Assembly: GCA_947168655.1 (NCBI GenBank)
Contig: CAMVMU010000002.1
Span: forward strand, 15,561 to 79,560
Length of the DNA stretch: 64,000 bases
Reading direction: 5' to 3'
DNA from: an uncultured Oscillospiraceae bacterium
GTDB lineage: Bacteria > Bacillota > Clostridia > Oscillospirales > Oscillospiraceae
The position numbers and the translations under genes were made by a program. This document shows positions 1-64,000 of this stretch, piece after piece. The notes under the pieces were generated by a model. The model had not been told where the DNA came from. It ran no database searches and saw only the letters and a program-made list of their open reading frames with translations. How positions within the stretch are numbered: the stretch's first letter is position 1; the number at the start of each line of letters is the position of its first letter.

Positions 1-14
1 GGCCTGACCGCTAC

Positions 15-2738
15 ATGGCCGCCGTCTACCCGGATCTGACCACCGCCATGGACTATCTCCGCCCCGACACGCTGATCTGCGTCAGCGACAGCGCAAGGGT
101 TGGCGAATCCCTGCGTGCCTTTCTATGGCAGCTGAAAGAGGATGTCTCTGCCGCTATGGAGGCGGGCTTTCTGTGTGGCGCTTTTGCGGATCTCGCCCTG
201 AGCGAGGGCGACTTGCAAAAGAAACTGGCGGATTTTGCCCTGTGCCAGCTGGAGAGCCTGCCCACCAGCCGCTGCCTGCTGCCGCCCAAAAGCCTGTGGC
301 AGATCGGCGCCAAGCAGCTGAGCTCCTACGGCGGCTCACTGGACACCGCCGCCACAGACATGGTCCACTACCTCACCGCCGGATATCGGGTGCTGGTGCT
401 GTGCGGCGGCGAGGTCAGAGCCCGCAATCTCCAAAACCTTCTGACCCAGCGGAAGATCCCCTCCGCTTTGGATTTTACCGGCGCGGAAACGCCCCAGCGG
501 GGCACCGTGCTCATCGGCATTGGCGCCCTCAGCGCCGGCAGTGAATACCCGGAGCTGAAGCTGGCGGTCCTCACCGAGGGCCAGCTGACCGCTCCCGTCA
601 GCGGCAAGGCCAAAAAGCCCCGCGCCAAACGGGACGACAGCCGCCGGAAGATTCAGTCCTACACCGATCTGACCCCCGGCGACCTGGTGGTCCACGTCCA
701 CCACGGCATCGGCCGCTTCGCCGGCATCATCCGCATGCCGGTGGACGGGGTAGAGAAGGATTATATCAAGATCAACTACGCCGGCACCGACTGTCTGTAC
801 GTACCCTGCACGTCCCTGGATCTGGTAAACAAATACATCGGCTCCGGCGGCGAGGACACGGAAAAGCCCGTGAAGCTCAACCGCCTGGGGGGCACCGAGT
901 GGGCCAAGACCACCTACCGCGCCAAGGCCGCCGCAAAGGACCTGGCCAAGGGCCTCATCGCCCTGTACGCCGAGCGCCAGCGGCTGGGGGGCTACGCCTT
1001 TTCACCGGACAGCCCGTGGCAGCGGGAGTTTGAGGACGCCTTCGAGTACGAGGAGACCGACGATCAGCTCACCGCCGCCGCCGAGATCAAGGCGGATATG
1101 GAAAAGCCTGTTCCCATGGACCGGCTGCTGTGCGGCGACGTGGGCTACGGCAAGACGGAGGTAGCCCTCCGGGCTGTGATGAAGTGCATCATGGACGGCA
1201 AGCAGGCAGCCCTGCTGGTTCCCACCACCGTGCTGGCCCAGCAGCACTACGCCACTGCGGTGAACCGCTTCCGCTCCTTCCCCGTCACCATTGAGGTGCT
1301 CTCCCGCTTCCGCAGTCCCAAGCAGCTGAAGGAAACGCTGGAGCGGACGAAGCAGGGGAGGGTGGACCTGCTGATCGGCACCCACAAGCTGCTGCAAAAA
1401 GGCGTGGAGTTCAAGGATCTGGGCCTGCTCATCATCGATGAGGAACAGCGCTTCGGCGTGGCCGCCAAGGAGCGGCTCCGTGAACGCAGCCGCCAGGTGG
1501 ACACCCTGACCCTCTCCGCCACCCCCATCCCCCGCACGCTGAACATGGCCCTCTCCGGGATCCGGGACATGAGCACCATCGAGCAGCCTCCTCACGACCG
1601 CCAGAGCGTCCAGACCTACGTGCTGGAGCACGACTGGGGCATCGTCATCGACGCCATCCGCCGGGAACTGGACCGGGGCGGACAGGTCTACTATCTCCAC
1701 AACCGGGTGGAGAACATCGACGCCACCGCTTCCCGCCTGCGCCAGCTGCTGGGGGAGGATGTGACTGTGGCCACTGCCCACGGCAAAATGGCCGAGGGGG
1801 ATCTGAGCCGCACCATGCAGCTGATGGCCGAGGGCGACATCCAGGTGCTGGTGTGCACCACCATCATCGAGACCGGCATCGACATCCCCAACGTCAACAC
1901 CCTCATCATAGAGGACGCCGACCGGCTGGGTCTCAGCCAGCTCCACCAGATCCGGGGCCGCATCGGCCGCAGTCCCCGCCGGGCATACGCCTACCTCACC
2001 TACCGCACCGGCAAGGTGCTGACGGAGGTGGCCGCCAAACGGCTGGGCGCCATCCGGGAGTACGTGGAGTTCGGCTCCGGCTTCAAAATCGCCATGCGGG
2101 ACCTGGAGATCCGGGGCGCCGGCAATCTGCTGGGCCCCGAACAGTCCGGCTATATGATGAGCGTGGGCTACGATATGTACCTCAAGCTGCTGAACGACGC
2201 CGTGCTGGAGCAGCAGGGCCTGGGTCACCGCAAGCGGCTGGAATGCTCCGCCGACCTGACCGTGGCCGCCCACATCCCCGATTGGTACGTGCCCTCCGCC
2301 CAACAGCGGATGGATCTCTACCGCCGCATCGCCGCCATCACTGCGGACGAGGACGCCGACGACCTCACCGACGAACTGCTGGACCGCTACGGCGACGTGC
2401 CAAAAAGTGTCCGCGCCCTGCTGGACGTGGCGCTGCTGCGCGCCGCCGCCGTGGAGGTGGCGATCACCGACGTGACCCAGAAGGGCCGTCAGCTCCTCTT
2501 CAGCTTTGCCGACACGCTGGACGTCACCGCGCTGATGGAACTGTGCGTCCAGCCCAGCTACCGCAGCCGTCTGCTGCTCTCCGCCGGAGAGCATCCCCGC
2601 CTGACCCTCTATCTCAAGGACGGCGAGGACGCGCTGACAGCCGCCGGAGAGCTGGTGAGCCGGCTGAAAACCCGACAGGACACCCACGAACAGGAAAAAA
2701 TGCCGCCACAGGACGGCGGAACAGGAGGCACCCCATGA
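15..2738 (+). CDS. mfd: Transcription-repair coupling factor Mfd (5' end probably upstream of the window)
   Basis: CarD-like RID (GDLVVHVHHGIGRF), SF2 motifs GDVGYGKTE, IIDEEQRFGV, TLSATPIPRT, QIRGRIGR, RDLEIRGAGNLLG; frame is open from the window edge. Confidence 0.97.
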   Translation: MAAVYPDLTTAMDYLRPDTLICVSDSARVGESLRAFLWQLKEDVSAAMEAGFLCGAFADLALSEGDLQKKLADFALCQLESLPTSRCLLPPKSLWQIGAKQLSSYGGSLDTAATDMVHYLTAGYRVLVLCGGEVRARNLQNLLTQRKIPSALDFTGAETPQRGTVLIGIGALSAGSEYPELKLAVLTEGQLTAPVSGKAKKPRAKRDDSRRKIQSYTDLTPGDLVVHVHHGIGRFAGIIRMPVDGVEKDYIKINYAGTDCLYVPCTSLDLVNKYIGSGGEDTEKPVKLNRLGGTEWAKTTYRAKAAAKDLAKGLIALYAERQRLGGYAFSPDSPWQREFEDAFEYEETDDQLTAAAEIKADMEKPVPMDRLLCGDVGYGKTEVALRAVMKCIMDGKQAALLVPTTVLAQQHYATAVNRFRSFPVTIEVLSRFRSPKQLKETLERTKQGRVDLLIGTHKLLQKGVEFKDLGLLIIDEEQRFGVAAKERLRERSRQVDTLTLSATPIPRTLNMALSGIRDMSTIEQPPHDRQSVQTYVLEHDWGIVIDAIRRELDRGGQVYYLHNRVENIDATASRLRQLLGEDVTVATAHGKMAEGDLSRTMQLMAEGDIQVLVCTTIIETGIDIPNVNTLIIEDADRLGLSQLHQIRGRIGRSPRRAYAYLTYRTGKVLTEVAAKRLGAIREYVEFGSGFKIAMRDLEIRGAGNLLGPEQSGYMMSVGYDMYLKLLNDAVLEQQGLGHRKRLECSADLTVAAHIPDWYVPSAQQRMDLYRRIAAITADEDADDLTDELLDRYGDVPKSVRALLDVALLRAAAVEVAITDVTQKGRQLLFSFADTLDVTALMELCVQPSYRSRLLLSAGEHPRLTLYLKDGEDALTAAGELVSRLKTRQDTHEQEKMPPQDGGTGGTP

Positions 2739-3784
2739 AAAAGATCCGTTTTCTCGCTTTCACCCTGATTGTTCTGCTGCTGGCCGCCATGCTGGCCGGC
2801 TGCGGACAGCGCAAGCCGGAGGGTCTCTTTGGCCAGGCCAGCGGTCTCGATCCCGCGTCCACCATTGCGGCCATCAACGGCCGGAACATCACCGTCGAAG
2901 AGTATCTGTACTGGCTGTCGTATCACTGTGAGACGATGGTCTCCGAGCGCGGCGATGTCGACTGGAACAAGGTCATCTCCGACGGCGTCACCTATGGCGA
3001 GTACGCCCGCCGCAGCGCACTGGCAACCGTGATCCAGTTTTCCGTGGCCCGCGACATCGCCGTAAAATATGACGTACGCCTTACCGATGAGGATCGCGCC
3101 CAGCTCCAGCAGAAAAAGGATGCGGACGTGCTGCGCTACGGCGGCGCCGACGGCTATCAGCGCCACCTGGACATGCTGGGCGTCAGCGAGGCGGCCTATG
3201 ACCGCATCAGCGAGAACTATCAGCTGGTCGCCCGTCTGGTGGAAACCGCCGGTACATACGGCAGCAGCCTCTATCCCTCTCAGGCTACGCTGGACGCCTT
3301 CATGAAGGGCCGGGACTACGCCACCGTCCGGCTCATCACCCTGCCCACCTCCGGCTTGGATGAGAATGGCCGCACCACCCAGGAGGCCCTTCTGACGGAA
3401 TGCGTCGACCAGATCCGCCAGGCGGAGGACCCCTGCGCCAAGATGGAGGAGCTGGCCAAATCCCTGGGCGTCACCGCAGACGCGGATCAGACCCTGGGTT
3501 CAGACGTCATTGACCTCACGCTGATGAGGGCCGTAAAGGAGCTGGAGACGGGTGAAGTCAGCGATGTGATCACCATTCCCAACGCCATGTGCATTGCGCT
3601 GCGCCGCCCGCTGGATGAGGGTGCCATCGCCCGGGACTGCTTCAGAAACCATCTGGCTCAGGAGCGGACAAGCGCCAAGGTTGAGGTCACCGAGAGCTAT
3701 AAGAATCTGGACGTTGGTAAGTTCTATACCGCACTGGTGGAACTGCGGCAGAACACCTTTGGGGATGATTCCGCTATAAAGTGA
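2735..3784 (+). CDS. Lipoprotein, PrsA/SurA-like foldase
   Basis: ATG at 2735 overlaps the mfd stop (ATGA); signal peptide with lipobox LAGC; SurA-like N-region (INGRNITVEEY) and parvulin-like tail (LETGEVSDVI). Confidence 0.7.
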   Translation: MKKIRFLAFTLIVLLLAAMLAGCGQRKPEGLFGQASGLDPASTIAAINGRNITVEEYLYWLSYHCETMVSERGDVDWNKVISDGVTYGEYARRSALATVIQFSVARDIAVKYDVRLTDEDRAQLQQKKDADVLRYGGADGYQRHLDMLGVSEAAYDRISENYQLVARLVETAGTYGSSLYPSQATLDAFMKGRDYATVRLITLPTSGLDENGRTTQEALLTECVDQIRQAEDPCAKMEELAKSLGVTADADQTLGSDVIDLTLMRAVKELETGEVSDVITIPNAMCIALRRPLDEGAIARDCFRNHLAQERTSAKVEVTESYKNLDVGKFYTALVELRQNTFGDDSAIK

Positions 3785-3805
3785 CGCAAAACCGTGATGA
3801 ATAGG

Positions 3806-3838
3806 GTAAAAGGGGCTGTTGTTAACAGCCCCTTTTAC
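3806..3838. terminator. Bidirectional intrinsic terminator
   Basis: GTAAAAGGGGCTGTT-GTT-AACAGCCCCTTTTAC palindrome between convergent genes. Confidence 0.85.
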
Positions 3839-4771
3839 TTATCTCCCAAAGAGCGGTGTGGAGAGATATCGTTCCCCGCCATCCGGCAGAAGGACCACCA
3901 CCGTTTTCCCCGCGTTTTGTGCCTCCCGTCCCACCTGGACCGCCGCCCACAGCGCCGCCCCGGCGGAGATCCCCGCCAGGATTCCCTCCTGCCGCGCCAG
4001 CAGCCGTGCGGCGGCGTACGCCGCCGTATCCGCCACAGAGATCACGCGGTCGATCAACGATACGTCCAGCACCTCCGGCACAAAGCCCGCCCCGATGCCC
4101 TGGATGCCGTGGGGTCCCGGCTCCCCGCCGGAGAGAACGGGGGACCCGGCGGGCTCCACCGCCACGATCTCCACAGCCGGATTTTTCTCGCGAAGGTATC
4201 TGCCTGTCCCGGTCAGCGTACCTCCTGTACCCACTCCCGCCACGAAAAGATCCACCGCGCCGCCCGTGTCCTCCCAGATCTCCGGACCGGTGGTGCGGTA
4301 GTGGGCGGCGGGATTGGACGGGTTGGAAAACTGGTCCGGAAGAAAGCTGTTCCTGACCTCTGCTGCCAGCTCCCGCGCCCGTTCAATGGCGCCCGGCATG
4401 CCTTTTGCCCCGTCCGTCAGCACCAGCTCCGCGCCGTAGGCGCGCACCATGGCGCGCCGCTCGGCGGACATGGTGTCCGGCATGACAATCACCGCCGAAT
4501 AACCCCGGGCGGCGGCAGCAGCGGCAAGGGCGATGCCCGTGTTGCCGGAGGTGGGCTCGATGACAACGCTGCCGGGACGCAGTGTTCCGGCGGCTTCCGC
4601 GTCATCCAGCATTGCCCAGGCCACACGGTCCTTAACGGATCCCGCCCCGTTAACCATTTCCAGCTTTCCCAGCAGCCGGGCACGTACGCCCTGGCGCTCG
4701 GCCAGGCGCTTCAGCTCCAGCAAAGGGGTATGCCCGATCAGGCGGCGAACAGATGAACAGATGGAAGACAT
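3839..4771 (-). CDS. cysK: Cysteine synthase A
   Basis: IGHTPL, SVKDRVA (PLP lysine), EPTSGNTG, GVGTGGT, HGIQGIGAGF, PDGGERYLST; start at MSSIC with GAGG RBS. Confidence 0.95.
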   Translation of the reverse strand: MSSICSSVRRLIGHTPLLELKRLAERQGVRARLLGKLEMVNGAGSVKDRVAWAMLDDAEAAGTLRPGSVVIEPTSGNTGIALAAAAAARGYSAVIVMPDTMSAERRAMVRAYGAELVLTDGAKGMPGAIERARELAAEVRNSFLPDQFSNPSNPAAHYRTTGPEIWEDTGGAVDLFVAGVGTGGTLTGTGRYLREKNPAVEIVAVEPAGSPVLSGGEPGPHGIQGIGAGFVPEVLDVSLIDRVISVADTAAYAAARLLARQEGILAGISAGAALWAAVQVGREAQNAGKTVVVLLPDGGERYLSTPLFGR

Positions 4772-4806
4772 GGGGAACCTCCTCTTTTTTCTGCAGTATA
4801 CGCGCA

Positions 4807-5039
4807 AAAGAACCGCCGGAGAACATCTCCGGCGGCCCCAGCTTGTCAAAAAAGCGGCGCTGCCGCTTTTTTGACAAGCTGGGGCGTTTTCCAAACTTTC
4901 AAACAAGTTCGGAAAACGGTGATTAAAAAGCTGAAAGACACCCCTGATAGGTTTCTTTCAGACTATCTTCCTTTCCGTCACCCAACGCTCGTCGGCCTTT
5001 TTTGACAGTCAAAGAACCGCCGGAGAACATCTCCGGCGG
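4807..5039. repeat. MITE-like 175-bp insertion flanked by a 29-bp direct repeat of a terminator hairpin
   Basis: AAAGAACCGCCGGAGAACATCTCCGGCGG at 4807-4835 and 5011-5039; internal ends TGTCAAAAAA...TTTTTTGACA; hairpin 4836-4884. Confidence 0.65.
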
Positions 5040-5043
5040 TTCT
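5012..5043 (-). terminator. Intrinsic terminator after the DIP1984 gene and its 3' RNA
   Basis: AGAACCGCCGGAGA-ACA-TCTCCGGCGGTTCT hairpin. Confidence 0.7.
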
Positions 5044-5066
5044 CAAATGTTAAATTGTGATGGAAC

Positions 5067-5270
5067 GCGGAAAGGCCCCATGCCCACCCTCGTCCGGCGG
5101 CCAATGCTGGGTCATACGTTGTACGCGGTATCGGTACGGGTATACGCGGTCAGGGCATAACGATACAACGGGGATTCGGACCCCGTGCCGGCCCGGCGGC
5201 ACACCACCTGTGTGGACTCATTCTCAGCCACAGAGATCGCATTCGCTCCGCAGGACTACCATCTTTCCGC
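5067..5270 (-). ncRNA. Candidate structured ncRNA downstream of the DIP1984-family gene
   Basis: Three nested closing stems, a T-arm-like hairpin GGGG-UCCGAAU-CCCC and a GUA-repeat tract; no credible ORF. Confidence 0.55.
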
Positions 5271-5276
5271 ATTTGT

Positions 5277-5726
5277 TTACAGGTCGGTGGTCCAGTTTGT
5301 CTGCTGGATGGTGTTGTCCAGCAGCCGCAGCTGATGGGACATGGCGTCCACCTGTTTTTGCAGCGCGGCCACGTCCACGGTGCTCAGCACCTTGATCTCC
5401 GTTCCCCTGGCGCGGTATGCGGTCTGGCTGGCGTTATCCAGCAGCTGGCGATACGCGCCGATCTGCACCGTCAGGCAATCCCTGTGAGCCAGCAGCTCCG
5501 TCAGCGTCCTGCCGTCCACCGTGGTACGGCAGTTGGCCAGGTTGATCTGGGTGATCCGTTCCTCCAGTGCCGCCACGCAGCGGTCCAATTCGGACAGCAG
5601 CTCCGCGGGATCCTCGGCGGGACGCTCCCCTTCCTGCACCGTGGCGTTGGCAGCCAGCCGGCTGCGCAGGTCCGCGATCAGGCGGTTCAGGTCCGCGCGC
5701 TCCTGCAATGCCTCTGCCAGTTTCAT
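5277..5726 (-). CDS. DIP1984-family (septicolysin-like) coiled-coil protein
   Basis: MKLAEAL..RADL, VQEGERPAEDP, IQQTNWTTDL signature; GGAGG RBS before the ATG at 5726. Confidence 0.85.
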   Translation of the reverse strand: MKLAEALQERADLNRLIADLRSRLAANATVQEGERPAEDPAELLSELDRCVAALEERITQINLANCRTTVDGRTLTELLAHRDCLTVQIGAYRQLLDNASQTAYRARGTEIKVLSTVDVAALQKQVDAMSHQLRLLDNTIQQTNWTTDL

Positions 5727-5850
5727 ATGTCTTCCTCCCTGCATGAAATTCTTGTTCACAGCATAGCACAACCGAGCCCGCCGCGCAAGGGTGCGAGGCC
5801 TTGACGCAATGCTTTCCTGAAAACTTCTCCAAAATCCCCGGAAATTTCTA

Positions 5851-5879
5851 TTGACAAATGGGGGCGAGCGTGTTAATAT
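5851..5879 (+). promoter_or_regulatory. Sigma-A promoter of the tRNA pair
   Basis: TTGACA, 17-bp spacer, TAATAT with upstream TG. Confidence 0.8.
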
Positions 5880-5894
5880 AGCCAAGCTGGACAT

Positions 5895-5970
5895 GCTGGT
5901 GTAGCTCAGCTGGTAGAGCAGCTGATTTGTAATCAGCAGGTCGGGGGTTCGAATCCGTCCACCAGCTCCA
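5895..5970 (+). tRNA. tRNA-Thr(TGT)
   Basis: 76-nt cloverleaf, anticodon arm GCTGA-TTTGTAA-TCAGC, GTTCGAATC T-loop, CCA end. Confidence 0.97.
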
Positions 5971-5979
5971 ATTTTATAT

Positions 5980-6064
5980 GGGGGATTTCCCGAGTGGCCA
6001 AAGGGGACAGACTGTAAATCTGCTGGCGATGCCTTCGGTGGTTCGAATCCACCATCCCCCACCA
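5980..6064 (+). tRNA. tRNA-Tyr(GTA)
   Basis: 85 nt with long variable arm, anticodon loop CTGTAAA, GGTTCGAATCC, CCA end. Confidence 0.97.
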
Positions 6065-6094
6065 GAAAAACGCACGCTTCGGCGTGCGTTTTTC
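6065..6094 (+). terminator. Terminator after the tRNAs
   Basis: GAAAAACGCACGC-TTCG-GCGTGCGTTTTTC. Confidence 0.85.
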
Positions 6095-6255
6095 AATGAT
6101 GTTTGCCCTGTCGGGCAAAATGATGCTGCCCTCGGCAATGAGGTGTGCTGCGGCACATAAAGGCAAACAACGCATCATAGATCGCGCAGCGGCCTGCATC
6201 ATTTCGGAGCGCATGCGGAGAAACATCATCAGCCGCCAAAGGCGGCATCATTTCA
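6095..6255. repeat. REP-like multi-hairpin intergenic element
   Basis: Three AATGA(T/G)G units on the left and four CATCAT units on the right, separated by small GC hairpins. Confidence 0.5.
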
Positions 6256-6342
6256 TTTTTATGGATTCGAAGCCATCTTTTTTGTTGTTTCCCGGCGCTT
6301 CATTTTTCTAAAACCAAAGGGGATCATTGTTCAAGGCGCTGT

Positions 6343-6390
6343 AAATATCAAAGGGCTGCTGCAGGTACCTGCAGCAGCCCTTTGATATTT
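6343..6390. terminator. Long palindromic terminator
   Basis: AAATATCAAAGGGCTGCTGCAGGTACCTGCAGCAGCCCTTTGATATTT. Confidence 0.8.
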
Positions 6391-6420
6391 TGCGATTTCC
6401 CCTAACGCTCCCGCCGCGGT

Positions 6421-7056
6421 TTAATTCAGACTCCAAAAAGGTCTGCCGTAACGCTGCTTGAAGTAGTTTGTATAGGCCATGCCTCTCCCGTTATTCTTGA
6501 TAAAGTAGCAGTCCTGCTGCACGTTGCTTGTCAGATAGAAGTCGTCCAGCGCTTTGTTGATCAACCCGTCGTTGATGCCAACCAGATAAGCCGCGTTGGC
6601 GCCGATGGGATCAGATCCCGCCCCATCAACAAAGACGATTCTCTCCTCTTCCGGCGTTTCGATACAGGAAGAACAGAATATCCCGGCTTCCATCGTCATG
6701 GCAGGTTTGCAGTTCGGGTCATGAATGGCCGGGTCTGTTGTGAGATGCCGCTGCAGCCACTCGTAACTATACGTGCGGTCCATCACGGCGGAATCGCCCA
6801 TGACACGCCCGATGTAATCTCCGCTCTTATTGTACACGCGGCCGTCGCTGCCGTATCTTCCCAGCTGGGCCACGTCATCGCGATAATAGACAACGCCATC
6901 CTTGAAGCTGACGATCAGTTTGCCGCTCATGTCAAGCAACTGACCTCTGCCGTTTTTTGAAGGAGCGCGGCTCGTTCCGGATCCACCGGAGCTGGTATTT
7001 TTGTTGCTGTTCACAATAATCAGAATGATGATAACAATGATGATGATATACCCCAT
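6421..7056 (-). CDS. Hypothetical membrane-anchored protein
   Basis: Start MGYIIIIVIIILIIV (TM anchor), Ser/Gly linker, short G-x-V-Y repeats; GAGAGGG RBS. Confidence 0.7.
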   Translation of the reverse strand: MGYIIIIVIIILIIVNSNKNTSSGGSGTSRAPSKNGRGQLLDMSGKLIVSFKDGVVYYRDDVAQLGRYGSDGRVYNKSGDYIGRVMGDSAVMDRTYSYEWLQRHLTTDPAIHDPNCKPAMTMEAGIFCSSCIETPEEERIVFVDGAGSDPIGANAAYLVGINDGLINKALDDFYLTSNVQQDCYFIKNNGRGMAYTNYFKQRYGRPFWSLN

Positions 7057-7363
7057 GCTGACCCTCTCTTCCTTCTGAATCCTGTGACGTTGCGGGCATC
7101 GCGCACAATCATCCTGTGAGCCGAAACGTCCATTCACAAAGTGTCTCGTTAGACACATTATACCAAACAAACGGCGAAAAGTACAGAACATAATGGTGGG
7201 ATTGTTGAACGCGGGAACAGCCGGGGCTCTCTTGTTCCGGTCGGTGTTTCTTTTGTCCGCCTTCTGTGTTATAATTGCCGCAAGACGGCTATTATACTTA
7301 ATTTATGCGTCAATTTCTCGCCGCCAAAGGCGGCAACCGAAATGGGTCCGGGAGGTGACGGGC

Positions 7364-8083
7364 ATGTCCCGATACAAGCACTACATCTTTGACCTGTACG
7401 GTACGCTGGTGGATATCCGTACCGATGAAACGGGGCGGCGGCTATGGCAGCTGGCGGCTCTCTATTACGCCGGACACGGGGCGCGTTATGCGGCGGCTGA
7501 GCTGCGGCGGGCCTATCTCCGGCTTTGCGCGGCGGAACAGAAAAAAGATCCGGATCCATACTATGAGTTTGATCTGCGGCAGGTCTTTCGCGCGCTCTAT
7601 GAGGAGAAAGGCGTTTTCCCGGATCAACGGCTGATTGCCGACACGGCGTGGTTTTTCCGCCTGACCTCCACCAAAAAACTGCGGCTCTACCCGTGGGTGC
7701 TGCCTGTTTTTGCCCGCATCCGGCGCGGCGGCGCAGACATCTACCTGTTGAGCAACGCCCAGGCCTGCTTCACGGTGCCGGAGCTACGCGCTCTGGGTCT
7801 GGACGGCGCTTTTGACGGTGTGGTGCTGTCCTCCGACACCGGTGTACGCAAGCCCGATCCGGCCATCATGGGCCGTTTGCTCAAAACCTGGGATCTCGAT
7901 CCGGCGGACTGTCTCATGACCGGCAACGATCGCTATGCCGATGTGGCGGTTGCCCGGTCCTGCGGCGTGGACTGCCTTTATATCCAAACGGAGACCTCCG
8001 GTCCCTTCGATCCCGCTTTCCTGGCCGACCGCGAGCTGACAGACGGCAACTTTTCCCGATTGCCGGAATTGCTGGGACTGTGA
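7364..8083 (+). CDS. HAD-family hydrolase
   Basis: FDLYGTLVD, LLSNA, KPDP, MTGND motifs; GGAGG RBS. Confidence 0.9.
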   Translation: MSRYKHYIFDLYGTLVDIRTDETGRRLWQLAALYYAGHGARYAAAELRRAYLRLCAAEQKKDPDPYYEFDLRQVFRALYEEKGVFPDQRLIADTAWFFRLTSTKKLRLYPWVLPVFARIRRGGADIYLLSNAQACFTVPELRALGLDGAFDGVVLSSDTGVRKPDPAIMGRLLKTWDLDPADCLMTGNDRYADVAVARSCGVDCLYIQTETSGPFDPAFLADRELTDGNFSRLPELLGL

Positions 8084-8116
8084 CCGTATCCACCGGGATC
8101 CATGGTTGAAAACGTT

Positions 8117-8158
8117 AAAGGCTGCCGCCGCGAAATTCGCGGCGGCAGCCTTTCTTTT
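8117..8158. terminator. Bidirectional terminator
   Basis: AAAGGCTGCCGCCGCGAA-A-TTCGCGGCGGCAGCCTTT. Confidence 0.85.
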
Positions 8159-8169
8159 CATTTAACGGC

Positions 8170-8616
8170 TTAACCCTCGATCATAATGGTCTTGCGTTCG
8201 GGCAGGCGCTTGTCATCCTCCTTGGGGAAGCGCAGCGTCAGCACGCCGTTTTCGAACCGGGCCTTCACGTCCTCCTCCCGGATGGTGGAGCCCACGTAAT
8301 AGCTTCTGCTCATGGAGCCGGAGTAGCGCTCCTGATGGACCATGCGGCCCTTCTTGTCCTTGCCATCCTCCTCCAGCGCCTTGGCAGCGCTGATGGTCAG
8401 GTACCCGTTGTCCAGCTGCAGCTGGATCTCATCCTTCTTGAAGCCGGGCAGATCGATGGCCAGCTCATAGCCGTCATCATGCTCCTTCAGGTCCGTCTTC
8501 ATCATGTGAGCGGCGTGCTTGCCGTACAGCTTGCGGTCCACGTCGTCTGTAAAAGTGCGGAAGGGGAAGCCCATCCAATCATCAAACAAACTCTCTCCAA
8601 AAATACTCGGCAACAT
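8170..8616 (-). CDS. Small heat-shock protein (Hsp20/alpha-crystallin)
   Basis: IDLPGFKKDEI, ERYSGSMSRS, ARFENGVLTLRFPK. Confidence 0.95.
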   Translation of the reverse strand: MLPSIFGESLFDDWMGFPFRTFTDDVDRKLYGKHAAHMMKTDLKEHDDGYELAIDLPGFKKDEIQLQLDNGYLTISAAKALEEDGKDKKGRMVHQERYSGSMSRSYYVGSTIREEDVKARFENGVLTLRFPKEDDKRLPERKTIMIEG

Positions 8617-8713
8617 ACGTCATTCCTCCTTTTAACGATGTACACATTCACATGTCGCCTGAGCAAGGGGATGGAGGTCATTCATCCGATCTCTATTCCT
8701 CTGTTCGATTGTG

Positions 8714-8755
8714 ATTATAGCACCATTTTTAGCACTGTCAAGTGTTGAGTGCTAA
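8714..8755 (-). promoter_or_regulatory. CIRCE (HrcA operator) overlapping the sigma-A promoter of hsp20
   Basis: TTAGCACTG-N9-GAGTGCTAA at 8729-8755 (one mismatch to CIRCE); minus-strand TTGACA 8741-8736 and TATAAT 8719-8714. Confidence 0.9.
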
Positions 8756-8825
8756 TTATATTGTAAACAATTTGTGACCAAATATGTAACCCGTGCGGGA
8801 TGTATATTTTTCCAAAGATGAGCAG

Positions 8826-8862
8826 CAAAAACGCTCCCCCGGAAAACCGGGGGAGCGCTTTC
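8826..8862 (-). terminator. Terminator after the relB-like gene
   Basis: CGCTCCCC-CGGAAAACCG-GGGAGCG hairpin with flanking A/T runs. Confidence 0.7.
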
Positions 8863-8878
8863 AAAAGACGGGATCATT

Positions 8879-9127
8879 TTATCCCATGCGGCGCTCAGCT
8901 TCATCCACCACCGACATCAGGTGGGATTGCTCGCTGGGACGGTGCATTTGATAGGCATACGGCTCCTTCACCTTTTGGATGGCAAAGGGGATTCTTCCTT
9001 CCCGCAGAGACTGCTTGAGAAAGATGGTGATTGCGGTGGTCAGGTCCAGACCAAACTCGGCAAACAGGGCCTGCGCTTCCTTCTTCAGGTCTTCATCCAG
9101 ACTGATGTTCGTACTGACTTTCGCCAT
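8879..9127 (-). CDS. RelB/DinJ-family antitoxin (orphan)
   Basis: TNISLDEDLKKEAQALFAEFGLDLTTAITIFLKQSLREGRIPF ribbon-helix-helix signature; GGAGGTG RBS. Confidence 0.85.
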   Translation of the reverse strand: MAKVSTNISLDEDLKKEAQALFAEFGLDLTTAITIFLKQSLREGRIPFAIQKVKEPYAYQMHRPSEQSHLMSVVDEAERRMG

Positions 9128-9367
9128 GACAGGCACCTCCTATACAATAATCAAATGAGTTTTGCCGCAGGGCTCTTTCCCTCTGGCAATTCTGTTATAG
9201 CACGTTATATGCGTGTTGTCAATATGCTATGCGCATAATTTTTAAAAAGATTTTGGATTTTTCCTCTGGCGCTGTGCCAAACAGCAGTACTTGCCACGGG
9301 CGCAAAAATCCTCTATAATCCGGCTTAGAAGAAAAGGTTGTATTGACCAAACAGGAGGAACCGGGAG

Positions 9368-10663
9368 ATGGAACTGAAAAGAATGCTGGCGGAGGATATC
9401 GCGTTGGCGCGTCTGGCCGCGGGGGTGGAGACGGTATGGATCAATCCGGGGCGGGTGCCCTTTGCCCGGGCGGAACTCCCCTTTGGCCGGGACGCGGTGG
9501 CGGACGCGGCGGCGCGGCTGGAGCGGTTTGCGCCACTGATCCGGACCTTGTTTCCGGAGACGGGGGACGGCATCATCGAGTCCCCCCTGACGGAGATCCC
9601 GGCCATGGGTTCGCGTCTGGGCTGCGGACGGCTGTTTCTGAAGCGGGACAGCGATCTGGCGGTGGCCGGATCGGTAAAGGCCCGGGGCGGCATCTATGAG
9701 GTCCTCAAGCACAGTGAGACTCTGGCGCTGGAGGCCGGTCTGCTGACCGGGTACCATGACGATTACACCCGCCTTGCCGCACCGGATGCCCGCGCCTTTT
9801 TCGCCAGGCGGAAGGTGCAGGTGGGTTCCACCGGCAATCTGGGCGTATCCATCGGGATCATGAGCGCCGCCCTGGGCTATCAGGCCGTGGTCCACATGTC
9901 GGCGGACGCCAAGCAGTGGAAAAAAGACTATCTCCGCGCCCACGGCGTCACGGTAGTCGAATACGCCGGCGACTATGGCCGGGCGGTGGAGCAGGGCAGG
10001 GCGGAATCCGACGCCGACCCTATGAGCTACTTTGTGGATGACGAAAACTCCAAGGACCTGTTCTTCGGCTACGCCGTGGCGGCGGATCGGCTGGCGCGTC
10101 AGTTGGCGGCGGCAAACGTTGCTGTGGACGGCGGCCACCCCCTGTTCGTCTACATACCCTGCGGGGTGGGCGGCGCGCCGGGGGGCATTGCCTTTGGCTT
10201 GAAGCTCCTTTACGGCGACAACGTCCACGTGTTTTTCGTGGAGCCCACCCAGGCGCCCTGTATGCTTTTGGGGCTGGCCACGGGGCTGCACAACGCCGTC
10301 TGTGTCCAGGATGCCGGTCTCACCGGTCTCACCCATGCCGACGGGCTGGCGGTGGGACGCCCCTCCGGCTTCGTGGGCAGGCTCATGGCGCCCCTGCTCT
10401 CCGGTGAGATGACGGTGGCGGACGGACGGCTCTATGACTATCTGCGCGCGCTGTGGGACAGCCAGGGGATCTTCATTGAACCCAGTGCCTGCGCCGCCTT
10501 TCAGGGCGCTGCGGCGGCGGTCACTGCGCCGGAGATGGCGGACTACGCCCGTGAAAACGGTCTGGACATAACCCAGGTCACCCATATCGCCTGGGCGACC
10601 GGCGGCGCGCTGGTGCCCCAGGAACAGCGGCAGGCCTTTCTGCAAACCGTTCTCCCCGTTTAA
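9368..10663 (+). CDS. dsdA: D-serine ammonia-lyase
   Basis: [44 protein letters not shown]. Confidence 0.93.
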
Positions 10664-10684
10664 TGCGGGCCGGATTAACCATAC

Positions 10685-10725
10685 AAAAGCAGAGCCGAGA
10701 ATCGGACCGTCTCGGCTCTGCTTTT
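10685..10725. terminator. Bidirectional terminator
   Basis: AAAAGCAGAGCCGAGA...TCTCGGCTCTGCTTTT. Confidence 0.8.
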
Positions 10726-10743
10726 CCATACAGTGTATCTTTT

Positions 10744-12078
10744 TTATCCCATTTTCATCCGCAGGATCCGCAGCACACTCTCGTCCAGCCGCTCCTCCGG
10801 GATCTGACCGCTCTCCACGGCGGAGAGCAGGCTCTCGAATGCCTCCACATAGTTTCCCGGCATGAGCACCACGTCATTGCCCGCCTCAAAAGCCAGCACG
10901 GCGGCCTGTCCCGCCGTGTACCGTTTGGCAACTGCGCCCATGGACAGGGAGTCGGTAAGGATCAGCCCCTCGTAACCCAGCTCCCGCCGCAGCTTATCGT
11001 GAATCAGCTCCCGGGACAGGGACGCCGGCAGACCGTCATCGGTCACGTTGGGCAGATTGATATGAGCCACCATCACCGCGTCCGAGGCATCCAGATTGCG
11101 AATAAACGGAATCAGCTCCGCCCCGCGCAGCTCTTCCCAGGTTTTTTGCACCGTGACGGTGCCGTAATGGCTGTCGGCCTCGGTATCTCCGTGGCCGGGG
11201 AAATGCTTGAGCACGCCCCGCACACCGCGGCTGTGAAGTCCCTGCAGATAGGCCTCCACCATGGGCGCCACCGCATCCGGATCGCTGCCGAAGGCCCGGT
11301 CCCCGATGACCACGTTCTGGGGGTTGGTGTTCATGTCGGCCACCGGGGCCAGATCCATGGTAAAGCCGTACTCCGCCAGATACGCGCCGATCTGTGCGGC
11401 GGCGGCGCGGACAAGCTGCGGATCCCCCGACGCGGCCAGGGACTCCATGCTGCCTACCCTCGGCACATCAAAGTTGGGATTTCCGCCGATGCGGGCAACA
11501 CGGCCGCCCTCCTCGTCTATGGTGATCACCGGCTCCACCTTGCCGGCGGCGCGCAGCCGGCCGGTCAGATCTTTGAGCTGGGCCGGCGTTTCGATATTCC
11601 CGGCAAACAGCACAAAGCCGCCGGCCGGATATTGCTCCATCGTCCGCACCATCTCATCGGTCACAGCCGTCACGCGGGGGATATTCTTGCCGGCGATGTT
11701 TCTGCCGGCCATGCCGGGATCCAGCTGCTCCGGAATGATCCAGATGACCTGTCCCACCTTTTCCCGCAGGGACATCTGAGACAGGAGCTGCTTCGCCGGA
11801 TCCTTCTCATCCGGCTCTTCCGGCTCCTCCGGCTCCTCCGGTTCTTCCGGCTCCTCGGGTTCCTCTGGTTCTTCCGGTTCCTCAGGCTGAACCGGTTCAT
11901 CGGGCTGCTCTGGTTCTTCCGGTTCCTCGGGCTGGACCGGTTCATCGGGCTGCTCTGGTTCCACAGGGACTGGCGGATCGGGTCGAACGGGGGCCTCGGT
12001 GCGGATGACACACAGCACCAGCAGCAAAGACGCCAGCACCAGAGTGCAGGCCACTGCCAGAACGCCCTTTTTCATCAT
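10744..12078 (-). CDS. Secreted GH3 beta-N-acetylhexosaminidase-like protein with Pro/Glu linker
   Basis: IDEEGGRV, LAPVAD, KHFPGHG..DSH, ILTDSLSM; N-terminal hydrophobic segment. Confidence 0.9.
   Translation of the reverse strand: MMKKGVLAVACTLVLASLLLVLCVIRTEAPVRPDPPVPVEPEQPDEPVQPEEPEEPEQPDEPVQPEEPEEPEEPEEPEEPEEPEEPEEPDEKDPAKQLLSQMSLREKVGQVIWIIPEQLDPGMAGRNIAGKNIPRVTAVTDEMVRTMEQYPAGGFVLFAGNIETPAQLKDLTGRLRAAGKVEPVITIDEEGGRVARIGGNPNFDVPRVGSMESLAASGDPQLVRAAAAQIGAYLAEYGFTMDLAPVADMNTNPQNVVIGDRAFGSDPDAVAPMVEAYLQGLHSRGVRGVLKHFPGHGDTEADSHYGTVTVQKTWEELRGAELIPFIRNLDASDAVMVAHINLPNVTDDGLPASLSRELIHDKLRRELGYEGLILTDSLSMGAVAKRYTAGQAAVLAFEAGNDVVLMPGNYVEAFESLLSAVESGQIPEERLDESVLRILRMKMG
11811..11962 (-). repeat. 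Coding tandem repeat (PEE/PEQ/PDE units)
   Basis: Degenerate 9-bp units plus a 45-bp duplication encoding EPEQPDEPVQPEEPE. Confidence 0.85.
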
Positions 12079-12160
12079 CCGTCACCCCTCTCGTTTTTCT
12101 ACATTATACGACAAGCCGGCGCAAAGGACAAGATATCTTTGCCGCGCAGCGGACGAAAGA

Positions 12161-12194
12161 AAAGATCCCGGAGCCCTACGGCTCCGGGATCTTC
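12161..12194 (-). terminator. Terminator after the sugar operon
   Basis: AAGATCCCGGAGCC-CTAC-GGCTCCGGGATCTT. Confidence 0.75.
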
Positions 12195-12206
12195 GGTTGC
12201 TGCAGA

Positions 12207-13628
12207 TTACTCCTCCGTCTTGTTCTCCAGCTGGGTGTTGATCTCGCTCATCTTCTGATCGGTCAGGATGAAGCGCTTTCTAAACCAGAACAGGGCAATG
12301 AACAATCCGATGATGGGGATGATGGTCATGGTCATGCGCAGACCCGCCTTGGAGGCGGCGGACACGCCCAGGGACCAGTCCACCAGCTTGTCAGCCTCGG
12401 AGACCTCGGTACCCGCCTGGAGCTTGTTGATGCTCAGGCAGATGGACGCCACCAGCGCGGCCACGCCGGAGGCCAGCTTCACCACGAATGTCTGCATGGA
12501 GAAGATAACGGACTCATCCCGGCGGCCGTTCTTCAGCTGGCCGTAATCCACGGTGTTGGCCAGGAACACAGTGGTGATGACGGTCAGCATGCCGTTGGCG
12601 GCGAAGATAAAGAAGGCGGGGACAAACAGCAGATACACCACGGACATATTGGTGAAGGCCAGGCCCAGCAGCACGGCGTAGCCGGCAATGGCCATGCCCA
12701 GGCAGATATAGAAGATCTGCAGGCTGGAGAACTTCTTGCGCAGCAGGGGATAGAACAGCATCATGCTCAGCACCTGGATAGCGCCGCCGAACATGTTGAA
12801 CAGCACATAGGCATCGTTCCAGCCGGTGGTACCGAAGTCATACTTGAAGAAATAGATGACCAGGTTGGAGGTGATGTAGATGGCGCAGTTAATCAGGACA
12901 ATGGTAATGGTGACGGTCATGGCCTGGTCGTTCTGCAGCAGGGCCTTGAACATCTGCTTGACAGAGACGGTCTTCATCTCGGCGGTGGACTTCTCCTTGA
13001 CGTTGATGCACGTGAGCACCGTGAAGAGGATGAACAGGATGGCCACGATCAGGGCAAAGTACTTGAAGCCCACAATCTCAATGCCCTTGGCGCCCTGACC
13101 TCCGAACATCTCGCCCAGCCGGGGCACCAGCAGCATGGTGACAATCGTGATGATGGCGCTGCCCACGCCGGCGCTGGTGCGGGCCAGGGTGGTGAGGTTT
13201 TCACGCTCTTTGCCGCCCTCGGTGAAGGCGGGGATCATGGACCAGTAGGGAATGTCCATCATGGTATAGGTGACGCCCCAGAGGATATAGGCCACGGCGG
13301 CGTAGGCGACGAGCCCCTTGGCGTCCATGGTGGGAGGCGCCGCGAACATCAGGAACAGCACCACGGCGTTGGTGAGGGTGCCGATCAGCAGCCAGGGGCG
13401 GAACTTGCCCCAGCGGGTCTTGGTCTTGGCCACGATGACGCCCATGAGGGGGTCGTTGAAGGCGTCGAACACACGGGCCACCAACAGGATAACGCCCATG
13501 GCCATGGCGCTGACGCCCAGCAGATCCTGAAAATAGTACAGGACGTAGCTGGCCGAAAGCATGTAAACCATGTCCTTGCCCACCGCGCCGAGGGCATAGG
13601 ACAGCTTGGCTTTGCCGGATAGTTTCAT
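12207..13628 (-). CDS. GPH-family (MelB/LacS-like) sugar:cation symporter
   Basis: DAFNDPLMG, TRWGKFRPW, MDIPYWSM, VDYGQLKNGRR; many TM helices; start could be 13649. Confidence 0.92.
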   Translation of the reverse strand: MKLSGKAKLSYALGAVGKDMVYMLSASYVLYYFQDLLGVSAMAMGVILLVARVFDAFNDPLMGVIVAKTKTRWGKFRPWLLIGTLTNAVVLFLMFAAPPTMDAKGLVAYAAVAYILWGVTYTMMDIPYWSMIPAFTEGGKERENLTTLARTSAGVGSAIITIVTMLLVPRLGEMFGGQGAKGIEIVGFKYFALIVAILFILFTVLTCINVKEKSTAEMKTVSVKQMFKALLQNDQAMTVTITIVLINCAIYITSNLVIYFFKYDFGTTGWNDAYVLFNMFGGAIQVLSMMLFYPLLRKKFSSLQIFYICLGMAIAGYAVLLGLAFTNMSVVYLLFVPAFFIFAANGMLTVITTVFLANTVDYGQLKNGRRDESVIFSMQTFVVKLASGVAALVASICLSINKLQAGTEVSEADKLVDWSLGVSAASKAGLRMTMTIIPIIGLFIALFWFRKRFILTDQKMSEINTQLENKTEE

Positions 13629-13649
13629 GATTTCTCTCTCCTTAAACAC

Positions 13650-15116
13650 TTATTTGTTCTTCAGGCCCATGGCGATCTCGACCACCTTGTAGGCGCCGTC
13701 GTAGATGCCCATGGCCTTGTTGCGCACGATGTTGTTGCACATATCCCGCAGCGTCACACCGTCGGTCATAAACAGCTCGATCATCTGCAGGGTGTGGGGG
13801 ATGTCCCGGCACTCCAGGGTGCCGTCGCCGATCTCGGCGGAGTGGACGGCGCCCCACTGCTCGTGGCCGCCGATGCGGCGGATGAACAGCTTGGGCACGG
13901 GGTAGAAGGCCAGCTCGCTGGGCTTGGTCACCAGCACGTCGCAGCTGCGCATCAGCAGATTGGTGGCGTACACCGCCTGGAAGATGTTGCCGTGATAGAA
14001 GGCGTGGACGCCGTTGACGTCGCCGGTGATGGCCTCGCCCGCGAACTTCTGGGTCTCGGCCCAGTCCTCAAAGTGCTCAGTGGAGACGCCGGGCAGGCCC
14101 GGGATCTCCCGCACCAGTTCATCCCACACGTTGCGGTAGTCGCCCACGTTGACGTAGAGCGCGGCCTTGCCGCCCTCGATCATGGGCAGCAGGTAGTGAA
14201 TGATGGCGGCGAAGATCTCCTTCTGGGCGCCGGCACCGCCGATGGTCAGCAGGAAGCGCATGGGTTTGCCCTGCTCCTTTCGGGCCATGCGGGCAGCGCA
14301 GTCGGACTCGATATTGGCCACCAGCTCGTCGTCGATGTAATGGCCGGTGTAGATCAGGCTGTCCTCCGGCATGGGCTTGAGTACCTCGTCGCCCCGCATG
14401 CCGTTGAGGACGCGATAGCCCTGGTAGGCGAAATGGGTCTGGATGGTGTGGACGCTGCCCTCGGCCAGGTGGAGCGCCATGGGCCAGTTGTCGGGGATGG
14501 CGTTGACCACGTACTTCATGCCGGCGTGGATGGCGGCCTGGGCGGGCCAGACGTGGGTGCCAATGACGGGGATCTCCTTGGGCACATTCTGGAACACGGG
14601 GGCCATCAGCTCGGCGTTCTTCTGGTCGGAGGAGTTGTAGCTGAGCTTGCGGAAGCCCTCATAGTTCATGGGCTCCCAGACCAGCTTGTTGAACAGCTTG
14701 CTCTTCTGGGAGATACGGGAGCCCAGGGAGTAGAGATCGTTCTGGGCGCCGATGACCTTGGTGCAGGTGGTGTCGGGGTAGGAGTTCAGGTCCATCCAGT
14801 AGGGCTGATAGCCCAGGGCCCGGGCGGCGGAGGCCATGGCCATGGAGATGCGGTAGTGGCCGAAGCCCATGCGGATGTTGCCCACGATGACGCCCTTTTC
14901 GGTGTCAAAGGGGGCGTCGCCCTGACCGTCCTGAATGCGGATATCCCGCACGCCCAGCAGGGGGCCGATGTGGGGGTTCTCCACCACGATAGCGGGATGG
15001 GGCGCGCCGGTGTCATCGCCGAACTTGCGGGCGTACTTTGCCTTGGATTTCGCCGCCTTGCGGTAGTCGCCGTCCGAGATGACGTTGCCGAAGATGATCT
15101 TGGATTTGTCTTGCAT
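13650..15116 (-). CDS. Uncharacterised protein with GT-B glycosyltransferase-like motifs
   Basis: GFGHYR, THVWP, LTIGGAG, DVLVTKPSEL reminiscent of MGDG synthase/UgtP; GGAGG RBS. Confidence 0.6.
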   Translation of the reverse strand: MQDKSKIIFGNVISDGDYRKAAKSKAKYARKFGDDTGAPHPAIVVENPHIGPLLGVRDIRIQDGQGDAPFDTEKGVIVGNIRMGFGHYRISMAMASAARALGYQPYWMDLNSYPDTTCTKVIGAQNDLYSLGSRISQKSKLFNKLVWEPMNYEGFRKLSYNSSDQKNAELMAPVFQNVPKEIPVIGTHVWPAQAAIHAGMKYVVNAIPDNWPMALHLAEGSVHTIQTHFAYQGYRVLNGMRGDEVLKPMPEDSLIYTGHYIDDELVANIESDCAARMARKEQGKPMRFLLTIGGAGAQKEIFAAIIHYLLPMIEGGKAALYVNVGDYRNVWDELVREIPGLPGVSTEHFEDWAETQKFAGEAITGDVNGVHAFYHGNIFQAVYATNLLMRSCDVLVTKPSELAFYPVPKLFIRRIGGHEQWGAVHSAEIGDGTLECRDIPHTLQMIELFMTDGVTLRDMCNNIVRNKAMGIYDGAYKVVEIAMGLKNK

Positions 15117-15126
15117 AGGCCCTCCT

Positions 15127-17520
15127 TTATTGCTCTGTCTCAATATGGAATGGAATACGTACCGGTTCGGCCAGACCGCAGCGGAGCGTCAATGCGCCCT
15201 CGCCGCCCTGGCCGGTGGTTTTCACGTAGGTGCCGCCGCAGCCGCCCCGCAGCTGCAGGAGTTTCGGCCCGATAATCTCAAGGGGTCCCTCCACAGCCAA
15301 CTCCACCGCCTCGTTGCAGAAGGGGAGGCGGTTGCCGTTTTGGTCCCGGGCGGTGACCCGGATGGCGGCAACGTCGTAGGCTGCGCCCTCCCGCAGGTCG
15401 GTGTGGTCCGCCTTCACGTCCAGTACCATCCGGCGCATGGGCGTCTTCTCCACGGTCTTTACCACCTTGCCGTCCTTCACGGCCTCAAAGCGGAAGGTGA
15501 CCGCCACGTCGCCCCAGTTGCCGATGTACTTGCCGTACAGGTCGTAGGCGTCCTGGAAGGTCATATGATACTTGGCCATGGCCACACCGGCCTTGGCCAG
15601 GATCCTGGGCGGCAGCTTGGCAAAGCCGTTGACCGCGCTGTAATTGAGGATATCCTTCACCAGTTTTGCCTGCTTGGGCAGCATACCCTCCTCCTGCTCC
15701 AGCCGGGGGCCGATAAAATCGGTGATGAGAATGGGACCCCGGCGCAGGTGGGGGAAGGGGCTGTCCTTGTGGGTGTACTCGTGGAGCAGCAGGCCGTTGC
15801 GGTACATCCGCACGCTGTCGGCATTGGTAAGAACGTAAATCTTGCCCAGATTGCTGGCGGGGTGCTCGCCGATGGCCATGTCGGAGCTGATCTCCAGCAC
15901 GGGCGTTTCGTCCTGTTCCACCGCGTAGACCGCCGCAGCCGGCTTTGGGTTGCGGTACATATCCAGCACGCCGTGGTAGCAGATGCGGTCGCCGCTGCCA
16001 AAATCCTGATGGGTGTTGTAGTCCGCCATGCACCAGCCGAAGCTGCCGGCGATGTCGTCCTCCGCCGCCACCGCATCCAGCACCGCAGCGTGGCGCAGGC
16101 TGTGCTCGGCAAGGTGGGGCTCACTGTCGAACATTTTTGTGGGAAACATATGGCCGTTATACTCGCTGATGAGGTAGGCCTTCGCCATGTCCGAAGTTAC
16201 GTTTTTCTTGGGCTCACAGCCCTTCTGTTCGCCGTCGTGAACGAAGTCGTTGTAGGTGTATACGTCCTCCAGCAGGTGGCTCTTCTTGCTGCACCGCACG
16301 CCGCCGGTGGGGCGGGTGGGATCCAGGGCGTGGGCCGTCTCGTTGGTTTTGGTGTAAAGCTCATCGTCGTCCTTGGACTCATTGATGCGGACGCCCCAGA
16401 GAATGACGGAGGGGTGGTTGCGGTACTGGGTCACCATCTCGGTGACGTTGTCCACCGCCTGACGCCGCCAGGCGTCGCTGGGTCCGATATGCTGCCAGCC
16501 GGGGATCTCGGTGAACACCAGCAATCCCAGCTCATCGCAGCGGTCGATAAAGTGGTGGGACTGGGGATAGTGGGAGGTGCGCACGGCGTTGAGCCCCAGC
16601 TCCTTTTTGAGAATATCCGCGTCCAGCCGCTGGACGGAGGCGGGCATGGCATAGCCCACGTAGGGGTAGCTCTGATGGCGGTTGAGGCCCCGGAGCTTCA
16701 CCTTGCGTCCGTTGAGATAGAACCCGTCGGCTTCGAACCGGGCCTCCCGGAAGCCGATGCGGACCGTGTGGCGGTCCAGCACCTCCGTGCCCCGCAGCAG
16801 CTCCGTAGTCAGGGTGTAGAGGGTGGGGTGTTCGATGTCCCACGCTCGGACGTCCGGCGTCTTCAGTGTCACGGGAGCAACCGGCTTCCCGGCGCTGTCC
16901 AGCGCCGTGATCTTTTCCGCCGCCTTTTCTCCCGCCAGCATCAGCGTCTGCCGGATGGAGTATCCGTCACCGTCCAGTCCGCTGCACTGCACGTCGCTCT
17001 CCACCGTACCGTCCAACCGCGGTTTGGCGAACACGTCTGTGATATGGGCACGCTCCTTAACGTCCAGCCAGACCTCCCTGTAGAGGCCGCCGTAGGTCAT
17101 GTAGTCGATGACGAAGCCGAAGGGCGGCTGATCCAGCGTCTCGCGGCTGTCCACCCGGACGGCCAGCAGATGAGTGCGTCCAGGCGTCGCCTTGCCGGTG
17201 AGATCCACGGTAAAGGCGGTGTAGCCGCAGCGGTGCTCCGCCAGCAGCTCCCCGTCCAGATACACCCGGGCAGCGTGACCTGCGGCGCCGAAGGTCAGCA
17301 GCAGGCACTTGTCCGCCCATTCCGGCAGCACGGTCAGGGTGCGCCGGTAGAGGCAGTCCATCTGATAGACGGACTCGTCAAAGTAGTCGTATGGTGTTTC
17401 CCGGCAGGTGTGGGGCAGGCGGACGGGCACAAAGCCCCCTGCGCTCCGGTCAGTCAGCGCCGCCTCGGTGAAGACCTCGGCGAATTCCCAGCCGTTGTTC
17501 AGGTCGAAATGCTGCGTCAT
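15127..17520 (-). CDS. GH2 beta-galactosidase
   Basis: LRGLNRHQ, NAVRTSHYP, NHPSVILWGVRINES, ISEYNGH. Confidence 0.93.
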   Translation of the reverse strand: MTQHFDLNNGWEFAEVFTEAALTDRSAGGFVPVRLPHTCRETPYDYFDESVYQMDCLYRRTLTVLPEWADKCLLLTFGAAGHAARVYLDGELLAEHRCGYTAFTVDLTGKATPGRTHLLAVRVDSRETLDQPPFGFVIDYMTYGGLYREVWLDVKERAHITDVFAKPRLDGTVESDVQCSGLDGDGYSIRQTLMLAGEKAAEKITALDSAGKPVAPVTLKTPDVRAWDIEHPTLYTLTTELLRGTEVLDRHTVRIGFREARFEADGFYLNGRKVKLRGLNRHQSYPYVGYAMPASVQRLDADILKKELGLNAVRTSHYPQSHHFIDRCDELGLLVFTEIPGWQHIGPSDAWRRQAVDNVTEMVTQYRNHPSVILWGVRINESKDDDELYTKTNETAHALDPTRPTGGVRCSKKSHLLEDVYTYNDFVHDGEQKGCEPKKNVTSDMAKAYLISEYNGHMFPTKMFDSEPHLAEHSLRHAAVLDAVAAEDDIAGSFGWCMADYNTHQDFGSGDRICYHGVLDMYRNPKPAAAVYAVEQDETPVLEISSDMAIGEHPASNLGKIYVLTNADSVRMYRNGLLLHEYTHKDSPFPHLRRGPILITDFIGPRLEQEEGMLPKQAKLVKDILNYSAVNGFAKLPPRILAKAGVAMAKYHMTFQDAYDLYGKYIGNWGDVAVTFRFEAVKDGKVVKTVEKTPMRRMVLDVKADHTDLREGAAYDVAAIRVTARDQNGNRLPFCNEAVELAVEGPLEIIGPKLLQLRGGCGGTYVKTTGQGGEGALTLRCGLAEPVRIPFHIETEQ

Positions 17521-17789
17521 GGCACCGCTCCTCTCTGCCGTCCGCGCCGGTTCCATCCTCTTTCGTGGCGCGCACTTTCATACATTATTTGATTATTATA
17601 TCATCCCTCAGGGGTGCTGACAATAACTGAAAATGACAAAAACAGGCTCTGCCATATGGACACATTGCAATAAGCCCTGGTCTTTTGGGGTAAAAAAGCG
17701 GTCATTTTTGCTTGACTTATTCCGCTCCATCCGTCATCATAAAGGGGAAGGGATCCATAGTTTTAACGCGATGAATGGAGGTAACGGCT

Positions 17790-18911
17790 ATGATGCCCAA
17801 CCAGTTTTTCCCCGAGGTCAACGGCAATTTCGGCTTTGGCTGCATGCGCCTGCCCATGATCGAAAAAGAGGTGGACCTGCCCCAGTTCGAGCAGATGGTG
17901 GACCAGTTCCTCGCCGCCGGCTTCAACTATTTCGACACCGCCCACGGCTACATCGGCGGCAAGAGCGAGACCGCCATCCGGGACGGCCTCAGCCGCCGCT
18001 ATCCCCGGGACCGCTTCATCCTCACCGACAAGCTCACCGCCCCCTATTTCAACAGCGAGGCGGACATTCTCCCCCTGTTTGAAAAGCAGCTGGAGGCCTG
18101 CGGGGTGGCGTATTTTGACTTCTACCTGATGCACGCCCAGAACGCCGACAACTTCCAGAAATTCAAGGCCTGCCGGGCCTACGAGACGGCGTTTGCCCTG
18201 AAAGAGCAGGGACGCGTCCGCCACGTGGGCATCTCCTTCCACGACAAGGCCACCGTACTGGAGCAGATCCTCACCGAGTACCCCCAGATCGAGGTGGTGC
18301 AGATCCAGTTCAACTATGCCGACTATGACGACGCCTCCGTGGAGAGCAAAAAGGTCTATGACGTGTGCGAGAAGTATGGAAAGCCGGTCATCGTCATGGA
18401 GCCGGTGAAGGGCGGCAACCTGGTGAAGCTGCCCGAGGAGGCCCACCGCGTTCTGGCCGATCTGAACGGCGGAAGCGACGCCAGCTATGCCATCCGCTTT
18501 GCCGCCAGCTTCCCCCAGATGTTCATGGTGCTCAGCGGCATGAGCAACACCGCACAGATGGCGGACAACGTCAGTTTTATGAAGGACTTCCGCCCGCTGG
18601 ACCAGCGGGAGCGCGCCGCCGTGGATAAGGTGTGCGAGATCTTCCGCAGCATGAATCTCATCCCCTGCACCGACTGCCGCTACTGCACGGACGGCTGCCC
18701 CATGGGCATCCGCATCCCCCGGCTGTTCTCCTGCATGAATTCCAAGAAACGGTTCCAGGACTGGAATGCGGATTTCTATTACGAAACCATCACCTCCAAG
18801 ACCGCCAAGGCCTCCGACTGCGTCCAGTGCGGTCAGTGCGAGGAGGCCTGCCCCCAGCACCTGCCCATTCGCGAGCTGCTGCAGCAGGTGGCGGCGGAGT
18901 TTGAGAAGTAA
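17790..18911 (+). CDS. Aldo/keto reductase with C-terminal 4Fe-4S dicluster
   Basis: GFGCMRLP, FDTAHGY, MEPVKGG, CTDCRYC...CP and CVQCGQCEEACP. Confidence 0.92.
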   Translation: MMPNQFFPEVNGNFGFGCMRLPMIEKEVDLPQFEQMVDQFLAAGFNYFDTAHGYIGGKSETAIRDGLSRRYPRDRFILTDKLTAPYFNSEADILPLFEKQLEACGVAYFDFYLMHAQNADNFQKFKACRAYETAFALKEQGRVRHVGISFHDKATVLEQILTEYPQIEVVQIQFNYADYDDASVESKKVYDVCEKYGKPVIVMEPVKGGNLVKLPEEAHRVLADLNGGSDASYAIRFAASFPQMFMVLSGMSNTAQMADNVSFMKDFRPLDQRERAAVDKVCEIFRSMNLIPCTDCRYCTDGCPMGIRIPRLFSCMNSKKRFQDWNADFYYETITSKTAKASDCVQCGQCEEACPQHLPIRELLQQVAAEFEK

Positions 18912-18927
18912 TATACGTCCGGGGCAA

Positions 18928-18968
18928 CAAAAAACCGGGTCTGCGCCATCGGCGCAGACCCGGTTTTC
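18928..18968. terminator. Bidirectional terminator
   Basis: AAAACCGGGTCTGCGCC-ATC-GGCGCAGACCCGGTTTT. Confidence 0.85.
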
Positions 18969-18973
18969 TCTTG

Positions 18974-19126
18974 TCAGTCCGCAAAATCCTCTTCGCTTGC
19001 TTCTTCGTCCAGCTTTCGCTGCTCCTGGTCCAGCCACTCGCCCGCTTTCTTCATCAGCTTCAGGCACAGGGCGGACGCAGCGCCCAAAAGCGCCAGCGCG
19101 ATGGCAATCTCCGCTTTCTTCTTCAT
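18974..19126 (-). CDS. Small membrane-anchored protein (50 aa)
   Basis: AAGGAGG RBS, MKKK plus hydrophobic helix and acidic tail. Confidence 0.6.
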   Translation of the reverse strand: MKKKAEIAIALALLGAASALCLKLMKKAGEWLDQEQRKLDEEASEEDFAD

Positions 19127-19217
19127 GGGATGACCTCCTTTTTGATCCGGGTGATCCTCTCTCGGGGGCATCATAGCACGAAGAGTGAACGGTTGCAAGT
19201 GCCGATGGGCAAATTTC

Positions 19218-20177
19218 TCACCGGACAGCAGACAGCTCGATGTGGATGTCACCCGTGTCCGTGGCGATCTCGCACCGGCCGCCGGTGACGGTATCCGGCA
19301 CGGAGACCGCGCCGGTATCGGTCCGTGTGATGAACACCTTTTCCGTCCGCAGCGTTCCCGTCACGTCGCCGGTATCGGTTTTCACGGTGATCTGCGCCGC
19401 GTCGCTGTTGTCAAACCGCACGTCGCCGGTGTCCCTCTCGATGGCGAAACTCTCCTCCGCCACCACGTCCTTCAGTGTGACGGCGCCGGTGCTGCCATGG
19501 GAGATCAGGCTTTTGCACGTCACGTCCGTCAATTCGGTTCTGCCGGTGCTGACGCTTGTGGACACCGTGCCATCACAGGTGACGGAACCGACAGCGATCT
19601 TTCCCGTGGAAGCCGACAGGTCCAGCTCCCCGGCGGAAATTCCCTTCACGGAAATATTGCCCGTGTCGGTGTGGATTTTGACGCGGCCGGAGGCAGACGC
19701 ATGGCAAATCACCAAGCCGGTGTCGGCGTTGATCTCCATGGTTTCAAAGGAGATCTCCAGCGGAATAGAGACCATGCCTGTATCGGTTTCAATCAAAAGG
19801 GCGCGGTAGGTGTCCGCGGGGAGAGCGACCCACACTTCCGGAGACGACAGAAACAGGCCAAAGTGTACCTGTCCTTTTCGCGGCTCTGCGGTGATCTTCA
19901 GCGTGCCGTCCTCCACGGCGACGGTGTGCCGCTCTCTCTCTCGCTCTATGCAGGTGATGGTGCAGCTGCCGTCTTCGGACGGAAACAACACGATATCGGC
20001 CTCATCCGTGCGGATCTCAATGTCGTGGAACGTCTCATTGGGTGTATACGTGTTCGTCACCGTCTTGCCGGTGCTGAGTTTGGAGAGATCCCATCCGGAA
20101 GCGGCAAAGGCTCCGGCAAAAAGGGCCAGACCGAGAATGGTAAGAACGGCGGCCGCGATGAGCATCGTCTTTTTCAT
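19218..20177 (-). CDS. DUF4097-like beta-strand repeat (adhesin-like) protein
   Basis: N-terminal TM and repeated (T/S)(D/S)TG(D/N)(I/V) units. Confidence 0.85.
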   Translation of the reverse strand: MKKTMLIAAAVLTILGLALFAGAFAASGWDLSKLSTGKTVTNTYTPNETFHDIEIRTDEADIVLFPSEDGSCTITCIERERERHTVAVEDGTLKITAEPRKGQVHFGLFLSSPEVWVALPADTYRALLIETDTGMVSIPLEISFETMEINADTGLVICHASASGRVKIHTDTGNISVKGISAGELDLSASTGKIAVGSVTCDGTVSTSVSTGRTELTDVTCKSLISHGSTGAVTLKDVVAEESFAIERDTGDVRFDNSDAAQITVKTDTGDVTGTLRTEKVFITRTDTGAVSVPDTVTGGRCEIATDTGDIHIELSAVR

Positions 20178-20779
20178 TTCGCGCTCTCCTTTCTGACAAA
20201 CAGTCTCTTGATCCCCCGCGCCACGGCCTTGCCCAGGCGTACAGCGCCTTTCGACGCGGCCAGGCAGCCGAAGACCAGGAAGATCGCCAGGCCGGCGCAC
20301 ACCAGCCCGGCGCCCATCAAAGCGATACCCGGCAGCACGTCGCCGCGGGTGATACTGGCCACCCCGGTCGCGATACAGCCCAGCCCATTGAAGCCCAGGG
20401 CTGCGTCAACGGCCCACAGGCAGACCACCAGCACCCAGATGACGAGGTAAAGCGCGAACACCACCGCGGCGGCGGCGATCAGCAGCGGAAACCATATAGG
20501 GAATCCCAGCACGATGAGAATAATTTCCCAGGCGCGCAGAGCCCGCTTCGGCGCCACGCTCTCCCTGACGATCTTTGCCAGCGGGATCTCCTCCAGCGTC
20601 TGGGCGGCGATGTCCTCCACGGCGCCCATCTCCGCCACGGCATCCTCCTCGTTAAGACCCTCCTCCATCCGGTCGTCGATCATCTCGCTGTAGAACGCCA
20701 GCCGCTCCTCGATATCCTCCCGGGGCAGGCCGGACAGTTCGTTCCGCAGAACGGCCAGAAATGCTTCTTTATTCATCAT
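20174..20779 (-). CDS. DUF1700 (HAAS domain) membrane protein
   Basis: MNKEAFL..L..LP.EDIEERLAFYSEMIDDRMEEG followed by TM helices. Confidence 0.88.
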   Translation of the reverse strand: MMNKEAFLAVLRNELSGLPREDIEERLAFYSEMIDDRMEEGLNEEDAVAEMGAVEDIAAQTLEEIPLAKIVRESVAPKRALRAWEIILIVLGFPIWFPLLIAAAAVVFALYLVIWVLVVCLWAVDAALGFNGLGCIATGVASITRGDVLPGIALMGAGLVCAGLAIFLVFGCLAASKGAVRLGKAVARGIKRLFVRKESAK

Positions 20780-21086
20780 GCTCCTCCTTGGTCACAAACC
20801 GGTAAATCGATATGACCTCTTTCCACTCGGCCTTGAAATCCTCTATGCGCCGCACACCCGCCTCGGTGATGCGGTAATACTTCCGCAGCCGCCCGTCATG
20901 CTCCGCCGTCCGCACCGTCAGCATATTTGCCGCTTCCAGCCGTTTCAGTATGGTATACAGCGTGGATTCGGACAGCTCCAGATACGGCTTCAAATCCTTG
21001 ATGATCTTGTAGCCGTAGGAATCCTCGCTTTTGATGGCTGCCAGAACACATACATCCAAAAGCCCGCGTTTCAACTGTGCATCCAT
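20769..21086 (-). CDS. PadR-family regulator
   Basis: QLKRGLLDVCVL, SYGY, ESTLYTILKRLE, RKYYRITEAG. Confidence 0.92.
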   Translation of the reverse strand: MDAQLKRGLLDVCVLAAIKSEDSYGYKIIKDLKPYLELSESTLYTILKRLEAANMLTVRTAEHDGRLRKYYRITEAGVRRIEDFKAEWKEVISIYRFVTKEEHDE

Positions 21087-21106
21087 ACAATACCTCCCCT
21101 CTTGAT

Positions 21107-21133
21107 ATACATCATATTGCGAGGTATTGTATT
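21107..21133. promoter_or_regulatory. Imperfect palindrome in the padR promoter (putative autoregulatory box)
   Basis: ATACATCATA...TATTGTAT next to a minus-strand TTGACA at 21134-21139. Confidence 0.45.
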
Positions 21134-21212
21134 TGTCAAGAGCTTTCTCAAAATGACCACAAAATCGTCCGGGACGGGTAATTTCTCTCTGTGACGCCCA
21201 TTTCCGGGCAAA

Positions 21213-21242
21213 AAAAACAGGCAGGATATCCTGCCTGTTTTC
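21213..21242 (-). terminator. Terminator closing the large cluster
   Basis: AAAAACAGGCAGGATATCCTGCCTGTTTTT. Confidence 0.8.
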
Positions 21243-21290
21243 ATTCATATTCCGTTTGTCTCCGGCATCATTCGTCCAGAAGCCTATGGG

Positions 21291-21884
21291 TTACAGTCCG
21301 ACAATATGCCTGTTCTGAATACAGAAGATGACAAATGAAAGCAGAAGCGCAAACCAGTCAACAAGCATCACAAATCTTACAACGTACAGCACCCATCGGT
21401 CGACAATGCTGACGTCAGCGTCATTCTTTGACGGTGGACTCGTGAAAAACAGCTTGATCTTCGATGGTCCGGCGCCTTTGATGCGGGATAATCCGCCAAA
21501 CGCGATCTTAACGCAGACGATAAGCCCGATAAAGTAAAAGAGCCAGAACCAGATAATGTTAATTCTCGCCAGCAACGCAATAATACCCAGCACAGCAAAA
21601 CACAGGGAGAAGATCAGCGGTGTGCGAAATGAGCCGAAGATGTATACGCCGCTGTTCTCCCGGAAAATCGCTTCGACCCCCGACGCCATCAGGAGCAGCC
21701 AGAAAGAAATGGAGAGCAGAGCGCTGTGGAAACCTCCGATCAGCGTTTTTGACCGCAAAAGGACCCCCATGCCGTAAAAGGGTTCTCTTGTCAGCTTTCC
21801 GAAAAAATGTGTCAGCAGCGCAATGACAATGATCAGCGTGATCAGCGTCGCTGTCGTTTTTGTTGCATTTCGTACCGTAGTCAT
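21291..21884 (-). CDS. Hypothetical multi-pass membrane protein
   Basis: About five hydrophobic segments; ATGA overlap with the upstream GTPase gene. Confidence 0.75.
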   Translation of the reverse strand: MTTVRNATKTTATLITLIIVIALLTHFFGKLTREPFYGMGVLLRSKTLIGGFHSALLSISFWLLLMASGVEAIFRENSGVYIFGSFRTPLIFSLCFAVLGIIALLARINIIWFWLFYFIGLIVCVKIAFGGLSRIKGAGPSKIKLFFTSPPSKNDADVSIVDRWVLYVVRFVMLVDWFALLLSFVIFCIQNRHIVGL

Positions 21885-23515
21885 CTGCTTTCCTCCTCAA
21901 CAAATGCCGTCAGGTCATTGATACTGCTTTTGCACTGACGAGCCAGCCATCCAATCGGCGCAATCATGTTTTGAGGATCAAACGGGGATCCGTCAGCACA
22001 ATGGCCGATGGAGCTTACCGGGAAGAATGAAACGCGGGAGAATACACTTTCCAGGTTGTTGATAGCGTTTGCCAGACCGATATCCGACAGATATCGCCTG
22101 CAGATGGTATCCCGCGCCTCTTCCAGGCTGCCGTACTGATTCTGGTTTGCGGAAAACTCGGCTTTGATCTTTACCATGCCGATTTTTCTCTTGATGGCCG
22201 TCAGATCTGTCTTTGCAATGACCACGGCCACAGGCGTGTCGCTCATTTTTCTGGCCGTGCGTCCGGCAACCTCCGAGTACTTGTTGATAAAGTGGATGAT
22301 GATATCTTCCGTTGAGTCGTCCGAGAAGCCGTCAACGCTGTCTGCTCCCGTCATCGACTCGCACTCTTTTCTGACGGAGCGAATACTCAGAGGATCGATG
22401 ATCATGATAATTCCGTCACTGTAGGCAAAATTCAGCGGGTTTCTCTCGTACTGCTCACTGAGGATGACCTCATCGGGGACATCATAGATGACAATGCCGT
22501 CATCCGAGCTGCCCTTGTTCCCGTGCAGAATATAATAGGCACGCACCTCGTCCGTTGCGGATTTTTCCGTTCTGCCGGACTGATACATCCTCTCCAGATC
22601 CCGAAAGTCCTCCTCCGGTGAAAGGGACACATCGCGAACACCGCTTTTCTGAATCGCCTCAACATACTGATGCTGAAACGCGGCAATGAACGCCGTTTTT
22701 CCGGACGAGTTTCCTCCCACCACCTGGACGGTAAGCGCCTTGATGTTTGAGCCGGCCAGTGCGTAGTCGCATTTCGGGCAATAGGATTTTAACTCTTTGC
22801 GCTTCGACAAAGATGAGCAGGGGATAAAATGGCCGCAGGTGCATTTTGCATACAGGAGGCCGCATCTGCCCGGATACAGGTTGGCGTGCTTTTCTCCGCA
22901 ATGGGGACACTCAAAGACCGGGAGCTTGAATGATGTATAGCACTTGGGGCAGTGCTGCGTCACCCACGAGGTTTTGTCTGCCAGGTTGAACAGCGGCATC
23001 AGTACGTAGTTTACTCCCCAGAGGAACACCAAAAGCAGCAGGTACGCAAGGTTGAGAACAAAGTACGTGCTGACGCCGACTGCCGCACGCAGCATCATCT
23101 CCACCATACCCAGCGCTGCCATTGGCAGATATGCAAAAGAGCACAGAAATGCGATGGTCTTTGAGTGGCTCTCATAGTTGCCGAGCCGGTAGGCCAGTCC
23201 CGCAAAGCTGAACACAGACCACTTCTTATCAAGCAGGTACTTGTGCGCATCTCTGTATATCTGGCTTCGCTGAAACTGCCCCGAGCCGGCAGCAAAGCTG
23301 TACATCAGTTCGGCATCCGGTTTTTTCTTCCACGTTGCCTTATTCATTATAATTGCTTTAATAAGTGAATAAACGATATTAAAGCAGGCAACGATCGCTA
23401 GGATGATAAACACCGCGCGAAGCAGCCCGGGGATGGTCTCCCAAAACTCACCCACACGTGCAAATCCTTTTTGCAGAAGCTCGTGAATCCGCTCCAGCAC
23501 ATACCTCGTATTCAT
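21881..23515 (-). CDS. Membrane-anchored Zn-ribbon TRAFAC-like GTPase 3 (G3 motif degenerate)
   Basis: TM helices, CPKC/CPHC/CTC/CPKC, G1 GGNSSGKT, G3 DVPD, G4 AKTD, G5 VSS. Confidence 0.8.
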   Translation of the reverse strand: MNTRYVLERIHELLQKGFARVGEFWETIPGLLRAVFIILAIVACFNIVYSLIKAIIMNKATWKKKPDAELMYSFAAGSGQFQRSQIYRDAHKYLLDKKWSVFSFAGLAYRLGNYESHSKTIAFLCSFAYLPMAALGMVEMMLRAAVGVSTYFVLNLAYLLLLVFLWGVNYVLMPLFNLADKTSWVTQHCPKCYTSFKLPVFECPHCGEKHANLYPGRCGLLYAKCTCGHFIPCSSLSKRKELKSYCPKCDYALAGSNIKALTVQVVGGNSSGKTAFIAAFQHQYVEAIQKSGVRDVSLSPEEDFRDLERMYQSGRTEKSATDEVRAYYILHGNKGSSDDGIVIYDVPDEVILSEQYERNPLNFAYSDGIIMIIDPLSIRSVRKECESMTGADSVDGFSDDSTEDIIIHFINKYSEVAGRTARKMSDTPVAVVIAKTDLTAIKRKIGMVKIKAEFSANQNQYGSLEEARDTICRRYLSDIGLANAINNLESVFSRVSFFPVSSIGHCADGSPFDPQNMIAPIGWLARQCKSSINDLTAFVEEESR

Positions 23516-23539
23516 ATCAACATTCCCGCTTTCTTTTTC

Positions 23540-23884
23540 TCACATTTCCTGCCCGTTATCTTCTTCGTGTTCCTCTCCCTGTTCCTCTCCCTGCTCTTCC
23601 GCAGGCATCTCATGGGCGTGAGATCTGTTCTCGTGCGGATCCTCAATTTGGTAAAGATCGGGGTCGTTCATCCGATCGTTGAACTCCTCCTGTGTCAGCC
23701 CCTCATTTTCAGCCTGCTCGGCCTCCCGCCAGTGCTCGTGGCCGGGCTTGTGTCCCAGGTCATACTGTCCCTCAATGGGCTCGTGGGTGTTGGCGTCAAG
23801 GAACTGCCCCTTCTCATTCTTTTCCGCTCTGCGTTCAACCTCTTCCCTGACTTCCTTCCGGATATATGGACGATGGAGGGGCAT
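23540..23884 (-). CDS. HNH/EndoVII nuclease of GH-E type (stand-alone toxin-like)
   Basis: RPYIRK, YDLGHKPGHE, NDPDLYQIEDPHENRSH. Confidence 0.82.
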   Translation of the reverse strand: MPLHRPYIRKEVREEVERRAEKNEKGQFLDANTHEPIEGQYDLGHKPGHEHWREAEQAENEGLTQEEFNDRMNDPDLYQIEDPHENRSHAHEMPAEEQGEEQGEEHEEDNGQEM

Positions 23885-24198
23885 TACTCATCACCCTCCT
23901 CTTCCGGATCAAAATCACGGGAAACAACAAATGTCGCGTCCGGATCCTCTCTCTCCAGGGCAGTGCCCACCGCGCAGTTCAGATACGGAAAAACGCTTCT
24001 GTCGATCTCAAGAATCGTGTTGATGTCGTAGACGGCGATATGGTCCGGGTCGTTTACATACTCGTCGTCCTCATCACCGCAAAAGAACCGCCACCCGCTG
24101 TCCTGCGGATTGGTCGCTTCTTCGTGGTACATGTAGCGCACCTTGCGCCTGCCCTCAACGAGCATTTTCGTCGCCAGGACAAAACCAAATTTCTCCAT
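23884..24198 (-). CDS. DUF2185 (Imm33-like) immunity-type protein
   Basis: VRYMYHE...DSGWRFFCGDEDDEY..D...YDINTI; AGGAGG RBS. Confidence 0.82.
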   Translation of the reverse strand: MEKFGFVLATKMLVEGRRKVRYMYHEEATNPQDSGWRFFCGDEDDEYVNDPDHIAVYDINTILEIDRSVFPYLNCAVGTALEREDPDATFVVSRDFDPEEEGDE

Positions 24199-24215
24199 AA
24201 TAACCTCCTGTTTCG

Positions 24216-25769
24216 TTACGGTTGCTTCACTATGTTGCGCAAGGGGCAATTGTCGCTGCTCATCAGCCAAAAGACCGGGTCCAAAACTCCCCACGGCTCA
24301 TATTGGCCGTCCTCTACATCGTGTCCCATTGCACTGACGGGGAAGTATCTGATGTTGGTAAACTCCGCCTCGATCAGGTTCACCGCGTTCTCATAGCCGT
24401 GCCCCATAAGGAATGTGCGGCAGACGTCGTTTTGATGCTGTTCAAAGCTCAGCTGCTCCTGGGAATCCACCGCGGGTTTATACGTCGCTCTGATGCGGGG
24501 AAGGCCGATCTCCTTTTTGTACAGGTCAGACTTGGAGATGATAACCGCAACGGGAACAGACGCCGCTTTTGCTGCGTGCTTTCCCTTCACTTCATCCAGC
24601 GAGTTGATAAAGTTGGCGATCGTGTCAGACACATAGTTCGGCGTTGCCGTCGGATCAATCACGAGAACAAACCCCTCGCAGTATCTGAACTGCTGTTGTT
24701 GCATTTCGCTGTCCGCAAAGTCGAACGCCTCGCCCGCAATATCATAGATGGTCATCTGTACCGAGGTTTTTGGCCCGGTCGTGTGGATCATGCTGTACAT
24801 ATTTGCGTTCGTTTCCAGCGTGGATTCGGATCTGCCGGTGTCAAACCAATCCTCAAGATCAGCAAACGCGTCCTCCGGCGTCGCTTCAACAGAAATGTCG
24901 CGGCGACGGCTCAGCCAATCCTTGTATTCATGCCAGAACGCAGCGAGGAACGTCGTCTTTCCTGTTCCGACGCCGCCGACCAGCTGGATGCCGTATTGCT
25001 GAGAACTGCTGGAGAGGAGCTGCGTGTCGCAGAACGGGCAGTGTGCCTCGTAGGCAGACCGTCCTCCCAGAAACGTGGTGGACAGCTCGGTTCCGCAGGT
25101 GCATTTTCTCTTCAGGACGCCGTAGGGTCCCGGAACCAGCTTCTTGTGCGGCAGTCCGCAGGTGGGGCACAGGAAAACAGGAATAACGGATTTGCGCTTG
25201 CAGTTGGGACAGCGATTGTGAATCGATTTGAAAAACAGGACCAGCCGATCGATCAGCCACAGTGTTGAGAAGAAGAGGAAGAAGCCGATCATTCCAACCA
25301 TGATGACCGCGGCAAGCAGGATGGAAAAAATCGCGACCCAGATAAAACCCAGAACCATGGCACAGAAGATCGCAAAGCCGTAGCCGAGGTAAATCCATAT
25401 ATCGATGAACCAGGTGCCCTTCAGCGTTTTGTTCTTCCATGCCGTCAGCTTTTTGCGGTAATCCCCAAGGTTTTCAAAAGCGCCCTTGATGATCTCGCTG
25501 ATCTGATGAAAGCCCGGGCCAAAGCAGTAGTTTCTTTTTACACCCGCCGGGATGTCAGCGCGCTTGTCCACATAGGTGGCATATGGATCGATATTGTCCT
25601 TGACCGACCGTATGAAACTGGAGAGGGACACGAACAAGGCGTATCCGGTACTAATAACAAGTGTGACCGCAGCAAGGATCGAGGCTATCGGCAGGATAAC
25701 GTATCTGATCAGCAGATAGATCAGGTATACAACAATGGCAATAATAACAAGATAAATAATTGCTTCCAT
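24216..25769 (-). CDS. Membrane-anchored Zn-ribbon TRAFAC-like GTPase 2
   Basis: TM helices, CPNC/CPTC/CTC/CPFC, G1 GGVGTGKT, G3 DIAG, G4 SKSD, G5 VSA. Confidence 0.82.
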   Translation of the reverse strand: MEAIIYLVIIAIVVYLIYLLIRYVILPIASILAAVTLVISTGYALFVSLSSFIRSVKDNIDPYATYVDKRADIPAGVKRNYCFGPGFHQISEIIKGAFENLGDYRKKLTAWKNKTLKGTWFIDIWIYLGYGFAIFCAMVLGFIWVAIFSILLAAVIMVGMIGFFLFFSTLWLIDRLVLFFKSIHNRCPNCKRKSVIPVFLCPTCGLPHKKLVPGPYGVLKRKCTCGTELSTTFLGGRSAYEAHCPFCDTQLLSSSSQQYGIQLVGGVGTGKTTFLAAFWHEYKDWLSRRRDISVEATPEDAFADLEDWFDTGRSESTLETNANMYSMIHTTGPKTSVQMTIYDIAGEAFDFADSEMQQQQFRYCEGFVLVIDPTATPNYVSDTIANFINSLDEVKGKHAAKAASVPVAVIISKSDLYKKEIGLPRIRATYKPAVDSQEQLSFEQHQNDVCRTFLMGHGYENAVNLIEAEFTNIRYFPVSAMGHDVEDGQYEPWGVLDPVFWLMSSDNCPLRNIVKQP

Positions 25770-25790
25770 ACTCCGTTTTCACCCAAAATC

Positions 25791-28340
25791 TCACTTGTTG
25801 TCCTTTTTTCCCGTATCGGAGCCATTGGATGCTCCACGCGAGAACAGGCGGCCAAAAATAGACGGTGTCTTTTTCTGGTTGTGCAAAGTCTTCGCGTCCT
25901 TCTCAATCTGGGCGAAGTATTGCTGCGCAGGCTTGGACCGAAGGGTTTCGCGCACAGCCGTCATCTCTTTGTCAAACTGCTTGACCGATGCGCACGCATT
26001 TACCAGCGCATCGAAAAGCGCACTGCTCTTTGTTTTTGCGGCGATCTCGATCAAATCTCCCATTACGCGACTCTGTTTCGTCCCGATATACCGTACGGCC
26101 TCGCGGGCGAATCTGTCGGCGTAGAACGGCGTCTTTGCCGCCGCAGTCGCTATGGCTGCAAAAGCCTCTTCAGGCAGCTTTCCATCAAACACTTTGCCAG
26201 TCAGCCGGTCTGCATACGCGTCATTCTTCAGTGACGGGAAGCCCTGGGACACCGCATCACTTAAAAGCGATGTCAGCTTGTTTGCCAGTCTCTTGTCATC
26301 AAGAGCATCCAGAACAAAGAGGTGTGCCGAGTTGACGCATGCCGTTCCCGCCGGTCTGCAGCTCTGGAGCTTGGACGCCAGTTTTCCGGCGTTCTTGTCA
26401 GACAATACAAGGTTTTGATCCAGCACCTTGACGGTGTTCGACAGGTCGATTTCTTTGAGTTCTCTGCAGGAAAGGATCCAATCCAGGAACTTCTCCATCT
26501 CCTGCGTACGGGTAAGATTTTGGGCCTTATATGCCAGAACATCTGAAAAATGTTTTTCCAGATTACAATTCTGGAGCCGTTTATACATGCCCAAAAGGCT
26601 GTTTTCCGACGAGATCACTTCCGGAGCGATCCTGCAGATCAGCTGGATCAGAAATCCAATATAGCTCTGGTCGGCAGCGGTGCTTGCTTCTGCCAGAAGG
26701 GCATCCACAGTCTGACCCTGATCCTGCGCGGCATACAGGGACGCAATCTCTATGGCGCTCTGTCCGTCTCTTGCGCGGTAGAGTGCTTTCGCGCTTTCCG
26801 GCAGGAACTTTCTGACCGCATCGCCGAAGCATTCCCGCCGGTTTTTCAGCGCATCCGCAAGCAATTCGGTGAAGGATGCCCAATCCTCGGCGGAATAAGT
26901 ACGGGCCGCGTCTGCATAGGCGGCGATGACGGGCGGGGAAACGAGGTATTCCACGGCGCCCTTTGCAAACGCGCTCTTTTGAACCGCGCGGTGGAGCTCC
27001 TTCGCGGACGCGCTTTGCGGGCGCAGGAAAAGATTGTCCGCGTAAGAACGGCAGACGATATCATGAAAACACTCCTTTACCGTGCTGTCCCCTACGACCG
27101 GCGCGGTACTTTCAAGCCAGCTCATGGCCGTGAATGCGGAAACGGCGTCCGCTTTCAGGAATCCCGGAATCTCCTGCTTGATCTCCCGGTACAGCTCCTC
27201 AAGAACCGGTGATTTGATCAGCCTGTATTGCCCAAGAATGGTCAGTGCCGGAAGCAGATCCTTCAGCTGCTTGCTTTCGCTGAATTTTGACAGGTTCGTA
27301 TAGGCGGAGAAGAGTTTGAGAACGTCCCCAGTGGGCGCCGAAACGTCGACCGTCTGGAAAAACTCACGGCACAGATATTCGTGGCCCTCATTGAAGGACG
27401 TCACATAGCGGTAATAGGGATTCGTTGCGTCAACACTGACAGACAACGTCTTCGTCCTTCCGTCCAGGACCGCGTACGGAGCGTTGGCCAGCGCCCTGGC
27501 TGCGGCCGTGTTCGTCCTGTCTCTCTCGTCGACGCCTACGATCATGGCGCGGTATCGCTGCTTCTGATTGGGGCTTTGCAGATTGATCTGGGTCTGATAC
27601 TGGCCGCTGAGGTTCACCGTGTATTTGTTTGTGCTGGCAAATTTGTCAAATCGCGTTGCAAAGGAGAGGCCGGATGCCATTCTCGGTGAAAAAGCGCTCT
27701 CGATCGCCGCAATCCACAGCTCAATCTGTTTGGCGTTTTCATCCCGGATTACCAGAAACTTTCTCTCCTCCGCCGGAACCGAGTACTGAGACACGATAAA
27801 CGCAATGGCGTTCATCAAAGCCTCCCGGCGTCCATCGGCGACAAATGCGGCAATATCGTCAAAGGTAATATACCCGATGGTTTCACCGAGATCATTCCTC
27901 TCCGCCAGCGGAGCGGGCGCGTTTTCATAGTAGAACGCCTCACCCTTTTTCTGTGCATCCCAGACGGCGTCGTTGCCAAACGTTTCATAGGGGTAGATAT
28001 CCTCAAACTGGCCCACAAAGATCTGGTTGATGAAATTTCCCGGCCGGTGGGAATAATCTCCCGTCGCCGTTTTGTCAAAGGGGATCGGGTGAAAATTCAA
28101 CAGAAATTTCCCGCCCAGATCCGGTACGGTGAAAAGATATGCGTCATCCATAAAACCGGGATCCGCATAGGGTTCCTTGCTCTGCGCCACGGTATACAGG
28201 AACGGGAGATCCGCCACACCCTCCTCCGTAATGTTATCCGTGCAGGAAAACACCTTAAATCCGCTATTCTTTATGGGGGTTCGTCCCCTCAGGATATCAA
28301 TGCCTTCGCCGCATCTCGTGTATATAAGTTCAGAATACAT
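25791..28340 (-). CDS. GAP1-N2-like GTPase-associated protein with long helical C-terminus
   Basis: N-terminal ELIYTRC..G......GF, R.GNF..Q and LSFAT motifs as recalled for GAP1-N2/GAP1-M; lies between GTPase genes; AGGAGG RBS. Confidence 0.65.
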   Translation of the reverse strand: MYSELIYTRCGEGIDILRGRTPIKNSGFKVFSCTDNITEEGVADLPFLYTVAQSKEPYADPGFMDDAYLFTVPDLGGKFLLNFHPIPFDKTATGDYSHRPGNFINQIFVGQFEDIYPYETFGNDAVWDAQKKGEAFYYENAPAPLAERNDLGETIGYITFDDIAAFVADGRREALMNAIAFIVSQYSVPAEERKFLVIRDENAKQIELWIAAIESAFSPRMASGLSFATRFDKFASTNKYTVNLSGQYQTQINLQSPNQKQRYRAMIVGVDERDRTNTAAARALANAPYAVLDGRTKTLSVSVDATNPYYRYVTSFNEGHEYLCREFFQTVDVSAPTGDVLKLFSAYTNLSKFSESKQLKDLLPALTILGQYRLIKSPVLEELYREIKQEIPGFLKADAVSAFTAMSWLESTAPVVGDSTVKECFHDIVCRSYADNLFLRPQSASAKELHRAVQKSAFAKGAVEYLVSPPVIAAYADAARTYSAEDWASFTELLADALKNRRECFGDAVRKFLPESAKALYRARDGQSAIEIASLYAAQDQGQTVDALLAEASTAADQSYIGFLIQLICRIAPEVISSENSLLGMYKRLQNCNLEKHFSDVLAYKAQNLTRTQEMEKFLDWILSCRELKEIDLSNTVKVLDQNLVLSDKNAGKLASKLQSCRPAGTACVNSAHLFVLDALDDKRLANKLTSLLSDAVSQGFPSLKNDAYADRLTGKVFDGKLPEEAFAAIATAAAKTPFYADRFAREAVRYIGTKQSRVMGDLIEIAAKTKSSALFDALVNACASVKQFDKEMTAVRETLRSKPAQQYFAQIEKDAKTLHNQKKTPSIFGRLFSRGASNGSDTGKKDNK

Positions 28341-28393
28341 TTGATGACCTCCTGTTGGCTCTGAATAACCGGCTTGTCGGTTTGACGGTTGAA

Positions 28394-29494
28394 TCAATCA
28401 ATGAACTTCGCTCTCTTGAACAGCCAGAGGATCGGGTCAAGAACGCGATGGGGCTTGATCTCGGTTGGCAGTGTATAGGCATCCTTGGGGGGTGCTCCAT
28501 AGCTGGAAACGCCAAAGAAATAGTATTCCTTGAAGTGAGAATCCAGCGCATCGATAAAGGCGCCCTCACCGATCTGCTCCAGCCAGTTTCTGATCTCCGC
28601 GTCCACCTGCTTGATCTCCGCCAGGTCTACCATACCGTTTCTTACGGTCAGGCTGCTATTCCTGATCAACGCCTGGGGACCGAACGCGCGGTGGTTCAAA
28701 ATCGTGTCGAACTTGGTCAGCACAACTGCAACGGGGATGTCCAGCATCTTTTTAGATTTGATGCCTCTCGCCGCTTTGATATATGCCGCCACGCTGTTGA
28801 TAACGTCTTCCGCGTTTTTGCTGGTTCCCGCATCGCCGCCGAGGGAATTGCTCATGACATCGGCGTCCACTACACCGCCCCGTCTGATATTGGGGAGAAC
28901 CAGCGGATCGATGGCAAGGATAATCGCCTTGGAGGCATTGATGTATCGGCAAACCGTTGATGAGGGATCCAGGTTGTTCTCGTGATCTTCGCCGGCCCCG
29001 TCAAAAATCGTAAATGTGTACGTGGGGACATCGTTGCCCCGTTTCTTCTGCAGATTCTTGATGAACCAGATCTGAGGCATACTCTCGCCGGATTGGGTTG
29101 CTTCGGGGATCGTATGCTGCTCATAGATCAAATCACAGTTTCTGTTCTGGTGATCCAGAGTGTCCTTTGTCTGATGTCCCAGGGCCAGCCTCAGCCCGGA
29201 CGAGCGCCCCAGCTCATGCAGCATAACGGTGATGTAATTTGTTTTGCCGGAGTTGGAAACGCCGACAATGCTGAACGGGAGGTTCGGTGTCTCGAGGGCC
29301 ATCTTGGGAATGATGCCTCCGCAGGAGGGGCATTTTCTCAGCGTGGCAAATCCTCCGCAGGCAGAATTTTTGCATTTGATGGGTTCACGCGCAAATCTGC
29401 CCGGCGACGTCTCCGTTCCACAGTCGGGACAGACATAGAGTACCTTGCTCTTGTCATACTCGCGGATGCAGTAGGGGCATGTGAATTTTGCCAT
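28394..29494 (-). CDS. Soluble Zn-ribbon TRAFAC-like GTPase 1
   Basis: CPYC/CPDC/C..C/CPSC, G1 GVSNSGKT, G3 DGAG, G4 TKFD, G5 VSS. Confidence 0.85.
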   Translation of the reverse strand: MAKFTCPYCIREYDKSKVLYVCPDCGTETSPGRFAREPIKCKNSACGGFATLRKCPSCGGIIPKMALETPNLPFSIVGVSNSGKTNYITVMLHELGRSSGLRLALGHQTKDTLDHQNRNCDLIYEQHTIPEATQSGESMPQIWFIKNLQKKRGNDVPTYTFTIFDGAGEDHENNLDPSSTVCRYINASKAIILAIDPLVLPNIRRGGVVDADVMSNSLGGDAGTSKNAEDVINSVAAYIKAARGIKSKKMLDIPVAVVLTKFDTILNHRAFGPQALIRNSSLTVRNGMVDLAEIKQVDAEIRNWLEQIGEGAFIDALDSHFKEYYFFGVSSYGAPPKDAYTLPTEIKPHRVLDPILWLFKRAKFID

Positions 29495-29653
29495 AATGAT
29501 TTTTCCTCCTTGCTTACGCACATTATCGGTTGCATCAAACGATGCGGTTGGTCTCCAACAGCCACGGCGGCGGCCCTGACTCTCTGCGGCATCATTGCCG
29601 GCTCGCCTCTCCCATCGGGATCATACGACGGCGATCCGGGCGTCAGACGCCCC

Positions 29654-32600
29654 TCAAATCTTTCCCGAGAAGCCCTGTCTCCACCGGAGCATAATATGAT
29701 CCCCGCTGGAGGTGTCCTCTTCAAACAGGAAGAACTTGCACTTTTTCAGGTATTTAACGGGAATGTCTGTTTTAACCGGATAGGTCTTCCGATATTCGGT
29801 CACGACAGGATCCAGTTCAACAGAGGGAATCCTCATGACCAGCTGAGCATTCTTGTCATCGTGCGATGCGATAAACTGATTCGCTTCGCAAACGCAAAGC
29901 AAAAGCTCGGGCACGTACTCGATCGGTTTATTGCCGCTCAGCTCGATCATCAGCTTCATCCCATCGAAGATCCCATGGGAGACAGACCAAAACAGATTTG
30001 CATTCAGCGGCCGGTCAATTTTCATTTTCTGCGGTTCGGAGATAATCTCTTTCCCGTCCACATTGTAGCAGGTGAAGACCGAAACAAAGAATGCGCTCTC
30101 GTTCACCACAAAATCCTGATAGGGAATATAGCCGTTTTTCCGGTAGCTGTCCAACGAGATTCTCTGGATATCTGCGGATTTTCCGATATCGCCCAGTGCT
30201 GCCCACCTGTTCTCCGATTTTGTGGTTCTGACCGCGCAATAAAAGGCGGCTGCATTAGAGGGGATGGCCCCCGCGAGCCGGATTTTCAGGTCGATCCGGT
30301 AGCTGTTGCCGTTGCGGCCGGAGATCAGACTCTCCTCCAGGACGGTCTCTTTTTTGTCAATCGGACACGAAGTATAGGTATTGACCTCAATGTTGTTCTC
30401 GCTGGCAATCCATTTGCCGCCGGAGGCTGCCAGAACACTGATCTTGCAATAGGCCTCTCTCGGCAGAGCAACCTGTGCGCAGCCGTCATCAGACTTGGAT
30501 TCAGCTAACAGCTGCCCGTTAACCATGACCCGGAGATCGATTCCCCGCTGCTTGACGGACCAGGAGATCTTATAAACGTTGTCCTTGACCTGAGAAGCGC
30601 GAATGGAAAACGAGTCAACCGTCGGCAGCGGCGTGATGACGGTCTCGACACCGGCGCTTCTGTTCCCGCCTTCGTAATTGGCAAGGACCTTGTAAGTGTA
30701 CGTCTTTCCGTATTGCGTGCCGGAATCCTCATAACTGCCGTGGGCCGATTCGGTTAACGTAGCTGACCTGCCATCGCAGATTCGGATCACCGTCGCTCCA
30801 TGGCTGTTATCCGGCGAGTCCCAGGTGATACGCACCCCTGCGCCGCGTTGAGAAACACGGCAGTTTTTTACGTCGGCGTACAGCATGCCGGTCCTGGATA
30901 CCGGCGATGAATACACGTCCCGCCTCACGGTGAATACGGAATATGTATACGTGAGGCCGGGCTTTACACGTTCATCCGTAAAGGATGTGTTTGTCGTTTT
31001 GTCGGCAAGGATATCCCCGTCGTTTTCCGAGGATGCCCCGGTTTTTCCGGTTTTGCGGATCAGCCGATAGCTGACCCCCTGCTCCGTCGAGTGGCCCCAG
31101 CTGACGTTCATCACGCCTTTGCTGGATACGGGAGTGACCGTAATGCTGCCGCTGGGCAGGGGCGCTGTTGCCCGCAGGAACGCCAGTGCCGGCGGATAAT
31201 CCGCGCATTGCATCAGAATCGTGATACATGCGTCGGCTTTTTTTGAGGCGGTATCGCTTCCGGTGGCCGAGAAAAGACGGTCAGCCCTGGCAAGCTCTCC
31301 GGATATTGTCTGCTCAAACTCTGTAACGTTCAGGTTGGGGAATTTCTTAATGATCCCCCCCAGTTCTGCCCGGGCGGTAGAGAACTTGCGTTCATTTATC
31401 AGCTGGCGGAGCCGGTTGATGGGTTCCTTGAGAAGGGCTTCTTCTTTATCGATCTGTTTAGCGAGCCGGTCAGTTTGCACCTTTTCTCCCGGCGCAGCCG
31501 ACCTTGCCTGGAACAGGTACTGTCTGGCCGAATCAAAGTCGCTTTTTCTGAACGCCTCCTCTGCCTTCTGAAAGAACCTTGAGAACAATTCCGCACTGGC
31601 GAAAACGTATCCGCAGTCAGCATAGGGACATTTATCCGCCTGCACCGGAACAAGTTTTCCGCACTTGTCGCACTTTTTGAACAGAGGTTTCCCGCAGTTC
31701 TTACAGGCGTTGGCCTTTTTTGCCTCGGTTTCCGACTCAAACGTACTGATTTGAAAACAGCTGCTGCACTTGATCGTATACTTCCAGACCGGCGGAATGT
31801 AGCCGCAGTTTCCCTCTTTGTTATAGATGGCAAGTGCCTCCTGATAATCCGGGAAGTACTGGCTGATGATCTTGATGCACGGGTCCGCAAACTTGGAATT
31901 CTCCAAAGACTCCGGATCCAAGCGTTTGATCTTTGAGAAAAGGGCAGTTAATTCCTCAGAGCGATAAACCAGATACCGCTCGTATGCGGCGCGGTTTTCA
32001 TCCGAGTTAAAAACGTACTGCTTTGCTGCCGCAGACAGCGATCCGCAGAGTTTGCCCAGATTATCATTTCGCTGCGAGTATCTGCGGGAAGCCGCGTCAA
32101 ATTTCTCCCATATGGATTTGGTGTCGGTGCCCCGGTATTGTGCCGCCGTTTCACCGCCGTCCGAGATATAGGCCGCGAAGGCGTACAGATCGGTAACCAC
32201 GGAAGTATCTGCTCCGTTAGGATTGGGGTCTTTTGTTTTGCGAAGCGCCTCCAGCTCGGAGTAGATGCGGTCCGCATTCGTGGGAAATCTGGGGAACGCG
32301 GCCAGCGGGTCGATGTCGATCACCTCAAAGCCCGCATCTGTATATACCGATTTTACATGATCCGCAGACAGCCGCGTCTTTTTCTTTTGATCACGAATCT
32401 CCGCCATCGTTACCGTGTGCCTGCCTGTCATGGCAAGCAGCTCAACAGCAGCGGAAAGCGCGCTGATTTCTGCTGCGGCTTTCTCATCCGCAAGTGGCTT
32501 GAACGCCGCGGTAATCAGCTTTTTCCCGTCCGGAGACAGTATTTGAGTGGAAATCGTGTTCAAGAAATCGAGCTGCGCCTGCAGGTTGTCTTTCTCAATC

Positions 32601-32734
32601 TGCTGCGTTACGCGGCCAAGGGCGGACCCAAGCTCTGTTTTCTTCTGGTCTATTTTCTTTTGTACTTGCTTGGCGTTGGTTTCCGGTGGGTCAAACGCCA
32701 GCCCCACCAGTTCAAACAAATCAAAATCAGCCAT
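29654..32734 (-). CDS. 1026-aa protein: J-like N-terminus, double Zn ribbon, TPR-like helices, FN3-like repeats
   Basis: CSSC/CKNC/CDKC/CPYADC; FN3-like W...YRLIRK...FTD..VKPG.TYTYSV and YED...YGKTYTYKV. Confidence 0.72.
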   Translation of the reverse strand: MADFDLFELVGLAFDPPETNAKQVQKKIDQKKTELGSALGRVTQQIEKDNLQAQLDFLNTISTQILSPDGKKLITAAFKPLADEKAAAEISALSAAVELLAMTGRHTVTMAEIRDQKKKTRLSADHVKSVYTDAGFEVIDIDPLAAFPRFPTNADRIYSELEALRKTKDPNPNGADTSVVTDLYAFAAYISDGGETAAQYRGTDTKSIWEKFDAASRRYSQRNDNLGKLCGSLSAAAKQYVFNSDENRAAYERYLVYRSEELTALFSKIKRLDPESLENSKFADPCIKIISQYFPDYQEALAIYNKEGNCGYIPPVWKYTIKCSSCFQISTFESETEAKKANACKNCGKPLFKKCDKCGKLVPVQADKCPYADCGYVFASAELFSRFFQKAEEAFRKSDFDSARQYLFQARSAAPGEKVQTDRLAKQIDKEEALLKEPINRLRQLINERKFSTARAELGGIIKKFPNLNVTEFEQTISGELARADRLFSATGSDTASKKADACITILMQCADYPPALAFLRATAPLPSGSITVTPVSSKGVMNVSWGHSTEQGVSYRLIRKTGKTGASSENDGDILADKTTNTSFTDERVKPGLTYTYSVFTVRRDVYSSPVSRTGMLYADVKNCRVSQRGAGVRITWDSPDNSHGATVIRICDGRSATLTESAHGSYEDSGTQYGKTYTYKVLANYEGGNRSAGVETVITPLPTVDSFSIRASQVKDNVYKISWSVKQRGIDLRVMVNGQLLAESKSDDGCAQVALPREAYCKISVLAASGGKWIASENNIEVNTYTSCPIDKKETVLEESLISGRNGNSYRIDLKIRLAGAIPSNAAAFYCAVRTTKSENRWAALGDIGKSADIQRISLDSYRKNGYIPYQDFVVNESAFFVSVFTCYNVDGKEIISEPQKMKIDRPLNANLFWSVSHGIFDGMKLMIELSGNKPIEYVPELLLCVCEANQFIASHDDKNAQLVMRIPSVELDPVVTEYRKTYPVKTDIPVKYLKKCKFFLFEEDTSSGDHIMLRWRQGFSGKI

Positions 32735-32781
32735 ACCTGGTTACCTCTCTGTCATTTGTTGCTGTTTTTCGGCGCGTGAAA

Positions 32782-35037
32782 TCAGTCGTTCCAAGTGTCC
32801 GTATCGGGATTGTCGTCGCCCTCTCCACCGACAGCCTGCATCATGGAGATGTCGGATATGTACGCGTGGGAGAGCAGCTGGCAGTAGTGAGACTCGTGAA
32901 CAAATCCAAACCTCACGTCCACCCGGGATTTCGATGCCTTGAACTTGCTGCCGACCGCTCTGCCGTCTATTTCCACTTCATACTGTCCGCCGTCCGTCAG
33001 CGACATTCTCAGGTGGAAGCGCGGAGCAACGGTGGCCACACTGGCGCCGTCCAGCAGAATGTCGCCGCCATTCTCGGTCAGATGCGCGGAAATCAGGCCG
33101 AGAGAAATCTCCAGATATCCGCCCGGATGAGGGCTGATGGTAGAGGTGTTGATGTCGCATTCGATCTCAAAATCATCTGAAGGATCTATGGAATAGCGAA
33201 CACCCTCGTTCATTTCGCTGATGTTATAGCCATGGAACTCGATATTCTCCTCATTGGCAATGACGTGAACGGTGGGCTCGTTGAACTGCGCTCCGCTTGG
33301 GTGGGTGGCAATGTTGTCATATTTATCCCACTTCACGTTGCTGAACGTAACGGGCTTATATTTGTGAACAACGCTCTGGCCGCTCCTGGTGCCAAGCTGA
33401 AGGCCGACATTGAACCCCTGGTCCGTGTTTTCGCTTGTTACAGGCCGGCCGAACCTGGAGATATCCTCCGGCACTTCCTCACGCCTGATGGGCAGATCAA
33501 CCGTGCCGTCTTCCTGCCGCGCCTGGATATGGATGACGCCGTTCACATCGTAGCTGTACTGGATGCGAATGACCGTACCGATTTTCTCGCCCCTGTTGAC
33601 GTGCTGGATCCCCGTCACCACGTACTTGTAGGTTATCTGGCAGTCCAGCGGGTCCTCACTGTCTCCCTGAAGGACATAGATGGCCAGTTCATTGTTGGAG
33701 TGGGGGGATGTGTAGAACCTGAATTTTTTAGCGGCGCGCACAGGCCGCGGATGATTGGCGGGAATGATGATCTCGTTGTAGTAGCGATTGCCCTCATCAT
33801 TGATGGCGATGATGCCCATTGCGTGGGCAGTGGTCTCACGCAGGGTGAGCATGCTGAGGCTGTTCAGCTTTCTCTCTGCCTTCACCGATACGTGAGAACT
33901 CAAACCGAAGTTCGCTCTGTCGGTGGTCTTCTTTCCGTCAACAACCTTCAGCACCAGCGAGGTATAGTCCTCGTTCGCTTTGGACGACTGAATCGCCGCT
34001 CCCAGCGCAACTGCCTCATCCGGGTTCACGTGGGACAGCGGCTTCTTGTTGAACATCCTCTGCAGATATTCCGGCACCTGCGGCATCCTCGTCGACCCGC
34101 CTACCAGCAGTACGTCCGTCACGTCCTTTTTCGTCAGACCCGCTTCCTCCAGCACCGCAAGGCACAGCGCCCCCGTCCGGTCCAGCAGATCCGCCGTGTT
34201 TTCCTCAAACTCCGCCTTTGTTATCGTCACCGTCGCCTTCCCGTAGTCCGGGAAGGTGGCGGATACTTTCACTGACTGCATGTTCTGCGCCGACAGCTGC
34301 TTCTTCACGCCCTCCGACATGCCGCTGACAATGGACCACAGCTCACTGTCGTTCCGGATGGAAAGATCCGTCTCGTTCTCAAACCGCGCAACCAGGATAT
34401 CCTCGATCCTCGCGTCCCAGTCACGGCCGCCCAGCTTGTGATTGCCCCGGGTCGTGATGGTTGACAGCTCGCCGTTCTTTCCCATATGGACAAGCGTCAC
34501 GTCAAACGTGCCGCCGCCCAGATCATAGACAAGTATATTGGCGTTCTCTCTCCAGTGATTCAGTCCGTAGGCCATCGCCGCGGCGTTGGGCTCGTCGATG
34601 ATCTTCTTCACCTTCAGGCCCGCCTTCTCCGCCGCGCGGATGGTCGCTTCCCGTTCCTTGGAGTAGAAGTAGGCGGGAACCGTGATCACCGCTTCCTTGA
34701 TCGTATCGCCCAGCGTCGCTTCCGCCTCTTCCTTCAGATGCCGCAGCAGCATGGCGGACAGATCCTCTGACGTGTAGGGCTTGCCGCCGATATAGCAATA
34801 CGGCTTCGTCTCGCCCATCTCCCGCTTGAAGGTGGCAACGCAGTCCTCCTCACCGGCATTGTAGGCGTCCTCCGCCTCGCCGCCGAAGATCACCTCGCCA
34901 TCGAGAAACTGGATGACCGACGGCGTCAGTTTGCTCCCCTCGCCGTTGGGGATGATCTGCGGCAGCTTTGTTTTCGGGTCTATGTACGCCACCGCCGAAA
35001 ACGTGGTCCCCAGATCGATTCCCACTGATATTGCCAT
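32782..35037 (-). CDS. Hsp70-family protein A with all-beta C-terminal domain
   Basis: GIDLGTT, TVPAYF, DEPNAAA, DLGGGTFD, LVGGSTRMP, NPDEAVALGAA; no DnaK lid. Confidence 0.9.
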   Translation of the reverse strand: MAISVGIDLGTTFSAVAYIDPKTKLPQIIPNGEGSKLTPSVIQFLDGEVIFGGEAEDAYNAGEEDCVATFKREMGETKPYCYIGGKPYTSEDLSAMLLRHLKEEAEATLGDTIKEAVITVPAYFYSKEREATIRAAEKAGLKVKKIIDEPNAAAMAYGLNHWRENANILVYDLGGGTFDVTLVHMGKNGELSTITTRGNHKLGGRDWDARIEDILVARFENETDLSIRNDSELWSIVSGMSEGVKKQLSAQNMQSVKVSATFPDYGKATVTITKAEFEENTADLLDRTGALCLAVLEEAGLTKKDVTDVLLVGGSTRMPQVPEYLQRMFNKKPLSHVNPDEAVALGAAIQSSKANEDYTSLVLKVVDGKKTTDRANFGLSSHVSVKAERKLNSLSMLTLRETTAHAMGIIAINDEGNRYYNEIIIPANHPRPVRAAKKFRFYTSPHSNNELAIYVLQGDSEDPLDCQITYKYVVTGIQHVNRGEKIGTVIRIQYSYDVNGVIHIQARQEDGTVDLPIRREEVPEDISRFGRPVTSENTDQGFNVGLQLGTRSGQSVVHKYKPVTFSNVKWDKYDNIATHPSGAQFNEPTVHVIANEENIEFHGYNISEMNEGVRYSIDPSDDFEIECDINTSTISPHPGGYLEISLGLISAHLTENGGDILLDGASVATVAPRFHLRMSLTDGGQYEVEIDGRAVGSKFKASKSRVDVRFGFVHESHYCQLLSHAYISDISMMQAVGGEGDDNPDTDTWND
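33801..35030. repeat. 1230-bp direct repeat, copy 1
   Basis: Line-by-line identical to 36261-37490 (offset 2460). Confidence 0.95.
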
Positions 35038-35049
35038 TCTTCTACCTCC

Positions 35050-37497
35050 TTACCAAGTAGGCACCGTACTTGTGTCGTCTTCGTTGTTTCCGTTATCCGG
35101 CATAAAACGCTCCGCATTGGCAAGCCAGGCAGCCGCATTTACAACGTATCGCGCCGTGCCCGCATTGTCGATCCGTTCATCAAAAAGCCGGGTAAAACCG
35201 CCGTCAACCAAAGCCCGTTTTCCGTCCTTTTCATAAAATGCGGTGACGATTTTGGAGTCTGAGCTGAAAATCAAAGGCTCCAGTCCGCCGGCAAGTTTCA
35301 CATTCGATATGGTGATTCCTTCATCGAAAGAAACCAGCCCCGTTGAGATCAAATGATCTGCAATAATACCGGGCGCTCCCTCTCTTTCCTGGATGGCAAG
35401 GATCTGGGTTCCGTAATAGTTGCCGCTGAGGCTGGCGCCGAAGAGCCGCGTCGTTATAAAGTTAGCGTCCTCGATGTACGGGGTATTATCACCCCAGATA
35501 TACAGGCCGTTGCCCTTTTCAAAGAATTTTTTCAGCACCGAATAATGATCTTCCGTCAGATGCAGCCACGAATCGGAAATCACCCAGCACTGGCACATCG
35601 TCTTCAGGGCGGATTTCAGTTCTCCCGCAGATGGGACCTGTTCTCTGATATCCACCTCAAAGCCCTTTTGTTTCAGCGCATTCGTCATTTTATGCAACGT
35701 GTAACTGTCGTGGCACAGATCCAGGATCAGTATGCCGTATCCTTCAAAGCTCCCGTCGGGGGCCAGGTCGAATTCCTCGCCGTCCGGATTGCCAAACTGG
35801 TCTCTCCGGGTTGTGGGAATGTTGCTGATGCCTGCCCATTTTGAGTAAACGGAAAGGGACGAGGCGTTCCTCATGGACGAAGACGATCTGTCCCCCTCCT
35901 CCACAGGCCGGGAGAATCTTGACATGTCTTCGGGTACCTCCTCGCGCTGAATGGGGAGATTGACCACATCGTCCTCCTGCCTGGCCTCAACATGGATCAC
36001 GCCGTTTTGGTCATAACTGTACTGGACCCGGATGCGGGTTTGATTTCTCTGCCGCGGTACGTAGCGAATACCCGAGACCACATAGCGGAACGGGATTTGG
36101 TTATCCAGGGGATTCTCTGACTCGCCCTGAACCACAAAAACCTCCATTTTCGTGCTCTCATCCTTCTTGGTCCGGACATAGTATGACTTTGCGATTTTCA
36201 CCGGCCGGGGATGGTTTGCCGGAATGAGTATGTCGTTGAAATACCGTTTGCCGTCCTGGCTGATGGCGATGATGCCCATTGCGTGGGCAGTGGTCTCACG
36301 CAGGGTGAGCATGCTGAGGCTGTTCAGCTTTCTCTCTGCCTTCACCGATACGTGAGAACTCAAACCGAAGTTCGCTCTGTCGGTGGTCTTCTTTCCGTCA
36401 ACAACCTTCAGCACCAGCGAGGTATAGTCCTCGTTCGCTTTGGACGACTGAATCGCCGCTCCCAGCGCAACTGCCTCATCCGGGTTCACGTGGGACAGCG
36501 GCTTCTTGTTGAACATCCTCTGCAGATATTCCGGCACCTGCGGCATCCTCGTCGACCCGCCTACCAGCAGTACGTCCGTCACGTCCTTTTTCGTCAGACC
36601 CGCTTCCTCCAGCACCGCAAGGCACAGCGCCCCCGTCCGGTCCAGCAGATCCGCCGTGTTTTCCTCAAACTCCGCCTTTGTTATCGTCACCGTCGCCTTC
36701 CCGTAGTCCGGGAAGGTGGCGGATACTTTCACTGACTGCATGTTCTGCGCCGACAGCTGCTTCTTCACGCCCTCCGACATGCCGCTGACAATGGACCACA
36801 GCTCACTGTCGTTCCGGATGGAAAGATCCGTCTCGTTCTCAAACCGCGCAACCAGGATATCCTCGATCCTCGCGTCCCAGTCACGGCCGCCCAGCTTGTG
36901 ATTGCCCCGGGTCGTGATGGTTGACAGCTCGCCGTTCTTTCCCATATGGACAAGCGTCACGTCAAACGTGCCGCCGCCCAGATCATAGACAAGTATATTG
37001 GCGTTCTCTCTCCAGTGATTCAGTCCGTAGGCCATCGCCGCGGCGTTGGGCTCGTCGATGATCTTCTTCACCTTCAGGCCCGCCTTCTCCGCCGCGCGGA
37101 TGGTCGCTTCCCGTTCCTTGGAGTAGAAGTAGGCGGGAACCGTGATCACCGCTTCCTTGATCGTATCGCCCAGCGTCGCTTCCGCCTCTTCCTTCAGATG
37201 CCGCAGCAGCATGGCGGACAGATCCTCTGACGTGTAGGGCTTGCCGCCGATATAGCAATACGGCTTCGTCTCGCCCATCTCCCGCTTGAAGGTGGCAACG
37301 CAGTCCTCCTCACCGGCATTGTAGGCGTCCTCCGCCTCGCCGCCGAAGATCACCTCGCCATCGAGAAACTGGATGACCGACGGCGTCAGTTTGCTCCCCT
37401 CGCCGTTGGGGATGATCTGCGGCAGCTTTGTTTTCGGGTCTATGTACGCCACCGCCGAAAACGTGGTCCCCAGATCGATTCCCACTGATACGCTCAT
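35050..37497 (-). CDS. Hsp70-family protein B with alpha/beta C-terminal domain
   Basis: Same ATPase domain as protein A; different C-terminus (GLYIWGDN, VDGGFTRL). Confidence 0.9.
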   Translation of the reverse strand: MSVSVGIDLGTTFSAVAYIDPKTKLPQIIPNGEGSKLTPSVIQFLDGEVIFGGEAEDAYNAGEEDCVATFKREMGETKPYCYIGGKPYTSEDLSAMLLRHLKEEAEATLGDTIKEAVITVPAYFYSKEREATIRAAEKAGLKVKKIIDEPNAAAMAYGLNHWRENANILVYDLGGGTFDVTLVHMGKNGELSTITTRGNHKLGGRDWDARIEDILVARFENETDLSIRNDSELWSIVSGMSEGVKKQLSAQNMQSVKVSATFPDYGKATVTITKAEFEENTADLLDRTGALCLAVLEEAGLTKKDVTDVLLVGGSTRMPQVPEYLQRMFNKKPLSHVNPDEAVALGAAIQSSKANEDYTSLVLKVVDGKKTTDRANFGLSSHVSVKAERKLNSLSMLTLRETTAHAMGIIAISQDGKRYFNDILIPANHPRPVKIAKSYYVRTKKDESTKMEVFVVQGESENPLDNQIPFRYVVSGIRYVPRQRNQTRIRVQYSYDQNGVIHVEARQEDDVVNLPIQREEVPEDMSRFSRPVEEGDRSSSSMRNASSLSVYSKWAGISNIPTTRRDQFGNPDGEEFDLAPDGSFEGYGILILDLCHDSYTLHKMTNALKQKGFEVDIREQVPSAGELKSALKTMCQCWVISDSWLHLTEDHYSVLKKFFEKGNGLYIWGDNTPYIEDANFITTRLFGASLSGNYYGTQILAIQEREGAPGIIADHLISTGLVSFDEGITISNVKLAGGLEPLIFSSDSKIVTAFYEKDGKRALVDGGFTRLFDERIDNAGTARYVVNAAAWLANAERFMPDNGNNEDDTSTVPTW
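36261..37490. repeat. 1230-bp direct repeat, copy 2
   Basis: Line-by-line identical to 33801-35030. Confidence 0.95.
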
Positions 37498-37536
37498 AGC
37501 AGAATACCTTTCTCTTTTTCAGGGTTGCCATGTCCT

Positions 37537-37836
37537 TTACATGGACATTTCTTCCTCTTCCTCTATTTCCTGCTCTTTCATCCCGGAGGCGATGCCCTCC
37601 CAGTTTGTGGGCGTATAGTAAATGTTCGATGAACAATCGCCCTGATCCAGGCTTTCGTATTCCCGCTGCATTTTTACCCGTTCCCCGGAAACAAACCGCT
37701 CAATCGCGGCTTCATCGGTGACGCCCTGATCCCTCAGATTCTCCCGGTAGTTGTCCAGCACGGTTTCCATATCCCGCTCTCTGCTCTCCCGGATTTCGGG
37801 CGTAAGGGGTCTTCTTAAAACTTTAGGTCCATCCAT
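37537..37836 (-). CDS. Small acidic hypothetical protein
   Basis: AAGGAG RBS, co-oriented in the operon, tail EQEIEEEEEMSM. Confidence 0.7.
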   Translation of the reverse strand: MDGPKVLRRPLTPEIRESRERDMETVLDNYRENLRDQGVTDEAAIERFVSGERVKMQREYESLDQGDCSSNIYYTPTNWEGIASGMKEQEIEEEEEMSM

Positions 37837-37851
37837 TTTGATTTCTCCTTC

Positions 37852-37893
37852 GGCTGGTATTGCATCACACTTCTGTGCGATGCAATACCAGCC
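37852..37893. other. Intra-operon hairpin without U-tract
   Basis: GGCTGGTATTGCATCACAC-TTCT-GTGCGATGCAATACCAGCC, followed by CCTGATATATA twice. Confidence 0.6.
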
Positions 37894-37925
37894 TGATATA
37901 TACCTGATATATATTTGTCGACGTC

Positions 37926-39647
37926 TTAGATCTGCCCGCTGGTCTCAATGCCCGCGAAGAGGTTCTTCGCCTTGTTGAGCTCTTCTTCGGAATAGAGAAC
38001 ATCGGATTCGATGACCGTCTTTGCGGATTCTCCTGTTTGCACGTTTGTGGCGGTCACTTCCAGGCCAACAGTGCTGGAGCGGAACACAACGCGGATAGGC
38101 GCACCCTGGGGCGTGTGGGGCGGGAGCTGCAGATGAACTTCTCCGATACGCTTCACCTTCAGCTCGGGGTCGGTGTACTGCGGATTGCCGTACGCGTCAA
38201 AGGAGGGGGTAACGTGCTTATTCACACGGTCCTCAGACACGTTTTCATAGACGTTCACCACGATCTCGGGCGCGTTTTCCACGCGCGTGCCGTATACAGC
38301 CTCAGCCTCAGCGGGGATCTCATCACCGATGAAGAGGAGGTTGTCGATCATATAGCTGTCATCCGTAACAAAAACGGCCGGACCAAGAGAGCGGGTCAGC
38401 TTATCCTTGACGGCACTGACATCTTCCACATTCTCGATCTTTTTTTCCTGGATCGCCGCCAATGCCTTATCCTGGTCCACGGGCTTATCCTCATCCAGGC
38501 CCATAACCTTTTTATCGTCTTCCGTGAGCTCTCCGCCCTGCTCCACCTTCTCCTGAATGTCGGCAAGCCGCTCATTCCATTCAATAGCGGCAGAGAGGGC
38601 TGCGCCCTTGGCAACGGCCAGGTTGGGCTGCTCAACGCGGACCTTGCCGGGGAAGACCGCTTCCACAGCGTTTCTGATCATCGGCATAAAGGTGGAGCCG
38701 CCCACCAGAAGGACCACGTCCACGTTATCCGGGGTGAAATTAACGTCGGAGAGCAGCTGATGCACAAAGTCCATGGTCTGCTGGACAAGATCCTGGGTCT
38801 GCTCCTCAAACTCCTGCCGGGTCAGTTCGATTCTGGTGCGGTCGCCGTCGTATTTGATCACGTAGCTCTTTTTCTCCAGCGTAGAGAGATCCTTCTTTGC
38901 CTGTTCGACCTGCGCCCGAATCGTGGCTCTCAGCTCGTCATCCATGTCGGAGACTTCGGTGCCGTTTTCCAGAGCGTACTTCTGGCACATGTAATCGAAC
39001 ATGCGGGCATCCCAGTCAATACCGCCCAGACGGTCATTGCCGCCGGTACGGATGACGTCGATCTGCGCCTTTCCGTTGTCATCAACGCAGAAGTCGAACA
39101 GGGTAATATCGAACGTGCCACCGCCCAGGTCATAAACCATGATCTTGCGATTCTCTTTAAACTCGCGCACGCAGTAATTCAGAGCAGCGGCAGTCGGCTC
39201 GTGGACGATATTCAGGACATTTAGTCCGGCAATGATGCCTGCCTGCTTTGTGGCGGCCTTTTCATCATTTCCGAAATATGCCGGGCAGGTGATAACAACG
39301 TTCTCGACGTTGTGGCCCTGTGCGTCGGCGTAGGCTTTCATTCTCTTGAGAATCAGAGATGAAATCGTGATGGGGTCATATTTGACGCCGTCAAACTCAT
39401 AGGTCGGCGCATCGGGCTTGCCGATATACCTCTTTACGAATTCAACGACTTTTTCAGGCTCGATATCCTTCTGGCTCTTTGCGATCTCGCCGACGACCGG
39501 ATCTGCCCCATCTTGAAAATACACGGCGGAAGCGAGAAGATCGCTGCCTTCGTCCTGGTTTGCGATAACCTCCGGCATCCCGTTGTCATCCAGCGTGGTG
39601 ATTACGGAGTAGGTGGTGCCCAAGTCGATTCCATAAACCTTTGCCAT
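37926..39647 (-). CDS. Hsp70-family protein C (divergent, lidless)
   Basis: GIDLGTT, TCPAYF, HEPTAAA, DLGGGTFD, LVGGST, AVAKGAA; AAGGAGG RBS before the ATG at 39647. Confidence 0.9.
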   Translation of the reverse strand: MAKVYGIDLGTTYSVITTLDDNGMPEVIANQDEGSDLLASAVYFQDGADPVVGEIAKSQKDIEPEKVVEFVKRYIGKPDAPTYEFDGVKYDPITISSLILKRMKAYADAQGHNVENVVITCPAYFGNDEKAATKQAGIIAGLNVLNIVHEPTAAALNYCVREFKENRKIMVYDLGGGTFDITLFDFCVDDNGKAQIDVIRTGGNDRLGGIDWDARMFDYMCQKYALENGTEVSDMDDELRATIRAQVEQAKKDLSTLEKKSYVIKYDGDRTRIELTRQEFEEQTQDLVQQTMDFVHQLLSDVNFTPDNVDVVLLVGGSTFMPMIRNAVEAVFPGKVRVEQPNLAVAKGAALSAAIEWNERLADIQEKVEQGGELTEDDKKVMGLDEDKPVDQDKALAAIQEKKIENVEDVSAVKDKLTRSLGPAVFVTDDSYMIDNLLFIGDEIPAEAEAVYGTRVENAPEIVVNVYENVSEDRVNKHVTPSFDAYGNPQYTDPELKVKRIGEVHLQLPPHTPQGAPIRVVFRSSTVGLEVTATNVQTGESAKTVIESDVLYSEEELNKAKNLFAGIETSGQI

Positions 39648-39660
39648 TGTTTCTTCCTCC

Positions 39661-40473
39661 TTATTCTGTGACCGGATCATCGCCGGCCTCGATGATTTGA
39701 TTGTCTTCGGTTTCACTGACAGGCGCCTGCCCCTCATAGAGGTAGATGTCCACCATCTCCTTTATGACGGTGCGGTTGCCGATATAGAAGCCAGAGTTAT
39801 AGGATTTTGCCACGGTATCATGCTTTGCGGGGTCATCTGTTGTAACGCGGTTGAGGATCTGGCAGTGCCTCGGATTCCGCCTGTCGCCCGGCTCGCTGCG
39901 CAGCCTTTCCATTCCGTAGGCGTTCAGCAGATCCTCCAGATCCATGAGCATATACCGGATGCTCTTTTTCACCTTCGGCTCAGAAACCTCATTCACCAGG
40001 CCTTCATAATTGTCGTAGATCCTGGCAATTGAGCCGAGAATGTCATCGTAGATCCTGCCCTTGTCTGCCTTGCGGTACTGATCCAGCTCGTCCTGCATGG
40101 CCTTCAGCCGGCCGGCGAACTCGGCGTGATACAGCTTGTGCATCTCCCGGATCTCGGAAAAAATTCGCTGTTCGGTCCCGGCGATGCTCTCAAGGCTGCC
40201 GTTGATTTGCCCCAGGCAGTCCGCGCCGGCGGGGGCAGGCGGTGTCTCCGCTGCAGCAGGCTCCTCCGGCGTTTCACATCCGGCAGGGGGATTCACGTCC
40301 TCCGTGCGGTCGTCCGTCATCGGGGCTTCCGGCGTCTCGGCGGCTTCAGGCGTCTCAGGGGTTTCAGTGCCTTCAGCCTCGGTGCCGGCATCCGGCAGAA
40401 CGTCATCGGCAGGATGCTCTTCGTTGGGGGGAATTACGTCGGTGAACTTCTTTTCTTCTTCCAATGCTCTCAT
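39661..40473 (-). CDS. GrpE-like nucleotide exchange factor with acidic N-terminal extension
   Basis: Coiled coil, then PGDRRNPRHC...V.KSYNSGF.IGNRTVIKEMVDIY matching the GrpE beta domain; adjacent to Hsp70. Confidence 0.72.
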   Translation of the reverse strand: MRALEEEKKFTDVIPPNEEHPADDVLPDAGTEAEGTETPETPEAAETPEAPMTDDRTEDVNPPAGCETPEEPAAAETPPAPAGADCLGQINGSLESIAGTEQRIFSEIREMHKLYHAEFAGRLKAMQDELDQYRKADKGRIYDDILGSIARIYDNYEGLVNEVSEPKVKKSIRYMLMDLEDLLNAYGMERLRSEPGDRRNPRHCQILNRVTTDDPAKHDTVAKSYNSGFYIGNRTVIKEMVDIYLYEGQAPVSETEDNQIIEAGDDPVTE

Positions 40474-40486
40474 CCTCCATTCTGAT

Positions 40487-41863
40487 TTATGAGTCTCTCA
40501 CATCTGCAATCAGTATTCCGTTGATGCTGTGGATGCAAGCCAGGCCGTTGGCCAGCTTGCCAAGGGTTTCCGCCCGGATCCGCGGCTCGTCCGCTTCATC
40601 CACAGACAGACCGCGCGAATTGCTGGTGTTCATAAAGGCGTTGTTCTGCGAGATGTTATACCGTATGCGTATCTTCCGGTATTTTCCCAGATGCTCAGAC
40701 CATTTTTGACAGGAAGACCCCGACGCGTGTCGGAACAGCACCGTTGTTTCCACGTTTCCCATGATCTCCGAAAACAGATCGTCTCCCTTTTGTTCCCCTC
40801 CAAACAAGGATGAGACAAAATCCTGGCTGCTGATCGCGCACGGGCGGCCGCGAAGCACATCGCAGATCTTCTCATGCCTTGATATGGGGATGTTATCAAG
40901 AAGGACTGCAAACTCTTTGCCCTGGCTTTGCAGCAGCAGCAGATGGTTGAGTACCAGAGAGACCAGCAGGTCGTTGCCGGAGCCGCCCACGTCAATGGCA
41001 ATTACGCCCTTTTGATTCATCATCTTCTTTATGTTGGAGAAGTTGGACATCGGTTTGCCGTATACTGCCTCTGACTGCCGGGCCAGTCGGTTCAGGAAGA
41101 TACGCACGGCATCCGAATTGGAAGAGCCCGCCATGTAGTAGTGATTGATTTCAGCGTACTCATCGGCGGTCAGAAGGCCGCCCTTCTGCATGGCGTCGAT
41201 TTTGGTTTTCAGCGAGATCAGCGGAAACGACGCCAGATTGTGAGTCGTAATCTTTCCATCCGTAAGCAGAAGGACCTCGATCAGCGCACGCAGCAGCGAT
41301 TCAGCGCCCGGGGTGGCGATATCATCGGGCATGGTCTCATACAGGAGAAAGGCGATATCATCCGTCGGCATGCCGCGAAACACGTCATAAAACAACCCGC
41401 CGCGCGAGATGAATTCGCACCCTCTGCTGTGGTTCTGAAGCATCTGCTCAAGTTTTTGGTTGCCCGTGTGCAGCGCAATAACCGGCATATTTTCTGTTTG
41501 AGCCTTGTGAACAAAGGGTATGAGCGCGCATACCCTCTCTTCGTTCTGGCCGCCGGACACGATAACACTGTTGGGGGTATCGTCCTCTCCCCATATATAG
41601 TCCAGTGCCGCCGTCTTGCTCTTGGACTGGTAATCGTACACGTCATTGTCGTCGGGTTCTCCGGACGTAAGGAGCAGCTGCTGTTTGTTAAATCCCGGAA
41701 GCAGGGCAACGGCCCGATTTTGAAAATTTGCCTCCGATGCGTGTTTATATAAGGCGCGTATCTCCTTTTTGGTTCGGGAATTCTGCAGGGCGGTATAGAT
41801 CATGTTGCCGGTCCACATCGACGCAGACTGTGCGCCGCCCATCATGCCGCCAAAAAAGCCCAC
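40487..41863 (-). CDS. Degenerate TraD/VirD4-like protein
   Basis: TraD-type C-terminus (VLFRHASG.SC..WSEHLG, S/N-rich hairpin, EPRIRAETL..LANG.A); Walker A replaced by SGGQNEER. Confidence 0.6.
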   Translation of the reverse strand: MGFFGGMMGGAQSASMWTGNMIYTALQNSRTKKEIRALYKHASEANFQNRAVALLPGFNKQQLLLTSGEPDDNDVYDYQSKSKTAALDYIWGEDDTPNSVIVSGGQNEERVCALIPFVHKAQTENMPVIALHTGNQKLEQMLQNHSRGCEFISRGGLFYDVFRGMPTDDIAFLLYETMPDDIATPGAESLLRALIEVLLLTDGKITTHNLASFPLISLKTKIDAMQKGGLLTADEYAEINHYYMAGSSNSDAVRIFLNRLARQSEAVYGKPMSNFSNIKKMMNQKGVIAIDVGGSGNDLLVSLVLNHLLLLQSQGKEFAVLLDNIPISRHEKICDVLRGRPCAISSQDFVSSLFGGEQKGDDLFSEIMGNVETTVLFRHASGSSCQKWSEHLGKYRKIRIRYNISQNNAFMNTSNSRGLSVDEADEPRIRAETLGKLANGLACIHSINGILIADVRDS

Positions 41864-41880
41864 CTGGCCTCGCCTCCTTA

Positions 41881-43182
41881 TTACTTATTGTATCTATCAA
41901 ACTTGAAGCGGAACGGTGCGGCAGACGGAAGGCTGACAATCGCCTCACCCACAGAAAGGCCGGTCAGATCCCAGTCTTCCACCACATATCCTTCGCGTTT
42001 TTCGTAGTGATTGCTTCCGTCTGCTTCGGGGAACGATTCCAGGATCATGTTTTTCCCCATCAGCTGGCTGACGTATTCCCTGGTGGAGTAATCGTTCTGA
42101 TGGAACGCAAATACAGAGGAAAAACCGGACACCGCGTTCTTTGCCTTTGTTACATTGCTGTAGTTTGCGTTCAGCTGATCGATGCTTTGCAGTCCGGCCA
42201 GGATCTTCACGCCCAGGCTCCGGCCGAAGTTGATGCCGTCCTCCAGATGCCGGAGGTTGGGAAGGAGCTTCAATTCATCAACGATCAAATACACGTTTCC
42301 CTGGGACGCCGTTCTGCCCAGCGCCTCCTTCAGGGCAAGGTCGAACAGCAGCGTATAAATGGGGGAAAGCACGTCGCCGATGGAGAGGTCATATTCGATG
42401 AAGGCGATCCTGCCGCCCTTCCGGCGAATGAATTTTCTCATGGAAAAATCGCCCACGTCCGCAAACACGCCTGTCAGAACGTCTCGTGTGACAGAATACA
42501 TTTCGGAGAGGACGCCCTGCGCCTGTGTTCCGGACTTCCCCCCGATATAAGAAGCCACAGAGGCCAGATCCGGGTGATTTTTGAGCAATTCGCGAAGTGT
42601 CTCAACGGACGCGGAATCTATGTACTTCTTCAGATCTTCATTATTGGGGACAACGCCGTTTTTTACCAGTGCGATCATAATGGATGCGAGCAGATCTCTG
42701 GCCGCAATCGGAAAGAAGGGGTTGCTGCTGTTTCTCTCAACCAGATCGGCAAAAAGGGATTTGCAGATCTCCTGCGTGTTCTGGATCATAGAAACGGAGT
42801 CCTTGCCATCCGCTGTGATCTCCTCGTAAATGTTCCAGCGCTCAGACATCTTTCTGTACTGAACAGAGTTTCCGATTACAATATCGCCCTTGGAGTAAAA
42901 TTTGCTGTAAAAATCGCCCTTGCTGTCGAAAATCAGAACAACGTCATTGGGGGTCAGCCTGCGTTTGATCTGCTCCACCATGTGATAGAACAGATTGGTC
43001 TTTCCGCATCCCGTACCGCCTACAAGGAGGATGTGCTTGCTGAGCATATCTTCCGTCAGGCCAAAGGATGTTTTTTTGCCCTTAAACTCACCCGGAACGT
43101 GGATCACCGCGTTCATGGTGTCGGGTGGGGGTGTGTTGTGCTCCAGAAGCCCTCCATATACGACCTCATGGCTGATAGGCAT
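41881..43182 (-). CDS. VirD4/TrwB-like coupling ATPase lacking a membrane anchor
   Basis: HILLVGGTGCGKT, IFDSKGDF, WN, LIVDE, GRSLG...AGLQSIDQL, L.VGEAIV. Confidence 0.82.
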   Translation of the reverse strand: MPISHEVVYGGLLEHNTPPPDTMNAVIHVPGEFKGKKTSFGLTEDMLSKHILLVGGTGCGKTNLFYHMVEQIKRRLTPNDVVLIFDSKGDFYSKFYSKGDIVIGNSVQYRKMSERWNIYEEITADGKDSVSMIQNTQEICKSLFADLVERNSSNPFFPIAARDLLASIMIALVKNGVVPNNEDLKKYIDSASVETLRELLKNHPDLASVASYIGGKSGTQAQGVLSEMYSVTRDVLTGVFADVGDFSMRKFIRRKGGRIAFIEYDLSIGDVLSPIYTLLFDLALKEALGRTASQGNVYLIVDELKLLPNLRHLEDGINFGRSLGVKILAGLQSIDQLNANYSNVTKAKNAVSGFSSVFAFHQNDYSTREYVSQLMGKNMILESFPEADGSNHYEKREGYVVEDWDLTGLSVGEAIVSLPSAAPFRFKFDRYNK

Positions 43183-43234
43183 ACGTCCATACCCTCTTTC
43201 TATAGTATCGTCCTGTTGTTTTTACTGTGGGGCG

Positions 43235-43432
43235 TCAAAGAGCCATTTCGTTTTCCAGGTCCTGCTCGCTGCGATCCTCGTTGTTACACCCTGCCTCATA
43301 AGCAGCGGACCTCTCCTTCGCCGCCGGCGCTCTATACGCCGCCCGCTTCTGCGGGTTCTGCCCCGACAGCAGCTGGCCCCTTAACTTCTTTAGTTCTTGC
43401 TTGGTAATCTTTTGCCGGTTCATGCAGCTCAC
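43235..43432 (-). CDS. Small hypothetical protein
   Basis: Fills the gap between XRE and ATPase genes; basic N-terminus, acidic tail. Confidence 0.5.
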   Translation of the reverse strand: MSCMNRQKITKQELKKLRGQLLSGQNPQKRAAYRAPAAKERSAAYEAGCNNEDRSEQDLENEMAL

Positions 43433-43454
43433 CTGTCTCTTTCATCAAAGAACC

Positions 43455-43793
43455 CTATTCCCGTCTCGGCGCTTCCAGTTCACCATTGAACTGCATAAAT
43501 AAATCGATTGGATAGATCCTCAGTGCCCTGATCATTTCAGACGTCTCTTTGACAGAGTCAAAAATAAAAACGATGGCGAGGAACATGGCCCACGACATTT
43601 CCCGTCGCCCGCCCTCAAGAGAGTAGAATGTCTGCCGGGATATGCCAAGTATGTTTGCGAGTTCTTCCTGTGTGATGCCGATTCTCGCTCTTAATGCGGG
43701 CAGATTTTCCACCAGTATCTCTATGCTGGCGGATCTGTAATCATCCGTTATCAAATATTTGTCCTGAATCACCGCAAACATCTCCTTTCCCAA
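43455..43793 (-). CDS. XRE-family HTH regulator
   Basis: LRARIGITQEELANILGISRQTFYSLEGG; true start may be GTG 43772. Confidence 0.88.
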   Translation of the reverse strand: MGKEMFAVIQDKYLITDDYRSASIEILVENLPALRARIGITQEELANILGISRQTFYSLEGGRREMSWAMFLAIVFIFDSVKETSEMIRALRIYPIDLFMQFNGELEAPRRE

Positions 43794-43889
43794 ATCGTTT
43801 TTCGTGCACGTTATGCTCTGTTCCGCGTCCTGCGTGTCCTGCCATCCTGTCTGTAAATAGCTGTCCAGTATTAAAAATACTATAATCTT

Positions 43890-44002
43890 ATTTTACTAAA
43901 TGACAAAAAATCCGTCAATATGTCAAATATTAAAGAAGTATGAAATCAGATCGTCCGAGAGGTGATTTCAGGGTTGACTTTTCGGGGCATATATGATAGC
44001 AT
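43890..44002. promoter_or_regulatory. Divergent sigma-A promoters
   Basis: Minus: TTGACG (43918-43913), 17 bp, TAAAAT (43895-43890). Plus: TTGACT (43974-43979), 17 bp, TAGCAT (43997-44002) with upstream TG. Confidence 0.6.
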
Positions 44003-44031
44003 GACAAATCGACAATAGTATTGACTGTTTC

Positions 44032-44117
44032 AAGCCGATGCTTTGATAGAAAGACGAATGGTATTTCCGTGGGTGTACTATGCCCATTTGTCTTCCTGTC
44101 AAAGCATCGGCTTTTTT
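44032..44117 (+). terminator. Long leader hairpin with U-tract (attenuator-like)
   Basis: AAGCCGATGCTTTGATAGAAAGACGAATGG pairs with CCATTTGTCTTCCTGTCAAAGCATCGGCTT, then TTTT. Confidence 0.65.
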
Positions 44118-44297
44118 GCCGTGCCGGGAATACGCACCTTGACAACTGAACGATCCGCAGACAGGATCCGGCGGACGGTCCGGGGAAGCAGCGCCAGGAC
44201 CCGCCCGAGGGCGGCGAGCGTGCCAAGGAAACCGGCCGGCAGGCCTGCGGTGGATGCTAAAAGGAATCGTCAACCAACAGAAAGGGAGGATTCGTAT

Positions 44298-46139
44298 ATG
44301 ACAAATAACATCTTTCGTATGATCGACGGCAAAATGTTCCATTCAGTGTCCCTGGCATTCAGGGAATATGACTCCTATATCGAGCGAGACAGCTATGCCT
44401 CCGGCGCTTGCTGGAGATTTTTGCAGGCGGCATCTCTGCTCTCCGACGGCGAATGCCTTGGCTTGCAGATTGCGGCCCGGCATAGAGACGACCGCCGGGT
44501 GCTCGCGTATTCAAGCTCGGGCGTTGCGGTAACGCAGGACGATTTTCGTTGGATCTTCCATCATTGTTCCGCCGGAATCAGCAGTGACAGTTCCCCCATT
44601 GACGGCAGTTGCCAAAGCTCCCGCCAGATTTATCTGCTTCAATACGCCGAAAGCCGCGTTGTCCGTGAGGGGATCCGGGATGCAGGAAAATATGATTACG
44701 ATGACGATGATCGTTCAAGTCCCGTTGGCGAAAAATGCTTTGGGGAGCTTCTCACATCCATGGATGAGGCAAACGGCATCATCCACCTCCTGGCATCGAG
44801 CAGCGGCCAGGGGGTGATCCTTATCAGCCTGCCGGAGGAAATGACGCTGAGAATGAGGACTATGCTGTCCATGACGTTTCCCAATACCGCCGCGGTTGAT
44901 GTGACCTATTTCAAGGAAGAAGCACCACATGAACCGGCAGGTCTTTCAGCAGAACAATTTAGATTGGGGCTATCGGGGTTATTATCAGCGCTCATGATGA
45001 AGCGATCCGAGAAAGAACCGGCCTCTGACAAGCAGCTGTCCGCGTCGCCTGCTCCGGTTGCGGCTGGGCAGGATCGGCCGGTGAGCTGCACGCCCATCGA
45101 GGACCTGGATCTGAGCGTCCGCAGCTATAATTGCTTAAGAAGATCGGGGTACCACTATGTTGAAGATCTGTATTCGCTAACGGAGGATGACCTGATGCAG
45201 ATCCGCAATCTGGGCAGAAAGGGCGTGATTGAGATCAGGCAGAAGCTGTCGGAAGTGACCGGAAAGGCGGCCTTTGCTCCGTCCCCGCTGGAGGAACCCG
45301 ATTATTTCGCCATGCTGGACGAATTGATCGGTTTGAACGGCGTCAAGGGTCAGATTCGGAAAATTGCCTCCTTTGCCCGGATGAAACAGGAGATGGATGA
45401 GCAGGGGAGGAAGACACTCCCGCTGGTGCTCAACATGGAGTTCACCGGAAATCCCGGCACGGCGAAAACCACCGTCGCAAGAATTGTGGCTGGCATCTTC
45501 CACCAGCTGGGACTGCTCTCCGGCAGCAAGCTCGTTGAGGTGGGCAGAGCGGATCTGGTGGCGCGATACGAGGGACAGACGGCAGACAAGGTCAGATCCG
45601 TGTTCCAGCGGGCCGAGGGAAAACTTCTCTTTATTGATGAAGCATATTCCCTTGTGGAGAACACCGAGGGCACATTTGGAGACGAGGCAATCAACACCAT
45701 CGTACAGGAGATGGAAAACCGGCGCGACAGGACGATCGTGATCTTTGCCGGCTACCCCGATAAAATGGAGGAATTCTTCTTAAAAAACCCCGGGCTGAGG
45801 TCGCGTGTGCCGTTTCGCATTGATTTCAGCGATTACTCTGCCGGGGAAATGGTTCAGATCGCCCGGCTGGAAGCAAAGAAACGGGGCTTTGCCATCCGGC
45901 CCGATGCGGAAAAAAAAGTCGCGTCCATCTGCGCGCAGGCCGCGCTCAATCCCGGCATGGGAAACGGGCGCTTTTGCAGAAATCTTGTGGAAAACGCCAT
46001 CCTTGAATATGCCTCCCGGGTTTACGGCAGCGGCAAACACGAAAGCGTCCATGACTATGTGCTCACGGAAGAGGACTTTTTGTTTTCCCATCCGGCTGAT
46101 GTGTCCTTGCCCGAAAGAAAAATCGGCTTTGCCGCATAA
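44298..46139 (+). CDS. SpoVK/CbbX-like AAA+ ATPase fused to an RNA polymerase alpha-CTD-like domain
   Basis: [19 protein letters not shown]...IRNLGRKG; [39 protein letters not shown]; GGAGG RBS. Confidence 0.85.
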
Positions 46140-46222
46140 GAAACACGGCATCATTCTTTTGGGCGGGAAGCTGGCGAAACATTCTGCCCGATTCGTTTCA
46201 GCCCGGCGCAAGGGACATTGCG

Positions 46223-46259
46223 CAAAAAAGAGAGCTTGCATAAGCAAGCTCTCTTTTTG
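46223..46259. terminator. Bidirectional terminator
   Basis: CAAAAAAGAGAGCTTGC-ATAA-GCAAGCTCTCTTTTTG. Confidence 0.8.
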
Positions 46260-46323
46260 TAAAAGTCGTACAGCCGCACGTTTTCAAGAAAAGAAACTAC
46301 AAGCGTAACGAGCTGTCCGCTCG

Positions 46324-46860
46324 TCAAACAGGAAGTTGGCCGGATAAAAGCTCCTTAAATACATGATGAAAGTCGGAATCAATCAACACTACCTGTTCAC
46401 CGGCAGATCGAAATTCATCGATGTATATTCTGTTGTCGGTTTTGACTCTCTCAATCGTGCAGCCAGAATCATCCAACCGTGATTCTATATCAAAACTGTG
46501 TGCCTTAATCTCACAAAAATGTGCATCAATATACGCCTCTGTCATAGCAAGACAAATAAACCGTATCGCCTGCAAATACTGTTCGTCGAAATATCGCCTC
46601 CAGTCATACGGAATATAACAACCTTCCACGATCAGGTTCTGCTGATTCTCGATTGCGGTTTTTATCATTTCACGGACGACCGGCCACAGGTAATTTGTCA
46701 GGGCATCATCGTCTTCTGGAGTAAGATCTGTTTTTCCACTGCGAATCAAGCCCATTTTCAAGTGATCAATGGACAAATACGGATATTGATACTTTTCAAG
46801 CATCCTCTGTGCCAAAAGTGTTTTTCCTGTATGAGATGCGCCTGTAATCAGAATAATCAT
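46324..46860 (-). CDS. P-loop kinase (adenylate/2-phosphoglycerate kinase-like), AT-rich
   Basis: MIILITGASHTGKT, SIDHLKMGLIRSG, LIVEG; GAGG RBS. Confidence 0.8.
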   Translation of the reverse strand: MIILITGASHTGKTLLAQRMLEKYQYPYLSIDHLKMGLIRSGKTDLTPEDDDALTNYLWPVVREMIKTAIENQQNLIVEGCYIPYDWRRYFDEQYLQAIRFICLAMTEAYIDAHFCEIKAHSFDIESRLDDSGCTIERVKTDNRIYIDEFRSAGEQVVLIDSDFHHVFKELLSGQLPV

Positions 46861-46920
46861 ATTTACCTCGTCAAATCCCAATCTGTTGAGGTGATTATAC
46901 CAAACTCCGTCGTTGAAAAC

Positions 46921-46968
46921 AACAAAGAAACCTCTTTTGCCTATCAAGGCAAAAGAGGTTTCTTTGTT
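46921..46968 (-). terminator. Terminator after tRNA-Val
   Basis: AACAAAGAAACCTCTTTTGCCT-ATCA-AGGCAAAAGAGGTTTCTTTGTT. Confidence 0.85.
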
Positions 46969-47043
46969 GGTGCGCGGTACAGGACTCGAACCTGTGACCC
47001 CATGCACGTCAAGCATGTGCTCTACCAGCTGAGCTAACCGCGC
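46968..47043 (-). tRNA. tRNA-Val(GAC)
   Basis: 76 nt, anticodon arm CATGC-TTGACGT-GCATG, GGTTCGAGTCC, CCA end. Confidence 0.97.
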
Positions 47044-47056
47044 GGACAGCGGTAGT

Positions 47057-47085
47057 ATATTACCGCATGTGGACGGGATTGTCAA
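47057..47085 (-). promoter_or_regulatory. Sigma-A promoter of tRNA-Val
   Basis: TTGACA, 17-bp spacer, TAATAT on the minus strand. Confidence 0.75.
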
Positions 47086-47119
47086 CACTTTTCTTTTGAA
47101 AACCCATATTTTTTGCTTT

Positions 47120-48031
47120 TCAGCCCCGGCTCTCCAGCTTGCGGAGGTACGCCTTGAACTCCTCCGGAAGGTCGCAGTGGAGCTCCACGGGCTCTCCGGT
47201 TCGGGGGTGGATGAACCGCAGACCCACGGCGTGGAGGCACTGGCCCGTGAGACCGGGCACCGGCTTTTTGGCGCCGTACACCGTGTCACCCAGGATGGGG
47301 TGGCCCATGTGGGCCATGTGGACACGAATCTGGTGGGTGCGCCCCGTCTCCAGGCGGCAGCGGACGTGGGTGACGCCCGGATACCGGGCGATGACCTCCC
47401 AGTGGGTCACGGCGCGGCGGCCCTTTGCCGTCACCGCCATTTTCTTCCGGTCGGTGGGGTGGCGGCCGATGGGCGCGTCCACCGTGCCGTTGTCCTCTCT
47501 GAGGTTGCCCGTCACCAGACACTCGTAGGTCCGGGCCAGGGTGTGGTCCGCCAGCTGGGCGGAGAGGCCCAGGTGGGCGGCGTCGTTTTTGGCGGCGATG
47601 ATGAGGCCGCTGGTGTCCCGGTCGATGCGGTGGACGATGCCGGGGCGCTTCTCCCCGCCGACGCCGGAGAGGCTGCCGGCGCAGTGGTGTAGCAGGGCGT
47701 TGACAAGGGTGCCGTCGCTGTGGCCGGGGGCGGGATGGACCACCATGCCGGTGGGCTTGTTGACAACGATCACGTCATCGTCCTCATAGACCACGTCCAA
47801 AGGGATGTCCTGAGCCGCCACCTCCGCATCCTCCGGCTCGGGGATATCCACGGCCAGCTCTTCGCCGCCGGCGATGCGGTAATTTTTGGGCAGGGCTTTC
47901 TCCCCCATCGTCACCCGCCCCTCCTCCAGGAGGCGGGCAGCGGCGCTGCGGGAGATCTCCAGTGCATCGGCCAGATAGCTGTCCAGGCGCTCGCCGCTGT
48001 GTTCACTTGGCGCTGTCAGCGTCCGGGTCAT
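47120..48031 (-). CDS. rluD: RluA/RluD-family pseudouridine synthase
   Basis: S4 domain, [29 protein letters not shown]. Confidence 0.9.
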
Positions 48032-48494
48032 GGGGTTTCTCCTTTTTATCTGTCTTTTCGTAGAGGAACAGGTAATAAATGCCGCCCAGAATGGCGCCGA
48101 TCACCACGAAGCAGTCGGCCAGGTTGAAAATGGGGTACTGAAACAGCTGGATATCAAACATATCCACCACATAGCCCCGGAACACCCGGTCGATCAGATT
48201 GCCCAGGCCGCCGCCCAGAATCAGCAGGCAGCCCGCCACGCCCATGGGATGGCGGACGATCTTTTTGATCAGCAGCCACAAAACGCCCGCCATCAGCACT
48301 ACCGTGACCACAGAGAGCATGGTGGTCATGCCGCTGAAGCTGGACCAGGCGGCGCCTGTGTTGTGGAGCCGGGTCAGTTGCATCACGCCCGGCAGAAAGG
48401 GGGCGGACTCCCCCAGCGCCAGGTGGCTCACCACCCAGTATTTCAGGCCCTGGTCGGCGGCGATCAGGGCGATGACGATCAGCGCGTACAGCAT
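48003..48494 (-). CDS. lspA: Lipoprotein signal peptidase II
   Basis: DQGLK, NTGAAWS, GNLIDR, VVDMF, FNLAD. Confidence 0.95.
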
Positions 48495-48662
48495 AGAACT
48501 CTCCTTGCAGAATGGTTTTTCGTTATCATACCCCAAGCAGGCCGTTTTTGCAACTAAATTCCCTGTCCTTTCTTGTCACACGGTTGATTTCGTGCTATAA
48601 TAACATAATTAAACTCGAGGAGTAGCGCCTGCCAAAGGTGCGCAGACGCCGGGAGGTATCAT

Positions 48663-50075
48663 TTGGAGAGAACAAAGGTCGTTCTGACGGAGGAACAGCT
48701 TGCCCGTCAGCGGGATTTCACCGATAAAATTCGCGCCATCCACGAGGGCCGGGGCCGTGCGCCCAAGGCCATGGTGGATACCTTCGGCTGCCAGCAGAAC
48801 GTGGCGGACAGCCAGCTCATCATGGGCATGCTGGAGGCCATGGGCTGCGCCTTCACCGATAAGGCGGAGGAGGCCGACATTGTGGTGCTGAACACCTGCG
48901 CCATCCGGGACCACGCCGAGCAGCGGGTCTACGGCAATCTGGGCGCACTGACCCACACCAAGAAGGCCAACCCGGAGCAGATCATCTGTCTGTGCGGCTG
49001 CATGGCCCAGCGGCCGGAGGTGGCCGAGCGGGTGCGCAAGTCCTACCGCCACGTGGATCTGGTGTTCGGACCCCAGGCCCTGTGGCGCTTCCCGGAGCTG
49101 CTGCACCAGGTCTATACCCGTCGCCGCCGGGTCTTCAGTGTGGCCGACGAGCCGGGTCAGATCGCCGAGGGCATTCCCGTGGTGCGGGAGGGCAATATCC
49201 GGGCCTGGGTCTCCATCATGTACGGGTGCAACAACTTCTGCTCCTATTGCATCGTGCCCTACGTCCGGGGCCGGGAGCGGAGCCGTGAGCCGGAGCGCAT
49301 CCTGGCCGAGGTCCGGGAGCTGGCCGAGGCCGGGTATAAGGAGATCACCCTGCTGGGCCAGAACGTCAACTCCTACGGAAAGGATCTGGACACCCCGTGG
49401 GACTTTGCCGACCTGCTCTCCGCCATCGACCAGATCCCCGGCGACTATGTGATCCGCTTCATGTCCTCCCAGCCCAAGGACGCCAGCTGCAAGCTCTTTG
49501 ACACCATGGCCAGGAGCCGTCACGTGGCCCACCAGCTCCACCTGCCGGTCCAGTCCGGCAGCGACCGGGTGCTCCGGGCCATGAACCGGCCCTACAACGT
49601 GGAAAAATATCTGGACCTCATCACCTACGCCCGGAAGGTCATGCCGGATCTGGTGCTGACCAGCGACGTGATCATCGGCTTCCCCGGCGAGACGGAGAGC
49701 GAGGCCATGGAGACGGTGGCCCTGGTGGAAAAGGTGCGCTTTGACGCCCTGTTCACCTTCATCTTCTCCCCCCGGCCCGGCACACCCGCCGCCAAAATGG
49801 AGGACCCGGTGCCCCGCAGCGAGAAGCAGAAATGGTTCGACAAGCTGTGTGACACCCAGAACGCCATCTCCGCCGAGATCCACGCCCAATATGTGGGCGA
49901 CACCGTCCGTGTGCTGGTGGATGAGGAGAGCGGCGACCTCCGCTGGCCCCTCCAGGGCCGGACGGCAGGGGGACGGCTGGTGCATCTCACCGGGGACAAG
50001 GCCGTTCTCGGCACCTACCAGACCGTGAAGATCACCGACAGCAACACCTGGGCGCTGTTCGGTTCCATCATCTGA
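48663..50075 (+). CDS. miaB: tRNA methylthiotransferase MiaB
   Basis: TFGCQQN, NTCAIR, GCNNFCSYCIVPYVRG, HLPVQSGS, C-terminal TRAM domain. Confidence 0.95.
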   Translation: MERTKVVLTEEQLARQRDFTDKIRAIHEGRGRAPKAMVDTFGCQQNVADSQLIMGMLEAMGCAFTDKAEEADIVVLNTCAIRDHAEQRVYGNLGALTHTKKANPEQIICLCGCMAQRPEVAERVRKSYRHVDLVFGPQALWRFPELLHQVYTRRRRVFSVADEPGQIAEGIPVVREGNIRAWVSIMYGCNNFCSYCIVPYVRGRERSREPERILAEVRELAEAGYKEITLLGQNVNSYGKDLDTPWDFADLLSAIDQIPGDYVIRFMSSQPKDASCKLFDTMARSRHVAHQLHLPVQSGSDRVLRAMNRPYNVEKYLDLITYARKVMPDLVLTSDVIIGFPGETESEAMETVALVEKVRFDALFTFIFSPRPGTPAAKMEDPVPRSEKQKWFDKLCDTQNAISAEIHAQYVGDTVRVLVDEESGDLRWPLQGRTAGGRLVHLTGDKAVLGTYQTVKITDSNTWALFGSII

Positions 50076-50100
50076 TACGGCCTTGCCGTATCAGATGAGC

Positions 50101-50264
50101 GAGATTTCAGCCTTCTGCGCGCACTCGCTTTGCTCGCACACTGCGCAGGCTGAGAAGTATTTTTTGCCACGTACACGCCGCGGCAAAAAATGATTACATT
50201 TCTTCGCGCCGCGCACGGCGCGAAATCTGCGATGCTGAATGGCACACACCCGCTTGACATGCTG
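50101..50264 (-). repeat. Dispersed ~160-bp hairpin-rich element, copy 1
   Basis: Reverse complement aligns with 60173-60328. Confidence 0.8.
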
Positions 50265-50301
50265 TCGCCGTGCCGGGTGAAGAGTGAAAGGAATGACTGA
50301 C

Positions 50302-52902
50302 ATGGCTGAACTGACGCCCATGATGCGGCAATATATGGAGATCAAGGAACAGAATCCCGACTCGATCCTGTTCTTCCGCCTGGGCGACTTTTACGAGATG
50401 TTCGGCGCCGACGCCCGCACCGCCTCCCGGGAGCTGGATCTGACGCTGACCACACGGGATAAGGACAAGACCAAGACCTTCGACGAGAAGGTGCCCATGT
50501 GCGGCATCCCCTACCACGCCTCCGACGCCTACATCGCCCGGCTCATCGCCAAGGGCTACAAGGTTGCCATCTGCGAGCAGACCGAGGACCCCGCCACCGC
50601 CAAGGGCCTGGTAAAGCGGGACATCATCCGGGTGGTGACCCCTGGCACCGTCATCGACAGCGCGTGTCTGGAGGAGGGGCGCTCCAACTTCTGCGCCGGG
50701 ATCTACTTAGACGACGACAACGCCGCGCTGTGCGCCTGCGATATCTCCACCGGCCAGACCCACGCCACCGCCTTTTCCGGTCCCGAGCGGCTGACCCATC
50801 TTCTCAACGAGCTGGGCCGGTTTTCCCCCGCCGAGGCGGTGCTGAATGAAACCGCCTTTTTCAACGAGACACTCCACGGCACGCTGGAGAACAAATATCA
50901 CTGCCACATGGAGAAGCTACCCGCCGGGCGCTTCCAGATGGAAGCGGCGGAAAAGGCCGTCCGCGCCCAGTTCGGCGACGAGGCCTTTGAGCGCCTCCCC
51001 CGGAACAACGGCGCCGCCGTGCTGGCCCTGGGCGCCCTGCTGGGCTATCTCCACGAGACACAGAAAACCGACCTGAGCCACATTGACGACCTGGATTTCT
51101 ACCGGGAGGGCCAGTTCATGGAGCTGGATCTCACCGCCCGGCGCAATCTGGAGCTGACGGAGACCCTGCGCTCCAAGGAGAAGAAGGGGAGCCTGCTGTG
51201 GGTGCTGGATAAGACCAAGACCGCCATGGGCGCCCGGTGTCTGCGCTCCTGGCTGGAGCGGCCGCTCCTCAGCGTAACCGCCGTGAACCGTCGGCTGGAC
51301 GCCGTGTCCGCCCTGGTGGACCACACCATGGAGCGGCAGGAGCTGATCCTGGCCCTCCAGGGCATCGCTGACATGGAGCGGCTCATCGGCCGCATCGTCT
51401 ACGGGAGCGCCGGCGGCCGGGACCTGGTGGCCCTGCGCAACGCCATGGAGCGCCTGCCCACGGTAAAGGCACAGCTGGCCGCCTTCCCCAAGGGACGGCT
51501 CCGGGAGCTGGATGAGCAGCTGGATGATTTAAACGATCTGGCCGCACTGATCGGCCGGACGCTGGTGGACGAGCCCCCCTTCTCCGTGCGGGAGGGCGAG
51601 TTCATCCGGGACGGCTTCCACCCGGAGGTGGACCGCCTGCGCTCGATCCTCCACGGCGGCAAGGGCATCATCGCTGAGATGGAGGCAAGCGAAAAGGAAA
51701 AGACCGGCATTCGCACGTTGAAAATCGGCTACAACAAGGTGTTCGGCTACTACATTGAGGTGTCCAACTCCTTCAAGGACCAGGTGCCGGAAACCTATAT
51801 CCGCAAGCAGACCCTGGTGAACGGCGAGCGCTACATCACCCAGGAGCTAAAGGACCTGGAGAGCGACATCCTCACCGCCGCCGACCGGGTTTCCGCCCTG
51901 GAATACGAATTGTTCACCGACCTGCGGCTGAAGGTGGCCGCCCAGGTGGGCCGCGTGCAGCAGACCGCCGCCGCCGTGGCGGAGATCGACACGTTGTGCT
52001 CCTTCGCCGCCGTGGCGGTGAAGAACAATTACTGCTGCCCCGCCGTGGACGAGTCCGGCGTCATCGAGATCCACGACGGACGCCATCCCGTGGTGGAGCA
52101 GATGCGCACCGACGCCCTGTTCGTGCCCAACGACACCTATATGGGCAGCAGTGAAAACCGGGTGGCCATCATCACCGGCCCCAACATGGCGGGCAAATCC
52201 ACCTACATGCGCCAGGTGGCCCTCATCGTGCTGATGGCACAGGTGGGCTCCTTCGTCCCCGCCCGTGCTGCCCATCTGGGTATCGTGGACCGGATCTTTA
52301 CCCGCATCGGCGCCAGCGACGATCTCAGCGCCGGGCAGTCCACCTTCATGGTGGAGATGACGGAGGTCAGCGAGATCCTCCACCACGCCACGGCCCAGAG
52401 CCTGCTGATCCTGGATGAGATCGGCCGGGGCACCTCCACCTTCGACGGTATGTCCATCGCCCGGGCGGTGCTGGAGTACTGCGCCGACCCCAAGAAGCTG
52501 GGGGCCAAGACCCTGTTCGCCACCCACTACCACGAGCTCACCGAGCTGGAGAACAGCCTGCCCGGTGTGAAAAACTATAACATTGCCGTGCGCACCCGGG
52601 GCGAGGAGATCATCTTCCTGCGCAAGATCATCCCCGGCGGCGCCGACCGCAGCTACGGCATTGAGGTGGCACAGCTGGCAGGTCTCCCCGCCCAGGTGGT
52701 GAGCCGTGCCCGGAAGATTCTTCGCCAATTGGAGGAGGAGTCCGGCAAGCCGGCCGCCCACGAGCAGCAGCCGGATGACCAGGTCTCCTTTGCCGCCATG
52801 GCCGAGAGCGAGGTGGCGGAGACTATCCGCCGCTGCCAGGTGGACACCCTGAGCCCGCTGGAGGCTCTGAATCTGCTGTACGAACTGAAAAGCAAGCTAT
52901 AA
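50302..52902 (+). CDS. mutS: DNA mismatch repair protein MutS
   Basis: TPMMRQY, FFRLGDFYEMF, GPNMAGKST, DEIGRGTST, SYGIEVA. Confidence 0.97.
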   Translation: MAELTPMMRQYMEIKEQNPDSILFFRLGDFYEMFGADARTASRELDLTLTTRDKDKTKTFDEKVPMCGIPYHASDAYIARLIAKGYKVAICEQTEDPATAKGLVKRDIIRVVTPGTVIDSACLEEGRSNFCAGIYLDDDNAALCACDISTGQTHATAFSGPERLTHLLNELGRFSPAEAVLNETAFFNETLHGTLENKYHCHMEKLPAGRFQMEAAEKAVRAQFGDEAFERLPRNNGAAVLALGALLGYLHETQKTDLSHIDDLDFYREGQFMELDLTARRNLELTETLRSKEKKGSLLWVLDKTKTAMGARCLRSWLERPLLSVTAVNRRLDAVSALVDHTMERQELILALQGIADMERLIGRIVYGSAGGRDLVALRNAMERLPTVKAQLAAFPKGRLRELDEQLDDLNDLAALIGRTLVDEPPFSVREGEFIRDGFHPEVDRLRSILHGGKGIIAEMEASEKEKTGIRTLKIGYNKVFGYYIEVSNSFKDQVPETYIRKQTLVNGERYITQELKDLESDILTAADRVSALEYELFTDLRLKVAAQVGRVQQTAAAVAEIDTLCSFAAVAVKNNYCCPAVDESGVIEIHDGRHPVVEQMRTDALFVPNDTYMGSSENRVAIITGPNMAGKSTYMRQVALIVLMAQVGSFVPARAAHLGIVDRIFTRIGASDDLSAGQSTFMVEMTEVSEILHHATAQSLLILDEIGRGTSTFDGMSIARAVLEYCADPKKLGAKTLFATHYHELTELENSLPGVKNYNIAVRTRGEEIIFLRKIIPGGADRSYGIEVAQLAGLPAQVVSRARKILRQLEEESGKPAAHEQQPDDQVSFAAMAESEVAETIRRCQVDTLSPLEALNLLYELKSKL

Positions 52903-52932
52903 CAAGACGTTTTCCCCAAAGGAGGGATTTTC

Positions 52933-54813
52933 ATGCCTGAGATCAGACAACTGGACAAGCACGTAGCCGACCTGATCGCCGCCGGCGAGGTGGTGGAACG
53001 GCCCGCCAGCGTGGCCAAGGAGCTGCTTGAGAACGCCATGGACGCCGGCGCATCCGCCATCGTGGTGGAGCTCGAGCGGGGAGGTCTGACCTATCTGCGC
53101 ATCACCGACAACGGCTGCGGCATCGCGCCGGAGCAGCTGCCCGTGGCCTTTCTGCGCCACGCCACCAGCAAGCTGCGCACGGCGGAGGATCTTGCCGCCA
53201 TCGGCACCCTGGGCTTCCGGGGCGAGGCGCTGGCCGCCATCAGCGCCGTGAGCCGGGTGGACATCCTCTCCCGCACGGTGGGAGCCGAGGCCGGCGCCAC
53301 CCTCCACCTGGAAGGCGGCGTACCCGGTGAGGTGCGCCCCTCCGGCTGCCCGGAGGGCACTACCATCGTGGTGCGGGACCTCTTTTACAACACGCCTGCC
53401 CGGATGAAATTCATGAAGAAGGACAGCGCCGAGGGCGCAGCCGTCACCAGCATTGTCACCCATCTGGCCCTGAGCCACCCGGAGATCTCCTTCAAGCTGC
53501 TGCGGGACGGCGCCGAAGCGCTCCACACCCCCGGTGACGGGCGGCTGCAAAGCGCCATTTACGCCGCCCTGGGCCGTGACTTCGCCCTGCATCTGCTGCC
53601 TATCCACGGCAGCGGCGACGCCGTATCGGTGGAGGGCTTCGTCACCGAACCACTCCACGGCCACGGGACCCGGGCAAGGCAGATCTTCTTTGTCAACGGG
53701 CGGTTCGTCAAGTCCCAGCTCCTCTCCGCCGCTCTGGAGGAGGCCTACCGCAATCAGATCATGAAGGGGAAGTTCCCCGGCTGCGTGCTGCACATCACTT
53801 TGCCCATGCAGCAGGTAGATGTAAATGTGCATCCTGCCAAGACGGTGGTAAAGTTCGCCGCCGACAAGCCGGTGTTTGACGCGGTGTACTACACTGTGCT
53901 GGACACGCTGAACGGTCAGAACAGACCGGCTCAACCGCCTAAGAAGGAGGAACCCTTTTACCAGACCATGACGGCGGAGCAGTTTAAGGCAAAGGCCGCC
54001 CAGGTCACGCCGCCACCCGCCGCCAAACCGCCGGTGGGGTCCTACACCTCACGCCCGGCGGTGCCCGCCGTCCCCAAGGGGCAGACGGTCTACGTCCGGG
54101 ACGTGGTCCCGGAGCCGCAAAAGCCCTTTGTCGCAGAGACGGTCAGCGGCGGCCGGGAGGTTACCTATCATATCACACCTCCCCCCGCCCCTCCTGTGAA
54201 GGAAAAAGAGCCGGAGCCGGTCCAGCAGGCCATGGAGCCGGAGACCGAAGCTCCCTGGCGCATCGTGGGGGAGGTGCTGAAAACCTATATCATCTGCGAG
54301 GACAGCCACAGCAACGTGTGGCTCATCGACAAGCACGCCGCACATGAGCGGATCCGCTTCGACGCCCTGAAGGCCCATTCCGAACCACTGATGGCCCAGC
54401 CCCTGCTGACGCCGCTGACCGTCGACCTGGAGGGCGACAGCTATGGCGCCGTGCTGGAGCATCTGGACACGCTCCGGCAGTTCGGCTTCGTCTGCGAGGA
54501 CTTCGGCGGCGGCACGGTGCTGGTGCGGGAGATCCCCGCCGACATCCGCCCGGAGGACGCGTCTTCCACGTTGGAGGAGCTGGGGCAGAAGCTGGCGCTG
54601 GGCCGGGCCGATCCCGCCGGAGCGCGGGACGAGCTCTACCACACCATGGCCTGCAAGAGCGCCATCAAGGCGGGAATGGACACCTCCCCGGCGGAGCTCC
54701 GCGCTCTGGTGGAGCAGGTGCAGTCCGGTAAAATCCAGTACTGCCCCCACGGCAGGCCGGTGAAATACAAGCTGACCCGGTACGAGATCGAGAAGATGTT
54801 CAAGCGGGCGTAA
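52933..54813 (+). CDS. mutL: DNA mismatch repair endonuclease MutL
   Basis: IAAGEVVERP, GFRGEAL, DVNVHPAK, DKHAAHER, CPHGRP. Confidence 0.97.
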   Translation: MPEIRQLDKHVADLIAAGEVVERPASVAKELLENAMDAGASAIVVELERGGLTYLRITDNGCGIAPEQLPVAFLRHATSKLRTAEDLAAIGTLGFRGEALAAISAVSRVDILSRTVGAEAGATLHLEGGVPGEVRPSGCPEGTTIVVRDLFYNTPARMKFMKKDSAEGAAVTSIVTHLALSHPEISFKLLRDGAEALHTPGDGRLQSAIYAALGRDFALHLLPIHGSGDAVSVEGFVTEPLHGHGTRARQIFFVNGRFVKSQLLSAALEEAYRNQIMKGKFPGCVLHITLPMQQVDVNVHPAKTVVKFAADKPVFDAVYYTVLDTLNGQNRPAQPPKKEEPFYQTMTAEQFKAKAAQVTPPPAAKPPVGSYTSRPAVPAVPKGQTVYVRDVVPEPQKPFVAETVSGGREVTYHITPPPAPPVKEKEPEPVQQAMEPETEAPWRIVGEVLKTYIICEDSHSNVWLIDKHAAHERIRFDALKAHSEPLMAQPLLTPLTVDLEGDSYGAVLEHLDTLRQFGFVCEDFGGGTVLVREIPADIRPEDASSTLEELGQKLALGRADPAGARDELYHTMACKSAIKAGMDTSPAELRALVEQVQSGKIQYCPHGRPVKYKLTRYEIEKMFKRA

Positions 54814-54824
54814 AAGGAGCGTTT

Positions 54825-55766
54825 ATGCCGAAAGTCGTGTGCGTGGTGGGTCCCACCGCCAGCGGAAAAACGAAAATGGGCGTGGCCCTGGCCCGCCGGT
54901 TTGGCGGCGAGGTCGTTTCGGTGGACTCCATGCAGATCTACCGGGGCATGACCATCGGTACGGCGGCCCCCACCGCCGAGGAGATGGAGGGCGTTCCCCA
55001 TCACATGATCGCCGTGGCGGACCCCAACCAGAGCTGGTCCGTGGCCCGGTACGTCGCCGAGGCCGACCGCTGCGTGCAGGATATCCTGAGCCGGGGCAGG
55101 CTGCCCGTTCTGGTGGGCGGTACCGGACTGTGGCTTGACGCCCTGATCCGGGGCACCGACTTCGCCCAGGGGCACCAGGGCACCGCCACCCGGCAGACTT
55201 TGCAAAAGCGGATGGAAACCGAGGGCGCCGCCGTTCTTCTGGACGAACTGCGGCAAATCGACCCGGAGGCAGCCGCCAAACTGCACCTGAAGGATGAAAA
55301 GCGGATCATCCGTGCCCTGGAGGTATGGCAGGAGACGGGGGAGACCATCACCGCCCACGACCGCCGCACCCGGGAAGTGCCGCCCCGCTACGACGCCGTG
55401 TATATCGGCCTGGACTTCGCCAACCGGCAGGATCTCCGGGACCGGATCGACCGCCGTGTGGACAAAATGGTGGAGCAGGGGCTTTTACAAGAGGTCCGCA
55501 GCCTGCTCTCCGCCGGATTGCCGCCGGGCGCCACCGCCCTGCAGGCCATCGGCTACAAGCAGTTCCTGGCGGTGGACCGGGGGGAGATCACCGAGCCGGA
55601 GGCCGTGGAGGAGGTCAAGCTCCGCTCCCGGCAGTACGCCAAGCGCCAGCTCACCTGGCTGCGCCGAAACCCGAACATTCACTGGCTCTTCTGGGAAAAA
55701 GAGCCGAATTTCCCCGCCGCCCTACAGAAAGCGACAGAAATCCTCCTTGCCGAGGGGGTATCCTAA
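54825..55766 (+). CDS. miaA: tRNA dimethylallyltransferase
   Basis: GPTASGKT, DSMQIYRGM.IGT, AIGYK, YAKRQLTW. Confidence 0.96.
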   Translation: MPKVVCVVGPTASGKTKMGVALARRFGGEVVSVDSMQIYRGMTIGTAAPTAEEMEGVPHHMIAVADPNQSWSVARYVAEADRCVQDILSRGRLPVLVGGTGLWLDALIRGTDFAQGHQGTATRQTLQKRMETEGAAVLLDELRQIDPEAAAKLHLKDEKRIIRALEVWQETGETITAHDRRTREVPPRYDAVYIGLDFANRQDLRDRIDRRVDKMVEQGLLQEVRSLLSAGLPPGATALQAIGYKQFLAVDRGEITEPEAVEEVKLRSRQYAKRQLTWLRRNPNIHWLFWEKEPNFPAALQKATEILLAEGVS

Positions 55767-55823
55767 GCTCGGCAGGCGAGGACGAGCCATATCGCCTGCA
55801 CAAAGATAAAAGGAGCAGACGAT

Positions 55824-56060
55824 ATGCAAAAGACGAACAATTTACAGGAGATCTTTCTGACCCGCATCCGCAAGCAGGGCACCCCCGTCACCGTCTTTCT
55901 GGTGAACGGCTTCCAGCTGCGGGGCACCGTCAGCGGCTTTGACTGCTTTGTGGTGGTGCTGGACAGCGAGGGCCGCCAGCAGGTCATCTACAAGCACGCG
56001 ATCTCCACCATCGCCCCCCTGCACCCCGTTCTTCTGACGGAGGAGGCAGAGGAGAAATAA
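55824..56060 (+). CDS. hfq: RNA chaperone Hfq
   Basis: [19 protein letters not shown]; follows miaA. Confidence 0.96.
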
Positions 56061-56073
56061 AGAGGTATTTGCC

Positions 56074-57282
56074 ATGAAATCTTCACCCGCCTTCAAAATC
56101 CTGTCCGCCGTCGTGCTGGCGGCGGTGGTGCTGTACTTCGGGGTCCAGATCTACCAGTATCTGACCAACCCCTTTTCCACCACCCTCACCTATGAGGCCG
56201 TGGCAGATGACAGCATCTCCGTCAACGGCTGGGTAGTGCGCCAGGAGGAGACCTTCCACTCGGACGCTGCCACGCTGACGCACCCCCTGGATGAGGGGCA
56301 GAAGGTGGGCTATGGTCAGACCTTCGCCATGGCATACGACAACAGCCAAACGCTGGAGACCGTGGCGCAGATCGACACGCTGGAGCTGCAGCTGCAGCAG
56401 TTGGAATTTGCCCTGACCTCCATTCTGGATAACGACGCCGCGCTGAAGCTGGACAGCTCCATTACCGGCAGCATTCTGACGCTGCGGCAGGATCTCTCCT
56501 CCGGAGATTATTCCGCGGTGTCCGACGATATCTCCATACTGAAAGCGTCCGTCCTGAAGAGCAGCCACTCCTATTCCTCTGTGGACGAGATCCAGGCGGA
56601 AATCGATTCCGTCCAGGGACAGATCTCCCAGCTGAAGGACAGCCTGTCCGGCGCCCACGCCATCGCCGCCCCGCAGCCCGGCATCTTCTCCGCCGCATGC
56701 GACGGCTATGAGGACGTGCTGACACCCGCTTTCCTGGACGGCGTGACGCCCTCGTCGCTGCAGCGGCTCACCCCCTCCAGCAGCAGCGGCAATGCCGGCA
56801 AGCTGATCTACGGCGACACCTGGTACTTCGTGGCCTGTGTGGACGCCCAGCGCGCCGGTGATCTGCGGCCCGGCCGATCCGTGCTGCTGCGTATGGCCAA
56901 GGGGATGACCCAGGACGTATCCGTTCAGGTCCGCTCTGTCAGCCAGCCGGAGAACGGTCAGGTCGCGGTGGTTTTCTCCTGCCGGAACTACATTGCCCAA
57001 ACCACACAGCTGCGTTCCCAGGCCGCTGAGCTGATCCTCAACACATACAGCGGATTGCGTGTTCCCACCACCTCCCTGCGGCTGGATGCCAACGGCAACG
57101 CAGGCGTCTACTGCGTGGTTGGCTCCAGCGCAAAGTTCAAACCTGTCCGGATTATCTTCCGTGGCGACAACTACATGCTGGTCCGGCCCACGGAGGCCGC
57201 TCTCGGCACAGCCATTCTCCGTGCCGGTGACGAGATTATCATCACCGCCAACAAGCTGGAAAACGGCCTGGTCGTCCGGTAA
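56074..57282 (+). CDS. Membrane-fusion/HlyD-like conserved protein
   Basis: N-terminal TM, coiled coil, APQPGIFS..DGYE, GLRVP. Confidence 0.7.
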   Translation: MKSSPAFKILSAVVLAAVVLYFGVQIYQYLTNPFSTTLTYEAVADDSISVNGWVVRQEETFHSDAATLTHPLDEGQKVGYGQTFAMAYDNSQTLETVAQIDTLELQLQQLEFALTSILDNDAALKLDSSITGSILTLRQDLSSGDYSAVSDDISILKASVLKSSHSYSSVDEIQAEIDSVQGQISQLKDSLSGAHAIAAPQPGIFSAACDGYEDVLTPAFLDGVTPSSLQRLTPSSSSGNAGKLIYGDTWYFVACVDAQRAGDLRPGRSVLLRMAKGMTQDVSVQVRSVSQPENGQVAVVFSCRNYIAQTTQLRSQAAELILNTYSGLRVPTTSLRLDANGNAGVYCVVGSSAKFKPVRIIFRGDNYMLVRPTEAALGTAILRAGDEIIITANKLENGLVVR

Positions 57283-57302
57283 AGAAAGGAGATCTGTTCC
57301 CT

Positions 57303-57998
<696 letters not shown>

Positions 57999-58017
57999 CT
58001 TTTAGGAGGCTTCTGCT

Positions 58018-58464
58018 ATGAGTTTCATGGACGAATTCAAAAAGATCATTCACCCCTATGACAGCGAGGACGAGTTCGAAGAGGAAGAATTCGATCAGCC
58101 CAAGACGGACAAGGCGCTCTTTGACGACCGCAAAGAGGACCGTAAAGCAGAGGACCGCCGCAACAAGGTGGTGAACATCCACGCCACCGCCCAGCTGAAG
58201 GTGGTGCTGGTGAAGCCGGAGCGTTTTGAGAACGCCTCGGAGATTGCCGACCACCTGCGGGAAAAGCGCACCGTGGTGCTGAATCTGGAATCCACCAACA
58301 AAGATATTGCCCGCCGCCTGGTGGACTTCCTGTCCGGTGTAGCCTATGCCGGCGAGGGCAAGATCAAAAAGGTCGCCGCCAACACCTACATCATTACCCC
58401 CTACTCTGTGGATATCATGGGCGATCTGATCGACGAGCTGGAAAACAACGGCCTGTATCTGTAA
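58018..58464 (+). CDS. sepF: Cell division protein SepF
   Basis: VVLNLE, RRLVDFLSGVAYA.EG. Confidence 0.95.
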   Translation: MSFMDEFKKIIHPYDSEDEFEEEEFDQPKTDKALFDDRKEDRKAEDRRNKVVNIHATAQLKVVLVKPERFENASEIADHLREKRTVVLNLESTNKDIARRLVDFLSGVAYAGEGKIKKVAANTYIITPYSVDIMGDLIDELENNGLYL

Positions 58465-58491
58465 ACATACATATTGGGGAGGGATCATACC

Positions 58492-59190
58492 ATGTTGACA
58501 CCGCAGGAAGTTTCCACCAAAGCGTTTCCCAAGTCCTCCTTTGCCACCAGCGGTTACCAGATGGCTGCCGTGGATGAATTTCTGGACACGCTGACAGAGG
58601 ATTACACGTCTCTTTACAAAGAAAACGCTACCCTCAAGAGCAAGCTGAAGGTGCTGGCTGAGAAGATCGAGGAGTACCGCGCCACCGAGGACGCCATGCG
58701 CTCCACCCTGCTGGCCGCTCAGCGTATGGCCGACAAGATGAAGCAGGAGGCGGAGACGGAGAAGGCCCAGATCCTGGAACGGGCCCAGGCCGACGCTGCT
58801 GACCGCATTGCCCAACTCAACGAGGAGACCCGCCAGGCCGAAGAACGTCTGGAGCTGGGCCGCCGCAGCCTGGGCGATTTTCTCGTCCGTGCCAAGGAGA
58901 TCTGCGCACAGCAGGCGGAATTTTTGGCCGCCCTGCCGGAGATGCCGGTGACCAAGAGCGCACCCGTGGTCTCCTCCGAGCCCGTGAGCGAGCCCACCAT
59001 CGTGGTGGACGAGCCCACCGTCGCCGTGGAGGAGCCCGCCCCCGCCGAGGCCGAGCCCGTGGCGGAGGAGGAGCCTGCCCCTGCCGAGCCCGAGGTCCCC
59101 ACCGGCGACACCGCCGTGTTCCCCCGGGATTTTAAGCTGAGTCTGGACCAGCTGAAATTCGGCCGCAACTATCAGAGCGGCCAGGAATAA
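58492..59190 (+). CDS. divIVA: DivIVA-domain protein
   Basis: MLTPQEV...F....GY....VDEFLD plus coiled coil. Confidence 0.88.
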   Translation: MLTPQEVSTKAFPKSSFATSGYQMAAVDEFLDTLTEDYTSLYKENATLKSKLKVLAEKIEEYRATEDAMRSTLLAAQRMADKMKQEAETEKAQILERAQADAADRIAQLNEETRQAEERLELGRRSLGDFLVRAKEICAQQAEFLAALPEMPVTKSAPVVSSEPVSEPTIVVDEPTVAVEEPAPAEAEPVAEEEPAPAEPEVPTGDTAVFPRDFKLSLDQLKFGRNYQSGQE

Positions 59191-59194
59191 ACCC

Positions 59195-59226
59195 GAAAAA
59201 AGCGGCTCTGCGGAGCCGCTTTTTCC
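59195..59226 (+). terminator. Intrinsic terminator
   Basis: GAAAAAAGCGGCTC-TGCG-GAGCCGCTTTTTTC. Confidence 0.85.
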
Positions 59227-59246
59227 CTGGAAGCAAGGAGTTCCCT

Positions 59247-60122
59247 ATGAAGCCCATTATCGCCCTGCTGTACGATTTTGACAAAACCCTCTGCACCACC
59301 GACATGCAGAATTACGCCTTCATCCCGGCTCTGGGCATGACGCCTGCGGAGTTCTGGTCCCTTGCCAACAGCTTTGGCCGCGAAAACCACATGGACGGCC
59401 TGTTGGCCTACATGTATACCATGATCGCCGAGTGCCGCCGCCGCGGGCTGCGGTTGGATCGTGACTTTTTGATCCGGTGCGGCCACAGCATCCAGCTGTT
59501 TCCCGGCGTGACGGAGTGGTTTGCCCGCATCAACGCTTTCGGCGAGAGCCAGGGCGTGGAGATCGAGCACTACGTCCTCTCCTCCGGCCTCAAGGAAATT
59601 ATCGAGGGCAGCGGCATCTGCCACGAGTTCAAAAAGGTCTACGCCTGTGAATTCCTGTATGACGCCGAGGGTCTGGCCTCCTGGCCCAAGCTGGACGTCA
59701 ACTTCACCAATAAGACCCAGTTCATCTACCGCATCAACAAGGGCGTGCTGGACGTCAGCGACGACCGCACCCTCAACAGCTCCATGCCCGATGACAGCAA
59801 GCGCATCCCCTTTACCAATATGGTCTACATCGGGGACGGCCTCTCCGACGTGCCCTGCATGAAGATGATGCGCTCCTACGGCGGCCAGGCCATCGCCGTG
59901 TATCAGGACAGCAACCGACAGGGCGTGGAGGAGCTGCTCAGCCGCCGCCGGGTGGACTTCATCTTTCCCGCCGATTACCGGGAGGGCACGGATCTGGATC
60001 TGACCGTGAAGAACGTCATCCGCAAAATGTCCATCGCGGACGCCTTGGCCGAGGAAAACGCCCGCCAGTTCCGCCAGATCGGGCAGTACGACCTTCCCGA
60101 GCAGGAGAGCCTGTTCGACTGA
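59247..60122 (+). CDS. HAD-family hydrolase
   Basis: YDFDKTL, LSSG, YIGDGLSDVPCM. Confidence 0.88.
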   Translation: MKPIIALLYDFDKTLCTTDMQNYAFIPALGMTPAEFWSLANSFGRENHMDGLLAYMYTMIAECRRRGLRLDRDFLIRCGHSIQLFPGVTEWFARINAFGESQGVEIEHYVLSSGLKEIIEGSGICHEFKKVYACEFLYDAEGLASWPKLDVNFTNKTQFIYRINKGVLDVSDDRTLNSSMPDDSKRIPFTNMVYIGDGLSDVPCMKMMRSYGGQAIAVYQDSNRQGVEELLSRRRVDFIFPADYREGTDLDLTVKNVIRKMSIADALAEENARQFRQIGQYDLPEQESLFD

Positions 60123-60137
60123 TAATCACAGAAAAAC

Positions 60138-60172
60138 AAGGCGCCCCGTTTTCGTGGAAAACGGGGCGCCTT
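60138..60172. terminator. Terminator hairpin
   Basis: AAGGCGCCCCGTTTTC-GTG-GAAAACGGGGCGCCTT. Confidence 0.75.
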
Positions 60173-60328
60173 CAGCATGTCAAAAAAGCCTCGCAGAGTT
60201 CGCGCCGCGCACGGCGCGAAGACTTTGATCGTTTTTTGCCGCGGCGTGAACGCGGCAAAATACACCGCTCAGCCTGCAAGTGTGCGAGCGTCTCACGCAA
60301 GCGAGTGCGCGCAGTAGGCTGCAATCCC
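60173..60328 (+). repeat. Dispersed ~160-bp hairpin-rich element, copy 2
   Basis: CAGCATGTCAA...TTCGCGCCG..CGGCGCGAA...TTTTTGCCGCGGCGTG...CTCAGCCTGC...GCGAGTGCGCGCAG shared with copy 1. Confidence 0.8.
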
Positions 60329-60365
60329 TTTGCTCAAAAACGGCATTGCCGTTTTTGAGCAGGAT

Positions 60366-62060
60366 TTATCTCAGATAGTTCAGCGGGTTCACAAACGTGC
60401 CGTTGAGCATGATGCCGAAGTGGCAGTGGTTGCCGGTGGACATACCCGTGGAGCCCATGCGGGCGATCTGCTGGCCGGGATACACGTGGTCGCCGGCGCG
60501 GACCAGCAGGGAGCTGTTGTGGCCGTAATACGTCTTATAACCGTTGCCGTGGTTGATGATGACCAGATAGCCGTAGCCGCCCTGCCAGCCGGAGTACTCC
60601 ACCGTGCCGCCGTCGGAGGCGCAGATCGGCGTACCGTAGCTGTTGCCGATGTCGATGCCCTTGTGGAAGGGGGACGCTCCGGCGATGGGGATGGGGCGAT
60701 AGCCATATCGGGACGTGAGAACGCCGTTGCAGGGCCAGCGGAACACACCCGTGGGCAGCCAGTAGGGCCGCTCCTTGGTCCCTCTGGCCTGAACCTCCGC
60801 CACCGGCTGCACCAGCATGGCCCGGGCCACCACCTGCCGGCCTCTCTCCTCGCCGTTGACGTATGTGACGTTGGAGGTCACATCCTCCTTGCCATACTCG
60901 CCGGGGGACAGGACCTTGCTGTCGCCCTGATACATGTTGGGGTCATCCTGATACGTCACCTCGTAGGGCACGTCCATCACGACGCTCTGCCGCTCCACGT
61001 CCACCACCGTGAGATAGGGCACGGCCCTGGATACGGTGAGCACGTCGCCCACGTGCAGCATATTCACGTCGTAGCCGGGGTTCATGTCCAGCAGTTGGGA
61101 CAGCGTCAGGCCGTATTTGTCCGCGATGCCGTAATAGGTGTCTCCCGCCACCACGGTATAGTTGATCTCGCCCTGCTTGGTGTCGTTGACCAGTTCGGCG
61201 ATATAGCCCAGGTTCCGAATGTCGCTGCATGCCACGTACCCCTGCTTGATATCCACGGTCTCCACAAAGCTGCACTCCACCGTGTTCTCCGTGATGTAGC
61301 CCTTTTTCAGCTGTGACAGCAGCTCTTCCAGAGCGCCGGAATGGCGCGTTGCCGCCACCGCCTCTCCATCCACGTACAGTGTACAGCCGTAGTCGATCAG
61401 CCCGATCTCCTTGGCAAGAGCCACCTGCAGGGTCTCCCTGGATGCCACGCCCTTTCGATTCACCAGTTTTCGCCGGGTCTCGATCAGCTCACCGTCAACT
61501 TTGTAACCAGGCGTGTTCAAGGTCTGGCGGGTGATGCTCTCCACCCAGATCACGGCTCGGTCCACCTCTTTGTCGCCCGCCACCACGCACAGCTCCGTGC
61601 CATCGTAGGATACGGCCGTGCCTATGGTATACAGCGACAGCGCAACGGCTGCTGCAGCCACAGCCATGGAGCCAACAAGGAAAATCGCCGGATGGATGCG
61701 CATCTCCTCCAGCCTGCTGCGAATCACCCCGGAACCCCGGGCAGACCGCTTGCGGCGACGCAAGAGCCCCTCGCCCAGCAGGCTGCCCAACCGCGGCATC
61801 ATGCCGCGCAAAAACAGCAGCCACTGCACCAGGCCGTAGTCTGACTCAGGGAAGCGGCTGTCGCGCCGCTCCAGCAGCGCGCGCCGCGCCTTGCCGGGCA
61901 GCGCCGCAGCCCCCCGCAAAAGGCCCCAAACCCGCCGGCCCAGCCGCGCCAGATTTTTCCAGGCATAGCTCAGCAGCAGACCGCAGATCTGTATGAACTT
62001 TTTGGCCCAGGTGCGCACCTTGTCGACCCCGGTCCTTTTCTTTTGGATCTGTCTGTTCAT
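60366..62060 (-). CDS. M23 peptidase with LysM and G5 domains
   Basis: YTVVAGDT (LysM), G5 region, HKGID, YGHNS, HCHF. Confidence 0.92.
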   Translation of the reverse strand: MNRQIQKKRTGVDKVRTWAKKFIQICGLLLSYAWKNLARLGRRVWGLLRGAAALPGKARRALLERRDSRFPESDYGLVQWLLFLRGMMPRLGSLLGEGLLRRRKRSARGSGVIRSRLEEMRIHPAIFLVGSMAVAAAAVALSLYTIGTAVSYDGTELCVVAGDKEVDRAVIWVESITRQTLNTPGYKVDGELIETRRKLVNRKGVASRETLQVALAKEIGLIDYGCTLYVDGEAVAATRHSGALEELLSQLKKGYITENTVECSFVETVDIKQGYVACSDIRNLGYIAELVNDTKQGEINYTVVAGDTYYGIADKYGLTLSQLLDMNPGYDVNMLHVGDVLTVSRAVPYLTVVDVERQSVVMDVPYEVTYQDDPNMYQGDSKVLSPGEYGKEDVTSNVTYVNGEERGRQVVARAMLVQPVAEVQARGTKERPYWLPTGVFRWPCNGVLTSRYGYRPIPIAGASPFHKGIDIGNSYGTPICASDGGTVEYSGWQGGYGYLVIINHGNGYKTYYGHNSSLLVRAGDHVYPGQQIARMGSTGMSTGNHCHFGIMLNGTFVNPLNYLR

Positions 62061-62222
62061 CGGGCGTCCCCTAAAAGTTACAAATTCGTTACAAAATGTA
62101 TGATAACCGCTTTTGCCCCTTCCGTCAAGATAATTCTGCTTTTTGTTCCGTTTTTATTTACATTTTCGAATACAGGGAGTATAATAATCTCCCTGTATTT
62201 GAAAAAAAGAAGGTCAATTTTC

Positions 62223-62900
62223 ATGTCAACTGACTTTTCCCGCACTCTGAGCCTGCTGCGGCAGGAGAAGGGATTATCCCAGCGGAAGGCGGCCGCCGCA
62301 CTGGGCATCAGCCAGGCGCTGCTGAGCCACTATGAGAACGGTATTCGGGAGCCCGGCCTGGGCTTTGTGGTAAAGGCCTGCGACTTCTACCACGTGTCCG
62401 CCGACTATCTGCTGGGCCGCACCCTCAGCCGGGACGGTGCCATCATCGGGGCGGACGATCTGTACGACTCCACCGCCGAGAAGGGGTCGCTGAAGGGCAG
62501 TATCCTGGCCACGCTGCAGAAAAAGTTGGTGGTGAACACCGCCAACGTGCTCTTTGATCTGCTGGGCAAGCTGAACAGCCGGGAGGCCATCAACGCCGCC
62601 GGCGACTATCTCAGCGCCGCCCTCTATCAGATGCTGCGCCAGCTCTACCGCCGCGCTGGGGCCAACGAGGAGTTTTTCGCCGTTGACAGCGCTGATTTTG
62701 ACGCCGGACTGGTGAACGCCGACCTCAGCGCCAGCAAGGTCCGCTATCTGCGGGCGCTGGACGCCTGCCCCAGGGACAGCTTCCCCCCCATTTCAGGCGA
62801 GACGCTGACCGCCGACTATCCCGGGCTTGGGCAGAGCGCCGCCCAGGTCATCCACAACACCGACGCACGGGCCCGGAAGCATCTGGACGCCCTGCAGTGA
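62223..62900 (+). CDS. XRE-family HTH regulator
   Basis: LRQEKGLSQRKAAAALGISQALLSHYENGIREP...VSADYLLG. Confidence 0.88.
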   Translation: MSTDFSRTLSLLRQEKGLSQRKAAAALGISQALLSHYENGIREPGLGFVVKACDFYHVSADYLLGRTLSRDGAIIGADDLYDSTAEKGSLKGSILATLQKKLVVNTANVLFDLLGKLNSREAINAAGDYLSAALYQMLRQLYRRAGANEEFFAVDSADFDAGLVNADLSASKVRYLRALDACPRDSFPPISGETLTADYPGLGQSAAQVIHNTDARARKHLDALQ

Positions 62901-62921
62901 CACAGAATTTGAGGTAACACC

Positions 62922-64000
62922 ATGTTTGATCAATCCAAGATCCGCAATTTCTCCATCATCGCCCACATCGACCACGGCAAGTCCACGCTGGCCGACCGCC
63001 TGCTGGAAAAGTGCAACGCCGTGGCGGAACGGGACATGGAAAACCAGCTCCTGGACAACATGGACCTGGAGCGGGAGCGGGGCATCACCATCAAATCCCG
63101 GGCGGTGCACCTGCTGTACACCGCCGCCGACGGGGAGACCTACGCCCTAAACCTCATCGACACACCGGGCCACGTGGACTTCAACTACGAGGTCAGCCGC
63201 TCCCTGGCCGCCTGCGAAGGCGCCGTCCTGGTGGTGGATGCCACCCAGGGCGTGGAGGCCCAGACGCTGGCCAACACCTATCTCGCCATGGAGCACGATC
63301 TGGAGATCCTGCCGGTGTTCAACAAGATCGATCTGCCCGCCGCCGACCCCTTGAAGGCCAAGCAGGAGGTGGAGGACATCATCGGCCTGCCCGCCCTGGA
63401 CGCGCCGGAGATCTCCGCCAAGCTGGGTCAGAACATCGACGCCGTTCTGGAGGATATCGTGCAGAATATCCCCGCCCCCTCCGGCGATCCCGACGCGCCG
63501 CTCCGCGCGCTGGTGTTCGACAGCCAGTATGACCCCTACGTGGGCGTGGTGGTGCTGTTCCGCATCATGGAGGGCACCATCCGCAAGGGCATGACCGTGC
63601 GCCTCATGGCCAGCGGCGCCGAGTACACCGTGCTGGAGTGCGGCTACCTCAAGCCCCTGAGCAACGAGCCCACCAACGTGCTCCAGGCCGGCGAGGTGGG
63701 CTATTTTACCGCCAGCATCAAGAATGTGAAGGACACCCAGGTGGGCGACACCATCACCGGCGCGGACAATCCCGCCGCAGAGCCGCTGCCCGGCTATCGT
63801 CCCGCTCAGTCCATGGTCTACTGCGGCATCTACACCGAGGACGGCAGCAAATACCCCGACCTGCGGGACGCTCTGGAGAAGCTGCAGCTCAACGACGCCT
63901 CCCTGACCTTTGAGCCCGAGTCCTCCGTGGCGCTGGGCTTCGGCTTCCGCTGCGGCTTTTTGGGCATGCTCCACATGGAGATCATCCAGGAGCGGCTGGA
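62922..64000 (+). CDS. lepA: Elongation factor 4 (LepA), truncated by the window end
   Basis: Translated by hand from ATG 62922: [26 protein letters not shown]...ERERGITIK...DTPGHVDF...NKID...[14 protein letters not shown]. Confidence 0.96.

What the first reader, a model, noticed from the sequence alone, without database searches (positions are those of the whole stretch)
32782..37497. Tandem Hsp70s with an identical 1230-bp ATPase module but unrelated C-terminal domains
Seen: 33801-35030 and 36261-37490 match on every line compared, including synonymous positions. Identity starts at about codon 3 and stops just after the interdomain-linker equivalent (LRETTAHAMGIIAI). The next ~130 aa (SBD-beta-like) are homologous but clearly diverged, and the last ~200-260 aa are unrelated. 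Inference: gene conversion or recent module swapping keeps a constant ATPase while the substrate-binding and cargo ends vary, as in polymorphic toxins. Recombination between the repeats would delete 2460 bp and leave a single gene with the A-type tail.
Basis: partly seen in the sequence, partly recalled or inferred. Interest (0 to 1): 0.85.

Follow-up and report, generated by a model that had tools for sequence, protein, structure and literature searches.

The report
Hsp70 engine with swappable cargo modules
Two neighbouring Hsp70 genes in a bacterial island share the same ATP-binding half but carry unrelated end domains; relatives show four such ends shuffled onto this half, likely by repeated recombination, giving a predicted defence system interchangeable putative recognition parts.

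Summary
Confirmed: 33801-35030 equals 36261-37490 exactly (1230 bp, codons 3-412); the substrate-binding beta domains (SBD-beta) are saturated at silent sites and the tails are unrelated. The genes lie in a GAP1/double-GTPase Hsp70-GrpE operon, a predicted conflict system (Kaur 2020). Both are lid-less Hsp70s: intact ATPase motifs, SBD-beta, a cargo domain, and an acidic Trp end motif (130 of 134 relatives). Four cargos occur: beta-sandwich (A), GIFT/GATase-like fold (B), vWA and a fourth. Cargo type needs 13 changes on the ATPase tree but only 3 on the SBD-beta tree, so SBD-beta plus cargo is the swapped unit. Homogenised ATPase pairs recur in a distant B+vWA tandem (1157 bp exact) and, by graph shape, in an allele 9% different from the window; three other tandems are only 68-74% alike. 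Best reading: repeated recombination keeps one ATPase while modules swap or drop out. Caveats: this is a short-read MAG, so a few percent of real differences may be masked; no long-read or isolate tandem was found; the cargos look like binding modules, not toxins. The scan noted this system elsewhere (e1-4372523), not this feature.

The parts
35050..37497 (-). Hsp70-B (815 aa): ATPase + SBD-beta + GIFT/GATase-like cargo + Trp end motif; accessory, upstream gene
   Evidence: (PF00012 E 1e-107)
32782..35037 (-). Hsp70-A (751 aa): same ATPase + diverged SBD-beta + beta-sandwich cargo + DTDTWND end; terminal gene before the FNIII protein
36261..37490 (-). Repeat copy in Hsp70-B, codons 3-412 (ATPase, 45-residue insert, linker, first SBD strand)
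33801..35030 (-). Repeat copy in Hsp70-A, identical to the above in the assembly
35905..36260 (-). SBD-beta of B (about residues 413-531)
   Evidence: limits approximate
35104..35847 (-). Cargo B (about residues 551-798), IFT52-N/GIFT, class I GATase-like fold; also found standalone behind Cys-rich/TerY-C-like, zinc-ribbon or signal-peptide-like heads
   Evidence: (5fms Z 18.2, rmsd 2.6 A, 194 aligned; 1t0b Z 17.1)
33442..33800 (-). SBD-beta of A (about residues 413-532)
   Evidence: (aligns to DnaK SBD-beta strands)
32833..33375 (-). Cargo A (about residues 555-735), likely beta-sandwich; relatives sit in subtilase and Fibrobacter-type surface proteins
   Evidence: (features lead: PelX_N, DUF6645); not folded
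32785..32820 (-). Acidic C-terminal Trp motif (D-T-W-x-D type) shared by all four cargo classes
   Evidence: 130 of 134; absent from standalone B domains (5 of 120)
35038..35049 (-). 12-nt spacer with GGAGG ribosome-binding site between B stop and A start
37537..37836 (-). 99-aa ORF with acidic end, conserved in close relatives
   Evidence: no family
37926..39647 (-). Third Hsp70 (HspC, 573 aa), about 35% identical to the shared ATPase, no cargo
39661..40473 (-). GrpE nucleotide-exchange factor
   Evidence: PF01025, 33.5 bits, above cut-off
29654..32734 (-). 1026-aa protein: helical head, zinc ribbons, TPR-like stretch, FNIII repeats; its first ~450 codons were exchanged together with the Hsp70 A gene between alleles
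28394..29494 (-). DO-GTPase with N-terminal zinc ribbons
   Evidence: PF19975 E 1.5e-5, below cut-off
25791..28340 (-). GAP1-like protein
   Evidence: GAP1-M E 0.004, below cut-off
24216..25769 (-). Membrane-anchored DO-GTPase
   Evidence: PF19993 35.2 bits, above cut-off
21881..23515 (-). Second membrane-anchored DO-GTPase
   Evidence: PF19993 27.4 bits, at cut-off

Best explanation
The two genes are lid-less Hsp70s of a predicted GTPase/Hsp70 conflict operon in which one shared ATPase half is likely kept alike by repeated homologous recombination, while the peptide-binding domain and a putative recognition domain travel together as a swappable module. Shown: identical ATPase halves in the assembly; four cargo types across relatives; cargo follows the SBD-beta tree, not the ATPase tree; B always lies first and is followed by another ATPase gene (window plus 4 of 4 other loci). 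Inferred genetics: a B module entered upstream of the resident terminal gene and took the resident ATPase (it nests among A-type ATPases, 94% to the nearest, but at most 73% to other B ATPases); exchange starts and stops in the most conserved motifs (GIDLGTT and ETTAHAMG) and cannot run into the diverged SBD-beta; conversion keeps the copies alike, and a crossover between them would delete 2460 bp and restore the single A gene. Inferred function: an active ATPase matched to the operon's own GrpE and FNIII/TPR partner would drive ATP-gated binding and release by each SBD-beta/cargo pair, so two genes give two input specificities on one engine; the constant Trp end motif would dock all versions on the same partner.
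For: Exact 1230-bp repeat with module-edge limits. 111 full-length relatives: tail label needs 13 changes on the ATPase tree, 3 (the minimum) on the SBD-beta tree; B-carrying ATPases rejected as one clade, p=9e-113; no between-class pair reaches 90% in any 40-residue window from residue 421 on, whereas every window before it has such pairs. Independent tandem L017 (B+vWA, ATPase only 74-75% like the window's) has a 1157-bp exact repeat with silent differences at both edges and saturated SBD. Run X1: one ATPase path (13.6x and 11.1x) entered from the orf99 side (8.1x) and the B tail (8.2x) and left to B (6.7x) and A (7.1x), 114 of about 1217 bases different from the window; X2 and X3 break at the same edges. 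That allele matches L056 at 17 of 17 tested sites, and L056 is dS about 0.5 from the window over A SBD and cargo: both alleles have matched copies after long separation. Thirteen ATPase motif columns, including K71, E149, D172 and T177, are 95-100% conserved in each cargo class of 134 proteins. Context matches the HSP70/GrpE theme of Kaur et al..
Against: All homogenised tandems come from short-read assemblies; metaSPAdes masks variants and can spell a repeat from the consensus graph (PMC5411777 passages). In the L017 family two residues (48, 95) vary between assemblies but agree within each, which fits conversion and masking equally. Three of five DNA-level tandems are not homogenised: L037 70%, L034 74% (183 bp seen), L063 68% (352 bp seen). 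No isolate or long-read tandem was found; both isolate loci (L006, L008) have one gene. SBD-beta lies next to the cargo and is more diverged, so its linkage to the cargo could be simple homology dependence without selection. The GC4 excess of the shared ATPase (0.83 vs 0.67-0.75 in other island genes) lies within the spread of 40 single-gene rows. GAP1 and FNIII matches are below Pfam cut-offs. No function of this system has been tested; partner binding is inferred only.
Confidence: 0.6

Rival explanations
1. Assembly artefact: two moderately diverged ATPase halves, or two strains each with one gene, were merged into one graph edge and written twice.
For: k=55 short-read MAG, 76% complete, 78 contigs; repeat longer than short inserts; variant masking and consensus spelling described for metaSPAdes; run X4 has one contig in the single-gene form.
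Against: Collapse is unlikely above about 3% divergence at k=55 and 9% at k=31 in the simulation, while typical B vs other ATPases are 15-30% apart. The B-tail-to-ATPase junction and the ATPase-to-B junction are both present in independent runs assembled by another pipeline, with depths that add up. Diverged tandems were assembled apart without trouble (L037).
Confidence: 0.1
2. One recent insertion: a B module with ends matching the two conserved motifs integrated once and duplicated the resident ATPase; no continuing conversion.
For: Repeat limits sit exactly in the two most conserved motifs; B never stands alone and always precedes the resident gene; identity is bimodal.
Against: The X1 allele carries the same B+A layout with B tail about 7% and ATPase about 9% different from the window yet a single ATPase path, so matching had to be renewed after the alleles split, or the insertion happened twice.
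Confidence: 0.15
3. Neutral by-product: the Hsp70s are dedicated chaperones for the island's own proteins; homogenisation and swapping just follow sequence similarity and carry no selected meaning.
For: Most loci have a single gene (60 of 70, some truncated); non-homogenised tandems persist; homology-dependent recombination alone predicts a boundary at the diverged SBD.
Against: Four unrelated cargos are held between a conserved SBD-beta and a conserved end motif under purifying selection (dN 0.02-0.03 vs dS 0.5); the A gene and the head of the FNIII protein were exchanged as one block while flanks stayed 99% alike.
Confidence: 0.2
4. Polymorphic toxin: the tails are toxic domains delivered by a constant Hsp70 carrier, perhaps through the operon's TrwB/VirD4-like ATPase.
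For: Constant-front, variable-back layout; a coupling-protein-like ATPase heads the operon and a GH-E nuclease with Imm33 lies in it.
Against: Cargos are GIFT/GATase-like (no conserved Cys at the nucleophile position in alignment A2), vWA and beta-sandwich domains; no toxin family hit in Pfam or NCBIfam; no immunity-like gene follows either gene; no orphan tail cassettes.
Confidence: 0.06

Closest known systems
GAP1-N2-type DO-GTPase conflict systems, HSP70/GrpE theme (Kaur, Burroughs, Iyer, Aravind 2020, PMC7159879; sections 27 and 29 read)
   Same: DO-GTPases with zinc ribbons and membrane segments, GAP1-like gene, FNIII/TPR protein, Hsp70 genes and GrpE in one mobile operon of Firmicutes.
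   Different: The text describes a second Hsp70 lacking its peptide-binding domain; it does not mention Hsp70s with variable C-terminal cargo, tandem copies, or conversion (0 hits for 'gene conversion'). Figure 6 and its source data were not seen.
DnaK/Hsp70 chaperones
   Same: ATPase fold and motifs, linker and SBD-beta; an acidic aromatic end motif recalls the DnaK and eukaryotic Hsp70 end motifs (recalled).
   Different: No helical lid; a cargo domain in its place; 45-residue insert before the linker; below NCBIfam DnaK cut-offs (351 vs 648 bits). The host's own DnaK-like gene is elsewhere (contig C24).
Polymorphic toxin systems (recalled)
   Same: Constant N-terminal part used as recombination anchor for variable C-terminal modules.
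   Different: No toxin domains, no cognate immunity genes, no orphan cassettes; both genes are full length.
CoCoNuT CnuD and Hsp70-McrB fusions (PMC11090510, passages)
   Same: Hsp70 NBD/SBD units fused to other domains in predicted defence operons.
   Different: Those have degenerate ATPase motifs and are predicted RNA binders; here the motifs are intact and the fused part varies.
Concerted evolution of tandem hsp70 genes in insects and mammals (PMC3071340, PMC5865164; search listing only)
   Same: Gene conversion between neighbouring Hsp70 genes.
   Different: There whole genes are homogenised; here only the ATPase half, with unrelated ends.

Membership tests
GAP1-N2 DO-GTPase system, HSP70/GrpE theme | DO-GTPase genes with zinc ribbons, one or more with membrane segments | tested here: met
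   PF19993 35.2 and 27.4 bits (cut-off 27); third gene PF19975 24.9 bits; D-x-x-x-E Walker B visible in all three
GAP1-N2 DO-GTPase system, HSP70/GrpE theme | GAP1 protein with GAP1-N2, M and C domains downstream of the GTPase | tested here: inconclusive
   GAP1-M E 0.004, 17.8 bits vs cut-off 24; weak in 3 of 5 homologues; no GAP1-N2 hit; position fits
GAP1-N2 DO-GTPase system, HSP70/GrpE theme | FNIII-repeat protein fused to DnaJ or TPR | tested here: inconclusive
   fn3 E 2.6e-4 below cut-off; TPR hits weak in 2 of 5 head regions, best E 2.8e-4; no DnaJ hit
GAP1-N2 DO-GTPase system, HSP70/GrpE theme | HSP70 and GrpE genes in the operon | tested here: met
   three PF00012 genes and PF01025
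GAP1-N2 DO-GTPase system, HSP70/GrpE theme | Optional second Hsp70 without peptide-binding domain | tested here: not met
   Both tandem genes keep SBD-beta; such a gene exists in related locus L048. Optional in the paper.
Canonical DnaK | Intact ATPase motifs | tested here: met
   activity itself not testable
Canonical DnaK | SBD-beta followed by helical lid | tested here: not met
   Model and alignments end DnaK likeness near residue 520; next domain is alpha/beta GATase-like (B)
Polymorphic toxin system | Constant N-terminal part with variable C-terminal module | tested here: met
Polymorphic toxin system | C-terminal module is a toxin with an adjacent immunity gene | tested here: not met
   B is followed by A, A by the FNIII protein
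Polymorphic toxin system | Export to a target cell | not testable with these tools
   TrwB-like gene present; no test of export
GIFT/IFT52-N class I GATase-like fold (cargo B) | Structural match over the whole domain | tested here: met
   Z 18.2, rmsd 2.6 A, 194 residues; no Pfam GIFT hit by sequence

The most novel reading that the evidence does not exclude
An Hsp70-based cassette system: the ATPase half is both the engine and the recombination handle, so populations gain, swap and drop ligand-sensing modules (beta-sandwich, GIFT-like, vWA, fourth type) and flip between one-sensor and two-sensor states, each module plugged into the GTPase/FNIII defence complex by a shared Trp end motif. It would be a diversity-generating immune receptor built from a chaperone.
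Probability: 0.3. Interest if true: 0.82.

Novelty: new variant of a known kind. Interest (0 to 1): 0.6.

Why it matters
Hsp70s are treated as fixed three-part machines (ATPase, peptide-binding domain, lid). Here the lid is replaced by one of four unrelated domains, and the peptide-binding domain moves with its cargo across ATPase lineages. The window is a natural controlled pair: same ATPase, two outputs. That makes two open questions directly testable: what the Hsp70s of the untested GTPase conflict systems bind, and whether an Hsp70 ATPase can allosterically drive foreign SBD/cargo modules without a lid.

Tried and rejected
Single-sequence fold of cargo B: pLDDT 34, not used. Cargo A was not folded (both jobs spent); PDB sequence search gave nothing, so its beta-sandwich label is a lead from features and sequence only. 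Foldseek on the full B model returned only Hsp70 chains. PDB profile search with cargo B alignment: only weak designed Rossmann proteins. A complex prediction of the Trp end motif with the FNIII protein's head and TPR part was not available, so that binding is untested. 0 of 400 same-family genomes carry the B-type family at E 1e-150; none of 5 same-genus genomes matched the island over more than a short stretch. Plasmid collection: no match for SBD+cargo B. No run held half or more of the stretch and none was kept as raw reads, so the window's own reads could not be checked. GC-biased conversion signal: inconclusive. No direct repeat of the tRNA-Val 3' end marks the island. Promoter scan at chance level, 9 vs 9.7. 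PADLOC: no match for either tandem gene. AU test for A-carrying ATPases did not finish. Pairs guessed from equal contig lengths (P0009/P0039 85%, P0013/P0097 73%, P0050/P0076 73%) were not checked at DNA level and are not counted as tandems; two other guessed pairs (P0041/P0051, P0059/P0119) were taken as coincidences. Depth ratios in X2 and X4 hint at mixed one-gene and two-gene forms but contig depth is no share of cells, so this is not used as evidence.

Full report
OBSERVATION. The repeat is real in the assembly: 33801-35030 equals 36261-37490 over 1230 bp, from codon 3 to codon 412 of two minus-strand Hsp70 genes 2460 bp apart. After it, the next 119 codons are homologous but saturated at silent sites (pS 0.75, dN 0.35), and the tails are unrelated. 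The genome is a 1.7-Mb, 78-contig MAG, 76% complete; six pairs of contig ends overlap by 55 nt, which points to a k=55 short-read assembler (SPAdes-like; inference).

CONTEXT. The genes lie in a lower-GC stretch (about 21-47 kb, GC mostly 0.48-0.60 vs 0.58-0.66 to its right) ending near tRNA-Val 46968-47043. Order on the minus strand: HTH, TrwB-like ATPase, 458-aa partner, GrpE, HspC, 99-aa ORF, Hsp70-B, Hsp70-A, FNIII/zinc-ribbon protein, DO-GTPase, GAP1-like, membrane DO-GTPase, Imm33, GH-E nuclease, membrane DO-GTPase. This fits the HSP70/GrpE theme of the GAP1-N2 systems of Kaur et al. 2020 (PMC7159879; I read passages, sections 27 and 29, and searched its 2 held supplement files with no hit for HSP70 or GrpE; Figure 6 and source data not seen). 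GAP1 and FNIII hits are below Pfam cut-offs. The B-type family was found in 0 of 400 other same-family genomes.

ANATOMY. Both proteins align with DnaK through ATPase and SBD-beta only; there is no lid. Thirteen ATPase motif columns are 95-100% conserved in each cargo class of 134 full-length relatives. Cargo B matches IFT52-N/GIFT and ThuA-like class I GATase folds (Z 18.2, rmsd 2.6 A, 194 residues; Z 17.1, model mean pLDDT 65, mostly 70-90 in this domain) and occurs standalone: of the best 120 shorter hits only 4 had SBD-like sequence, the rest having Cys-rich, zinc-ribbon or signal-peptide-like heads (TerY-C hit in P0180). Cargo A has 48 hits, several in subtilase or Fibrobacter-type surface proteins; its beta-sandwich label rests on a feature search and sequence pattern. 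Among the best 120 of 345 relatives, tails clustered as vWA 51, A 50, B 15, a fourth type 2, and 2 truncated or odd; 'YfaP/DUF2135-like' for the fourth is recalled, with no library hit. 130 of 134 full-length proteins end in an acidic Trp motif whatever the cargo, against 5 of 120 standalone B hits, 2 of which are fragments of Hsp70-B genes. So the cargo is inserted between SBD-beta and a constant end motif. A Trp end motif that docks a J-protein on its partner is known in the Atc system (bioRxiv 10.64898/2026.09.07.749886, abstract only); that is an analogy. The column matching DnaK's central groove Phe is F/Y in A and vWA but mostly V or Q in B (DnaK role recalled), a hint of different clients.

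WHAT IS SWAPPED. On 111 full-length proteins (9 of 120 dropped as partial), cargo type needs 13 changes on the ATPase tree and 3, the minimum, on the SBD-beta tree (quick trees, short SBD alignment). On a reduced set of 76, one origin for B-carrying ATPases is rejected (p-AU 9e-113). The window's B ATPase is 94% identical to its nearest other A-type and at most 73% to other B-types, so the resident A gene was the likely donor.

IS THE IDENTITY BIOLOGICAL? Of 70 loci (73 fetched duplicates removed): 32 show one A gene, 27 one vWA gene, 1 the fourth type, 4 a B gene, 1 has no tail on the contig, 5 are chance motif hits; many are near-copies and some are cut upstream. All 4 B genes are followed by another ATPase gene. 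L017 (B+vWA; ATPase 74-75% like the window's) has a 1157-bp exact repeat; L037, L034 and L063 are 70, 74 and 68% alike in DNA. In Logan contigs of run X1 a single ATPase path at 11.1-13.6x has two entries (8.1x, 8.2x) and two exits (6.7x, 7.1x), and differs from the window at 114 of about 1217 bases while the upstream flank differs at 2 of 1040; the piece tables were cut, so further minor contigs cannot be excluded. X2 and X3 break at the same edges; X4 has a 2767-bp contig joining 33902 to 36376 (net 2460 bp missing) beside B-tail contigs. L056 carries the X1 allele (17 of 17 sites), begins inside the ATPase end, is dS 0.51-0.63 from the window over A SBD, cargo and the first 450 FNIII-gene codons, and dS 0.01 beyond. 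Two alleles that far apart, each with matched copies, imply that matching was renewed after they split. Against taking 100% literally: metaSPAdes masks variants and spells repeats from a consensus graph (PMC5411777, passages); a toy simulation with recalled bubble limits allows hidden divergence of about 2-3% at k=55 and about 5% at k=31, not 9% or more; two residues in the L017 family vary between but not within assemblies. No isolate or long-read tandem was found.

MECHANISM. Shown steps are the layout, the four cargos and the tree conflict. Inferred: exchanges begin and end in the most conserved motifs, homogenise the ATPase, and stop at the diverged SBD-beta; once copies fall to about 70% they escape; a crossover between matched copies deletes B, which explains why B is never last. 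Inferred function: one active ATPase tuned to the operon's GrpE and FNIII partner (the A gene and the FNIII head were exchanged as one block) drives different SBD-beta/cargo inputs in a predicted defence complex. Rivals: artefact 0.10, one-off insertion 0.15, neutral by-product 0.20, toxin cargo 0.06.

NOVELTY. The operon type is known. I found no description of the cargo-bearing lid-less Hsp70s or of half-gene homogenisation in searches of the open-access library, or in the scan's notes; subscription papers and the unseen figure data may hold it. PMC11090510 (passages) describes other Hsp70 fusions with degenerate motifs. Verdict: new variant of a known kind, interest 0.6.

Noticed in passing
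window 23540-23884 and 23884-24198 (-): A standalone GH-E HNH nuclease (PF14410 E 6e-24) and an Imm33 gene (PF09951) sit inside the GTPase operon and are kept in related loci of both A and vWA type.
   Followed up: partly
window 40487-43182 (-): A TrwB/VirD4-like ATPase and a 458-aa partner head the operon in most long loci; not mentioned in the Kaur text searched (0 hits for TraG, VirD4).
   Followed up: partly
L048 4270-6369 (similar hits in L020, L031, L066, L072; remnant in L001): The slot that holds Hsp70-B in the window holds instead a 699-aa fusion of the FNIII protein's ~320-aa head domain to a degenerate ATPase-only Hsp70: an accessory slot with several alternative occupants.
   Followed up: partly
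L056 vs window 31400-33950: Block exchange: 82-94% identity over the A gene's end and the first ~1.3 kb of the FNIII gene, 98-100% beyond.
   Followed up: yes
protein P0306: B-type Hsp70 whose ATPase looks like a different lineage up to the VYDLGGGTFDVT motif, then family-type; a crossover or an assembly chimera.
   Followed up: no
window 44043-46139 (+): Gene with an RNA polymerase alpha C-terminal-like domain fused to an AAA ATPase, divergent from the operon.
   Followed up: no
window 50077-50236 and 60187-60352: Inverted pair of about 160 bp, 77% alike, with similar pieces elsewhere in same-genus genomes; likely a small dispersed repeat.
   Followed up: no
proteins P0123-P0240: A large unnamed family: GIFT/GATase-like domain behind Cys-rich (TerY-C-like), zinc-ribbon or signal-peptide-like heads; 594 hits, no Pfam model for the domain.
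   Followed up: partly
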